Below the pieces are notes generated by a model. It saw only the letters and a list, made by a program, of their open reading frames with translations. It searched no databases and was not told the DNA's origin. Shown piece by piece: positions 1 to 64,000 of a stretch of DNA of 64,000 nucleotides (position 1 is its first letter; each line of letters starts with the position of its first letter). The stretch is from Octopus vulgaris (taxonomy: Eukaryota). Where the stretch lies: the NCBI GenBank assembly GCA_951406725.2, contig OX597822.1, positions 52,514,001-52,578,000 on the forward strand, read 5' to 3'. The position numbers were made by a program, and so were the translations under genes.

Positions 1-447
1 AATGAAGGGAAAAGAAGAAAAGAAAAGAAAAGGTTAAAATGTTTTATCATCTCCTTAGATACACGGTAGCTGAAAACAAGTGTTGTGTGTGTGAGAGTCT
101 GTGTGAGCGCGCGTGTGTATGATTACTTCTCATATGTGCCTTTGTAGTTGTACACAGCCAAGTTTAAGTATATATTCATTTAAAGGGTCTCTGATGGAGA
201 ATCTTTGTAATGTCTTGGAAATTTTTACGGTGCCACTTGGATTTGGAGGATGAATGGTCAGTTTCTGTATGGATCGCTGATGTGAATGGAATCGTAATGG
301 AGGACTACATTACTTGACTGCTGTTTCACAATATATATTATAGTGAATGTAAATGATTTAAGTTGTTAGTCACAGTTTTGCACCGAGGTAGCTAAATGAG
401 ACCATCTTTTCAAACAGGTTGTTATAGAAAATAACTTTTATTAAAAA

Positions 448-750
448 CTAGCAGTATCGCCCGGCGTTGCTCGGGTTTGTAAGGGAAATAACTATATAAG
501 CATTTTTAGAGTGTTACTTCCCTCATATAAACCGAGCAAAAATGCATTAAAAATGCGGAAAATGATGGAAATTTTTTTTTTAAATCGTAGACTCATCGTA
601 GACGCGCACTAATACCCAGAAGGGCTCGATATGAATCACGACTATAAGACACCCACTTTTGGTTAAACTGCACCGCAAAATGTGGGAGTAGTTAGGAATC
701 TAAATCGGAGTAGACAGACACACACACAACTTCAGTTTTATATATAAAGA
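448..750 (-). mobile_element. Non-autonomous Helitron (family H1)
   Basis: Minus strand starts TC and ends with hairpin CCCGAGCAACGCCGGG plus CTAG; inserted in an A|T site with no TSD; termini shared with 34976-35369. Confidence 0.75.
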
Positions 751-1074
751 TGTGTTCTTTTATAGTTCCTGACATGTGATTAGCATGCCGCAAAAAAGGA
801 TCTCAAGAGAGATTCTTCAAGCTAAGCCAACCGGCATGAAACCTGAAAGCAGACCAAGAACAAGATGGTTGTATAATATCCAGAGTCGTAGCTTGTCACG
901 CTTGGGAATCCATCAGGAATTTTTAATGACGCCTGTTTCTGATAAACCCCATTAGAGGAGGTACCTGAGAACTCTACCCACCACTCTTCCAGGAATAGTG
1001 GGCGGCAAAATGGATGGATGGAAAAATAGTTCCTGACAGAAGAAAATAATATTGTATACCCCACCGCAGACATT

Positions 1075-2575
1075 TCAAGTTTTGTCACAAGGCGAGCAGT
1101 TTTAAGAGAGAGGTTAAGTTGAATACATCGGCCCCAGTCCTCAACTAGTACTTATTTCATCGACCTCGAGAAGATGAAAGGCAAAGTCGACCTCAGCTGG
1201 TTTCAACTTTGAACGTAGGAAAGCGAAAGAAATACCATTAAGCATATTTCCGATGCGCTTACCGACTCTGCACGTTCTCTACTTAATTATAATAATGATG
1301 ATAATGATTTCAGATTAGGCACAAAGCTAAAAATTGTAGGTGGGGATCAATTATTTCGACTTCAGTACCTGATCTGCACCTTATTTTATCTTTTGGGAAA
1401 AGGTGAAATTTTTCGTCTTTCGCTATAATTCCATTCAGAACCAGGATCCTTTGTAGGGATATCAAACCAACCAGATTTGCGGAAGGCTGAAAGGCGAGGT
1501 GACATCAACGGGGTTTGAAGTCAGAACGGAAGGGACTGCATTCTGACCAATGCTTTCACCACTCTCCCAATCATATCGACCCGAGTATTTAACTAGTACT
1601 TTATTTTATCCGCTAGAGAATAGCTAAGTCATCCACGCTGGAATTTTAAATCAGAACCTAAAGGGACGTGACTAACCCCTGCGAAGTATTTTGTGAATAA
1701 TAATTTCTAATTTAGACACAAGGCCAGCTGTTTTGAGGGAAGGAGAAAGCTGATTACATCGAACACAGCATTTGACTGATACTTTACTTTATCGACCCTG
1801 GAAAGAAGAAAAGAAAAATAGGCCTCGACGAAATTCGAACTCTGAACGAAAGAGCTACTGCAAGGTGCACTAACATTTGTTTCAATCCACTGATCGTATC
1901 AACCAGAACATTTAACTGGTATTTTGTTTAATCTTCTGGAAAAAGTTATCAAGTAAATTCGATAGCAATCAAATGGTAAAGGAACGTAACTAAATATCAC
2001 AAGACATTTTGTTAATAATAATAACAATCATGTTTCAATTTTTGGCACAAGGCCAGCAATTCTGAGAGGCGGTGGCAAGTTGGTTAAATCGCCCCCAGTA
2101 CTCGACTAATACTTTGTTTTATCGACCCTGAAGGTTTAAAAGGCAAATGTGACCTCGGCAGGATTTTTGTTCAGCACGGAAAGAACCGGAAGAAATGCTG
2201 TAAAGCATGCTGCCTGACGTGTTAACAATTGTGTCACACACACCCCGGTCTTCATAATGGTTTCAACTTTTGGTACAAGATCAGCAATTGTGGGAGAGGG
2301 TGCATGTCGATTACATCTACCCCAATATTCAACTGGTACTTATTTCATTGACGCCGGTGGCATTTGATCTCAGAACAAAGTCGGAAAAAATGTCGCTAAC
2401 CATTTTCCCCGGCGCGGTAACGATTCTGCCAGCTCGCCGCCTTTTCTCGATGTCTTAACAATAATAATTCTTTCTGATTTTGGTACAAGGTCAGTAATTT
2501 TGAGGTGCAGGGGTATCTATGACATCTACTCCAGTACTCAACCGGTACTTATTTCATCGACCCCGAAAGAAAGAG
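1075..2575 (-). repeat. Head-to-tail cluster of about 9 degenerate tRNA-SINE family C copies
   Basis: Recurrent GGCACAAGGCC...GGTACTTATTT..ATCGACCCCGAAAGGATGAAAGGCAAAGTCGAC...GAACTCAGAAC units, all in the same orientation. Confidence 0.8.
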
Positions 2576-2577
2576 CT

Positions 2578-2934
2578 AATGAGCACTATGACCCGTGGTA
2601 GTGCATGCATATACAGCTGCGTGCGTGCGCACATACACGCGAGTACTGTCCAAATCGCCAACTAATCACATACAGCGAGCTGACATTCAATTGGCGTATC
2701 AAGTTTCGGGCATTTTGATTGGGTTTTGGATAGAAAATTCACAAAAAAGTCACTTCTATTGATTTTTTAATGGCTTTGCAGGGTGATTGGGGAAATGTAA
2801 AGATGTGCACGACCACCCTTGGACGGTTTTGAATGACCATAGAAAGTGCGAGCCATCTAACTGAAAAATTGTGGATTTGTATAAAGGATACACACACAAA
2901 CACACAGACATTTTGCCGTTTATATATAGAGAGA
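2578..2934 (-). mobile_element. Non-autonomous Helitron (family H2)
   Basis: Reverse complement of 21501-21830; 5' TCTCT(AT)nAAACGGCAAAATG. Confidence 0.65.
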
Positions 2935-3371
2935 TAATCTCCAATCTGCAATCGATAGAAACCAAACAAACTCCTCCACATACATACACACAAAACAGTG
3001 AAACGAACCATAGATAGCGCCTTTATGTTGTGGATCGGCCTGCAAGAAAGAGTAAGCCATTCTTTCAGAAAGTTCCCCCTGTCATCTTCCGAAAGAACAT
3101 AGGGAATATCCTGAATATACCTGGCGACAAAAAAAAAAAAAAAAAAGATGTGATGATCCTAGCTGGAATACCCTTTTATGTTCGTGCCTGTCTGTTTAAT
3201 CAGAGCCGACTTGAGGCGGTGTGGGGCAGTGGAGATGTGTGGATAAACAAAACAACAATAACAACAAAACGGTGACATTAGCTTATTGACTGAACAATCT
3301 AATCAATCCATTACTTAATTCATAACAACTTAATAACACTGTCGTATCTCTTCGCCCTCATATTTCATATA

Positions 3372-3707
3372 TTAATGATTTAGAATCTTTTGGGCAGACA
3401 AGAGAACTTCTTGAGCAGCCAAAAAGGACGGAATTTCACTGAGTTCTTGTTGAACTTTATCATGGAAGGTTTTCAAATCATCGTAAGCCACCTCCAATCT
3501 TTGCATGGTTTGGAATATCATATTTTTCGCCTCACGCATCATGTCTTCTTGTTCGGCAATGTCACGTTCATCTTCGTTCGTTTCTTTCATTTTGTCAAGT
3601 CTCTGCATATCTTGTTTGAGTTCAACTTCGTAGGATGATTTTTCATGGATGAATTGCTGTAAAACACCGGCTTTAACCTCTAATTCCTTTACGATGTCAC
3701 TGTTCAT
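3372..3707 (-). CDS. TBCA: Tubulin-specific chaperone A (TBCA)-like, single exon, divergent
   Basis: Intact 111-aa ORF. It aligns by eye along its whole length with TBCA: ELEVKAGVLQQFIHEKSSYEVE ~ QIKIKTGVVKRLVKEKVMYEKE, and MMREAKNMIFQTMQRLEVAYDDL ~ ILQESRMMIPDCQRRLEAAYLDL. Confidence 0.88.
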   Translation of the reverse strand: MNSDIVKELEVKAGVLQQFIHEKSSYEVELKQDMQRLDKMKETNEDERDIAEQEDMMREAKNMIFQTMQRLEVAYDDLKTFHDKVQQELSEIPSFLAAQEVLLSAQKILNH

Positions 3708-4176
3708 TGTGGGGTATTTATTCTCTTTTTTTTTATCTTTTACAATTATTCTCTTTGTTTCCGCTGTAAAATTTTGAAGTTATTTTTCTGTTTTTTTTTT
3801 CTTATTTTTTGCTTTAGTTATTTGTGGTATATTTTATATTTTCGCTTTTATAATACTAAAGCGCTTTACTGTTTTTTTGTTGTTTTCAAGTTTCTTTGAT
3901 AAATTAGGATCTCTTTAAACAAATGTATTAATAAAATATTTTAAATATTTTATAGTCGAAAGGAAAGCTTACTAACAGCCTGGTTTTAAACTTTTTTTGA
4001 AAACTTAAAACTAGTTTGGCAATGCGGCAGCTTTTCTTTCCAAGTTAGAATGTCCGTCCATTAAGTCTTCCTGGCTTTCTCTCTCTCTCCCTTCCTCTGA
4101 CATACATTCTCTTTCGTCTCTTACTTTCTATCTATCCATTTCTCTTTATATGTATCTCTCTGTCTCTCTCTTTCAC

Positions 4177-4238
4177 GTTGTTAAGGACAACTACTGGCAT
4201 ATGTTTTGGCTTGTTGCTATGACTACTAATTATCCAAT
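4177..4238. promoter_or_regulatory. Two RFX X-box-like motifs plus CCAAT box in the TBCA/LRRC9 divergent interval
   Basis: GTTGTT-AAG-GACAAC (4177-4191) fits GYTRYY-N1-3-RRHRAC; GTTGCT-AT-GACTAC (4213-4226) has 1 mismatch; CCAAT at 4234. Confidence 0.6.
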
Positions 4239-4566
4239 CAAAAGCAGCGATTTCAGTTACTCGTGGCTGTAACTAATTCAAATATATATTCGCTTAACAC
4301 TTGCCGGAAAACTATAAGAAAAACCTGTTTATCACAGCTAATAGTAGTAGTAATAATAATAATAATGGCAGCTCTGGTCAAGGCATGAACGTTGCAACAT
4401 CTTATTTCCCTACGTTTATAAATCCTACTTCAATTCAGTCCGCTGTTATGTAGCGACGTATGGCTTATAGACCTAACGCTTTTAAAATTAATACAATGAA
4501 AGTCACATCATAACTATTTTCTACTACTGTTCTCGCTAATTTACTTTCCTCTCTCTCTCTCTCCCC

Positions 4567-4600
<34 letters not shown>

Positions 4601-5787
4601 GTTTATATATATATATATATATATATATACTTATATATATATATAGCTGTTACAAATCAAGCGACACCATGCTACGTAAGAAATACTTTTATTGTTTATT
4701 GTTGTTGTTTGTATAAAGCATTAGAAGGTAGTTAGGCTAATCTTTGCCTTCCGTACTTCGGGAGTTGGTAACATAAAGTACTAGTCGATTAAATTAATCA
4801 CGGTTCTTCTCTACTTTGTTAAAAGTTGGTAGTGGTGGACATATATTGTTGTTGTTGTTGTTTAAAAAAACTTGTGATACACGGTATTATTTACTTTAAC
4901 TACCACCATATGTACCATGAACCCAGAACCTCGTTATCTGACATGTCTCTTTCTAAAACGGTGAGATGTTTTTGAGGGGTATTTTACTGCTCTTTCTAGT
5001 AGGTCTAGCGACCATATAGTAACTCCCTTGTTGGCTCAACAAGTTATTTATATTTGACATTTGAGGAGAAAATTGTACAAGATGTTGTGTCCCTTTTACA
5101 TTCACAGTCGAAATCTCAGTTGTACCCCCTTTACATTCACAGTTGAAAGCTCACCTATATCTACTTCGGTTTTTACGTTGCTGGGATTGATTATTACTAC
5201 AGCGATTTCATCGACTTTGCCCCTCCGCCCAAAAAATATATGGTCTTGTATTTATGTGAGATAGTATTATGATTATTATAGTCGTCGTTGTTGTTGTTTA
5301 AGCCCTGGTCATTTCTCATCAAGCAAACCGAGAATCAAAAGTCACGACCAGTGTGTCTTTTCCTAACTTAATACCTTACTATTTTTGATACTTCAAAAGA
5401 CCATATAGAGGCAAAGCTCTCCTTGGCAGGATTTCAACTCGGGGTGCAAAGAATCAAAACAAATACCACAAGTATTCCATCTAACGTTCAATGAATTTAT
5501 TATGTATGGTGGAATACCACTGATTCGACAGTTCGATTGACTGTATTAGTGGCTTTTACTTCTTCGATGATAAGAGGAGCTTTGGTGTGGTTGCTTGACC
5601 TGTTGGAATTAACAGTCCAATTTCCCTCAAATTACAATGTGCCATTTTACAAATAAGACTGGAGACTTTGGATGATGTAGTTCTAAATGCACTGTAATTG
5701 AAATAAATATAAAAATGGAGTATCTTTGGTCATAGATCTCCTCAAACATTGTTAACTTCGGCTAAACAGTTACAACTATTATACTCA

Positions 5788-6212
5788 AGGGAGGTAGTGG
5801 GTAGCGATTTTCTTCACTAATTCAGGGAGTGACGACTCTGCCTGACACGAGTCCCGGGCTCATCTGGCTCCTGCTGACAGTACTCGGTATGGGCCCCTAT
5901 CCAGGGTTGCGGAAAGGAAACAACCTTCAAAGAAATCCAGAGTGGAGCCCCGTCGGCGGTTTAATGTTCAACTTGACACTCTTCTGGCAGCTCCTGCAAC
6001 CAAGCTGGTGCCAAACATAATGCTCTGCACTCCTTTGGATTACATCAGCAAGGTCAAGAGAGGAATCCTGACGATTGGGCTGCCCAGGATTTTCTTACAT
6101 CTAGCCCAGGCCTGCGCAAGACTGGACAGGACATGAAATGTAAAAACCAGACTGGATTAGTTTATGTGCAACTCCATTGTCTCCCGAGACAAAAGGATGC
6201 CAACAACAACAA
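5788..6212 (+). mobile_element. GC-rich non-autonomous retroelement-like insert with (CAA)n tail
   Basis: Compositional island, microsatellite tail, imperfect TCAAGG(G/A)AG flanks. Confidence 0.4.
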
Positions 6213-6394
6213 TTCAAGGAAGGGTGAAAATAGGAATCGACTTTGACAGAAGTTTCATTCAGAATATTTTAAATACACATTGTGATTAAATACCAAAACA
6301 TATTTGGTTCTCTTCTCTGCCATTCTATCTTTTGTCTTGTAGAGTTCCAAAGGTAACTGAATACCTCTGATAGTTTCATACTATCTGACAAATA

Positions 6395-6439
6395 ATGGAC
6401 ACGAAGAATTACAAAGAGGAGCATCAACTTGAGGAGGTG
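6395..6439 (+). CDS. LRRC9: LRRC9 coding exon 1 (MDTKNYKEEHQLEEV)
   Basis: ATG at 6395, donor GTAAGA at 6440, phase 0 into CTANGLSY. An upstream acceptor ttttgtcttgtag ending at 6342 suggests a non-coding first exon. Confidence 0.75.
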
Positions 6440-6490
6440 GTAAGAAATTCTTGTGTTACCAGTTTCTGTTATCTGTGTGTATGTGTGTGA

Positions 6491-6770
6491 AGGGCCAGCA
6501 CTAGGAAGCGGGACCCAATTAGAGAATTGTCAGTGGGGCCCTTTACTCTACAAAAGCTGAAGATTGCTGTTTTATGCTTCATGTCATACACCAGTCTCAG
6601 CCAAAAAGCGTTGAGGGCTTGAGGCTCCACCATTAGCCACAATGATAGGCTAAAAATTCATCACAGCATCCTCCAAGCTTGTGCGTGAAGCCCCCTCTTA
6701 ACACAGGGCCCTCTCTTGGCACAGTGCCTAGTTTGAACAGATCTGTCTAATTGACTTAAAGTCAGCCCTG
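6491..6770. mobile_element. hAT-like MITE (degenerate)
   Basis: AGGGCCAGC...GTCAGCCCTG termini inside a (TG)n tract. Confidence 0.35.
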
Positions 6771-7364
6771 CGTGTGTGCATATATATATGTGGTTAGTTA
6801 ATGGTTTCATATATGAGATTAAATGTACATGTATGTATATTTTTCTTGCCATCTTTTTAGGAATATGGATTTACTAGGAGGAGCGGATTCCCTATCCCCT
6901 CACTCCTGCTCCTTTTAGTCGCCTTTTACACCATGCAGGAATGCCTGATGTGTCTTGTGGCCACCCCCTCCTACAAAAAAACAAATGGGGAATAAGCCTG
7001 GGTATATATATTTTTTTTCTTTTTTTCTTCTCTCTAGTTTCAGCTCAGAGCTGCGGCCATGCTGATGCATTTATTGTTCATCAACCTTATCATTCCATCA
7101 CCGTGTGGCTCCCACCAATCCCCACTGAGCCAACAAATTATCTCTCCTCCTCCTCCTCACATCTCTCACTCTCCTCATGCACTATTCCCACTTCTTGCAC
7201 TATGCAAGTAATGGAAAAAAATGAACATTAAAAGAACAATGATGACGAATCAAATATTTTGTTCGCATCCCACTTCATTCCACCCAATATATAAATTGAA
7301 ACTTGTGTGTGTGTACATGTGATTTTAAAAAAGTATTAACCCATGAACATTCAGACTATTATAG

Positions 7365-7793
7365 CCTACGTATGCATACCTTCCCTTCTTGGGACACAAA
7401 ACTCTACTTGTGAAGACCTGTTGAGGCTAGTGAGGATCAGAATCGAAATCGATCAATGGAAATTGCAGATGAGTTACCAGTGCCGGTGGCATGTAAGAGA
7501 ACCATCCGTTCGTGACCGTTGCCAGCGCCACACCGACTGGCCTCGTGCCGGTGGCACGTAAAAAGCACCATCTGTTCGTGGCCGTTAGCCAGCTCTATCT
7601 GGCACCTGTGCGGGTGGCACGTAAAAAGCACCCACTACACTCACGGAGTGGTTGGCGTTAGGAAGGGCATCCAGCCGTAGAAACACTGCCAGATCTGAAT
7701 GGGCCTGATGAAGCTTTCCGGCTTCACAGACCCCAGTTGAACCGTCCAACCCATGCTAGCATGGAAAACGGACGCTAAACGATGATGATGATT
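7365..7793 (+). mobile_element. RTE LINE 3' end (family A) with (GAT)n tail
   Basis: GGTTGGCGTTAGGAAGGGCATCC...CCCATGCTAGCATGGAAA..GACG.TAAAC(GAT)n; more than 20 copies in the window. Confidence 0.8.
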
Positions 7794-7856
7794 CATTCAA
7801 ATTGTTTTGAATTAATCATGCATTATCTTATTGCTTCAAGATATCAGTGATGTGAT

Positions 7857-8070
7857 TACTCTTTACTCTCTTTTACTCTTGTTTCAGTCATTTGACTGTG
7901 GCCATGCTGGAGCACCGCCTTTAGTCGAGCTAATCGACCTCAGGACTAATTCTTTGTAAGCCTAGTACTTATTCTATCGGTCTCTTTTGCCGAACTGCTA
8001 AGTTACAGGGACGTAAGCACACCAGCATCGGTTGTCAAGCGATGTTGGGGGGACAAACACAGACACACAA

Positions 8071-8103
<33 letters not shown>

Positions 8104-8518
8104 CTCTTTTTTTACTCTTTTACTTGTTTCAGTCATTTGACTGCGGCCATGCTGGAGCACCGCCTTTAGTCGAGCGAATCCACCCTGGGACTTATTCTTT
8201 GTAAGCCCAGTACTTATTCTATCGGTCTCTTTTGCCAAACCACTAAGTGACGGGGACGTAAACACACCAGCATCGGTTGTCAAATAATGCTAGGGGGACA
8301 AACACAGACACACAAACATATACACACACATATATATATACATATACATATATACGACAAGCTTCTTTCAGTTTCCGTCTACCAAATCCACTCACAAGAC
8401 TTTGGTCGGCCTGAGGCTATAGTAAAAGACACTTGCCCAAGGTGCCACGCAGTGGGACTGAACCCGGAACCATGTGGTTGGTAAGCAAGCTACTTACCAC
8501 ACAGCCACTCCTGCACCT
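7857..8518 (-). mobile_element. tRNA-derived SINE family B, partial plus full tandem copies
   Basis: A box TGGCTGTGTGG, B box GGTTCAGTCCC, internal (TA)/(TG) microsatellite, LINE-like tail. Confidence 0.85.
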
Positions 8519-8730
8519 GATTGTTTATTTTTAGAATGACATTGCAGGATAGGTGTGAGAGGCCAGATCTGGCTGGTTTGGACGTAAAGAGATTGAATAT
8601 TTTAGCTGGATATTACCAGTTTGAATGCTAAAGGGTTAAATATATTTAACAGTTTTCTCATCTCTCTCTTTTTCTTTATACGTTTTTTCTATCTCTCTAT
8701 CCTTCCCACGTATGTATGGGTTTTTTTCAG

Positions 8731-8949
8731 TGCACTGCCAATGGATTGTCATATGCAAATGTCAGGGAAGAAGGAAAATACGTACATGAGCTGGAGATGT
8801 TTTTCTCGGGTTTGACAAACATTCAAGGATTTCACCATTTCCCGAACCTTCAACGACTGGTCATCATACAGCAATGCATTGATTGCACACATGGACTACG
8901 TCAACTGCCCAACCTGCAAGAGCTTTGGATGTGTCAGTGTGGATTAAAA
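8731..8949 (+). CDS. LRRC9: LRRC9 exon 2 (CTANGLSY...ELWMCQCGLK)
   Basis: tttttttcag acceptor, gtaagt donor, 73 codons, LRR motifs. Confidence 0.95.
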
Positions 8950-10164
8950 GTAAGTGACATCTCGTTTAGCCACTCTGACTCTGCCTAAAAGAAGTTCTTG
9001 CTCTGTAAACTGTTTTCACTTCTTTCACTGCAAAGGAACAGTAACAATGGGTGCAGAAATCTCTGTAAAATTATCATCATCATCATCATACGTCCATTTT
9101 CCATGCTGGCATGGGTTAGATTAGTGCTACTCAAAGTGGTGGTCCACAGACTGGTGCCAGTATGCGGCAAGTTTCCAGAAAAGAAACATTATAAAATGCT
9201 TATAAAATGTTTATGTAATATTGTACTAAAAAAAAAAAAACACGATTTTCCGTGACCGTTGCCAGTACCACCTGACTGGCCCCTTGTGCCGGTGGCATGT
9301 AAAAGCACCCACTACACTCTCAGAGTGGTTGGTGTTAGGAAGGTCATCCAGCTGTAGAAACTCTGCCAAATCAAGATTTGGAGCCTGGTGCAGCCATCTG
9401 GTTCGCCAGTCCTTGGTCAAATCGTCCAACCCATGCTAGCATGGAAAGCAGACATTACACGACGACGATGATGATGGTGATGATTTGTTTACAAAATAAA
9501 TATGCGATAAAAAAGTTGTCAACTTTTATTATATTTAATCATCATCATCATCATCATCATCGTTTAACGAACGTTAAACGATGATGATGATGATGATGAT
9601 TATATATATTGCTTCCAGTATAAATTAATATTACTAAGAAATATTACCATTCTCTGGCACATTGGAAAAAAGAAACTGCCAGTACGCCACATCAGATAGT
9701 TTGAGAAGCACTGGGTGAGATGATTTAACTGGCGATTGTAAGCCAGAGAGCTGCACCAGGCCCCAGTCAGTTTTGGCTTGGTTTCTATGGCTGGATGCGC
9801 TTCCTAGTGCCAACCACTCCACAGAGTGTACCAGGTGCCTTTTACATATCATCAGCACAGGTGCCTTTAATATGTCACTGGTATGTGAGCCTTTTACGTG
9901 TCACCAGCATGGGTACCTCTCACATGTCACTGGCACAGGTGCCTTTCACATGTCACTGGCACAGATGCCTTTATTGATTGATTTCTGCAGTGATGCTTTA
10001 CATCATATTGAAAGAGTGGGAGAGTGAACATGAAATACAGAAAAAGTAGATATAAGAGGTGCTGCATAAGTACACATACTAGGCTTGGTGACTGAAAGAG
10101 AGTAAAGGGATACTATACATGTACATACACAGATGCACTTTAACACACAGTGAAAGAGAAAATA

Positions 10165-10246
<82 letters not shown>

Positions 10247-11982
10247 CTATTTCTGCTTCTCTATTTCTCTGTTACATCATTCGACACTGGATCACCTCTT
10301 CAAATGCCCCCTCTGTTATGGCAAGACACCTGCTTCTGTCTCTTTGTCATACTCTAACCATTCATCCTCTAACACAAGTTCCCCATCTCAAATGCCCCTG
10401 CCCCTCTCATAATTCCTTCTCATACTAGTTACTTGGCTACCATGCCACTGCTGGTTCCACATTAAAAGCATCCAGTCCACACTATAACGTGGTTGGCATT
10501 TGGAAGGGCATCTAGCTGTAAAAATCATGCCAAAACTAACCTCGCTTGTGCTAGTACCACGTAAAAAGCACTGAGTTCAATGAGTTCAATCCGTGGAGTG
10601 GTTGGTGTTAGGAAGGGCATCCAGCCATAAAATTCCTGCCGAAACTGACACAGTAGCCTGGGGTAGTTTTTCTGGCTCCTGTCAACCGTCCTACCCATGC
10701 ATGGAAGATGAACATTAAACGAAGAGGGAATAAATGACTGTTCATTAGAGAAGTTGTAACAAATGATGTATTACACTGGTAGTGAAGGCGTATGGCTTAG
10801 TGATTAAGGTATTCGGCTCACAATTGCAAGATTGTGAGTTCAATTTCCAGTGACGCATTGTGTTCTTGAGCAAGATACTTTATTTCATGTTGCTGGCAAA
10901 ACTGAGTAGTACCTGTATTTCAAAGTTGTGGAAGCTTCATTAAACAGGTACATAATAACTTGTAGGAATGATCTTGATTCCATGCTGTTACCTATAATGA
11001 AATCAAGCCTGTTCAACATTTTTGATGAAATCATTTATTTACACAAAAAATATACAGAGGTTTTTGTCAAGAGTAAATTATGCCAGAAGTCTTGGTAAAT
11101 ATCTATCACGAGCAAAACGCCCCCACCTCCACCTCACCCCCATCCAATGGACAGTGCTGAGTTGTCAAACATTTAATCCAAATTTTCTCAAAACAACTTG
11201 TCCGTTTTCTTTTCATTAAAAAATAATTAAGCATGCCTTTATTTCAATAAAATATTTGGTTTTGTTAAACAAAGTTAAGGCAAAAAAAAAAACTTCTTGA
11301 GAAACCAAATCGTCTTTCCTTCCTTCATACCAAGTTTGAAGAAAATGTCTCTTTTGCATCTTATGTTTTTGATCTCTTAAATATACTGCATTTTGTGGCA
11401 TTATTTCAAGCCAGCCGGCTTTTTTTGCGCAAACTGCACATGCATTTTTCTCACGTATGCATAGTATCAATCACAACAGCTGATGTATTTGCGCATACAA
11501 ATGCACGTTCCCACGGCTTTATCGATCGCATTCTCACCTGGAATCGATTTTCGTAATTTTTTCAAGACTTATACACGCCCTGATACCATTGGTATCTACA
11601 TAACAAATTTGAGCACAATCGGATGGAGGATGCCCAAGATCCTAGAAGACACACAAACAGACAGACAGATCGGATTTTATATAATAGATTAGAGATATGA
11701 CTGCATGCTTACAAAAAATGTAACTATATCTTAATGTTGTGAGACTGAGGAAAATTCCATGTTCATTGTAGACAAACAATTTCTTTTAATCAGGGGTCAG
11801 CAGATCTTTGTTGCATCTGCCTGATTGTGGCATGCATCTCAATTCATAGCCCTGTTCTGGTGAGAAACTCATGGAAATTTCCATTCACATACAATTGAAC
11901 AATTGTAGCTGAAATACTATTAGCTGACAATCAGCCCAAGATCGCCTGATATACTGTGGCCTATTTCTTGTCACTGAGCTAA

Positions 11983-12147
11983 CAGACACAGGAGTGGCTG
12001 TGTGGTAAGTAGCTTGCTTACCAACCACATGGTTCTGGGTTCAGTTCCACTACGTGGCACCTTGGGCAAGTGTCTTCTATTATAGCCTCGGGCCAACCAA
12101 AGCCTTGTGAGTGGATCTGGTTGACGGAAACTGAAAGAAGCCCGTCG

Positions 12148-12179
<32 letters not shown>

Positions 12180-12416
12180 TATATGTATGTGTGTGTATAT
12201 GTTTGTGTGTCTGTGTTTGTTCCCCCAACATCGCTTGACAACCGATGCTGGTGTGTTTACGTCCTCGTAACTTAGCGGTTCAGCATAAGAGACTGATAGA
12301 ATAAGTACTAGGCTTACAAAAAATAAGCCCTGGGGTTGATTTGCTTGACTAAAAGGTGGTGCTCCAGCATGACCACAGTCAAATGACTGAAACAAGTAAA
12401 AGGGTAAAAAGAGAGT
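11983..12416 (+). mobile_element. SINE family B full copy
   Basis: Same features as 7857-8518, opposite orientation. Confidence 0.85.
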
Positions 12417-12522
12417 AGGGTTTCAAATTTAAGCTTTGCTACAGAGCACTCTGTTAATGGTTTTACCTTCATGACACATCTTTGTCTAATCATCTTATCA
12501 TCAAGCTTTCCAAAGCAAATAA

Positions 12523-12795
<273 letters not shown>

Positions 12796-13374
12796 TGAGT
12801 TCAAATCCCACTAAGGGCTTAGCTTTGTTATTTCTCTAAAGTACAAAAGTTGTGAAGTTGTTAAGGCACTGATGAAGTACAGACACATAGGCATAGATGT
12901 AAATTCAAACTTAACTCCAGCCTTTGTTCAGAATACATAACATTGATTACCTTTCTGTGTCAAAAATTGTGAAACAAAAATGATTTTGCTGTTGTTTCAT
13001 GTTGCTTCATGAGTTCTTAATGGTAAGAATGGTATCTAACTATAAAACTTAACCCAACTGTGCAAAATTTTTTTTTTGTAATGTGATACCGGTGTTCTAC
13101 TTGAGAGTTATTGATGTTACTGTTCTTTGGACACAGATCACTATGATCTGGTAAAAATATAATCAAGCGATTTCCAGTCATGACCATCCCTCCTTTACTT
13201 ATTTTTAGACTTTGTGTATTTGGGACTACATTATCCAGTGTTCTTCTTTGAAAATGATAGAGTGGTATTTGAGTGAGATTTTGCTGCTAATTCTAACAGG
13301 TCAAACCACCATTTAGAGTCTTCCTTGTTTTTTTCTTTTTCTTAATTGTTTTTTCTGGTTATATGTATGTGTGT

Positions 13375-14500
13375 GTTGGTGAGGATCTGTGCCACTCCAC
13401 TAGGAAATAGGCCTGGCAGATGGGATACTCTTGTGACACCATTACCTTCACTTGATGAGTAAGATAATACCTCATTGCATGGGTGCCACACACTCTGAAC
13501 GAAAGAGACAAACTCCAGCACTCTTCTATCTCTGCCAGTTTGTTTGCTCAACACCAGGCTACTTATGGACACAAACAGGGATTTCTTTACTACATCATCT
13601 CCAGTAATGAAAAATGGCACCTTTACATCGGTATGAAGCAGAGGAAAGAACGGTTGAGTTTTGACAAGTATGCAATACTTCAAACCAAGCCAAAGACAAT
13701 GATATGCACTTGTTGGAATTGGGAAGAACTAATCCACTGCAAAATGCTTGGTGGCTATGTGGTATGTAGCTTGCTTACCAACAACATGGTTCTGGGTTCA
13801 GTCCCACTGAGTGGCACCTTGGGCAAGTGTCTTCTACTATAGCCTCGGGCTGACCAAAGCCTTGTGAGTGGATTTGGTAGACGGAAACTGCAAGAAGCCC
13901 ATCGTATATATGTATATGTTTGTGTGTCTGTGTTTGTCCCCCCCCCCACCAACATCGCTTGACAACCGGTGCTGGTGCGTTTATGTCCCTGTAACTTAGC
14001 GGTTCGGCAAAGGGGACCGATAGAATAAGTACTAGGCTTACAAAGAATAAGTCCTGAGGTCGATTTGCTCGACTAAAGGTGGTGCTCCAGCATGGCCGCA
14101 GTCAAATGACTGAAACAAGTAAAAGAACAAAAAGAACATTCAATACATAACATTCAGTAAAGGCACCAACTCAACTAGACAACCCAGCAGAAACTACCCA
14201 ACAGGTAACACAGCAGCACTCATCCCAATGTTGCTAATTTCTCCAAAAATGCTATTCAAGAGCTTGGTTGGGAAGTTCTACCATACCCACTGTATTCTTT
14301 TATTATAGTGCTTTCAGATTGTCACCTTTTTCAGTCACTCTCCAACAGTTTGCAAGATGTTTTGTTCAACAACAATATGGAGTCGAAAAACGTGGCTCAA
14401 GGAAGTCTTTGAGTCGAAACTCAATGAGTTCTCCCATTAAGGCATTGTCTAGCTAGTGGAATATTAGCAAGAAGTTGGGAACAGTGAAGGGAGATACATT
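13375..14500 (+). mobile_element. Degenerate mariner transposase remnant interrupted by SINE B (13751-14138)
   Basis: WVPHTL, FLY.II..NEKW..Y and PK.M.C.W motifs; WEVLP.P.YS-like motif after the SINE. Confidence 0.75.
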
Positions 14501-14693
14501 ATTGACTGATTTGCTAAAACTGTTGATGAAAGGTAAGGATTAAAATAAATGGAAAAGAGACAAACGAATTTTTGTGACAACCCAACATTTTGAGAGAAAG
14601 GTAGGAAGTAGGGTGACTAAACTTGTAATTCAAGGACCAGACTTGTTACACCCACTGTCAGACTGATTCTGCTTGAGGACAGTGGAATATTCA

Positions 14694-17084
14694 GCCACTT
14701 ACCATATAATGGTTTCAAATTTTGACACAAGGCTGAGAAGGGCTATCCAATTACTTTGCCCCGCCCCCAGTGCTTAACTGACATTTATTTTATTGACCCT
14801 GAAAGGATGAAAGAAAAGTCAGTCTCAGTAGAATTTGAACTCAGAATGTAAAGTGCTAGAAGAAATGCTACTAAGCATTTTTATTAATGCATTAAGGATT
14901 CTGCCAGCTTGTTGCTTTCCACTTACTATATAATAATAATAATAATGAAATTATTGTATACAGTGCTCAGGTGCACCACAACTTGTCAAATGTGCATATA
15001 AAGTATATGCAGTAATGTACAAGTGTCTGGAAAGCGAACAGATACATGCTTGCGTGTGTATGGAGAGGAGTAAATCAGGTGTAGTGTTGGCGAATCTCAG
15101 GAAGCATGGAAGTTTTGAAGGATGCAGTGCTCCGACAACTAACAACTGATGCCGGCAGTTTGTTCCATGCTTCAGCAACTCTTAGTGTGAAAAAATGTTT
15201 CCGAAAGTCATGGGAGCTGTGCTGTTTTCTGACTTTGTAAACATGTCCACGGGTGTTAGACAGATGGAGTTTGAAAAGGTGCTCAGAGTTATTGTTTGTA
15301 AGAGGGTTAATAATTTTATGGGTGGCTGCCAAGCTGACTTGGCACAAGGCCTGAAATGTGGTGGAAGCGGGATAGTCAACTACATCACCTCCAGTGCTTT
15401 ACTGGTTCTTATTTCATCAACCTTGAAAGGATAAAAGTCAAAGCTAACCTTGACAAAATTTGAACTCAGAACATAGAAAAAAAACTGAAACTGACATTCT
15501 GTTGGTTACGACAACTAGGCTTCCAGTTGATCCAATCAATGGAACAGCCATCTTGTTAAACTAATGTGCAAGTGACTAAGCTCTCTACAGACATGAATAC
15601 CCTTAATGTACCTCTCAGGAAGATTCAGCATGACACATAACGTGACAAGGCTGGACCTTTGAAATACTGGTACTACTCATTTTTACCAGCTGAATGGACT
15701 GGAGCAACATGAAATAAAGTCTCTTGCTCAAGGACTCAATGCACCACTAGGAATTGAACTCACAACCTTATGATCATGAGCTGAATACCCTCTAACCACT
15801 AAGCCATGTAAAAGCCAGAAGTAATATACAGCTGAGCATCTTTTCCAATGTACTAATAATTCTACCAGCTTGTTGCTTTCCACTTGCTATATAATCCTTT
15901 CTGCTATGGGCACAAAATCTGAAAGCTAGGGTAAGGGTCTAGTCAACTACATCATCCCCAGTACTTGACTGGTTCTTATTTCATCAACCCCGAAAGCTTG
16001 AAAGGCAAAGTTGACCTTGGCGAAATTTGAACTCAGAAAATATAAAAAACAAAAGGGAACCAACACTGTCATTATAGCAAGGATTCAAGTCGATCCAATC
16101 AAAGAAACAGCCTGCTCAGGAAATTAATGGGCAAGTGGCTGAGCACTCTATTGACATGCATACCTGGCCCCTGTATCAGTGGCATGTAAAATGAGTGGTT
16201 GGCATTAGAAAGGGCATCCAGCTGTAGAAACACTGCCAGATCACACTGGAGCCTGGTGCAGCCTCCTGGCTTCCCAGACCCTGGTCGAACCGTCCAACCC
16301 ATGCTAGCATGGAAAACGGACGTTAAACAATGGTGATGATGATGATAATCAGCTTGACATAAAATGTAACAAGGCTGGCCCTTTTAAATACAAGTAGAAC
16401 TCATTTAAGCCAGCTGAGTGGACTGAAGCAACATGAAAGAAAGTGGTTTGCTCAAAGGCACAATGCACCCCAGGAATTGAACTCACAACCTTATGATCAT
16501 GAGCCAAGTATACCCTAACCACTAGGCCATGTGTCTTCAATATAAAGAGCCAGAAGAAAGGCTGCTAAGCATTTTTATTAATGCACTAAGTATTCTGCCA
16601 GCTTGCCACCTTCCACTTACTATATAATCATTTCTGTTACAGACAAAAGGCCTGAAATCTGGTGGGGGCAGAACTAGTCAACTACATTCCCTCCACTACT
16701 TGACTGGTTCTTATTTCATTAACCCCAAAGGATGAAAGGCAAAGTCAACCTTGTTGAAATTTGAACTCAGAATATAAGAGTCAAAACAAATATTGCTAAG
16801 CATTTTTTCCAGTGTGCTAATAATTCTTCTAGTTTGCCACTTTCCACTTACTATGTAATCCTTTCTACTCGAGGCACAAGGCCTGAAATTTGATGAGATG
16901 GGGCCAATCGATTAGATCAACCCCAGTACGCATCTGGTACTTAATTTATTGACCCCAAAAGGATGAAAGGCAAAGTCAACCTTGACGGAATTTGAACTCA
17001 GAACATAAAGACAGACAAAATATTGCTAAGCATTTCGCCCAGCGTGCTAACGATTCTGCCAGCTCACCACCCTTACTATATAAT
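14694..17084 (-). repeat. Tandem array of SINE C units with nested SINE D, CR1 and RTE inserts
   Basis: Five units of about 230 bp separated by CCACTTACTATATAAT-like spacers. Confidence 0.7.
14950..15335 (-). mobile_element. CR1-like LINE 3' fragment
   Basis: NTRGH..K......R..FF..RV...WNKLP motif typical of the CR1/L2 ORF2 C-terminus; (TTA)n tail. Confidence 0.8.
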
Positions 17085-17509
17085 GCAATAAATAAATAGC
17101 TGAATTGATCAAGCATCCAGAATACTCATCATTGCAATCCATCTCCTTCCATATTCTGTTGGTTCTTTATTTGGTTTTATTAAAGAAACCCTTCAGTCAT
17201 GAATGACCACGGGATTGCACCTAAAATCTTCCCCTCCAAGTTCAAGATTATTTATGGAAGACCAGCAGTCGCCCATGCGTATCAGCCTCTCCTCTCCAGG
17301 CCACTGATGTTATCCAAGGGAAAGACAAAAAGACAAAAGAATGATGCAGCTTGGCACCAGTGATGTTGCAACTCACTTCTACAGCTCAGTGAACTGGAAC
17401 AAAGTGTCTTGCTCAAAAACGCAACACAGAGCCTGGTCCAGGAATCGAACTCACCACGACACTAACTACTGAGACATGCACTTTCTTGGTTTTATTAATG
17501 TTTTGTTAA

Positions 17510-17719
17510 CCCTTTTGATGCAACCACCTCTGATTCTCAAATGCACACTCCTTCTTATTAAGGCAACTAAATGAAAATCTTCTATTAAACTGACGCAATA
17601 ATTTCTGCTCAATACACAGCTTAATAAAGATTAAATTATTTCACTAAATTCTTAATTATTTTAAAAACTAATTGAAAACAAAGGCAGTGTATTTCAACAG
17701 AAATATGGTAACAAAAGGG
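17510..17719. mobile_element. piggyBac-like MITE
   Basis: TTAA|CCCTTTTG ... CAAAAGGG|TTAA. Confidence 0.7.
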
Positions 17720-17749
17720 TTAATTATATTTTCTCTCATTTCATTCTAG

Positions 17750-17813
17750 AACTTGATTTCCTTAAAGTATTTGAAAGACCTGAACCTTGCTGACAACAAG
17801 ATTATAAAAATCG
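17750..17813 (+). CDS. LRRC9: LRRC9 exon 4 (NLISLKYLKDLNLADNKIIKIG)
   Basis: ttctag / gtaagt; LRR; ends in phase 1. Confidence 0.92.
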
Positions 17814-18306
17814 GTAAGTTTTGGAAACATTGATCTGATGCAGTTTCATGTACATTTAAATCCAACTATATATGCACAAAGACACACACACTCAGACAAA
17901 CACCCACACATACACACACATGCAACACACATACGTACATACTTACAGACCATATATATGCACACATGTTTACAAGTACAAATGTACTCACACACACACT
18001 TGTGTACATTTTATTTTATTTATGCGCCATTTTCAAGCCTAGCCAGGCTCATGAGGCCCGGTTTTTCGATATCTGTGGCGTATGTGTTACCCCCAGCTGG
18101 ACAGGATGCCAGTCCATCACAGTGTTACTCAAGAAACAGGAAGAAAGAGTAAAACATGGGTCGCCACCCCCACTGCCGGAGCCTTGTGGAGCTTTAGGTG
18201 TTTTCGCTCAATGAACACACACAACACCTAGTCTGGGACTTGAAATCATGGTCATCCAACCGCGAGTCCGCTGCCCTAACCACTGGGCCATTGCGCCTCC
18301 ACCTCT

Positions 18307-18354
<48 letters not shown>

Positions 18355-20945
18355 CATCATCATTTAATATCTGCCTTCCAATGGAGCTTGTATATGAGCA
18401 TACTTATATACAAACACAGACACACACACTCATGTTTACAAAGCATATATACACATATGCATGTGTGTATATATATATATATATATATATTTATGTGTGC
18501 GTGTGTGTGTCTGTATTTCTCTCTTCTCCCCACCCGCAACCCCATCATCGCTTGACAACCAATGCTGATGTATTTATCTCCCCGATAAAATAAGTACTAG
18601 GCTTACACGGAATAAGTCTTGTGATCGATTTCTTTATCTAAAGCCCTTCAAGGCAGTGCTTCAGCATGGCCGCAATCAAATGACTGAAACAAGTAAAAGA
18701 AGAAAAGAATATATATATATATATATATACTAGCAAATGCACCCATCCTTTGGATTGTTTAAGTTGCTTTGGTGGTATTTTTTTCACCAAATATTTGAAC
18801 TACTGGGAAGGTTTATGAGTAGCACGGCAATCTATGTTGCCAATTAATCTAAGAACAGAAAACCAAATTGAAGACTGTTTATTGTGGAGGTCATTACACT
18901 TTAATGATCATAGAACTGGCATCCGTTGCTAGTGGAGCGCTAAGAGTACCATATGAGTGAGATCGTTGCCAGAGCAACAAGCTGGCCTTTGTGCCGATGG
19001 CATGTTAAGCACACCATTCAAGCATGATCGTTACCACGTCACCTTACTAGCACTTGTGCTTGTGGCATGTGAAATATTCAAGCAAGGTTGTCGCCAGTGC
19101 CGCTAGACTGGCTCCTGTGCTGGTGGCACGTAAAAAGCACCATTTGGGCGCGGCACGTAAAAGCACACACTACACTCTCGGAGTGGTTGACGTTAGGAAG
19201 GGCATCCAGCTGTAGAAACTTTGCCAGATCAGATTGGAGTCTGGTTCGCCAGACCTCAGTCAAATCGTCCAACCCATGCCAGCATGGAAAGCGGACGTTA
19301 AATGATGATGATGATGATGATGATGATGAGAACATATAAGTTTTCAAGTGATGCAAAGTAGAGCTACTGAAGTGTTTTGAGAGTAGATTACAGATAATGG
19401 CTACAAAATATAGTTGTTTTACATGAAAGCGAAATTTCTTGTCAGAGACAGCCACATAATTAGTGTAATGAAATTGAAGGAAGCCATTGAAACTTCTCCT
19501 CTGAGTTTATTTTTTTGGAGAAATAAGCTAACAAAAGCCCCTTTATTCTGTCGTCCCACATAGCCTGCACATAAACCAACAGCGAATGCTTCATGAAGTT
19601 AAATTGGTATGGAGCTTTCTGAAAGATATGTATAGCTTTCACTAATGGAAGCAAAACTCTTATTTAAAGGTTGATTGCAGCCAAGGTTGACTTTGCCTTT
19701 CATCCTTTTGGGGTCAATAAATTAAGTACTAGTTGCACACTGGGGGTCATTGTAATCAACTGGTTCCCTCCCCAAAAGTTTCAGGCCTTGTGCCTATAGT
19801 AGAAAGGATTATTATTATTATTATAATTCAGTAGTCTTATTTTTATCATGTGCTTTCACTGCACTACCAAGTGCAACTCTGCATGTTTTGAGTTTGTGCT
19901 GTGGTTTATTTTGGAGCTCTTATTTTCACTGTATTGAAAGTTCTTTATGTAGGATGTGTGCAGTGCCTAGTAGTGCTATTTTCTGTATGTTATATATATT
20001 TGTAAGTCCTGGTGTTTTGGGTAAATATTTGCCTGAATGTTTTTTTAATTATACCTAATGCACCTATTATTATAGGGATTGTTTCTGTTTTCAGGTTATC
20101 CCTATTTCCAGATCTTTATATTTTGAGAGTTCCTTTTAGAGATATACTGTCATCTGTTGGGATTAATACGTTGATTAGTAGACTTTTTTTTTCTTGATAA
20201 TCTCTGACAATTACAAGAGTTGGTCATTAAAGATTTCCCCTGACCCACTCCCCAATGACTGGGATGAACGAAACTTGGCATAATTATTAGTCCTTTTCTA
20301 CATAGCCACCACCAACAGTGACACTTCTCTCATTGCTTTATGCAGTTGTAAAGACCTTGTCTGTAGAAGTTGGTAGGTTGCTTCTGGAGCTAAGACTTTA
20401 CCACAGAAATATGTTCGGTGGCACGTGTAAAAAGATTCAAGCAAGGTCATTGCCAGTACCGCCTGACTGGCCCCTGTGCTGGTGGCACGTAAAAAGCACC
20501 CACTACACTCTCGGAGTGGTTGGCATTAGGAAGGGCATCCAGCTGTAGAAACTCTGCCAAATCAAGATTGGAGCCTGGTGCAGCCATCTGGTTTGCCAGC
20601 CGTCAGTCAAAATCGTCCAACACATGCTAGCATGGAAAGCGGATGTTAAACGATGATGATGATGATGTAGGTATTAGAACTGCTTCTCTGGTAAAGGAAA
20701 AGACATTGGCTCAATAACCAATAATATTTTTATAATGTTTGGTGCTGGCTTGGCTATGTGGTAAGAAGTTTGCTTCCCAACCACACTGTTGCATGTTCAA
20801 TCCTACTGCATTGTACCTTGGCAAGTGTCTTCTATTATAGCTCTGGGCTGACTAAAGCCTTGTGAGTGGATTTGGTCAACAGAAACTAAAAGAAGCTTGC
20901 CATATACGCATGCGTGTATGTAGCACGCATTCTTGTGTATATATC

Positions 20946-21321
20946 TCTTTACTCTCTTTTACTTGTTTCAGTCATTTGACTGCGGCCATGCTGGAGCACC
21001 GCCTTTAGTCGAGCAAATCGACCCCGGGACTTATTCATTGTAAGCCCAGTACTTATTCTATCGGTCTCTTTTGCCGAACCGCTAAGTGACGGGGACGTAA
21101 ACACACCAGCATCGGTTGTCAAGCAATGCTAGGGGGACAAACACACACATATACATATATATACGACGGGCTTCTTTCAGTTTCTGTCTACCAAATCCAC
21201 TCACAAGGCATTGGTCGGCCCGGGGCTATAGCAGAAGACACTTGCCCAAGATGCCACGCAGTGGGACTGAACCCGGAACCATGTGGTTGGTTAGCAAGCT
21301 ACTTACCACACAGCCACTCCT
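20946..21321 (-). mobile_element. SINE family B full copy
   Basis: Near-identical to the other B copies. Confidence 0.85.
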
Positions 21322-21500
21322 CTGTTCCCCATCATTTCTAGGCAACCATTATTGTTTGTGTACGTCCCAGTAAATTATTGGCTTTGCACAAGAGACCAAT
21401 AGAATAAGTTCCTGCATTTAAGAAGTACTGGGGTCGATTTGTTCAGTCAAAACATTTCAGTGAAGTATACCAGCATGGACGCAATTCAATGACTAAAACA

Positions 21501-21830
21501 TCTCTATATATATAAACGGCAAAATGTCAGTCTGTGTGTGTGTCCTTTATACAAATCCACATTTTTTCAGTTAGAGAGCTCGCACTTTCTATGGTCATTT
21601 AAAACCGTCCAAGGGTGGTCGTGCACATCTTTACATTTCCCTAGTCACCCGCAAAGCCATTAAAAAATCAATAGAAGTGACTTTTTTGTGAATTTTCTAT
21701 CCAAAACCCAATCAAAATGCCCCATATGCCAATTGAATGCCAGCTAGCTGTATGTGACTGGTCGGAGAGTTGGACAGTACTCGCGTGTATGTGCGCATGC
21801 ATGCACTAGCACTATGACCCGGCAACGCAC
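21501..21830 (+). mobile_element. Non-autonomous Helitron (family H2)
   Basis: A|TC start; near-identical to 2578-2934; GCACTATGACCCGGCAACG hairpin arm. Confidence 0.65.
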
Positions 21831-22149
21831 AAGGCTTGGTATTTTAGGGGTCGGGGGCTAATCGATTAGATTGACGCCAGTGCACGATCGCCCCTTCTTT
21901 TATTGACTCTCAAATTCGGCCCCGTCGGAATTTAAACTCAGAACGAAAAGCCGAAAGAAATGCTGCAAATCATTTTATCTGGTGTACTAACGATTCTGCC
22001 AGCTAGCTCGCCGGCTTATGATAATGCGAAAGAAAAAATTGCAAGGGAAGTAACTGCAGCAAACTTTGTATTTGAGTCAGTTCCCTTCAGTGAGCAAGTA
22101 ACGTTTAATTGATCGTATCCTCTCTCGTATCTAAAGCTTTGTGTAGATA

Positions 22150-22314
22150 AGCGTAGGAGTGGCTGTGTGGTAAGTAGCTTGCTTACCGACCACATGGTTC
22201 AGGGTTCAGTCCCACTACGTGGCACCTTGGGCAAGTGTCTTCTACTATAGCCTCGGGCCGACCAAAGCCTTGTGAGTGGATTTGGTAGACGGAAACTGAA
22301 AGAAGCCCGTCGTA

Positions 22315-22345
<31 letters not shown>

Positions 22346-22535
22346 GCGTGTGTTTGTGTGTCTGTGTTTGTCCCCCTAGCATTGCTTGACAACCGATGCT
22401 GGTGTGTTTATGTCCCCGTTACTTAGCGGTTCGGCAAAAAGAGACCGATAGAATAAGTAATGGGCTTACAAAAAGAATAAGTCCCGGGGTCGAGTTGCAG
22501 GCAAATGACTGAAACAAGTAAAAGAGTAAGAGTAA
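22150..22535 (+). mobile_element. SINE family B full copy
   Basis: Near-identical to the other B copies. Confidence 0.85.
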
Positions 22536-22559
22536 TAGCATTAGCTCAGAGACCGTCTG

Positions 22560-23105
22560 GATCATCACTTATACTTGCAAAACCCCATACCTGAAAGACT
22601 TGGTGGCATGTAATCAAGCAATATACATGACACTAACAGAAACACATCTGAATGCTGACATATCAGATGCTGAGAGACGCATACCCAAGTATGCTGTATT
22701 TCGAACAGACAGGAGAGAAAGAACTCATAGTGGAGTGATAAAATACATCCTGGACGATGTCATGCCTGTGGTCCTGCTGTCACATTCAAACTTAGTTTGT
22801 GCTACACTTGTAGTAAAAATTAAACAGACCAAAACAGTAATATGTACTACATATTGCCCACCAGATGCTCCAGATCATGGGGACTCATTCGAAGAGAGCC
22901 TCACAAAGATGGAAGAAGTATTACCCAGTTTTGTTGACAACAGGCGCAGGAGTGGCTGTGTGGAGTGTAGATTGCTTACCAACCACATGGTTCCGGGTTC
23001 ATTCTCACTGCATGGCACCTTGGACAAGTGTCTTCTACTATAGCCTCGGGCCAACCAAAGCCTTGTGGATGGATTTGGTAGACGGAAAATAAATGAAGTC
23101 CGTCG

Positions 23106-23136
<31 letters not shown>

Positions 23137-26006
23137 GTTTGTGTGGCTGTGTTTGTCCCCCCCCACCACCACCACCAACATCGCTTGACAACCGATGCTG
23201 GTGTGTTTACATCCCCATCACTTAGTGGTTCAGCAAGAGAGGCTGATAGAATAAGTACTAGGCTTACAAAGAATAAGTCCTGGGGTCGATTTGCTCGACT
23301 AAAGGCGGTGCTCCAGCATGGCCACAGTCAAATGACTGAAACAGATAAAAGAAAAAAATAATACTTTTTTAGGAGACTTTGACCTCCATGATGTTGAATG
23401 ATCTAAGGGCCACCTTCTCTCAGGTATATCACTTGCATGAACAGAGGCAAGCAGAATCTCTGCTTAACCTCACAACATGCTCTTTATGAAGCAAATAGTG
23501 CTCCACCCAACAAGCGGTAAAAAATATTCTAGACCTCTGATTCACAAATAAGGCAATACTCATCCATGATGTTAAGGTGACACCAACGATTTTAGGCTAC
23601 TAGAAGCACCCAACTCTTTTCCAGTTGGAACTTGCATTAAGTGGTTATGGAACAAAACTGATCTACAAGTCTCTCTACACAAGATATCCACGTAAAACTA
23701 CAGAACTTTATGACAATCATGCATGCCATATGCAGTAAGATAACTTCAGAGGGAATGTTGACAGAAAGACACCATTCTTAGGGAGAGGAAGATTCTAATG
23801 AGATGACAAGAAAAGGTCTCAAACCGTCTAAGTGAGTCACAAAAAGATAGTAAAGAATCCTATCTCCTTCCATGAGAAGGAGACAGCAGAGAAGAAAACC
23901 AGGGCTGTCGAAAATGTAAAGACAAACCCTAAAGACTTCTAAAGATTTGCAAAAAATATCTGCTTCAGTACGGTACAAGTTAAGGGTTCACCAGCTGCAG
24001 ACCCCCAGAGGATAAGTGAAATACTGAATGTGTATTACAATAGTGTTTTCACAACTCCTTTGGGGCACTTGCAAATAGCTATACCTTAAGAGTTCTTTGA
24101 CACCACAGCTTTACACAAAGGGATGTCAATTATTTATAACATAAAAATAGAGAAAACTGATGTAATATCAGCCATTGATGAAATGAACTTAAACTCAGTC
24201 ACTAACCCCGATAGATTCTCAGCAGCCCTCCTAAATAACTGCAAAGGGGCTCAAGCAAGACCACTACAGATACTTTTCCAGAGCTTCCCCACAACTGAGA
24301 GACTTCTCAGTAAGTTAAAAGAAGGCTTATGTCCTATCCATAAAGGAGGTAGCAGAGTAGATGCTAATAATACTATAGGTCTGTCTCTCTAACCTCCCAT
24401 ATCAGCAAAATCATGAAAGACATTTTCCAGAGGAAACTGATTGCATTCATGGAATATATAATAACTTACTCCTTGACACCCAGCATGGTTTCCACTCAGG
24501 AAGAAGCTGCTTTACACAGCTTCTGCAGCATTATGACTAGGTGTTGAAACAACTAATGAATCACTCAATGTGGATGTGATATATCTTAATTTTGCAAAGC
24601 CCTTTAATAAGGTTGATTATGAGATGAAATGTCACAAGTTACAGAGTCTCAGCATAGTCTGAAAACTGGGAGACTGGTTACATGACTTCTTAAAGACAGA
24701 ATCCAGGTTGTGACAACCAAGGAGACAGTAATAACGAGTGGAGTGCCTCAGGGAACTGTTTTACAGCTGCTGTTGTTTATGATGGCTCTTTTGAAGATGC
24801 CATCAGTTACACAGACATCCACACCTACTAGCTATGCCGATGACACAAAAGTAGTACAAGCAGTGAAGGAACCTTCCAATATTAATCTACAGAAAGACAG
24901 AGATATCATATATAAATGGGCTGAAGAAAACAGCATGCACTTCCTTGCTAGGAAATTCCAAGCCTTCACTATCAGCTGGCTTGTGCTAACATTCCACCAC
25001 AATGATATTTTAGATCAAAGGGGCAGAAATCCCAGAGTCAAGTACGGTACATGATCTAGGGATTGATGTAAGCAACAATGCCTCATTTCACATGCATATC
25101 ACCAAGATGAAGTCAATGTGCAAATGAACTTCAGAACAAGGGACTAGGAAACTATACTGGTTCTCTAGACAACCTTTGTCCTCAGCCCTCTGGACTATGG
25201 CTCTCAACTGTGGTCACCTTACAGTGACAAATTACTAGTGGAACTTGAAGCAGTTCAGCAGTGTTACACCAGGAAGATTGCATCAGCAGAAAAGCTGAGC
25301 TACTGGGAGAGACTGAAAGAGATACTATCCTACTGCCTGGAGCAAAGACAGGAAAGGTATGCAGTGATGTACATATGGAAGAGCATCATGAGCTATATTA
25401 ATTCCCAAACCAGACGTCACTGCACTGTTCCAAAGATTCCAGGTATCCCTTCTAGATACCTGGCAGAAACGTTTGCACGCTGGGCGAAATGCTTAGCGGT
25501 ATTTCATCTATCGCTACGTTCTCAGTTCAAATTCCGCCAACGTCGACTTTGCCTTCCATCCTTTCGGGTTCGATTAAATAAGTACCAGTTATGCACTGGA
25601 GTCGATATAATCGACTTAATCCGTTTGTCTGTCCTTGTTTGTCCTCTCTGAGTTTAGCCCCTTGTGGGTAGTAAAGAAATAGGTATCCCTTCTAGAGTGT
25701 GAACCATGTACTGCAATAGTTTGTGATTCTAGAACCCACAGCTATTTAATACCATGCTAAAACATCTGAAGGGTCTACATGGAGTTGAGGGTAGATGTTT
25801 TCAAAGAACAACTTGACCTCCTGCTCTCCAAGGTCTTAGATGAACCTACATCACAACAATAAACTCAAAAGAGGGCAGCAATATCGAACTGCCTCCTTCA
25901 CAAAAAGCCAATCTCGTAAGAATGGCCACTGAAAAGGTGATAACACTGGTGGTGCTCCTGCATGGCCACAACCTTTGGGTTGAAACACCTAAAAGAATAA
26001 AAGAAT
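22560..26006 (+). mobile_element. Decayed CR1/L2-group LINE (APE endonuclease + RT) with two nested SINEs
   Basis: LTETHL, YCPP, GDF, QHGF..GRSC, SGVPQGTVL, YADDT, LEAVQ..YTRKI and LSYWERLK motifs with frameshifts and stops; TAAAAGAA-type tail. Confidence 0.88.
25457..25680 (+). mobile_element. SINE family C with 16-bp TSD inside the LINE
   Basis: AGGTATCCCTTCTAGA at 25441-25456 and 25681-25696. Confidence 0.85.
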
Positions 26007-27124
26007 ATTATAAATAAATATTACATCATTTTTCCTGTAAATATGGAAGATAACTCCGATGGTTCTGAGTCATTGCTATCAACATAGGCACAAAGCTTCA
26101 GATATGAGAGAAGATATGGTCGATTTTGAACCCCAGTTCCCATTATTTGCTCAATAAAACAAGATCATAAAACATGACCTAGACGCAGCAGGCTTCCCCT
26201 CCCAACTCGAGCTAACTGGGCTGAATAGAAGAGACGGTAAAAGTTCAGCCGCCATGACAGTTTTACCATTCCTCGATGGTAGGTCCCTCATCTGCAATGT
26301 CACATGCTGTGACACCTTCACCAGTAGGAACCTGGTGTGTTCAGCTGCCAGCCAGGCTCCACTGTTCTTCAAGGTGAGAAAAGCAAATTGCCAAAGTATC
26401 AGCCATTCTCATAGGTTTGAGGTCAAGCTTGTAGCAGTGGAGACTTTCAGCATTGTTGATCCCTAACTACATCCCTCCTTACAACTATTAGGGCTGAGAT
26501 GGCTAACCGCTAGTGCAAAGTTCCCTGGGTCAAAGTGGCTGTTCCAGCCTGTCTCCCTCGCTATCCTCCGGCGCAACACCTTTTCCATTTTGTCCTCTGG
26601 GACCATGAGGCGGACTGACAAGGCTTGTGTCTCTTAAATATAATTTGTATTTGCTCAACAATCTACTCCAGAAACAGAAACTTTACGATTTTGTTTTGAA
26701 CTTCGTAAAGAATTATTTATAAAGGGAACTAACTCAAAGATAAGTCTTTATGCAGTTACTTCCCTTGTTGGATTTTAATTTTAAGATTATCTGTACCAAT
26801 ATTGTTTGTTTATGCAGTTGGGACGCAGCGGTTAGTGGACCAATCGACATTTTTGGATATTAGGATGTAGTTTGTTTAGCCGACACCTAGAAACTAGATG
26901 TAAGACCGGTATAATTAAATGAACTACCCAGCGTGTATTAACTGCTTGTACATAAATATTATCGCGTGTATTCATTGAACTATGCCTATATAAATTGTCT
27001 ATCTTAACATTATCTACTAACTGTTGTATCTATTAGATAAAGGTTACATACATGAGCCAAGGAAGATACATCCACCTGTTCGATCAACCTGCTAAAAGTA
27101 GCGGCCAAATTTTCCATTAAATCA

Positions 27125-27505
27125 CACAGCAGGAGTGGCTGTGTGGTAAGTAGCTTGCTTAACAACCACATGATTCCGGGTTCAGTCCCACTGCGTGGCA
27201 TCTTGGGCAAGTGTCTTCTACTATAGGCCTAGGCCGACCAAAGCCTTGTGAGTGGATTTGGTAGACGGAAACTAAAAGAAGCCCATCGTATATATGTATA
27301 TATATGTGTTTGTGTGTTTGTCCCCCTAGCATTGCTTGACAACCGATGCTGGTGTGGTTACGTCCCCGTCACTTAGCGGTTCGGCAAAAGAGACCGATAG
27401 AATAAGTACTGGGCTTACAAAGAATAAGTCCTGGGGTCGATTTGCTCAACTAAAGGCGGTGCTCCAGCATGGCCGCAGTCAAATGACTGAAACAAGTAAG
27501 TAAAG
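27125..27505 (+). mobile_element. SINE family B
   Basis: Family consensus match. Confidence 0.85.
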
Positions 27506-27982
27506 TATTATCTTACAAAAAGAAAAGGCACGTTAACTAGACGCAGTCACAAATATAAATAAAAGATAGGATTTATACCCATTGTTTTAACATTCAACAG
27601 CTACCTTTTGTAGCCATCCAAGTGACGCATACGCACTGATTATATTCAGTAAGCATATATTTAATGTATCTATTCAGACAATACACCTGCACAGTGTGAT
27701 TAACAAGTTTCTATGATCTCGGCCAGAACCGGCCTGAGGTTCAACAAATAACGGAAAAAAAGTAGAATAAAATGAAGTAAATAAAAAAGACTCCAGCTTT
27801 TACTTCCCAACTTTGTAGTTTTGTAATCAGTCCCGTTGCATGGCATCTTGGGCAAGTGTCTTCCATTGCCTTGCGAGTGTATTTGGTTGATGGAAATTTA
27901 AAGAAGCTTTTTGTTTGTGTGCATGTGTATATATATATCTACGTATGTATGTATGTATTATATATATGTATATATATATATC

Positions 27983-28634
27983 GAGATCTCTGGAGATATG
28001 CTGTGACTGCAAAGACCCAGGCTGCTTCCTGCACCGGACCTCACTGAGGCAATGGCAAAGGACCGAGATCTCTGGAGATATGCTGTGACTGCAAAGACCC
28101 GGGCTGCTTCCTGCACCAGTTCCACATAGCCCCTGCCCATTCAAAGTACCTTGGATTCCAGAACATCCCGCTGTGCTTGAGGAGACCTGTTGAGTCAAGT
28201 ACATGAACATCGAAATAAATATCAATGGAAATAGTAGTTGTGATACCTGTGCTGGTAACACATAAAAAGCACCATCCGAATGTGGCCGTTGCCAGCGCCG
28301 CCTCGACTGGCTTCTGTGCCGGTGGCACATAAAAAGCACCATCCGAACGTGGCCAATGCCAGCGCCGCCTTGGCTGGCTTCCGTGCCGGTGGCACGTTAA
28401 AAGCACCAACCGATCGTGGCCGATGCCAGACTCCCCTGGCATCTGTGCCGGTGGCACGTAAAAAGCACCCACTACACTCGCGGAGTGGTTGGCGTTAGGA
28501 AGGGCATCCAGCTGTAGAAACACTGCCAGATCAGACTGGAGCCTGGTACAGCCCCTGGCTTCCCAGACCTCGGTCGAACCGTCCAACCCGTGCTAGCACG
28601 GAAAACGGATGCTAAACGATGATGATGATGATGA
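27983..28634 (+). mobile_element. RTE 3' fragment (family A) with internal duplication
   Basis: RDLWRYAV end-of-ORF motif duplicated; (GAT)n tail. Confidence 0.8.
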
Positions 28635-28812
28635 TATATATATATATATATATATATAGGGAGAGTTTACGAAAAAAACAAAAGACAAAGACAGGTGGTG
28701 TACAAAACAAACAGATGTATTAGTATAATGCCCAGGAATAGAAAAAGTCTTTTATGTTTCAAGCCTACACTTTTCTACAGAAAGGGACACAGAAAAAACA
28801 AGGAGAGAAACC

Positions 28813-28847
<35 letters not shown>

Positions 28848-29870
28848 TCTGGGAAGAGTCATGTTGTCTTAATGGGTTGTTATCTAACACACTCACCAGT
28901 GTGTTAGATAACAACTTTCTATGCTTTTCTTGTTAAATATCTGTATCCAATTCCAGGTAAGCATTATAATAACTGCTGTTTCTTTCATACTGGTCTCAAA
29001 TTTTGTCACAAGTCTAGCAAGTTTTGGGAAGGGGTTGAATTGATTACCTTGACCCCAGTACTCAATTGGCACTTATTTTATCAACTCCAAAAGGATGAAA
29101 CGCAAAGTCAACCTTGGCAGAATTTGAATTCAGAATGTAAGGATGGACAAAATGCCTATAAGCATTTTTCCTGGCATGCCAACAACTCTGCCAGCTTGCC
29201 ACCTTCTGTTTCTTTTATATTAGCACCTAAATTTCATTCTGGATTGTTTAAGCTCACATCACTAAGCTTTATTTTGCCACTAAAGTCATCATATCATTTT
29301 ACATGTGCTTTCCATTGCAGTATAGGCTGGATATTTTGACAGGACCGAACAGATTGGGGAACTATGTCTTGCTTGGTGCTCCAGCATGGCTGCAGTCTAG
29401 TGACTGAAACAAGTAAAAAGATAAAAGATAAATTCTTCAGTTGGCTACCTTTCGTAATGTCAGCCACTTTACAAAATGTACTGGTGCTTTTTTTATGGTA
29501 CCAACACTAATGAGATTATTGCCCTGTAAGTCTGAAGAGCCTCTTCATTTGAGAGGGAGGATTAGAGATAAGGTGGTTGCTTTGTGTGACATGTTAAGAG
29601 GTTAAAGTATGATGGGGATGGGGGCTGGAAAAGGTTTACTGCTTGGGGAGAAGGTTCGTGGCTACTTTACATATTATATAGGTGGATAAGGGTAACTGGA
29701 ATCAGGCTCAAACAGAGGTGAATACAGTGAGGATGAGGTGGCAGAATGTACTCACATGGTAACATGTCTAAGAGAATGTGGATAGAGAAGAATCAGGAAA
29801 AGTGGTGAATAAAGATGTATGATTGTGGGAAGAGAGTGACATGGATGTAAACATGGGGTGGCGGAGATAA

Positions 29871-29910
<40 letters not shown>

Positions 29911-30137
29911 TCTTTTACTTGTTTCAGCCATTAGGCTGTGGCCATGCTGTAGCAACCACCTCGAAGAATATTGAGTCAAATGAATCAACCCTAGTACTCT
30001 TTTTTTAAAGCCTAGTACTTATTCTATTAATCTCTTTTGCTGAACCACTAAGTTACAGGGACATAAACACACCCAAGACCAGTTGTCAAGTGGTGGTGAG
30101 AGACAAACACAGATACAGAGACACACACAAACTCTAT

Positions 30138-30187
<50 letters not shown>

Positions 30188-31272
30188 CCTCATCATCATA
30201 GTTCAACGTCCGCTTTCCATGCTGGCATGTGTTGGACAGTTCTGCCGGGGTCTGGAAAGCCAGGAGGCTGCACTAAGCTCCAGTCTGATCTGGCAGTGTT
30301 TCTACAGCTGGATGCCCTTCCTAATGCCAACCATTCTGAGAGTGTAGTGAGTGCTTTTTACATGCCACCAGCACAGGGGCCAGTGGGGCCTGGCATTGCC
30401 ACGTTTGGATGGTGCCTTTACATGCCACCGGCACAGGAGCCAATCAAGGCAGTGCCGGCATCAGCCACGTTCGGATGGTGCCTTTTGTGTACCATCAGCA
30501 CAGGAGCAAGTCAGGGTGAAGGGGGCTAACATCAACCAATATATATATATACATACATACATGCATACATACATACATACATATGTGTAGTAGATAAACA
30601 GCTGACAACTGATGAAAGGTCGTTCTTTATGTTACTTGTTTTGTTTTCCATTTGTCTTTCAGTTTTTGTTCTTCCAAATCCACTCACTAGGCTTTGGTTG
30701 GCCCGAGGCTATACTAGAAGACATTTACTCAAAATGCCACGCAATGGGACTGTACCCGAAACTATGTGGTTGGGGAGAAAGCTTCTTACCACACAACCAC
30801 ACCTAACTTGTGTGTGTGTGTGTGTGTAGGAGATGAATGAAGCAAATGGTGAACAGAGGTTAAGTGGTAAATATGAATGGGTGATAATAAAAATGAGAGA
30901 TGGATGCTGATTGGTGGTTGCACAGAGGAGAGGGAGTGGTGATTAGCTATACAGAAATGGTGATGTGGTACAGTATGTAATAACAGGCCCTGTTTTCAAT
31001 TCAAACACCTCAGAATAATACAGTAGATAGGAGCTTGATGGAGAGTGGTTGTATGGTGAGGAATGGGGTTAAAGGTTGCAGGTGGGGAGTAGGGTGAAAG
31101 ATGTATGTCTGTATGTCTCTTCTATTTTTAATCATTTAAATTCTTCCTCTGAAGGAGCTGGTTTCCAACAAAGATATAAACTTCTATCTTTGGAATGTAG
31201 ATAATGAAAACAATGTCACATTTTAAACCTGAGAAAAGTCTTGCCTAGTTTTACTGTTCTGCTTACAGACTG

Positions 31273-31704
31273 GGATCTTTTCGGTTTGAACGGCAGTTTT
31301 TTCTAGCGGTGTCATATGAAATTGTCACCCATAATTATGACCCTAGAATCGATCTATTGCATTTCAATTTCTTTTAGGGTTAGAGTTAGTTAGGGTTAGG
31401 GTTAGGAGTGGGGGGAAGGGTATCTTTTTTTCTTCACAAATGTAAATAAACCCAATCTGTTTCTTAAACGAGGGACATATTCATACGGCACAGAATGCTT
31501 TTTAACTCAATGGACGTCATCGATTGGTTGAAATTGCAGAAATTGAAGAAAAAAACAGCAAATATATTACAAACTATAGAATTTTCTCAATAAAGCCAAG
31601 AGAAAAAGATGTTTTATAAACACGTTCTACCAGTATACGAAGTTTAAAATTTTTTAGTTACCTAGAAATTATGTTAAAAACTGCTGTTCAAGCCGAAAAG
31701 ATCC
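31273..31704. mobile_element. MITE with ~29-bp TIRs, 8-bp TSD and internal TTAGGG repeats
   Basis: TIR GGATCTTTTCGGTTTGAACGGCAGTTTTT; TSD ACAGACTG at 31265-31272 and 31705-31712. Confidence 0.85.
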
Positions 31705-31874
31705 ACAGACTGTATTGTAATATCAGCTGATTGAAATGTTTCTTTTTCTGAAAATCCAAGCTTATGCAGACTGGCAGTTAAGCATGTACTTACAAAACCA
31801 AGTACTCCAATTATTATTTGGTAAAAATGTAATCCAGATATAGAAGCTGGAGGTTTCAAAACAGTTGTCTATGA

Positions 31875-32690
31875 TTACTCTCTTTTACTCTTTTACTTGT
31901 TTCAGTCATTTGACTGCAGCCATGCTGGAGCACCGCCTTTAGTCGAGCAAATCGACCCCAGGACTTATTCTTTGTAAGCCCAGTACTTATTCTATCAGTC
32001 TCTTTTGCTGAACTGCTAAGTTACAGGGACATGAACACATCAGCATCAGTTGTCAAGCGATGTTGGGGGGACAAACACAGACGCACAAACGCACACACAT
32101 ATATATATACATATACATATATACGACGGGCTTCTTTCAGTTTCCATCTACCAAATCCACTCACAAGGCTTTGGTCGGCCCGAGGCTATAGTAGAAGACA
32201 CTTACCCAAGGTGCCACGCAGTGGGACTGAACCCCGGAACCATGTTGCTGGTAAGCAAGCTACTTACCACACAGCCACTCTCTTTCTCTTTCTCTTTTAC
32301 TTGTTTCAGTCATTTGACTGTGGCCATGCTGGAGAACCGCCTTTAATCGAGCAACTCGACCCCAGGACTTATTCTTTTGTAAACCCAGTACTTATTCTAT
32401 CGGTCTCTTTTGCCGAACCGCTAAGTGACGGGAACATAAACACACCAGCATCGGTTGTCAAGCAATGCTAGGGGGACAAACACAGACACACAAACACACA
32501 CATACATATATATATATATATACATATATACGACAGGCTTCTTTCAGTTTCCGTCTACCAAATCCACTCGCAAGGCATTGGTCGGCCTGGGGCTATAGCA
32601 GAAGACACTTGGCCAAGATGCCACGCAGTGGGACTGAAACAGGAACCATGTGGTTGGTAAGCAAGCTACTTACCACACAGCCACTCCTGC
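31875..32690 (-). mobile_element. Two tandem SINE family B copies
   Basis: Family consensus match twice. Confidence 0.85.
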
Positions 32691-32989
32691 ATCATTATCT
32701 TCTTTTTCTTTGATTTTCAAAGAGTTATTTACATCAGCAGGACAGCTGACCTCTATGATGGTACATACTTTTTCTTGCCTATCCCATACAACAATATCCA
32801 CCATGTCATGCTTACACTTAACAGATGTACTGGTGGGAAGTATTCCTTGTGCTGGTATTTATATACATATTCAATAACAGGGGGTGGGGGCTCTATATTT
32901 ATTCCAGAATAGTAATTTTTATGAAATGGCATTGTATGTTATCTTTAAAACATCATATCACTTAGGGAGGTAGTACCTTAATGACATTT

Positions 32990-33410
32990 TTGGGCAGCTG
33001 CTAATCACAAGAATATGACATAATCTACATTTACAGTTGCATCTTGAAACTTCAAGAGTTTCACTGTCTCTTATGTTGATTAGATATTTGGCAGCAATAT
33101 CCTGTTCTTGGATTGCAAATGCATAGCCTTCAAAGTGTAATGTGATGTAGTGGTCGTGAGTCGAAGAGCGGCTTCACTTCATGCCAATGTTACTATCTTC
33201 TTCAAGAGAGATAGTGAGACCATTTATGCACAGGTTTTGTGTCTGGGAGACTGATTTCTTCTGCCCAAATTCCATTCTTATATCAGCTGAAAATGTTATT
33301 AATTCCAATTGTTTTTTGAAATTGTTAACATTTTTAGCATAAATCTTGAGGTCATCCATAAAGAAATTATTGGTTACATTAATATCTCTTATAATTTCAG
33401 ACTCTAGCAT
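32990..33410 (-). mobile_element. R4/Dong-like non-LTR RT fragment
   Basis: FMDDLKIYAK, FS.DI.MEFG and AIQEQ motifs. Confidence 0.65.
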
Positions 33411-33861
33411 GTAGCCATTTTTTTTTGGGGGGGGATGTAGCTGGAATCATCATCATCATCATCATCGTTTAACGTCCGTTCTCCATGCTAGCATGGGTTG
33501 GATGGTTCGACCGGGGATCTGGGAAGCCAGAAGGCTGCACCAGGCTCCAGTCTTATCTGGCAATGTTTCTACAGCTGGATGCCCTTTCTAACGCCAACCA
33601 CTCCGTGAGTGTAGTGGGTGCTTTTTACGTGCCACCTGCACAGGTGCTAGGCGAGGCTGGCAACGGCCACGGTCGGATTGGTGTATTTTATGTGCCACCG
33701 GCACGGAAGCCAGTCGAGGCGGCGCTGGCATCGGCCACGAGTCGGATAGTGCTTTTTACGTACCACCAGACCAGGGATCCTGGCTGGTTCAATTCGATTT
33801 CGATTTCGATTTCGCTTGCCCCAACATGTCTTGGAAAATGATGTATGTATGTATGTATGTC

Positions 33862-34400
33862 AGGTCACTTTCGAGTGCTACTGGTAACATGTAACCCAGT
33901 ACAACCTGTTGCATGGTCGGGTCGTCGGCAACTAAACCAGCAACTGTTTGTTGGACACCCTGCGGGATGAATAACAAAACCCGTCAAAGGGCGGAGGAAC
34001 TCAAGAGAGTCAACGGCCATCCAATAAATGTCTTACGGCTGTATCATGCGCGGGGACATAGAAATAATCGGACTGAATACCCGATCGTACAGTTAAACCA
34101 TTGGGAGTGAAGGACTCCTAGCCTTTGTTAGGGCATCCTTCTCGGAGAAGGCAGCTCAGGTAACTGGGGTAACTCTGACATTAAACCTGCGGCTCTGTGG
34201 TTACCGATGTTGTTGACTTGTTCTTCTTTTCGGATTATGGCTGCTGTTGCTTAGTGAGTGGGATTGACTCAGTGCGCAGCCTTTCCTCACTTTAAAATAA
34301 AATCTTCTTGCACAGGCATTGCACGATAACAACATTGATTAAGCTTCGTGCAATGGCCATACTCAGTAACGAGGGGGCAGCCACCATGTATGTATGTATG
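33862..34400 (+). mobile_element. Non-autonomous retroelement-like insert with (ATGT)n tail
   Basis: GC-rich island between (ATGT)n tracts; its 3' end recurs at 42120-42200. Confidence 0.5.
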
Positions 34401-34480
34401 TCATTATTCAGTTTCATCTCAGGATTTCTTGCTAATAGAGAAAGAGCCAGTTTCTAACCTAGATCCAAGGCATGAATGTA

Positions 34481-34513
<33 letters not shown>

Positions 34514-34774
34514 ATGTATGTATGAATGTAGAATGTGGAGCGAGGGGAAAGAGAGAATAAGATCTGTTGTGTGTGATTGATGTGACTGAGTCAAATAAAA
34601 ACATGGCTGTGAGAATTTAAAGGTGAAATGTTTGAAATTTTACCCTCACCCAACCACACTGCCTTTTTTTAAAGAATGATAAGATATTCTATTGATGCAA
34701 GAAACGTGTATGTGTGTGCTCAGGCACATGAAAGACCTATTTAATTTCATATTCTATTCTATTTCTATATCCAG

Positions 34775-34845
34775 GTAAAGGTCTTCAACAAAATATTAAT
34801 CTAGAAAATTTGAATTTATCTGCAAATAAAATCACTTTCCTAAAG
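34775..34845 (+). CDS. LRRC9: LRRC9 exon 5 (GKGLQQNINLENLNLSANKITFLK)
   Basis: ccag / gtttgt; phase 1 start matches exon 4 across a 17-kb intron. Confidence 0.9.
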
Positions 34846-34975
34846 GTTTGTAATTATTGTTGATTACCAAGTTCTAATTTCCAGAAGTCTGTCTTCTATT
34901 TCTTCTTGATTTTCTTTTCTTTTTATTTATGTATTTTATTTTATTCAATTTCTTACTAATATAATTATAAACATA

Positions 34976-35369
34976 CTAGTAGTATCGCCCGGCATTGCTC
35001 AGGTTTGTTTCGACCCTTTAGAATTGGAATTTTTGAAAAGTAAAAATTTTGCATTATGCAACTTGTTATTCTTTTTAAGTGAACATTTTTCTGGTTGAAA
35101 TACACCAAAAAATGGCGACACAGCAGTCAAAAAATCGTAAAAAATAGGGATTTTCATAGAAAAAAAGCACCTTTTTGATGTAAATAATTTTTGGTGTTAA
35201 CATGGTCCAATTTGAATTTTTTCTTCTACGGAAGGAAGAGCAAGCCTTCTTCTATCATACTCTCAATTTTGGACACCTTGCACCACAGGGTCTCGGAGGA
35301 GATAGTGTTAGTTGAAGGCTACCAAACCTACCATACACAGACAACTTCAGTTTTATATATAGAGAGAGA
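34976..35369 (-). mobile_element. Non-autonomous Helitron (family H1)
   Basis: Same termini as 448-750 with a different interior. Confidence 0.72.
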
Positions 35370-35687
35370 TTAAGAAGGGCTGTGAAATCTCTTCCCCACT
35401 AATCTTTAATATGGGATGGTTTAGTATGACTTGCAGCCAAAAAAAAGGCTATCCAAGCGAATGGCATGAAGTTGCTCACCAATATGCTCCAACCTTCCAT
35501 CCACAGTTGTGTTTTCTTCTCCCTTTACCTTTTATACCAACTACTAAAGTGACTTCTGCTTCTTGGAGCTGGCTGAGTAGTTCTAGGTTCTAATCTTATC
35601 CAGGCTAGATTTGTCTTTCATCATTTTGGGGTCGTAACATTAAGTACCTCTTGAGTTTCAGGCTATGTACCTTTGTTAGAAACAATT

Positions 35688-36615
35688 ATCATCATCATCA
35701 TCATCATTTAACGTCCATTTGCTATGCTGGCATGGGTTGGATGGTTCAACTGGGGTTTGGGAAGCCAGGAGGCTGCACCATGCCCCAGTGTGATTTGGCA
35801 GTGTTTCTACAGCTGGATGCCCTTCCTAACACCAACCACTCCAAGAGTGGACTGGGTGCTTTTCATGTGCCACCAGCATAGGGGCCAGGGGAGCTGGCAT
35901 CATCCACAATCGGATGGTGCTTTTTATGTGCCCCTGGCACGGAAGCCAGTCAAGGCGGCACTGGCATCAGCCATGTTTGAATAGTGCTTTTTATATGCCA
36001 CCGGCATGGGGGTCATAACTACAATTTCCATTCAATTGTAATTTGATTTGATTTTGATATTGATGTTGAAGCACTTGACTCGATAGGTCTCCTCAAGCAT
36101 GGCATGTCATCTTACGATCCAAGGTACTTTTGAGTGGGCTGGTTATGTGACGCTGGTGTGGTTACAGCTGTGGACTCACTTTATTTGCCAGGTCTTCTCA
36201 GTCACAACATACCTCCAGAGGTCTCGGTTTTTTGTCATTGCCTCTGTGAGGCCCACCATTCGAAGGTCATGCTCCACCACCTCATCCCATGTCTTCTTGG
36301 GTCTCCTTCTACCCTGGATTCCTTCCACTGTTTGGGAGTGGTACTTCTTCACACAGCTTTCCTCGTCCATCCGCAGTACATACATGACCATACCAATGCA
36401 AAGTCTCTCTTACGCGCCACATCCGATGCTTTTTATGTCTAACTGTTCTCTCACGGTGCTTACACTCTGTCGTATATGCACACTGACATTACGCATCCAG
36501 TGGATCATGCTAGCTTCATTTCTTTCGAGCCTGCGCATGTCTTCAGCAGTCATGGCCCATGTTTCACATCATACAATCTACCTTTCACTCTGAGCAAGAG
36601 GCCTTTAGTCACCAG
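35688..36615 (-). mobile_element. 5'-truncated RTE LINE (family A source)
   Basis: VLRMDE..CVKK..VEG..GRRRPKKTWDEVV..DL..NRDLWR, followed by the family A 3'UTR and (GAT)n. Confidence 0.88.
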
Positions 36616-37029
36616 TAGGGAATGAAGCTTTCGATTAGCCATAGAGGTCCTCCTGTATCAGGAGAATCCCATCACTATCACTTTTTCTTCTAGTGCCATA
36701 TACTTTGTATACATCCCTTCTTTTAATGTATACTGTATATGCTTTTTTTTTTTCACATTATATGTAAACCCCTACACTTTATGTCTGTCTTTGTATTGTC
36801 CCTCTTTATCCGTCACCCTGGTGGCAAATAAAAGAAATCATTATTATTTTTATTATTATTATGTTTTTTCCTTCTTTCTTCAAATTTTCTTCCGTTTCTC
36901 GCCGAGTGTTTTCCATACACCTAGGGCAGAGAAGCTCATTGTATGCATTCCCCAGATTACACACGCAAATTCACAGATAAAATATGTATTTAAAAATTAA
37001 TAAATAAATAAATTCATGGATGGATGTTG

Positions 37030-37376
37030 TTTTCACAGCGATAATGCTCTTCTCAGTACATGAGCCTTTCCAGTTAATTTTTGCACTTCCTGTAGCCTGG
37101 AATCATTTTCAAATTGGTTTCAGTACCTTTTTTTTATCATTCCTAGAGATCCTACAATCACTGGTACTGTAGTCGCCTTGAGATGCCACATTTTTTCAAT
37201 TTCTATTAGCAGGTCTTTATATTTACTAATCTTGTCAAATTCTTTTGCCGCTATATTGTGATCGCAAGGGATACTCATGTCAATTAATAAACACATCTTT
37301 TTTGTCTGATCTTTTATAATAATATCCGTTTATTAGCTTTTATGGTCTTGTCGGTCTGTACGGGGAAGTCCCATAT
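37030..37376 (-). mobile_element. R4/Dong-like restriction-like endonuclease fragment
   Basis: WDFPVQTD...DIII.D...CLLIDMSIP.D....KE..KISKYKDL..E...PVIVGSLG. Confidence 0.75.
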
Positions 37377-37593
37377 TATTATTATTATTATTATTAAAGC
37401 TGCAATCTGACTGAATCATTAGCATGCTGGACAAAGTATGTAGTGCCATGTTCAAATTCCATAAAGGTCTACCTTGCCTTTCATCCTTTCAGGATTGATA
37501 AAATAAGTACCAGTTGATCAGTGGGGGGCCAATGTTATCGACTAGTCCCCTCTCCCTCCCTAAAATTGCTGGCCTTGGGCCAAAATTTGAAAC

Positions 37594-37654
<61 letters not shown>

Positions 37655-37895
37655 TAGTTTTCTTTTTATAACGTGCTTTCACTGCACTACCAAGCACAGC
37701 TCTGTGTGCCTTGGGTATGTGCTATGGTTTGGTTTGATGCTCTTATGGTTACTGTATTGAAAGTGTTTTGCATAGGATGCGTGCAGTGCCAAGTAGCGCA
37801 ATTTTCTGTATGTTATATATATTTGTAAGTCCTGGTGTTTTTGTTATGTATTTGTCTGAATATTATTATAGCCCCCTGTGAGCAATAAAGAAATA

Positions 37896-37935
<40 letters not shown>

Positions 37936-37971
37936 CATCATAATTATTAATGAAAAGTCTCTTTGTTTCAG

Positions 37972-38154
37972 GACCTGTCACCCTTATGTCAGCTACCACA
38001 GTTAGAAAATTTATCTCTGAAAGATCCCAATTACTCGCCAAGCCCTGTGTCATTGTTGTGGAATTATTCAATCTTTGTCATATATCGAATCGCGCACCTT
38101 CAAACTCTTGACACTTACAATGTGGCGGCACCAGATATTGTGCAGGCTGTAGAG
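37972..38154 (+). CDS. LRRC9: LRRC9 exon 6 (DLSPLCQL...VQAVE), LRR cap
   Basis: tttcag / gtttga; LSLKDPNYSPSPVSLLWNY..LQTLD motif. Confidence 0.93.
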
Positions 38155-38317
38155 GTTTGACATTCATCTTTATACTTATTGGGTGTAGTTGTGCCAAAGA
38201 ATTGCAATCTATGAGAGAGAGAGAGAGAAAGAATGAGAGAAAGATTCACTGCCAGACATTTTGGGGAAAGAAACACAAATACACACTTGCAAACATTCAC
38301 AGTCAAACAGATATAAA

Positions 38318-38970
38318 CAGGCATAGGAGTGAGTGTGTGGTAAGTAGCTTGCTTACCAACCACATGGTCCCAGGTTCAGTCCCACTGCATGGCACCTTGG
38401 GCAAGTGTCTTCTACTATAGCTTCGGGCCGACCAAAACCTTGTGAGTGGATTTGGTAAACGGAAACTGAAAGAAGCCCATCGTATATATGTATGTGTGTG
38501 TATATGTTTGTGTGTCTGTGTTTGTTCCCCCAACATCGCTTAACAACCAATGCTGGTGTGTTTACGTCTCCGTAAATTAGTGGTTTGGCAAAAGAGACCG
38601 ATAGAATAAGTGCTAGGCTTACAAAGAATAAGTCCTGAGGTCGATTTGCTCGACTAAAAAGGTGGTGCTCCAGCATGGCCGCAGTCAAATGACTGAAACA
38701 AGTAAAAGAGATATATTGGCACATAAAAAGCACCATTTGAGTGTGGCTGTTGCCAGAACCGCCTGACTGGCCCTCATGCCAGTGGCACGTAAAAGCACCC
38801 ACTGCACTCTCGGAATGGTTGGCGTTAGGAAGGGCATCAAGCTGTAGAAACTCTGCCAGATCATATTGGAATCTGGTGCAGCCATCTGGTTCGCCAGACC
38901 TCAGTCAAATCATCCAACCCATGCCAGCATGGAAAGCGGACGTTAAACGATGATGATGATGATGATGATA
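38318..38970 (+). mobile_element. SINE B followed by RTE 3' end
   Basis: Family consensus matches. Confidence 0.8.
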
Positions 38971-41713
38971 TTTGACAATTGCATATTACAATGAGTCTAG
39001 AACATTTACCCCACCCCATGGACTATAACTTGCCAAGGACAACTACCCCTGAGGACAACAGATGATGATTTAAAACTTCTTAATATATTAGAGAGGGGGT
39101 AATTATCCTATGGGGTAGTTGGCAGGGAATTTGTCCTAGCAGGGTAATTGTCCTGATACGATTACAATAAGTTCTCTCACACATGCACACACACACCACA
39201 ACATCACATACATCTATTACATAATAATAATAAATGCGCCCTTTTAAAGCCTAGCCAGGCTCATGGGCCCGCTTTCCCGGTTTCAATGGCGTATATGTTC
39301 CGCAGCGTTACTCATTTTTGCCAGCTGAGTGGACTGGAGCAACATGAAATGAAGTGTTTTGCTCAAGAACACAACGTGTCACCCGGTCCAGGAATCGAAA
39401 CCACAATCTTACAATCATGATGCTGACACCCTAACCACTATGACACATGCCTCCACACATCTATTACATACAAACATGTATTTGTAGTGTTTACTAGCTT
39501 GCAGCTAATGCAACAACACAACTCCCTCTCTCTCCCCTCTCTTCCCCCCTCTCTCTCCCTCTCTTTTCCCAACTCTATGGCAAAAGACAAGAGATCAAAA
39601 TATTAGAATCTACACCCCTCCTTGCAGCAACTGTATTTATCAAGATTAATAGCCTTGTACATAGACAGCAGCTAACAGTTGGAGTAATATTTTATTTGAC
39701 TATCAACAATTGTTTGGTATAAAATGTTCGAAGGAGCTGAAAAAGTGATAATAAAAACAGTAGTGTTCCTAGTGTAAACTGTTTTATAGAATTTTATTTA
39801 TTGTTATGAAAATACACCATGAAGAAATAACACGAAATGTACAATTAGATAGAAGTGAAAAATATATGGAACATTTTAATTAAGAGAAAAATTATAAGGT
39901 TATCATCATCATCGTTTTACGTCCGTTTTCCATGCCAGCATGGGTTGGACGGTTCGACCGGGGTCTGGGAAGGTGGGTTAGGCTCCGGTCTGATCTGGCA
40001 GTGTTTCTACAGCTGGATGCCCTTCCTAATGCCAGCCACTCCATGAGTGTAGTGGGTGCTTTTTACTTGCCACCAGCACAGGTGCCAGAGGAGGCTGGCA
40101 AATGGCCACGATCAGTTGGTGCTTTTTATGTGTCACTGACACGGTCACCAGTCAGGCGTATATCATCATCATCATCATCATCGTTTAGCATGCTAGCATG
40201 GGTTGGATGGTTCAACTGGGGTCTGTGAAGCCGGAAGGCTTCATCAGGCCTAGTCAGATCTGGCAGTGTTTCTACGGCTGGATGCCCTTCCTAACGCCAA
40301 CCACTCCGTGAGTGTAGTGGGTGCTTTTTACGTGCCACCCGCACAGGTGCCAGACAGAACTGGCAAACGGCCACGAACGGATGGTGCTTTTTATGTACCA
40401 CCGGCATGGGGGCCAGGCAAGGCTGGCAATGGACACGAACGGATGGTGCTTTGCCGCGCTGGCAACGGTCATGAACGGATGGTTCTCTTACATGCCACCA
40501 GCACTGGTAACACATCTGCAATTTCCATTGATCGATTTATTTTTTTTTTTATTTATATGTATGTATGTATGTATGTATGCATGTATGCATGCATGCATAA
40601 TATTTCATTGGGTGCTGAAAAATTCCTGGCTTTGGGTAAAAGGAAATACAGGGGGATCAGTTAGTTATGATTATTCTGAACAAATTCCCTTCTCAGATTC
40701 TCACACTTATTGCAGTTGTCCTTCAGTTTTTCTAAGCCCTGTAAAAATTAAGTTAATTAGAGGCTATTGTTGTTTGTTCCTTCTTGATCCACACCTGGCT
40801 GGTTTCCCGATTTCCTTGGCATATAGATTCCCCACCTGGACAGGACGCCAGTCCGTCACAGGTGAGCTGCAAGATGCAGGAGGAAAGAGTGAGAGAAAGT
40901 TGTGGCGAAAGAGTCAGCAGAAGTTCACCATTACGTTCTGCTGGAGCCTCGTGGAACTTAGGTGTTTCGCTCATAAACATACAGATTGCCCGGTCTGAGA
41001 TTCGAACCTGTGATCCCTCGATCGCGAGTCCACTACTCTAACCACAAGGCCATGTGCCTCCACAATTAGAGAATATATTAACCTCTGAAAGGGAGGATTA
41101 CATCCAAGAAAACACTGGTTCTATACCTAATATTTTGGGGAAATAGAATTTCCCTAAATCAATAGGTATATATTATGCGTATAATCTGTATTCAATTAAT
41201 AGAAGAAAAGAAAATGGTGAGTTGAAAGTTAATAATTATTTATTAATAAATTGATACTCCATATAGCTGTATCAATTGTGCTCATTAAATAAATTACAAA
41301 TTTATGCTTTAAATTTGCATTTATAAGATATGAACAAAATATCATCATGGAAAAAAGCATACAATGAAAGATCACATGTTGACATCTTAGTTCATACCGG
41401 CAGATTAAATATATGGGAGTTATTTTATTTTTGTTTTTGTGTGCGTGAGGATTAACGGATTAATCTGAATACAATACAGAATAAAAATAACTAATAAGCT
41501 AGAATAAAATAAAATAATATAAGAAGCAAAATACAATAAAAATAAAAGGTATAAAATATAAAATGAGGTAAAATAAATAAAAACAGAATAGGATAGAATA
41601 GAATATACATATATAGATAAATATGTACATGCAGATATACATATATAAAACATATGTGAAAAAATACATATGATGATATATATCTATACACGTATACATA
41701 CGTACACACTTAT

Positions 41714-41747
<34 letters not shown>

Positions 41748-41919
41748 AAAAAAGTTAACATATAGACTCTGTATATAAATTAGTACCCATTGGTTGGAGA
41801 AATTTAAATTAGTTTACATACAGTTAAGCATTTTAGAAAATATCTAATCATAATGGTTTCTCAATATATGCATGTGTGGAATTATATGGCAATAAAAGAC
41901 TCAAAGTAATACTCACAAG

Positions 41920-41977
<58 letters not shown>

Positions 41978-43272
41978 GAAAAAAACAACCTTTTATCAAT
42001 TCAAAATGAATAATTAAATTACACCATCTAGAAAATTACATATAATAGAAAAGTTAAAATTAAAATAACAATAAAAAGTAAATTACAAAAATAATATAAT
42101 ATATATAATAGGTAGAAAAACTTCGTGCAATGGCCATACTCGATAACGAGGGGGCAGCTATAATGTATGTACATACATACATACATACATACATGCATGC
42201 ATGGATATGTTAGTAGAAAGCTCAGAGATGATAGTAACATTGATCATCAAAGCTGTCTATCATAGACCAACAACCATATTACTACCTCCTACTTTGAAGG
42301 GTGTACATTTGCAATCCAGTAAATATCAGTAAATGTTGGTAGTAAGTAGTCTGTCGTAGTAGTTCAGAGTGATTGAAAGGCTGTCGTCTCAGCGGCTGCG
42401 ATGATATCTGCTGCGAGTGTGTGTCTGTATGTTACGCACGCGGATGAAGCAGCAGTCAACGCCAAATGAGTTCCTGAAACGGGGCCGTGGCAGCATGGTC
42501 GTCACTGCCGCTCGGCCAAATGCATTCTCCGTGGCTGTGCCGTGCACCGCCTGCACTTCGCCAATAGCTCCGTGCTCTCGTGCTCATGATCGTTGGTAAT
42601 GCATGAAAACTCACGGTTCTATCAACCAAATTTTACAAGTAATTGTTCAGTCTGTGGCTGTAGTAAATGTTTCTAGCAGACAATGTCCACACAGTGCAAA
42701 CGCACCTTAAATCATGTTTCCAAAGTGACTTTCTTAATCACATGACCACTCACCTTCTTGTACCTCGAGAGTATGCTCTGACATCTCATCACATCTTTAT
42801 CTTCTTTCCGGCCACTCCTACTCTTATATAACGTTGGATAGACATGTATCTCCCCCTACAAAACACCTGTACCCATCCCTCCATCATGTGTTAGCCTCTC
42901 AGCATTTGGCATACAGCTTTTTCCCTCTCTACTGTAACACCACTTAGTTGGGGGTCTTTTCTTTGTTTTGCAAGATACTTGGCAACCTCACTAGTGCTGG
43001 TGCAATGAAAAAAAGCACCCTGTAACTCTGTAATGTGGCACCTAGGAAGAGCACCTAGTTGTAGAAATCATGCCAAAACAGAAATTAGAACTCAACATAG
43101 TCCTCCAGCTCATTGGATACTATTGGCAAGGCCAACCCATGCCAGCTTGAAAGATGGACGTTAAATGATGATGAGGATGATGCTCCCTGTGTGTATGTGC
43201 ATGTGTGTATGTGTGTGTGTGTGTGTTATGGTTGACCAATGATGCCTGATTTACTGCTTTGATTTGTTGCAG

Positions 43273-43428
43273 GCTACCATTGAGAAGAAGGTCATATTTT
43301 ATGATTCTAAGAAGAAACAATTGGAATATAAGAAGAATTGCTGGTTAGATGCTGCTTTGAATTTAAGGACAAGACTCCTAACGGGTTACTATATGTATGT
43401 GGAACAGCTTGCCAGACTTCTTCAAATG
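43273..43428 (+). CDS. LRRC9: LRRC9 exon 7 (ATIEKKVIFY...LARLLQM)
   Basis: ttgcag / gtaagc; 52 codons; KKxxFY motif. Confidence 0.85.
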
Positions 43429-43454
43429 GTAAGCTGATGTCTGTTTTGGCTTCA

Positions 43455-43685
43455 GTCATCATTTCCTCTCTTCCTCTAATCATCACCAACGTCATCATCC
43501 TTATCATTAGCATCATCGTCAACTTTCTTATCAACAACATCACCACCACCACCATCATCATCATCACCATCTTTATCATCACCACCACCATCACTTCTTT
43601 CAACACATGAACTTTTGCCATCTGTTTCAACAGTAACATTGTCGTCATCATTGTCATTACCACCTCCACCATGACCACCATCACG

Positions 43686-43716
<31 letters not shown>

Positions 43717-43800
43717 TCATCACCACTGTCTTCACCATCGCCATCATTATCATCATCGTCATCATCATTACCATCACCCTCTTCGTCATCATTGTTTACC
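43455..43800. repeat. (CAT/CAC)n low-complexity tract
   Basis: Imperfect trinucleotide repeat. Confidence 0.9.
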
Positions 43801-44411
43801 TCTTCTGACGGATTACAACAAACTCTTCTTACCATCACATTTGAAAATTTTCTTCTCAATGTTAGTATGTAGTCCTTGGTACACTTTGCCTTCCTGGTCA
43901 CAATCTAAACAATAATAACAAGCAAACAAACAAAGATGTCTCAGTGCATTTGCTTGATTTGGTATAAATAGCAGTCAAATTTCTCTTAAAGCATTCTTTA
44001 ATGCCTTAAAAAAAAAAGAGGGCATATTCAATATCGTGGCCCTGGATTCTCTTTGCTGAAAAATAAAGATGGAACTCATGACTGGAATGCTTTTATTCAT
44101 GAATCAATCTGCACGACTGGAGTTGTTCTGGTGTTAAACATCTACATCTACATGACCATCACTAATGTAGGAGCCTCTATGGAGTCTTTAAACCTGCTAA
44201 ATATAACAGCAAAATCTTCAAATCACATTGTACTTTATTTAAAAGAAGAAAAGGGAACACATTGAATAATGTAGTTGTTGACATAGACTCTGAATAAAAG
44301 GAATGATGGTAACATTCAGTATGTTTTTGCTCATAGACCTGCACAACAAGGATTGGCCCGGGGCTAAACTAGAGCATCATCATCGTTGTTGTTGTCATCA
44401 TTGTCATTTTG

Positions 44412-44627
44412 CGAGGGGTTGCTGGAAAGTTTTTGGCTTTAGGTGAAAGAAAATACATGAGCATCAGTTAATTATGATTTTATTCAACATATTCCCCCTC
44501 TCGGGTTGACACTGTTATTGCAGTGATCCTTCAGTTTTCCTAAGGCCTCTAAAAGAACTCAAAAGGTTGGGCCTCCAACCAGTCCTTTTGCGACACCCTT
44601 AATGCCAGGAACTTTTCAGCACCCCTT
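44412..44627. mobile_element. Tc1/mariner-like MITE
   Basis: Imperfect TIR AGGGGTTGCTGGAAAGTTTTTGGC / GCCAGGAACTTTTCAGCACCCCT; partial copy at 40606-40745. Confidence 0.55.
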
Positions 44628-45496
44628 TCTATAAGCCTATATAGAGGGAGCCTGTATGCAACTGCTCAACCAACAAGAAATAGCAGCCAAATGTTCCTTA
44701 ATTCACATCCTAGCTTCTTAAATAGACATTAAAAAATACATATTAGCTAATATAATTCCAGGGCAACATCATCACAACATCCCAACAACAACAACATAAT
44801 CATCATCATTTAACGTCCATTTTCCATGCTGGCATGGGTTAGACAGTTTGACTGGAGATGGTAAGCTAGAGAGCTGCACCAAGCTCAGTCAGTTTTGGCT
44901 TGATTTCTATGGCTAGATGCCTTTCCTAATGCCGACCACTCCACAGAGGGAATTGGCTGTTTTTTATGTGTCACTGGCATGGGTGCCTTCTATGTGTCTC
45001 TAGCATGGGTGCCTTTTATGTGTCACCTGCATGAGCACCTTTTACATGTCCCCAACACTGTCCATGACCACAGTTTCGCATGGCTTAACATGTCTTCTCA
45101 AGCACAGTAGTTTACCAAAATTTTCAATAACTTGTCACCATCTCCATGAAACTCAACATCCAAAGATCAAATTACACCATCTCATCCCATGTTTTTTAGG
45201 GTCTACCTCTTCCACAGGTTCCTTCTCTTATTCACGTAGAACAGTATTCATTTCATCTTCTTCACTCACTTATTCCTGGGAGGGTCGTGGGGCCAGAGTC
45301 CTCAAGCATACCTTCCAACAGGTCTTGTAGTCCAGTATTATATGTCATAACAATTTACTTTATAAATGCATATTTTATGTTGAATTCTGTGTTACTGAAA
45401 TATATTTGTTTATTTTCACACATGGTATCGACTCCTCCATACACCATTGGACTGTTGTTGCTGCTGTTGTTGTTGTTGTTGCTGAATCTCATGCAG

Positions 45497-45588
45497 ATAG
45501 AGAACATCCCTCTGCCAGAAACAGAGAAACATACCAGGCAGAAAACCATTCACGTAACGCTGGAGAAATGCGAAGCAAAATACCAGAG
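45497..45588 (+). CDS. LRRC9: LRRC9 exon 8 (IENIPLPE...EAKYQR)
   Basis: atgcag / gtatga; bridges phase 0 to phase 2; poorly conserved linker. Confidence 0.7.
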
Positions 45589-46178
45589 GTATGAGTGTTA
45601 TTTGTGTATATAGTGTACATGAGAAAGAACAGCAGTGTGTGTGTATGTGAGTGCATATACATACATTGTTTGTAGGTGCACAAGCATAGCCAAATGGTTA
45701 AGAGGTTTATTTCTCAATGATAACATCTTGATTTTTAATCCTCCTGCATTGTACCTTGAGCATGTTACCTTCTATCATAGCTTATTTTGGACTCATGACC
45801 GAGTACGGCTTGATGACTTGTACTGTCGTAGATGCTTATGTAGTTCAAAGCAGATGAACAATATCTTGCCTCCCACCTATTCTTCACTCATCCAAGATGT
45901 GACATGCGAAAGCAAGAGAATGTTGCACCAACATTCGGCTGGTACTCGTTACAGCTGAAGAGACTAGGGTAATGTAAAATGTGTCTTGCTCAAAAAGACG
46001 TGCTAACCAGTCCAGGAATTGAACCCATAACCATATGATCATAAATCAAACACCCCTAACTACTTGGCTATTGTACCTTCACATATACATTGACAACTCC
46101 TTTATGAATTATTTCAACACACCCATTTTTCTTTGAGCCATGTTACATCACTATTTTCACATCCGTCTTCTGTTACAG

Positions 46179-46310
46179 GGTAATACTCAAATTCAAAGAA
46201 GCATTGTTTTTTATGGAGAAATCATACAATTTTGGTCTGTACATGGTTGATACCGAACTGATCACATGTGGTAATGTGAAATTTGAAGAACCTTCATTAA
46301 TTGATTCTTG
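46179..46310 (+). CDS. LRRC9: LRRC9 exon 9 (VILKFKEA...TELITCGNVKFEEPSLIDSW)
   Basis: ttacag / gtaagt; ELxTxGNxxFEE motif. Confidence 0.9.
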
Positions 46311-46484
46311 GTAAGTCTTTGGTGAAACTAGAGTAATGGGTTATTACTGCTACAGATTTTATATGAGATAATATTTCATTATACAAGCTATGAGAGGCTA
46401 AATTTGATGCTGAGATCTGGACCTCTCTATATTTAAATCTGTCAGTTATATGTGTATATGCATTTTATAAACATATATTTTGTG

Positions 46485-47130
46485 CATGGACGAGGACAGC
46501 TGTGTAAAGAAGTGCCGATCTTTAACTGTGGAGAGGTCCCAGAGGTATACCCAAGAAGACATGGGATGAGGCAGTGAAGCATGACCTTCAAACTTTGAAC
46601 CTCACAGAGGCAATGACTGGTCACCTAGAGCTTTGGCGATGTGCTCTGCTTAAGAGGAACTGTCAAACCAAGTTCACCTGTGCTGGTGGCATGTAAAAAA
46701 AAAACCTTTGAACATTGGAGGTAAAGCAGCTAAGTACCTTTTTAGCATTGGGCCTGACAGAGGCAAAATGGCTGAGTTCCTTTCAAATGCTGGGCCTCAT
46801 GGAGGCAAAGTGGCTGAGCTCCTTTCGAGTGTTGGGCCTCACAGAGGCAATGACCAAGACCTTTGGCACTATGTTGTGCTTGAGAAGAAGACTCATCAAG
46901 CCAAGCAAAATCACAGTCATGGCGGATACTGGTGTCACACAAATGGCACCCATGCCAGTGGCACGTAAAAGCATCCGTTACATTCTCAGAGTGGTTGGTG
47001 TTAGGAAGGGCATCCAACCATAGAAGACCATGCCAAATCAGTCACGAATCTGGCACAGCCTTCCAGCGTGCCAGCCCAGTCAAACCATCCAACTTATGCC
47101 AACATAGACAACAGACGTTAAATGATGATG
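46485..47130 (+). mobile_element. RTE 3' fragment with internal ~39-bp tandem repeat
   Basis: MDEDSCVKKC...PKKTWDE motif followed by the family A tail. Confidence 0.75.
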
Positions 47131-47580
47131 ATATGTATGTCAACCACATTTACTCACAAGGCTTTGACGAGCCCAGGGTTATAGTAGAATACTTGACCAA
47201 GGTGCCATGTGGTGAGGCTGAACCCCAAAATTTAAAACCATATGGTTGAGTAGCATGCTTTATAATCACAGATATGCCTTTTACGTGCCACTGGCACAGA
47301 AACCAGTGTATCTTATGTTTGTATCTGTCCTCCACCTCACTTGACAACTGGTATTGATTTGTTTACATCCCCATAACTTAGTGGTTTGGCAAAAAGTGAC
47401 TGATAGAATAAGTCCCAGGCTTCAAAATATAACTACTGGAGTTGATCTGTTTGGCTACACCCTTGAAAGTAGTGACCCTTGAAGAAAATTGTTCAATGTT
47501 ATATAAAAGAATCAAAGAAATTATTTTATAAAAAACTCAAAAAAAAAATGTTAAAAACTATGGTATTTCTTTTGTTGCAG

Positions 47581-47766
47581 GTATGACTGCTGTTGTGATA
47601 TGATCCTGGATAACTTCTGTAAATGGGATTTCCAACAACTTGATATCAGTGGGATAGATGTACTCAGTGTGTTTAAAGTGATCAACCGAGCTGTCAGTTT
47701 ACGATTCGATAACTACCTCATGTCTTTGATATCTCTGCCTGATGAAGGATATAACTTGACTGATCA
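47581..47766 (+). CDS. LRRC9: LRRC9 exon 10 (YDCCCDMILDNFCKWDF...)
   Basis: ttgcag / gtaggt; FCxWDF and KVINR motifs; start of the ART-like domain. Confidence 0.9.
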
Positions 47767-48649
47767 GTAGGTCATTGTTATTGTTGCTGTTGTTATTGTC
47801 GTTGTTGTTGTTATTTTATCTTGTTTATTTTCAAGACTGTTCTTCCTTTATCATTATCATCATCATCATCATTTAACGTCCATTTTCCATGCTGGCATAG
47901 GTTGAATAAGTTTGACAGGAACTAGCAAGGCCAGGGGCTGCGCCAGATACCATTGTATTTTTTGCATGGTCTCTATGGTTGGATGCCCTTCCTAATGCCA
48001 ACCACACCACAGAGTGTACTTGTTGTTTTTTTTACATGGCACCAGCACCAGTGCTTTTTACATGGCACTAGCACCCACCTTCTGTCTTCTCAAGTACAAT
48101 GCACCACATATCTCGGTCTTCTCTCATCTCCTTCATAACGCTCAGCGTTTTGAAGTCATCCTAAAATACTTCATCCCATGTCTTGTTGCATATTTTTTTT
48201 TGTTGATTCTTGTTGATCCAGGTTGAATCTGATAGAGTATTGCAGCAAGCACTGACCATCTTTTATGGTTATATAGGTGTACATTATATTCTAATGTAGT
48301 AGTCCTTAACTTTAGATCAACAAACAAATCAATTGGACCACATCTGTAGCTTATTATTTAACACAAAGCATGACCATAACATTTCTGTGACATAACAATT
48401 CTTATGGCCATTTCTGCTTCCGATGTCAGTCAGTGCCTATGACAGAATTGCAAAAATGATATTCTCTATCTACATAGGATATACGAACTAGAACATGGAA
48501 CTTCATCAGAGTAAATACAAAAGCATCCAAAAAATAAACAAAAGGAAGAGGGAATAGGAAAGAAAACATGGCATAGAAAAGAAGCCTGGAGGCCTAATGC
48601 ATTAAAATCATACAATCTTCCATCAGAGGGCTTTGAAGTCAGTAAGCAA

Positions 48650-48700
<51 letters not shown>

Positions 48701-49282
48701 CAAGTCAACAATTTGTTGGCCTTTTACAGTTTTTATAATTATTTATATAATATTGTGTTATGTTATATATTATATTCATAGTATTTAATATAATATTGTA
48801 ATATAAATAAATTATTGGGTTTTCAATAGAATATCTCTATATTTAATTTATCTTTATATTTATATATATATATATATATAGTGCAGCATGAAACCGATTG
48901 GTAAGATCAGCTGTAATGTATATATAATACTGTACACTTTGAATAATATATATATAATATATACACACACACATATATATAGGTATGTATGTATGCACGC
49001 ATGCACACACACACACTCGCTCTCTCTCTCACAAACACACACACACACACACACACAGCCATTTGCTTGCTGAATAATATCCTCATTTATTCTGTGATAA
49101 ACATTTTCATATGTGTCCACTTTTTCATACTCGATGCAAGGGAAGAAATCTGCTACATCTTTTTACTGAGATAAAACAACATTTATAGTTCTGCTATTAT
49201 TTTAAAAATATCTATGTATTCTTGTAACTGCCATTGCTTATTACTAACAATAAAAACACCTTAAACATTTGGACATAAACAG

Positions 49283-49400
49283 ACTACATGAGTTTAGAAA
49301 GAAGCAAGATTACCTGTTTTGGATGCCGAGTGAAAATTCCGATAGTTATTTATTGGAGAAAATACTGCAGGATGGCTTTTCATTTTCCAGATATGCTCAG
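49283..49400 (+). CDS. LRRC9: LRRC9 exon 11 (LHEFRKKQDYLFW...KILQDGF...YAQ)
   Basis: aaacag / gtaggt; YLF and ILxxGF motifs; phases consistent. Confidence 0.85.
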
Positions 49401-49417
49401 GTAGGTGAGAATAATTA

Positions 49418-49906
49418 CCATAAATCCTCATGTATAATCCACATTTTTTCTCCAAAATTTAAAGGTCAAAATCCCTAGTGCGTATTATACACAAGGTTAA
49501 AAATGAAAATTATTTTCTAAGCAATGTCTGAGTCTCTATTTGCTGTCCGGCAATGTTTATTCAGATGCATTTTGTGATGTTGGGCACAAAAATACCTTAA
49601 GCTAAGCCTGAAAGCAGTGAAGTCATAAAAGAATCATCCATAACTTGCAATAAGCAACATTTATTAAACCTTATTACTATTATTTCTTTATTTTCTGCAA
49701 ACAAAATGCACAAAAAAGCTACACGTTTGCATTATCTTATATATACAATAATAAAGGACGTTACCGTATACATTTTTACAAACCAAGGACTCAAGTTAGA
49801 GAAGGGGTGCGTATTATACACAAGGTTTAGGTTTTTCAGAAGTACAGCCCCCTAAAAATCCTCTGCGTATTATACTCAAGGGCGGACTATACTCGAGGAT
49901 TTACGG
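49418..49906. mobile_element. pogo/Tc2-like MITE, TA TSD
   Basis: TA|CCATAAATCCTCATGTATA ... TATACTCGAGGATTTACGG|TA. Confidence 0.78.
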
Positions 49907-50999
49907 TATGTATCCTTATTTTGGCCATTGGAGGGAACTAACCTAGATATTAATCTATAAATATCATGCTGTGACAACTCCTTTTCTTTCAACTAAAGAA
50001 TGTGTTCTTCCTTTTTTTCCCAATTTTTAGCATTTTTTAATTCTTTTTTTTTTCTACAGTTTGGTCAGGAGAAATTAGTTGCCTCTATAACCTCAAGGAG
50101 ATTGGTGAGATGGATACCTCTGATGCTCAGTTTGAACATCTCTGATAACTCCTCTACAAGAAAAATGTAGATGAGAAGCATATTTCAAAGGGACTAATTT
50201 GTGCAGAGTCTGGGCAGTGGGAACAAATACAGTTTAGAAGATGAAAGGAGGAAAGATGGGTGTATGAAGTACTTCATCGTTCATGCCCTGTAACATTACA
50301 CGTCCAGTGGTTGGCATTAGAAGGCATCCAGCTGTAGAAACACTGTCAGATCAGACTGGAGATGATGATGATGGTGGTGGCGGCGGTGGCATTAGGTTCC
50401 ACTGTATTTTGGAATGATTTCTGCAGCTGGATGCCCTTATTAATGCCCTACTAAACTACTTTACAGCTGGATTCCTTTACTAAACCACTTTACAGAGTGT
50501 ACTGGGTACTTTTCTTGTGACACCAGCACTAGTGGGGTTGCCAAGTAAATTGCAAGACAAAGAAAAAGAACCCTCAACTGATTGAGGTTGCAGTAGAGTG
50601 GGAGGTGGCTTTATGCCAGATGTAGAGGGACAGGCACAGGTGTCTTGGAATAGAGGAGATTGGTAGTTAGCCTACATTGCACAACTCTAGGAGGAGCTGG
50701 AAAGAAGATAAAATTGTTGGTGATGGATGTCAGAGTAAACTGTCTAGATAGGAAATCATAATTTATAGGGGGCTTATGTGTTTCTGAATGCTTACTATCA
50801 ATGAGTGAGAAATGAAATAGTTACACCCAGAAATCAAAACAAGGACTTAAGTCTGCTCTATGATACTCGTATATTATTGTAATGACTGGTCTTATTTCGT
50901 TTCATGACACTTCTGATCAAACAGACTAATTACAAATATTTCAATAGTTATTATGCTGTTTTGTTTTGTTTTGCTTTGCTTTTTTTTTTTTAACTAAAG

Positions 51000-51340
51000 G
51001 TATGCATGGGTCAGTGGTTAGAGCATCAGGCTCACAGTCATGAGGTAGTGAGTTTGATTCCTGGATCAAGTTGTGTGTTGTGTTCTTGAGCAAGACACTT
51101 CATTTCACGTTGCTCCAGTTCACTCAGCTGTAGAAATGAGCTGCTACGTCACTGGTGCCAAGCTGTATCAGCATTTGCCTTTCCTTTGGATAACATTGGT
51201 GGTGTGGAGAGAGGAGACTGGTATGCATGGGTGACTGCTGGTCTTCCATAAACAACCTTGCCAGGACCTGTGCCCCAGAGGGGAACTTTCTAGGTGCAAT
51301 CCTGCAGTTATTCATGATCAAAGGGGGTCTTTACCCTTTT
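51000..51340 (+). mobile_element. tRNA-derived SINE family D
   Basis: A/B boxes plus CTTGAGCAAGACACTT..TTTCACGTTGCTCCAGT core; other copies near 10785, 15500, 16350, 17200 and 39240. Confidence 0.75.
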
Positions 51341-51641
51341 AACTAAAGATATGTAGGACTACCTTATCTAATGTGTCCTTTCCTAATTCAAGATAGTAGG
51401 ATATGAATTGAGGGAGATTTGGTTACAATTTCTAGAACAAGTGATTACATAGAAGCTCTCTTTTGAAAGAGGGCTTCCCCTCAGTGAACATGTAATTCCA
51501 CTTAATTTTTACATTATTAATCTCTTCATTGTATGCTGGCACAGAAACTCTAGTGTATATAATAAAAATTTCCTATGATTATGTAATAATTTCTTATAAT
51601 AACACAGATGTAATGCCAATTTTAATTTCATATCTTTCCAG

Positions 51642-51765
51642 GCACAAAATGAAGACAATGCTATTAAACTGTACAACTGCCTTTATTTTGCTGATCTCCA
51701 AAGACTAAAAAATCTGGGTATGCGAAACCATACTGAATCTGAAGATTCTTTCCAAATCAAATATG
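51642..51765 (+). CDS. LRRC9: LRRC9 exon 12 (AQNEDNAIKLYNCL...IKYG)
   Basis: ttccag / gtaaaa; phase 0 to phase 1. Confidence 0.85.
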
Positions 51766-52995
51766 GTAAAAACAAAATTATATTTCCATTGCTGTAGCTA
51801 TTCCATTAGAGATTTGATAAGAACATATATTGAGGTTATAACACAATTACATAAAGGTTGAGTCACATTATGGAGATGTACTTGCATAGCAAGTGACTTG
51901 ATCTGAGATCGTGTACTGAATCAAAAACAATTGCACCATAGAAGATGTTTGTAAGCCATTCAAGAACACACAAAAACCATTAGTTTCACTTTTCACTGAC
52001 AAAACTTCATGCTAGTACAAGTACTAAGGTCACAGTTTCAAAGCGATGAAAATATTTTGGCACAAATGAATTTTAAATATTGCAGTGAAACTAACAGTTT
52101 TCATATGTTTGTGAGTCACATTTGTTATATGTCAACTATACTATATTAGTTAAAAAATCATGTGCTGTTACATTCATTTTTATTGTGTTGTTGTTTTACA
52201 ACAGAGTAGAATTGGCAGAGCATCAGATAATGAAATACTTTGGAGGTATTTGTTACATGCTATAGTTTTTCTAGATTCATATCACATCAGGATTAACTTT
52301 GCCTTCTATCTTTGTGGAATAGATAAAGTACCACTTGATCTATGCTGCAGTTCCCTACCTTAAGACTGAAGAGTCCTAAGAGTTCACTGAGGTAGTATTA
52401 AGGGTCTACTAGAGTATTAATGGGGGTCCATCGCTTGTTTTCAGAATTATAAAAGTTGCAGTACAGATGATGTAAATATTTAAAAAAGAAACTTTAAGTA
52501 AAGCAAGTGAAAAGTTTGGCAAAATATGTGAGGTGATGTCAATAAATAGAAACAAAGGAAAGATATATTATTTTACATATGTTGTTAAATTCTCCAATTA
52601 TATTTTGGGAAAAATTCCCCAAATCAAATATAAGAACTACAAATTAAATATAAGAAAGAAAATAATCTAAGAGTTGAGGCAAAAAGTGTTAAAACTGGCA
52701 AGTAATTCTGGAGAGTTGTGAGAGAAAGCATTGATGTATTTATAGTTTTTATAATTGTGGTTGGTAAAGATAGATTGCATCGGTAGCAGCAAGTAATGAG
52801 GTGCACCTTTGAATAACAGTAGTAAGTATCCAGGTAAGTAGAGGTTTTGTGAATGTGTAAGGAAGGTCACTGAACAGCAGCTGAACTATAAGATAGTATT
52901 AATAGCAGTAGATAATTGGATTATTTTTCCGTCTTAATTTTGATAGAAGGAATATTTTCTGATATATAACAGAAGCATTAAACGATCTATGTAGG

Positions 52996-53496
52996 ACTAG
53001 TGCTATGATCTGGCACTGCCAGGTCTAGTGCTAGTGCTTGTTGTTCGTTGCCGGGTCGCAGTAAAAATTTCTCACTAAATCAAGAGCTAAGTTTCTTATC
53101 ACATTTCAGCCCAGGCCAGTTTTGTTGTTTATGAGCTAGTTGAAGCTTTTTATGAGAGTAATTAATATTCATTGGACTTTGGTTTTCACATTTGGACTGG
53201 CATAATCATGGAAAATTAGTGGGACTATGCACATGCCATTAGTCGGACAAAAAAGGAGGCAGAAAAAAGCGAAAAACTCGAATTTGGCCACAAAATAACA
53301 TATGGGCATAAGGGGTCAGTTTATTGATTTTTCTAATGGCTTTCTGGGGTGTCTGGGGAAATGAAAAGGTATCCATGGTCACACTCAGACAGTTTTGAAA
53401 GCCCATAGAAAATGCGAGCATTTTACATGAAAAACTGTGGATTTGTATAAAGGACACACAGATATACAGGCATTTTGCCGTTTATAGATATAGAGA
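52996..53496 (-). mobile_element. Non-autonomous Helitron (family H2-related)
   Basis: Same 5' end as H2; CTAG and hairpin at the other end. Confidence 0.55.
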
Positions 53497-54282
53497 TGAT
53501 GCAATATTTTGTCTCACCTGCATTATTTTAATGTCTCCTGAAAAATATTTATGTCATTTACACATCAACAATGCTTCAAGCTAATTACAAAATTCAGTTA
53601 CATACACGTATCTGTCAATTGAGAGATGAAACACAGAAAACGACATTTTTGTTAGTCAATAAAATTGGCCTTATCCAGGAGACTGCCCTGGAGACTGGGA
53701 AAATTCATTTAAATAAAAGAGGGTCTTTAGAAATAAAAAGCTTGTGAAATAATGATCTAATGGATTGTACCCACTAATCTAGCTTTCCACCTTTTTTAAA
53801 GACGGTGAGCTGGCAGAATCGTTAGTACACTGGTCATCACATAATTGTTGTAAACAAGCGTCACCTTTATCTAAGTGGTGTGCTGCGTTTGCAATCTTTT
53901 GTCAAAACATGTCCTTCTTTGGCAAAATATTACCTTGCTTAGAAACAGGCAAGCACTGCTGGCAGGAAGGGCATGTAGCCATAAGAAAGTCTACTTCAAC
54001 AGATTCTTTCTAAACCATGCAAACCTTTAAAGTGGACATTAAAATAAGACTGTTGTGATGACAGTTATCTCTAATGGCAGAATCGTTGGCATGTTGGGCG
54101 AAATGCTTAGCAGTATTTCGTCTGCCATTATGTTCTGAGTTCAAATTCCACCGAGGTCGACTTTGCCTTTCATCCTTTCGGGGTCAATTAAATAAGTACC
54201 AGTTATGCACTGGGGTCAATGTAATCGACTTAATCCCTTTGTTTGTCCCCTCTGTGTTTAGCCCCCTATGGGCAATAAAGAA

Positions 54283-54363
<81 letters not shown>

Positions 54364-54364
54364 A

Positions 54365-54545
54365 CGGGAGGCTTTATGAAAATAAACAAAAGACGAAGGC
54401 AGGTGGAAAACAAACGAACAATTGTATTAGTATGGCGCTCAGGAAATATAAATAAAACAAGTCTTTAACGTTTCGAGCCTACGCTCTTCAACAGAAAGAT
54501 ACACAGAGAGAGAAAAACACAGAAAGAAGGAGAGAAAAAAAATGC
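54365..54545 (-). mobile_element. Penelope-like terminal remnant with hammerhead-like motif
   Basis: Related to 28658-28815; flanked by (TA)n; minimal HHR-like fold. Confidence 0.5.
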
Positions 54546-54842
54546 GTGCAGTAGCTAATGAATCAACATGGCGATCTGGCGATATATATATATATATATT
54601 TTACGGAGATGTACTTGCATAGCGAGTGACTTGATCTGAGCTCATGTGCTGGAACGAAAACAATTGCAGCGTGGAAGGTGTTTATAAGCCATTTAAGAAA
54701 CACACAAAAACCGTTAGATTCACTTCAACATTTAAATTTAATTTGTCATTATATTTTCGTCGCTTTGAAACCACGACCTGTTCACTGACAAAACTTTGTG
54801 CTGCATATATATATAAAGTTTAAAAAATTATTTTTTTGACAG

Positions 54843-54903
54843 GGAGGTTGCTTATTTGTCGTGTGTTTACAGGAAATCCAGTCATGATTGAGGATGATAA
54901 AAA
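54843..54903 (+). CDS. LRRC9: LRRC9 exon 13 (GRLLICRVFTGNPV...)
   Basis: ttgacag / gtgagt; PARP-like LLxxRVxxG strand. Confidence 0.88.
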
Positions 54904-56321
54904 GTGAGTAAAGACAATTTTGCTGCTGCCTCTGGTGTGTGTGTGGTGGGGTTGACCTCTGGCGTGTGTGTGGTGGGGAAAGTCAGGAGGAACGTTACAT
55001 GAAGTCATAAAACATTTCATATATTTCACAGCAATGGTAAATCCTTTGGCTGGGACTTTAAGAAGTTTACATAGCAATCACAGTGTTTCAGGTCCAACTC
55101 CACTGTGTGGTACCTTGGATAAGTGTATTCTATCCAATCGTGTGAATGAAACTGAGTAGAAAGATTAACCCAAGAATAAATGGCAGCTTCTGTTAACTTT
55201 CACAGAATCTTTGAGAGTGCTGTACATAATGGTATAAAGAAACCACATCTCATAGAATATCCTCAGATCGAAGATATAGTCAGAATGCATGCAGTAGAAT
55301 CTACTCCATTAACATCACGAATGGAACCTGGGTTAAACTGTCTAACACATGTCAGCTTGGAAGCTGGATGTTAAATGATGATGGAGCAGGGATGGTGATG
55401 ACTTATGTACAACAAAATTGTTTCCAGCATCCCAAGCCTTACTAAGGATTTTTTGTAGCCTTAAGTTATATTTTAGAAAATTCATGGTACACCTAGTTTG
55501 ACTGGAACGGGTAAACCAAAGAGCTGCACCGGGCTCCAGTCTGTTTTGGCTCGGTTTCTATGGCTGGATGCCCTTTCTAATGCCATCCACCCAACAAAAT
55601 GCACCAGGTGTCTTTTACGTGTCACCGGCATGGGTGCCTTTAACATGTTACTAACATGGGTGCCTTTCATGTGTCACCAGCATGGAACCCTTTTACATGT
55701 CACTGATACTGACCACAACTACGATTTCATCTAGCTTCACATGCCTTCTCAGGCACAGCAAGTCACCGAAAGTCTCAGTCACTTGTCATTGCCTCCATGA
55801 GTCTCAACATATGAAGATCCTTATTTCTGATTCAGGGATCTCCTCCCCCTTGTTTATAACTTCTACATCATCATCATCATTTAATATCCACTTTCCATGC
55901 TAGCATGGGTTGGACGATTTGACTGAGGTCTGGCAAACCAGATGGCTGCACCAGACTCCAGTCTGATCAGGCAGAGTTTCTACAGCTAGATACCCTTCCT
56001 AACGCCAACCACTCCGAGAGTGTAGTAGGTGATTTTACATGCCACTGGCACGAGGGCCAGTCAGGCGGTACTGGCAACGGCCATGCTCAAATGGTGTTTT
56101 TTTATGTGCCACCTGAACAGGAGCCAGTCCAGCAGCACTGGCAATGACCTTGCTCGAATGTTTTTTCATGTGCCACCAGCACAAGTGCCAGTAAGGTGAC
56201 GCAGGTAACGATCATGCTCGAATGGTGTTTTTTTACGTGCCACTGGCATGGAAGCCAGCTTGTTGCTCTGTACATCAATATATTTAATGTCCAACATATC
56301 TCTCCGTCCTCTATTTTGCAG

Positions 56322-56392
56322 ATTCAACCCAGCTAACTACCCACAATTCACTTCCTTTTATAAAACTAAGAAAATGTTGTTAAAGCAGTCAG
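56322..56392 (+). CDS. LRRC9: LRRC9 exon 14 (FNPANYPQFTSFY...KQS)
   Basis: ttttgcag / gtaagc; NYP motif. Confidence 0.87.
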
Positions 56393-57418
56393 GTAAGCCA
56401 GACCATAAAACCACTTTAGCCCTTAAGCATTTAGGTTATTCTGTCGAATATTCTGCTCATTTATTCACATTGTTTTGAATTAATCATGCATTAACTCATA
56501 GCTTTGCGATTTCAATGATATGATTGTTTATTTTTAGAATGACATAGTAGGATAGGTGTGAGATGCTGGATCTGGTTGATTTGAGCATAAACTGCTAGAA
56601 TATCATAGATTCTAAGAGTATTATATTTTATTACTGGAGTAATTGTATGTAATAAAAGACTGTGTAAATTCCTCTCCCGTTTTTCTCTCTTTCTCTCCTT
56701 TCTCTCTTTCTCCTCCTTTCCTTCTCTTTCTTCCTCTCTCTCTCTGATATTTCAAATGTGTGAGGTACAGATGTGGCTGTGTGATTATGAAGCATACGTA
56801 CCAACCACATAAATAGTTTTACTCTCGTCAAAGTCTTCTGCTAACTGCCGGCCGGCTGACTGACTGGAACAGAATTCCTTCTGGACAGATGACGCTGTAT
56901 TTATTGCTACGCGACCAGCTCCAATTGGCTGCAGTTGCCAAAGCACAACTGTGCTAATCCGCAACAACAAAGTAGCACTTCCTTGACTCGCTACACTTAT
57001 TTTATCGGCCCCAAAAGGATGAAAGGAAACGTCAACCCCAGCAGCATTTGAACTCAGAATTTGAAGTTGGAAATGCCACTAAGTATTTTGTCTGGTACGG
57101 TAACAATTCAGCCAGCTTGTCACTTGCCACCTTAATGATGTAGTATAATGTCAATTTCAAATTTTGGCACAAAGCCAGCACTTCAGAGAATGGGGGGTTA
57201 AGTCAATTACATTGATCCATGTCCTCAACTGGTATTTATTTTATTGACCCCTAAAGGATGAAAGGCAAAGTCAACCTCAGCAGAATTTGGTCTCAGAATT
57301 TAAAGGCAAACAAAATGTTGCTCATCATTTTGCCCGGCATGCAAGCAATTCCACCATCTTACTGCCTCATGATGTGGAATAATATTGTAATCTATTTCTC
57401 TACATTGTATTGTTTCAG

Positions 57419-57543
57419 GTTTTTTATACTCTGTCAATGACCATCCTGCCTGTAGATGTCTTCAGAATCAGAGAGAGTGGCACATTTACAATCCTGGTCT
57501 CATTGTACCTGAATATATTGTAAAATTCAAATACAACTTCACT
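57419..57543 (+). CDS. LRRC9: LRRC9 exon 15 (...CRCLQNQREWHIYNPGLIVPEYIVKFKY)
   Basis: tttcag / gtaagt; CxC..W...PEYIVxFxY, end of the ART-like domain. Confidence 0.92.
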
Positions 57544-59791
57544 GTAAGTTTTATTGTTGTTTTTTTATTCTCTTTTGGTTTCAGTTGTTACTAGCATAGG
57601 CCTTACAGTTATCTTTGTCATTGCCATTGCCACCACCACCACCACCACCACCATAACTATCATCACCATCATTTAAAATTTGTTTTTCCTGCTGACACGG
57701 GTCAAACAGTTTGACAGGAACCAACAAACCAGAGGATTGCACCAAGCTATAATGTCTGCCTTCGCATGGCTTCTGCGACAGATACCATTTCTCATGCCAA
57801 CTGCTTTACAGAGCATATACAATTATCATAGTCTTCTAGACTACCATGAGTTTAGTTTTAGCCAGTGAAAGGGCTTCTGTGTGGTGACTTTGTCTGGTTA
57901 AAATAGCAGCCAAATTCATTCAGATCACTCACTGCCATCTTAAAAAAGGAAGGACACATATGATGATGATAGTCCATGTATTCAAAGACATGGTGATCAC
58001 AACTTTTATGCATTTCTTCGTAGGTTTGCTCACACAGAGCTAACCTGAGGCTAAATACTACTACTAAAATAATAATAATAATGGTAATCAATTCTACTAA
58101 AGGAACAAGTAGAAAAACAACAGGACAGATAACTGGAAAGAGAAGGAATGACATAGCCAATTCATGTGACCAACTAAGAATGTTGAGTAAAGAACATTAG
58201 TTGTGGTTGAGAGTTGAAAACCTGAAACGAAAAAGTATATTACTAATTATTGCTGCTCAGGAACAATATGTTAGAATGTATTTCATAAAGGCAAGGATAG
58301 ATAAAACTCAGTCAGAGAGCAAATATAGAATCTGTGGGAAAGGAGATGAAAGCATTCACATTTTCCCTCCCAAGCTTACCCTTAGGACACAGAGCCTGTT
58401 TAATCCTTAGGTGGAAGCAGGGATTGATCTAAATGATATCAGCGCTTGTCCACACTCTAGTAGGCCTGTGTGACACATGTCCAGAGACCAGCCATCCTCC
58501 AAGTGCTGTATGCATTAATGTCAGTACCATCTTTTATTTGGCCATTAACCGGGCCTTTGACAGAAACCACCACTCCAGGCAAGAGCAGACCTCCCAAACT
58601 CCAGAACTCTTAAGCTGGAGCATCACCTCTAGAAGTAGTTTAATGTCTTACACAGGACAAACATTGACCACAGAAGAATAATATAAACTGAAACTGACTT
58701 TTATTTCCTAATCCGATAGTAACGTGCTTCATTCAATTTGTTTGGTATTTGCAGTTTTCTTCTCCTGGATGCTTGACCCAAGTGTTCATTATTATAAATA
58801 AAATTCTATTTAATGATTTCACTTTGACAAAGTATTACTAATAACCAGCTGTTAGACCTCAATATATTTATGCTTTAAGGCGGCAAGCTGGCAGAAATGT
58901 TAGCATGCCAGGCAAAATGCTTTGTGGCATTTCGTTGCCTATCATCCTTTTGGGGTCAATAAATTAAGTACCAGTTGTGTACTGAGGTCGATCTAATCGA
59001 CTGGTTCTCTCCCAAAAAATTTCAGGCCTTGTGCCTAGTGTAGAAAATATATTCATGCTTTAGAGTAATGTATTAAGTATGCACTATCCTTTCTACTATA
59101 AGCACAAGGCCTGAATTTGGTGAGGGGCCAGCAGAGGCTAGCTGATTACATCAACTAGTACTTATTTCATTGACTCCAAGAGTATGAAAGGCAAAGTCGA
59201 CCTCAGTGGAATTTGAACTCAGATTCTAAAGATGGAAGAAATACCACAAGGCATTTTGTCCAGCATGCTAATGATTCTGCCAGCTTACAGACTATATTCA
59301 CATTGATTTCAAATCTTAGCGCAAGGCCTGCCATTTTGGGGGAGGTGGTAGTCAATTACATTGACCCCAGTGCTCAACTGTTACTTATTTTACTGACCTC
59401 AAACAGATGAAAGATAAAGAAATGTATGTTTCATCATCATCATCGTGTAACGTCTGCTTTCCATGCTGGCATGGGTTGGACGATTTGACTGAGGTTTGGC
59501 AAACCAGATGGCTGCACCAGACTCCAATCTGATCTGGCAGAGCTTCTACTGCTGGATGCCCTTCCTAACACCAACCACTCCGAGAGTGTAGTGGGTGCTT
59601 TTACTTGCCACCGGCACAAGGGCCAGTCAGGCGGTACTGGCAATGGCCACGCTCAAATGGTGCTTTTTATGTGCCACCTGCACAGGAGCCAGTCCAGTGG
59701 CACTGGCAACGACCTCGCTCGAATTTCATATAATTAAATTATACATCAATGAGCTATGTTCTAATTTATATTTTGTTTGTTATGGTTTCAG

Positions 59792-59952
59792 GATGAAATT
59801 ATGAACCCATTTTTACAACTGAAGGAACCATATCAGGATGTTAGTGAGGAGGTGGAGAAGAAATTCTTGTCACAGTGGATATCTTTAAATGAGAATACTT
59901 ATATCCAAGATATGATAAAGAATCTCACAGAAGAAGTCTATGAAACATACAA
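59792..59952 (+). CDS. LRRC9: LRRC9 exon 16 (DEIMNPF...VYETY)
   Basis: tttcag / gtaagc; open frame, phase 0 to phase 2. Confidence 0.8.
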
Positions 59953-59976
59953 GTAAGCATGAATAAGTATGTAAAT

Positions 59977-61390
59977 ATCATCATCATCATCATCATTTAA
60001 TGTCTGTTTTCCATGCTGGCATGGGTTGGACGGTTTGACTGAAAATTGGTAAGCTGGAGATTTGGCATGGTTTCTACAGCTGGATGCCCTTCCTAATGCC
60101 AACCATTCCAAAAGTGTAGTGGGTGCTTTTTACATGCCACCAGCACAGGTGCCAGTTATGAAACACCAGCATCGGCCATGACTACAATCTCACTTGGCTT
60201 GATAGGCCATGGGGCCCAAAGTTCGAAGGGTGCTTTTTACATGCCACCGGCATGAATACCAGATATACAACTCTGGCATTGGTCACAACTACAATTTCAC
60301 TTGGCTTTGTGGGTCTTCTCAGACACAGCATATTGCCCAACGTTTGAAGGGTGCTTTTTTACATACCACCAGCATGAGTACCAGTTACACAACATTGGCA
60401 TCAGCTATGGTTGTGATTTCACTTGGCTTGACGGGTCTTCTCTAGCACAGCATATCACCAAAGATCTCAGTTACTTGTCATTGCTCCATGAGGCCCAGTG
60501 TTTGAAGATCATGCTTCATCACCTCATCTCATGTCTTCCTGGATCTACCTCTTCTGCAGATTCCCTCCGCAGTTAGAGATTGGCATTTCTTCACACAGCT
60601 GTCCTTGTCCATATGCATTACAGGACCCTACCAACGCAGTCATCTCTTTTGTACACCACATTCGATGCCTCTTATGTCCAACATTTCTCTCAAGATGCTT
60701 ACATTCTGTTGTACATGCACACTGAACATTGCACATCCATCAAAGTCTGCTAGCTTCATTTCTTTCAAGCTTCATGTCCTCTGTAGTCACAGCCCATGTT
60801 TCACTGCATGGCTGTTCATACACAGACATCATACAATCTGCATTTGACTCTGAGGGAGAGGCCCTTTGTTACCAACAAAGGTATAAGCTCTCTGAACTTG
60901 GCCCAGCCTATTCTCACACAAACTGCAATGCTCTCAGAACATCCACCTCCACTGCTAGCTTGGTTACCCAGATGACTGAAGCTGTCTACTACTTCTAAGT
61001 ATCTCTGCTTGGCATTTAACGAAGTCTATTTTCTGTACAATTCTATTGTTTATTGTATCTATACATCTGCTACACACAAAGACTTCTTTTTCTGTTAACC
61101 TGCCTCTGATATTGCTGTGCCTCTTATATGTCCATAACTTACACCATGTACACCTTATGGAGTTTCTACCTATGCCTTTTCTACATATCAGTCAGAACCA
61201 TCTCCTTGAAAGGATGTGTAATTTGTTTGAATTCTTACTTACTAATACTTTGACCATTGCTAAATTTACTCTAAGGCCTTTGATTCCAAACCTTGCTTCC
61301 ACACCTGAAATTTCTTCTCTAGTTCTGATTGTGATTTAGCAATAAGAACAAGGTCATCAGTATAAAGTAGCTCCCAAGCGCAGCCTATCA
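59977..61390 (-). mobile_element. 5'-truncated decayed RTE LINE
   Basis: WELLYTDDLVLIA..ELEKKFQVWKQGLE (YADD-like) through to the (GAT)n tail. Confidence 0.85.
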
Positions 61391-62390
61391 TAAATTCTGA
61401 TGATGATGATGGTGATAATAACAATAATAATGTTCCACAATGCTTAACATCTAAGTACCAAGTCTTATAATTCATGGAAAGAGACCCAGTGAGACCTTTA
61501 ACAACAGGTTGCTGTCCACTCTCACAGAATTAACCGGAGCAAGTAAGATTGAGAGCTCTGAGAAGTAAAATTTAACAATAATAATAATAATAATCCTTTT
61601 TACTATAGGCACAAGGCTTGAAATTTGTGGGATTTATATTCACCACAAGATGATGAAAGGTGAATATTATCAAAGATGGATTGTACAACACAGTAGCAGA
61701 AGCTACCACCCTGCATGGACTTATTTCTCTAAGTGTCAAGATGCAAGCCAATCAACTTAGCCCACTAAATGTATACCTCCGATATCACCTGGAACTCCTC
61801 CAGTATAATGATATTTCGGTAACAAGAAAAAGGCCACAACATATCAGCTGACTTTGGCCTACATTTTAAGCAATCATGTTTCAGGTGTATTCACATGATC
61901 GCATGATATGAATAGAAATTCCCACAGTTTCCTGCTCAAATATGATCATAAATGTAGACACACAAGACAAATAGCACAGAGGTTCGATAGAAGAGAGATG
62001 TACGTAGATGTTATCCATAGGATTTTTGGTCAGCCACACCACTTGACCCCAGGTTAAAAAGAATCGCTTTGTCTGCCACAAGCACAAAACTTTCTCACCT
62101 TTTGCTCAGCATAAAAATATATTAATCTCACTTACCAGCGCACATTCTCACCTCTAGCCAAATAAACATTCAGAAACACGGTATTCAACATAACAGCTTT
62201 CAGCAATTAACTTTTGTAATGTCGTTAAGTAAATAAATGTGATTCATTAGAAACTAACTATTGAGACTTGGTACATAGCCTAAACAAATACACAAATATG
62301 TACACACTTAACCAAGCTGCAACCACATTCAATGTTTCAATGATTTATTTTTACTGTGTATTGTTTCTTACCTCTATTCTCTTGAAACAG

Positions 62391-62577
62391 TAAAAGCTAC
62401 ACTGATGGCAACATTGAACCCAGCTTGCTATCTGAGCAAAATGTACCTTCCACAATTACTCACCTCAACCTGAGTCGCCAGAACCTCAATAAACTTAATA
62501 TTGCAAAGTTTCTTCCTTCATTGGTTAAACTTGAAGCCAGTTTTAACAACTTCACCAGCCTTGATTTGTTTTATCCA
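62391..62577 (+). CDS. LRRC9: LRRC9 exon 17 (...ITHLNLSRQNL...LEASFNNFTSLDLFYP)
   Basis: aaacag / gtgagt; second LRR block. Confidence 0.9.
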
Positions 62578-62660
62578 GTGAGTAACGTAAACAGTTGTTT
62601 TTTTCTTTTTCTTTTGTCTTATACTCCTGCAATTGTTCTACTATTATTTACTAGTGTGTG

Positions 62661-62691
<31 letters not shown>

Positions 62692-62979
62692 CCTTGTCTT
62701 GTCCCCACATGATGATTGTGAATGATCATCACCATCATACAAAGGTTTGTCCGTGTCCAATCTTCTGTGAAAAACATGTGTCAAACCTTGGAGGAATATT
62801 ACCTTTCTTGGAAACAGATGAGTGTTGGGGACAAGGAGAGCATCCAGCTGTAAAAAATTTGCCTCAAAGAATTCTATCTGACCCATGCAAGCATGGATAA
62901 GTGGACATTAAATGTTGATGATGATCATTCTATGAACAATCTCAAGTTTTAAAGGATTTTTCAACCCACTGCTTTACAT

Positions 62980-63175
62980 ATACAAGACCCTAATCTACAT
63001 TACGTTTATAAGACACCCACTAATTATATTACATATATGAAACCTCTACCCTTATTACATATATGAAACCTCTACCATTATTACATAGCTGAGACCCCTT
63101 TCCTTTATAGGAAACCTCTGCCCTATATTACATATATGAGACCCTTCCCTATATTACTTACATGGGACTTTTACC
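62980..63175. repeat. ~25-bp minisatellite
   Basis: TATTACATATATGAAACCTCTACCC-like units. Confidence 0.7.
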
Positions 63176-63419
63176 TGTAATTTTCGTTATAAGTTAATCA
63201 TTGCCCATGACTTTTGAAGACACTTCTACACTAAGGCAATTGATGCAGCTAATATCAAACCTGAACAACTGCAGGTCAATGCCTGTAGTAAAAATATACA
63301 TGTTAGAGTAACTGAGGGTGTATGAATACTTGCAATGGAATGAACTGTATCATGGTATTGTTGTTATCTGCAATACGGCAAAGCTTTACTCCTATATTTA
63401 CCATTGAAATCTGTTTCAG

Positions 63420-63476
63420 TCTTTGGAATATGTAGATGTCAGTTTCAATAAGATCTCAACTCTGGAAGGACTGAAG
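63420..63476 (+). CDS. LRRC9: LRRC9 exon 18 (SLEYVDVSFNKISTLEGLK), donor position ambiguous
   Basis: tttcag acceptor; clear LRR. Confidence 0.85.
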
Positions 63477-63486
63477 TTAAGTATAT

Positions 63487-63865
63487 TTACTCTTTTACTC
63501 GTTTCAGTCATTTAACTGTGGCTATGCTGTAGCACCGCCTTTAGTCGAGCAAGTCAACCCCAGGACTTGTTCTATTGGTCTCTTTTGCCGAACCGCTATG
63601 TTACGGGGACGTAAACACACCAGTATCTGTTGTCATGCGATGTTGAGGGGACAAACACAGACACACAAAAATATGCACACACACACATACATATATATAT
63701 ACGACAGGCTTCTTTCAGTTTCCATCTACCAAATCTACTCTAAAGGCTTTGGTTGGCCCGAGGCAATAGTAGAAGACACTTGACCAAGGTGCCACGGAGT
63801 GGGACTGAACCCGGAACCATGTGGTTCGTAAGCAAGCTACTTACCACACAGCCACTCCTATGCCT
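63487..63865 (-). mobile_element. SINE family B
   Basis: Family consensus match. Confidence 0.8.
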
Positions 63866-64000
63866 ATCAATATTGTCTGTGGCACATAAAATCACCCACT
63901 ACACTCTCGGAGTGGTTGGCATTAGGAAGGGCATCCAGCTGTAGAAACACTGCCAGATCTGACTGGCCTGGTGCAGCCTTCGAGCTTGCCAGACCCCAGT

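What the first reader, a model, noticed from the sequence alone, without database searches (positions are those of the whole stretch)
3372..6439. Intronless divergent TBCA head-to-head with ciliary LRRC9 across an X-box promoter
Seen: an intact single-exon TBCA-like ORF whose ATG lies about 470 bp from two X-box-like motifs and a CCAAT box, with LRRC9 diverging on the other strand. Known: RFX X-boxes drive ciliary genes, LRRC9 is cilia/flagella-associated, TBCA binds beta-tubulin, and vertebrate TBCA has introns. Inference: a retrocopy of TBCA captured the antisense activity of a ciliary promoter and became a cilia/sperm-specific tubulin chaperone co-regulated with LRRC9.
Basis: partly seen in the sequence, partly recalled or inferred. 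Interest (0 to 1): 0.75.

Follow-up and report, generated by a model that had tools for sequence, protein, structure and literature searches.

The report
Old intronless tubulin-chaperone copy beside LRRC9
This octopus genome has a second, intron-free and strongly altered copy of the tubulin chaperone TBCA, placed head-to-head with the cilia gene LRRC9; it is likely an old retrogene that borrows a cilia-type promoter, a known route to new genes, but its tissue and its tubulin binding are untested.

Summary
An intact 111-aa TBCA frame (3372-3707, minus strand) faces away from LRRC9, with two X-box-like sites and a CCAAT box 470-530 bp upstream of its ATG. The genome also has a conserved four-exon TBCA on another contig, only 35/111 identical, so an old retrocopy is the best reading. 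The copy looks functional: it matches Octopus bimaculoides at 108/111 residues, has two unnamed 43-44% relatives, a confident TBCA fold, and contigs from RNA-guess runs. It keeps the three residues shown to be needed for beta-tubulin binding in the plant protein, but has lost the basic patch on helix 1 and the conserved Pro65. Not shown: a shared start region with LRRC9 (whose ATG lies 2.2 kb beyond the X-boxes and whose first exon I could not locate), ciliary or testis expression, and tubulin binding. Head-to-head promoter capture by retrogenes is documented in mammals and amphioxus, so this is a new member of a known kind. The boldest open reading is an isotype-specific chaperone for a tail-less beta-tubulin that this genome also encodes.

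The parts
3372..3707 (-). Intronless TBCA paralogue, 111 aa, three-helix bundle
   Evidence: 108/111 identical to O. bimaculoides A0A0L8I4S1
3184..3371 (-). Likely 3' UTR; ATTAAA signal at 3200-3195, and one contig ends at 3184
   Evidence: motif; contig 3184-3455 of run X7: (one contig, weak)
3708..4083 (-). Likely unspliced A-rich 5' leader with a 16-codon upstream frame from 4061
   Evidence: contigs 3726-4020 (X1), 3879-4083 (X2), 3711-3901 (X5) are colinear with the genome; upstream ATGs:
4075..4175 (.). CT/GA microsatellite, the only clearly repeated part of 3150-4520 (one further weak hit near 3776-3840)
4177..4191 (.). X-box-like site 1 (GTTGTTAAGGACAAC), fits a recalled fly pattern on both strands
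4213..4226 (.). X-box-like site 2 (GTTGCTATGACTAC), fits a recalled worm pattern on the minus strand
4234..4238 (+). CCAAT box, the only one in 3701-4700
4239..5000 (+). Presumed, unlocated non-coding first exon of LRRC9; donor-like sites at 4728 and 4961
   Evidence: inferred; crude donor scan; CpG depletion sets in at 5-6 kb
6343..6439 (+). First coding exon of LRRC9 (ATG at 6395), after a pyrimidine tract and AG
8731..63476 (+). Further LRRC9 coding exons (17 matches, to about residue 731 of 1397; the gene runs beyond the window)

Best explanation
The window holds an intact, intronless second TBCA gene set head-to-head with LRRC9; it likely arose as an old retrocopy of the four-exon TBCA on contig C2, is likely driven by the X-box pair between the two genes, and would then supply a beta-tubulin-holding chaperone to cells that build motile cilia or sperm tails. 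Shown: the layout, the parent gene, the conservation, the predicted fold. Inferred: retroposition (about 0.85), a working protein (about 0.9), RFX-driven two-way transcription shared with LRRC9 (about 0.55), and retained beta-tubulin binding through the surviving acidic and aromatic residues (about 0.6).
For: Parent: four exons of 53, 106, 87 and 87 nt with GT-AG introns on C2, 110 aa; it keeps 39 of 44 family-consensus columns against 25 of 44 for the window copy. Only these two TBCA genes were found. Age: 35/111 aa and 152/330 nt identity to the parent; it groups with two unnamed proteins P0003 and P0152 at 97/87 support and shares 15 residues with them against 6 with the parent, rare ones 7 against 1. 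Selection: 108/111 identical to O. bimaculoides, against 679/731 for LRRC9; an open frame survived 0.5 neutral changes per site in 28 of 2000 simulations without indels. Fold: pLDDT 96; the four best PDB matches are TBCA structures, TM 0.78-0.88. It keeps E22, Y26 and E59, which align with Arabidopsis E20, Y24 and E57, each needed for binding (PMC4427162). Transcription: contigs of four RNA-guess runs from three studies lie on 3184-4083. Layout: CpG observed/expected is 0.85 in the 30 kb upstream, 0.88 at 3301-5400 and 0.41 in the LRRC9 body, as expected if LRRC9 starts after the copy (gene-body methylation in molluscs is recalled knowledge). LRRC9 is listed as the homologue of FAP234, the axonemal partner of TTLL9 (PMC3873882 Table 1). 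RFX motifs are enriched at ciliary promoters from human to sea anemone (10.1101/085571).
Against: No start site was mapped for either gene, and no run had a tissue label. The runs are only guessed to be RNA, depths are 2-9, and they were chosen for holding this stretch. Each X-box is a moderate match, and X-box scans have high false-positive rates (PMC1794439); Rfx2 binding alone rarely marks ciliary induction. The protein has lost R18 (present in 125 of 125 other TBCAs), K21, K17, K10, P65, D66 and C67, and has 3 basic residues in positions 5-24 against 4-9 in the other 125; changes at human D66 and C67 affected binding. The AU test did not reject the window copy as sister to the C2 gene (p 0.33), so the old age is supported but not proven. 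The conservation excess over LRRC9 is not significant (Fisher p 0.10). No poly(A) tract or target-site duplication was seen (by eye).
Confidence: 0.45

Rival explanations
1. A functional retrogene whose expression is not tied to LRRC9 or to cilia: it uses its own start or general leakage from the neighbour, and the X-box-like pair serves LRRC9 alone or nothing.
For: The LRRC9 ATG lies 2169 bp from the X-boxes and its first exon is unlocated. Single sites are moderate matches. [quoted passage not shown]
Against: The only close X-box pair in 94 kb, with a CCAAT box, sits between the two 5' ends. Head-to-head retrocopy pairs were co-expressed at r about 0.6 in mammals.
Confidence: 0.25
2. Co-regulated with LRRC9, but the octopus protein has changed its client or mode of binding: it no longer grips ordinary beta-tubulin and serves a special isotype or another partner.
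For: Stem branch of 1.72 changes per column to the Octopus pair, then near stasis. Basic helix-1 patch and P65 lost, pI 4.7 against 5.65, while P0003 and P0152 keep R18, P65 and D66. That patch was proposed to meet the acidic beta-tubulin tail (PMC4427162). The genome has an intronless beta-tubulin without the acidic tail.
Against: E22, Y26, E59 and R70 are kept. The tail-binding idea is a hypothesis in the cited paper. Nothing links the two genes: different contigs, and no match to two X-box patterns in 7 kb around the tubulin gene. Net charge -10 is low but within the family range, as 6 of 125 are at -10 or lower.
Confidence: 0.2
3. A DNA-level duplicate that lost its three introns later, not a retrocopy.
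For: No poly(A) or target-site marks remain; the gene structure of P0003 and P0152 was not seen.
Against: All three introns are missing and the copy is on another contig; one retroposition is simpler than three losses.
Confidence: 0.07
4. A processed pseudogene read as a by-product of the LRRC9 promoter, acting at most as RNA, like mouse Tbca16.
For: Low contig depth; upstream ATGs in the leader; loss of conserved residues; no TBCA16 protein was detected in mouse testis (PMC3412815 abstract).
Against: Full-length open frame at 46% nucleotide identity to the parent, too low for RNA pairing with it; 108/111 identity between Octopus species; neutral survival 28 of 2000.
Confidence: 0.03

Closest known systems
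TBCA / Rbl2p family (PF02970; PDB 1h7c, 3mxz, 1qsd, 4cqi)
   Same: Full-length Pfam match, three-helix bundle, residues equal to Arabidopsis E20, Y24, E57 kept.
   Different: Basic helix-1 patch and the Pro called strictly conserved in the solved structures are lost; second copy beside a conserved parent.
Mouse Tbca16 (PMC3412815; abstract and one results section read)
   Same: Intronless second Tbca gene beside a three-intron parent.
   Different: Tbca16 is 98% identical to its parent, lies in an Adcy9 intron, and acts as sense and antisense RNA with no protein detected; the octopus copy is old, 32% identical and conserved as protein.
Head-to-head retrocopies using bidirectional promoters (PMC4772013, passages; amphioxus SYCP1/CHIC, PMC5803294, abstract)
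   Same: Intronless copy set in divergent orientation upstream of an older gene.
   Different: There the sharing rests on expression data; here it is inferred from layout and motifs. The parent is kept, unlike SYCP1.
FAP234/LRRC9-TTLL9 ciliary polyglutamylation module (PMC3873882, passages)
   Same: The neighbour is LRRC9, the listed FAP234 homologue.
   Different: No link between LRRC9 and TBCA appeared in the passages read or in the 6 papers listed for LRRC9 and cilia.

Membership tests
TBCA (PF02970) | Profile match over the curated cut-off along the whole domain | tested here: met
   69.4 bits against 30.3, profile positions 3-99 of 99
TBCA (PF02970) | Antiparallel three-helix bundle | tested here: met
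   predicted model pLDDT 96; TM 0.88 to 3mxz
TBCA (PF02970) | Residues needed for beta-tubulin binding in Arabidopsis (E20, Y24, E57) | tested here: met
   E22, Y26, E59
TBCA (PF02970) | Basic patch on helix 1 and conserved Pro-Asp-Cys at 65-67 (typical, not strictly defining) | tested here: not met
   R18Q, K21H, K17Q, K10E, P65F, D66Q, C67T
TBCA (PF02970) | Binds beta-tubulin | not testable with these tools
   needs a binding assay
Retrogene | Intronless copy of an intron-bearing parent at another locus | tested here: met
   parent with three introns on C2, copy on C9
Retrogene | Poly(A) remnant and target-site duplication | tested here: inconclusive
   none seen in the 3' flank; not expected at 46% nt identity
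Retrogene | Transcribed and under purifying selection | tested here: inconclusive
   low-depth contigs from RNA-guess runs; protein conservation; dN/dS not computed, no orthologous DNA held
Bidirectional promoter pair | Divergent orientation, not nested | tested here: met
Bidirectional promoter pair | Two start sites within about 1-2 kb, and co-expression | not testable with these tools
   contigs cannot show starts; LRRC9 first exon unlocated
RFX target promoter | X-box close to the start site | tested here: inconclusive
   two moderate sites closer together than chance suggests; start sites unknown
RFX target promoter | RFX binding and X-box-dependent expression; motif conserved in relatives | not testable with these tools
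   no related genomes held

The most novel reading that the evidence does not exclude
Octopuses have evolved a dedicated chaperone-client pair: a retroposed TBCA that shed its basic, tail-gripping face, switched on by the ciliary RFX promoter of LRRC9, handles the intronless tail-less beta-tubulin on C2 during sperm or cilium building. It would be an isotype-specific tubulin cofactor, a role called unknown in PMC8100514 (passage).
Probability: 0.08. Interest if true: 0.78.

Novelty: new member of a known kind. Interest (0 to 1): 0.42.

Why it matters
TBCA is known mainly as one conserved gene; the second mouse copy acts as RNA. An old protein-coding paralogue with a remodelled binding face is a natural experiment on two open points: how TBCA grips beta-tubulin (no complex came up among the fold-search matches) and whether cofactors choose among tubulin isotypes. 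Parent, copy, ordinary and tail-less beta-tubulin from one genome make this a simple two-by-two binding test. The promoter-capture story alone is a further example of a known route.

Tried and rejected
Complex prediction of the copy with the tail-less beta-tubulin and GTP gave no answer (score 0.00, mark 0.34; alignments not used); it is not evidence either way. No RNA holder is listed as on-record RNA. In the four runs laid, the bin 8808-9018 inside LRRC9 exon 8731-8949 and the bin 4377-4587 had no cover; contigs show presence only, so this was not used. Only 4 of 24 listed runs were laid; expression in the other species labels stays open. A loose end at 6326 in run X2 was tested as a distant LRRC9 5' exon: no match in the window, in the 30 kb upstream or in the genome; unexplained. 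Nesting of the copy in an LRRC9 intron was rejected on the CpG profile. A transposon origin of the X-boxes found no support. A CpG island could not be claimed, because the upstream DNA is equally CpG-rich. The A-run at 3128-3146 is on the wrong strand for a retro poly(A) tail. Supplements of two octopus gonad transcriptome papers (PMC11202624, 1 file; PMC6341066, 6 files) held none of the TBCA or LRRC9 terms; they may use other gene ids. Literature searches listed no paper on this gene by title or abstract start; for only 25 of 106 papers were listed, none with the accessions. Earlier findings of the scan: nothing in 4 look-ups. The tree used 45 of 130 proteins, and the residue counts use 125 of the 148 other top-150 hits, kept by length 95-140.

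Full report
Source. The window is G000:C9:52514001-52578000 of a 2.8-Gb genome. Named relatives place it in Octopus; I did not determine the species.

Observation. The frame 3372-3707 on the minus strand encodes 111 aa without intron. It is a TBCA by Pfam (E 3.5e-19), by sequence matches to solved structures, by language-model features and by predicted fold (pLDDT 96; the four best PDB matches are the TBCA structures). LRRC9 runs the other way from ATG 6395, with 18 exon matches to O. bimaculoides LRRC9. Two X-box-like sites (4177-4191, 4213-4226) and a CCAAT (4234-4238) lie between them. The X-box patterns were recalled. The pair is unusual (1 of 1000 shuffles; the only close pair among 17 sites in 94 kb), but the test was post hoc, 2 of 4 patterns matched neither site, and each site has three mismatches to the ideal palindrome. 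The region is single-copy apart from a microsatellite.

Origin. A family search of the genome gave the window copy and two exons on C2; a search with P0152 found the same two loci. The C2 gene has four exons with GT-AG introns and encodes a conserved 110-aa TBCA. It keeps 39 of 44 consensus columns; the window copy keeps 25. Identity between the two is 35/111 aa and 152/330 nt. An intronless copy on another contig beside a three-intron parent is best read as a retrocopy. No poly(A) or target-site marks remain, as expected at this divergence.

Age and selection. O. bimaculoides has the same protein at 108/111. Two unnamed proteins, P0003 and P0152, are 43-44% identical to it and 79% to each other. 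They group with it at 97/87 support in a tree of 45 of 130 proteins, with a stem of 1.72 changes per column to the Octopus pair. Shared residues favour the same grouping, 15 against 6. The AU test did not reject the alternative of a direct sister relation to the C2 gene (p 0.33), and long branches are in play. The copy is at least as conserved between the two Octopus species as LRRC9 (108/111 against 679/731, p 0.10). A neutral frame stayed open in 28 of 2000 simulations at 0.5 changes per site. dN/dS could not be computed.

Expression. Contigs from four runs guessed to be RNA (three studies) cover 3184-4083 in colinear pieces at depth about 2-9. One ends at 3184, just past an ATTAAA at 3200-3195. 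This is weak support: the runs carry no tissue label, may hold DNA and were found with this stretch. CpG depletion sets in at 5-6 kb and lasts through the LRRC9 body (0.41 against 0.85-0.88). With gene-body methylation (recalled for molluscs), this places the LRRC9 start after the copy and fits a non-coding first exon near the X-boxes. It does not locate a promoter.

Protein surface. E22, Y26 and E59 match the three Arabidopsis residues whose single mutation abolished beta-tubulin binding (PMC4427162, parts 2 and 3 of 4 read). Yet R18, present in 125 of 125 other TBCAs examined, is Q, and K10, K17, K21, P65, D66 and C67 are also replaced. Only 3 basic residues remain in positions 5-24, fewer than in any of the 125. 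P0003 and P0152 keep R18, P65 and D66, so the remodelling happened on the branch to Octopus. The same paper proposes, as a hypothesis, that this basic face meets the acidic tubulin tail.

A possible client. While looking for a beta-tubulin I found an intronless one on C2 (139622591-139623880), 429 aa, 319/429 identical to an ordinary isotype and ending without the acidic tail. The same length is on record in O. sinensis, O. bimaculoides and one unnamed assembly. No evidence ties it to the TBCA copy.

Mechanism. Most likely the copy landed upstream of LRRC9, took up the reverse output of an RFX-type promoter, was kept as a protein for cilium- or sperm-building cells, and later changed quickly in octopuses. 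TBCA mainly receives beta-tubulin from recycled dimers and is abundant in mouse testis (PMC8100514, passages). LRRC9 is the homologue of FAP234, the partner of the axonemal glutamylase TTLL9 (PMC3873882, passages). Shown: layout, parent, conservation, predicted fold. Inferred: retroposition, shared promoter, tissue, binding.

Comparison with what is known. Head-to-head capture is documented for 11 human and 12 mouse retrocopies (PMC4772013, passages) and for amphioxus SYCP1 (PMC5803294, abstract). Mouse has an intronless Tbca16, but it is 98% identical to its parent and acts as RNA (PMC3412815, abstract and section 5). The octopus gene is in public databases as TBCA or uncharacterised. My searches listed no paper on it (listings only). 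Other papers seen as passages: PMC1794439, 10.1101/085571, PMC3069013, PMC9048481, PMC8987236. Supplements searched: PMC11202624 and PMC6341066. bioRxiv supplements were not seen and could hold expression data.

Verdict. A real, probably functional, old TBCA retrogene in a plausible ciliary head-to-head setting: new member of a known kind, interest 0.42. The remodelled binding face is its most distinctive feature.

Noticed in passing
L037:3591-4880 (+) = G000:C2:139622591-139623880: Intronless, divergent beta-tubulin of 429 aa without the acidic C-terminal tail; 74% identical to an ordinary isotype; same length in O. sinensis, O. bimaculoides and one unnamed assembly.
   Followed up: partly
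G000 C9 (42.2 and 61.1-61.2 Mb), C11 (23.3-26.7 Mb), C6 (70.6 Mb): 41 Tubulin_C matches, with local clusters of alpha-tubulin genes, including at least seven near-identical divergent copies on C11.
   Followed up: no
L021:1327-2814 (-) = G000:C9 near 61.17 Mb: An alpha-tubulin whose frame is open from the second codon region to the end, unlike its neighbours, whose last exon starts later.
   Followed up: no
L038 (G000:C23 near 50.41 Mb): Beta-tubulin with the unusual tail listed for O. bimaculoides in PMC9048481.
   Followed up: no
window 6326: A contig of run X2 fits from 6326 onward but has an upstream part found neither nearby nor elsewhere in the genome.
   Followed up: yes
window 5000-6000: Sharp fall of CpG observed/expected from about 0.85 to about 0.4 at the 5' end of LRRC9; a usable marker of gene bodies in this genome (the C2 TBCA body is 0.28, its promoter 1.05).
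   Followed up: partly
window 18965-18978: The best X-box-like match of the window (two mismatches) lies deep in an LRRC9 intron; it shows that single matches can be incidental.
   Followed up: no
window 24090-25051; L009 about 5-6 kb upstream of the window: Frames that look like decayed reverse-transcriptase elements, judged by eye from translations.
   Followed up: no
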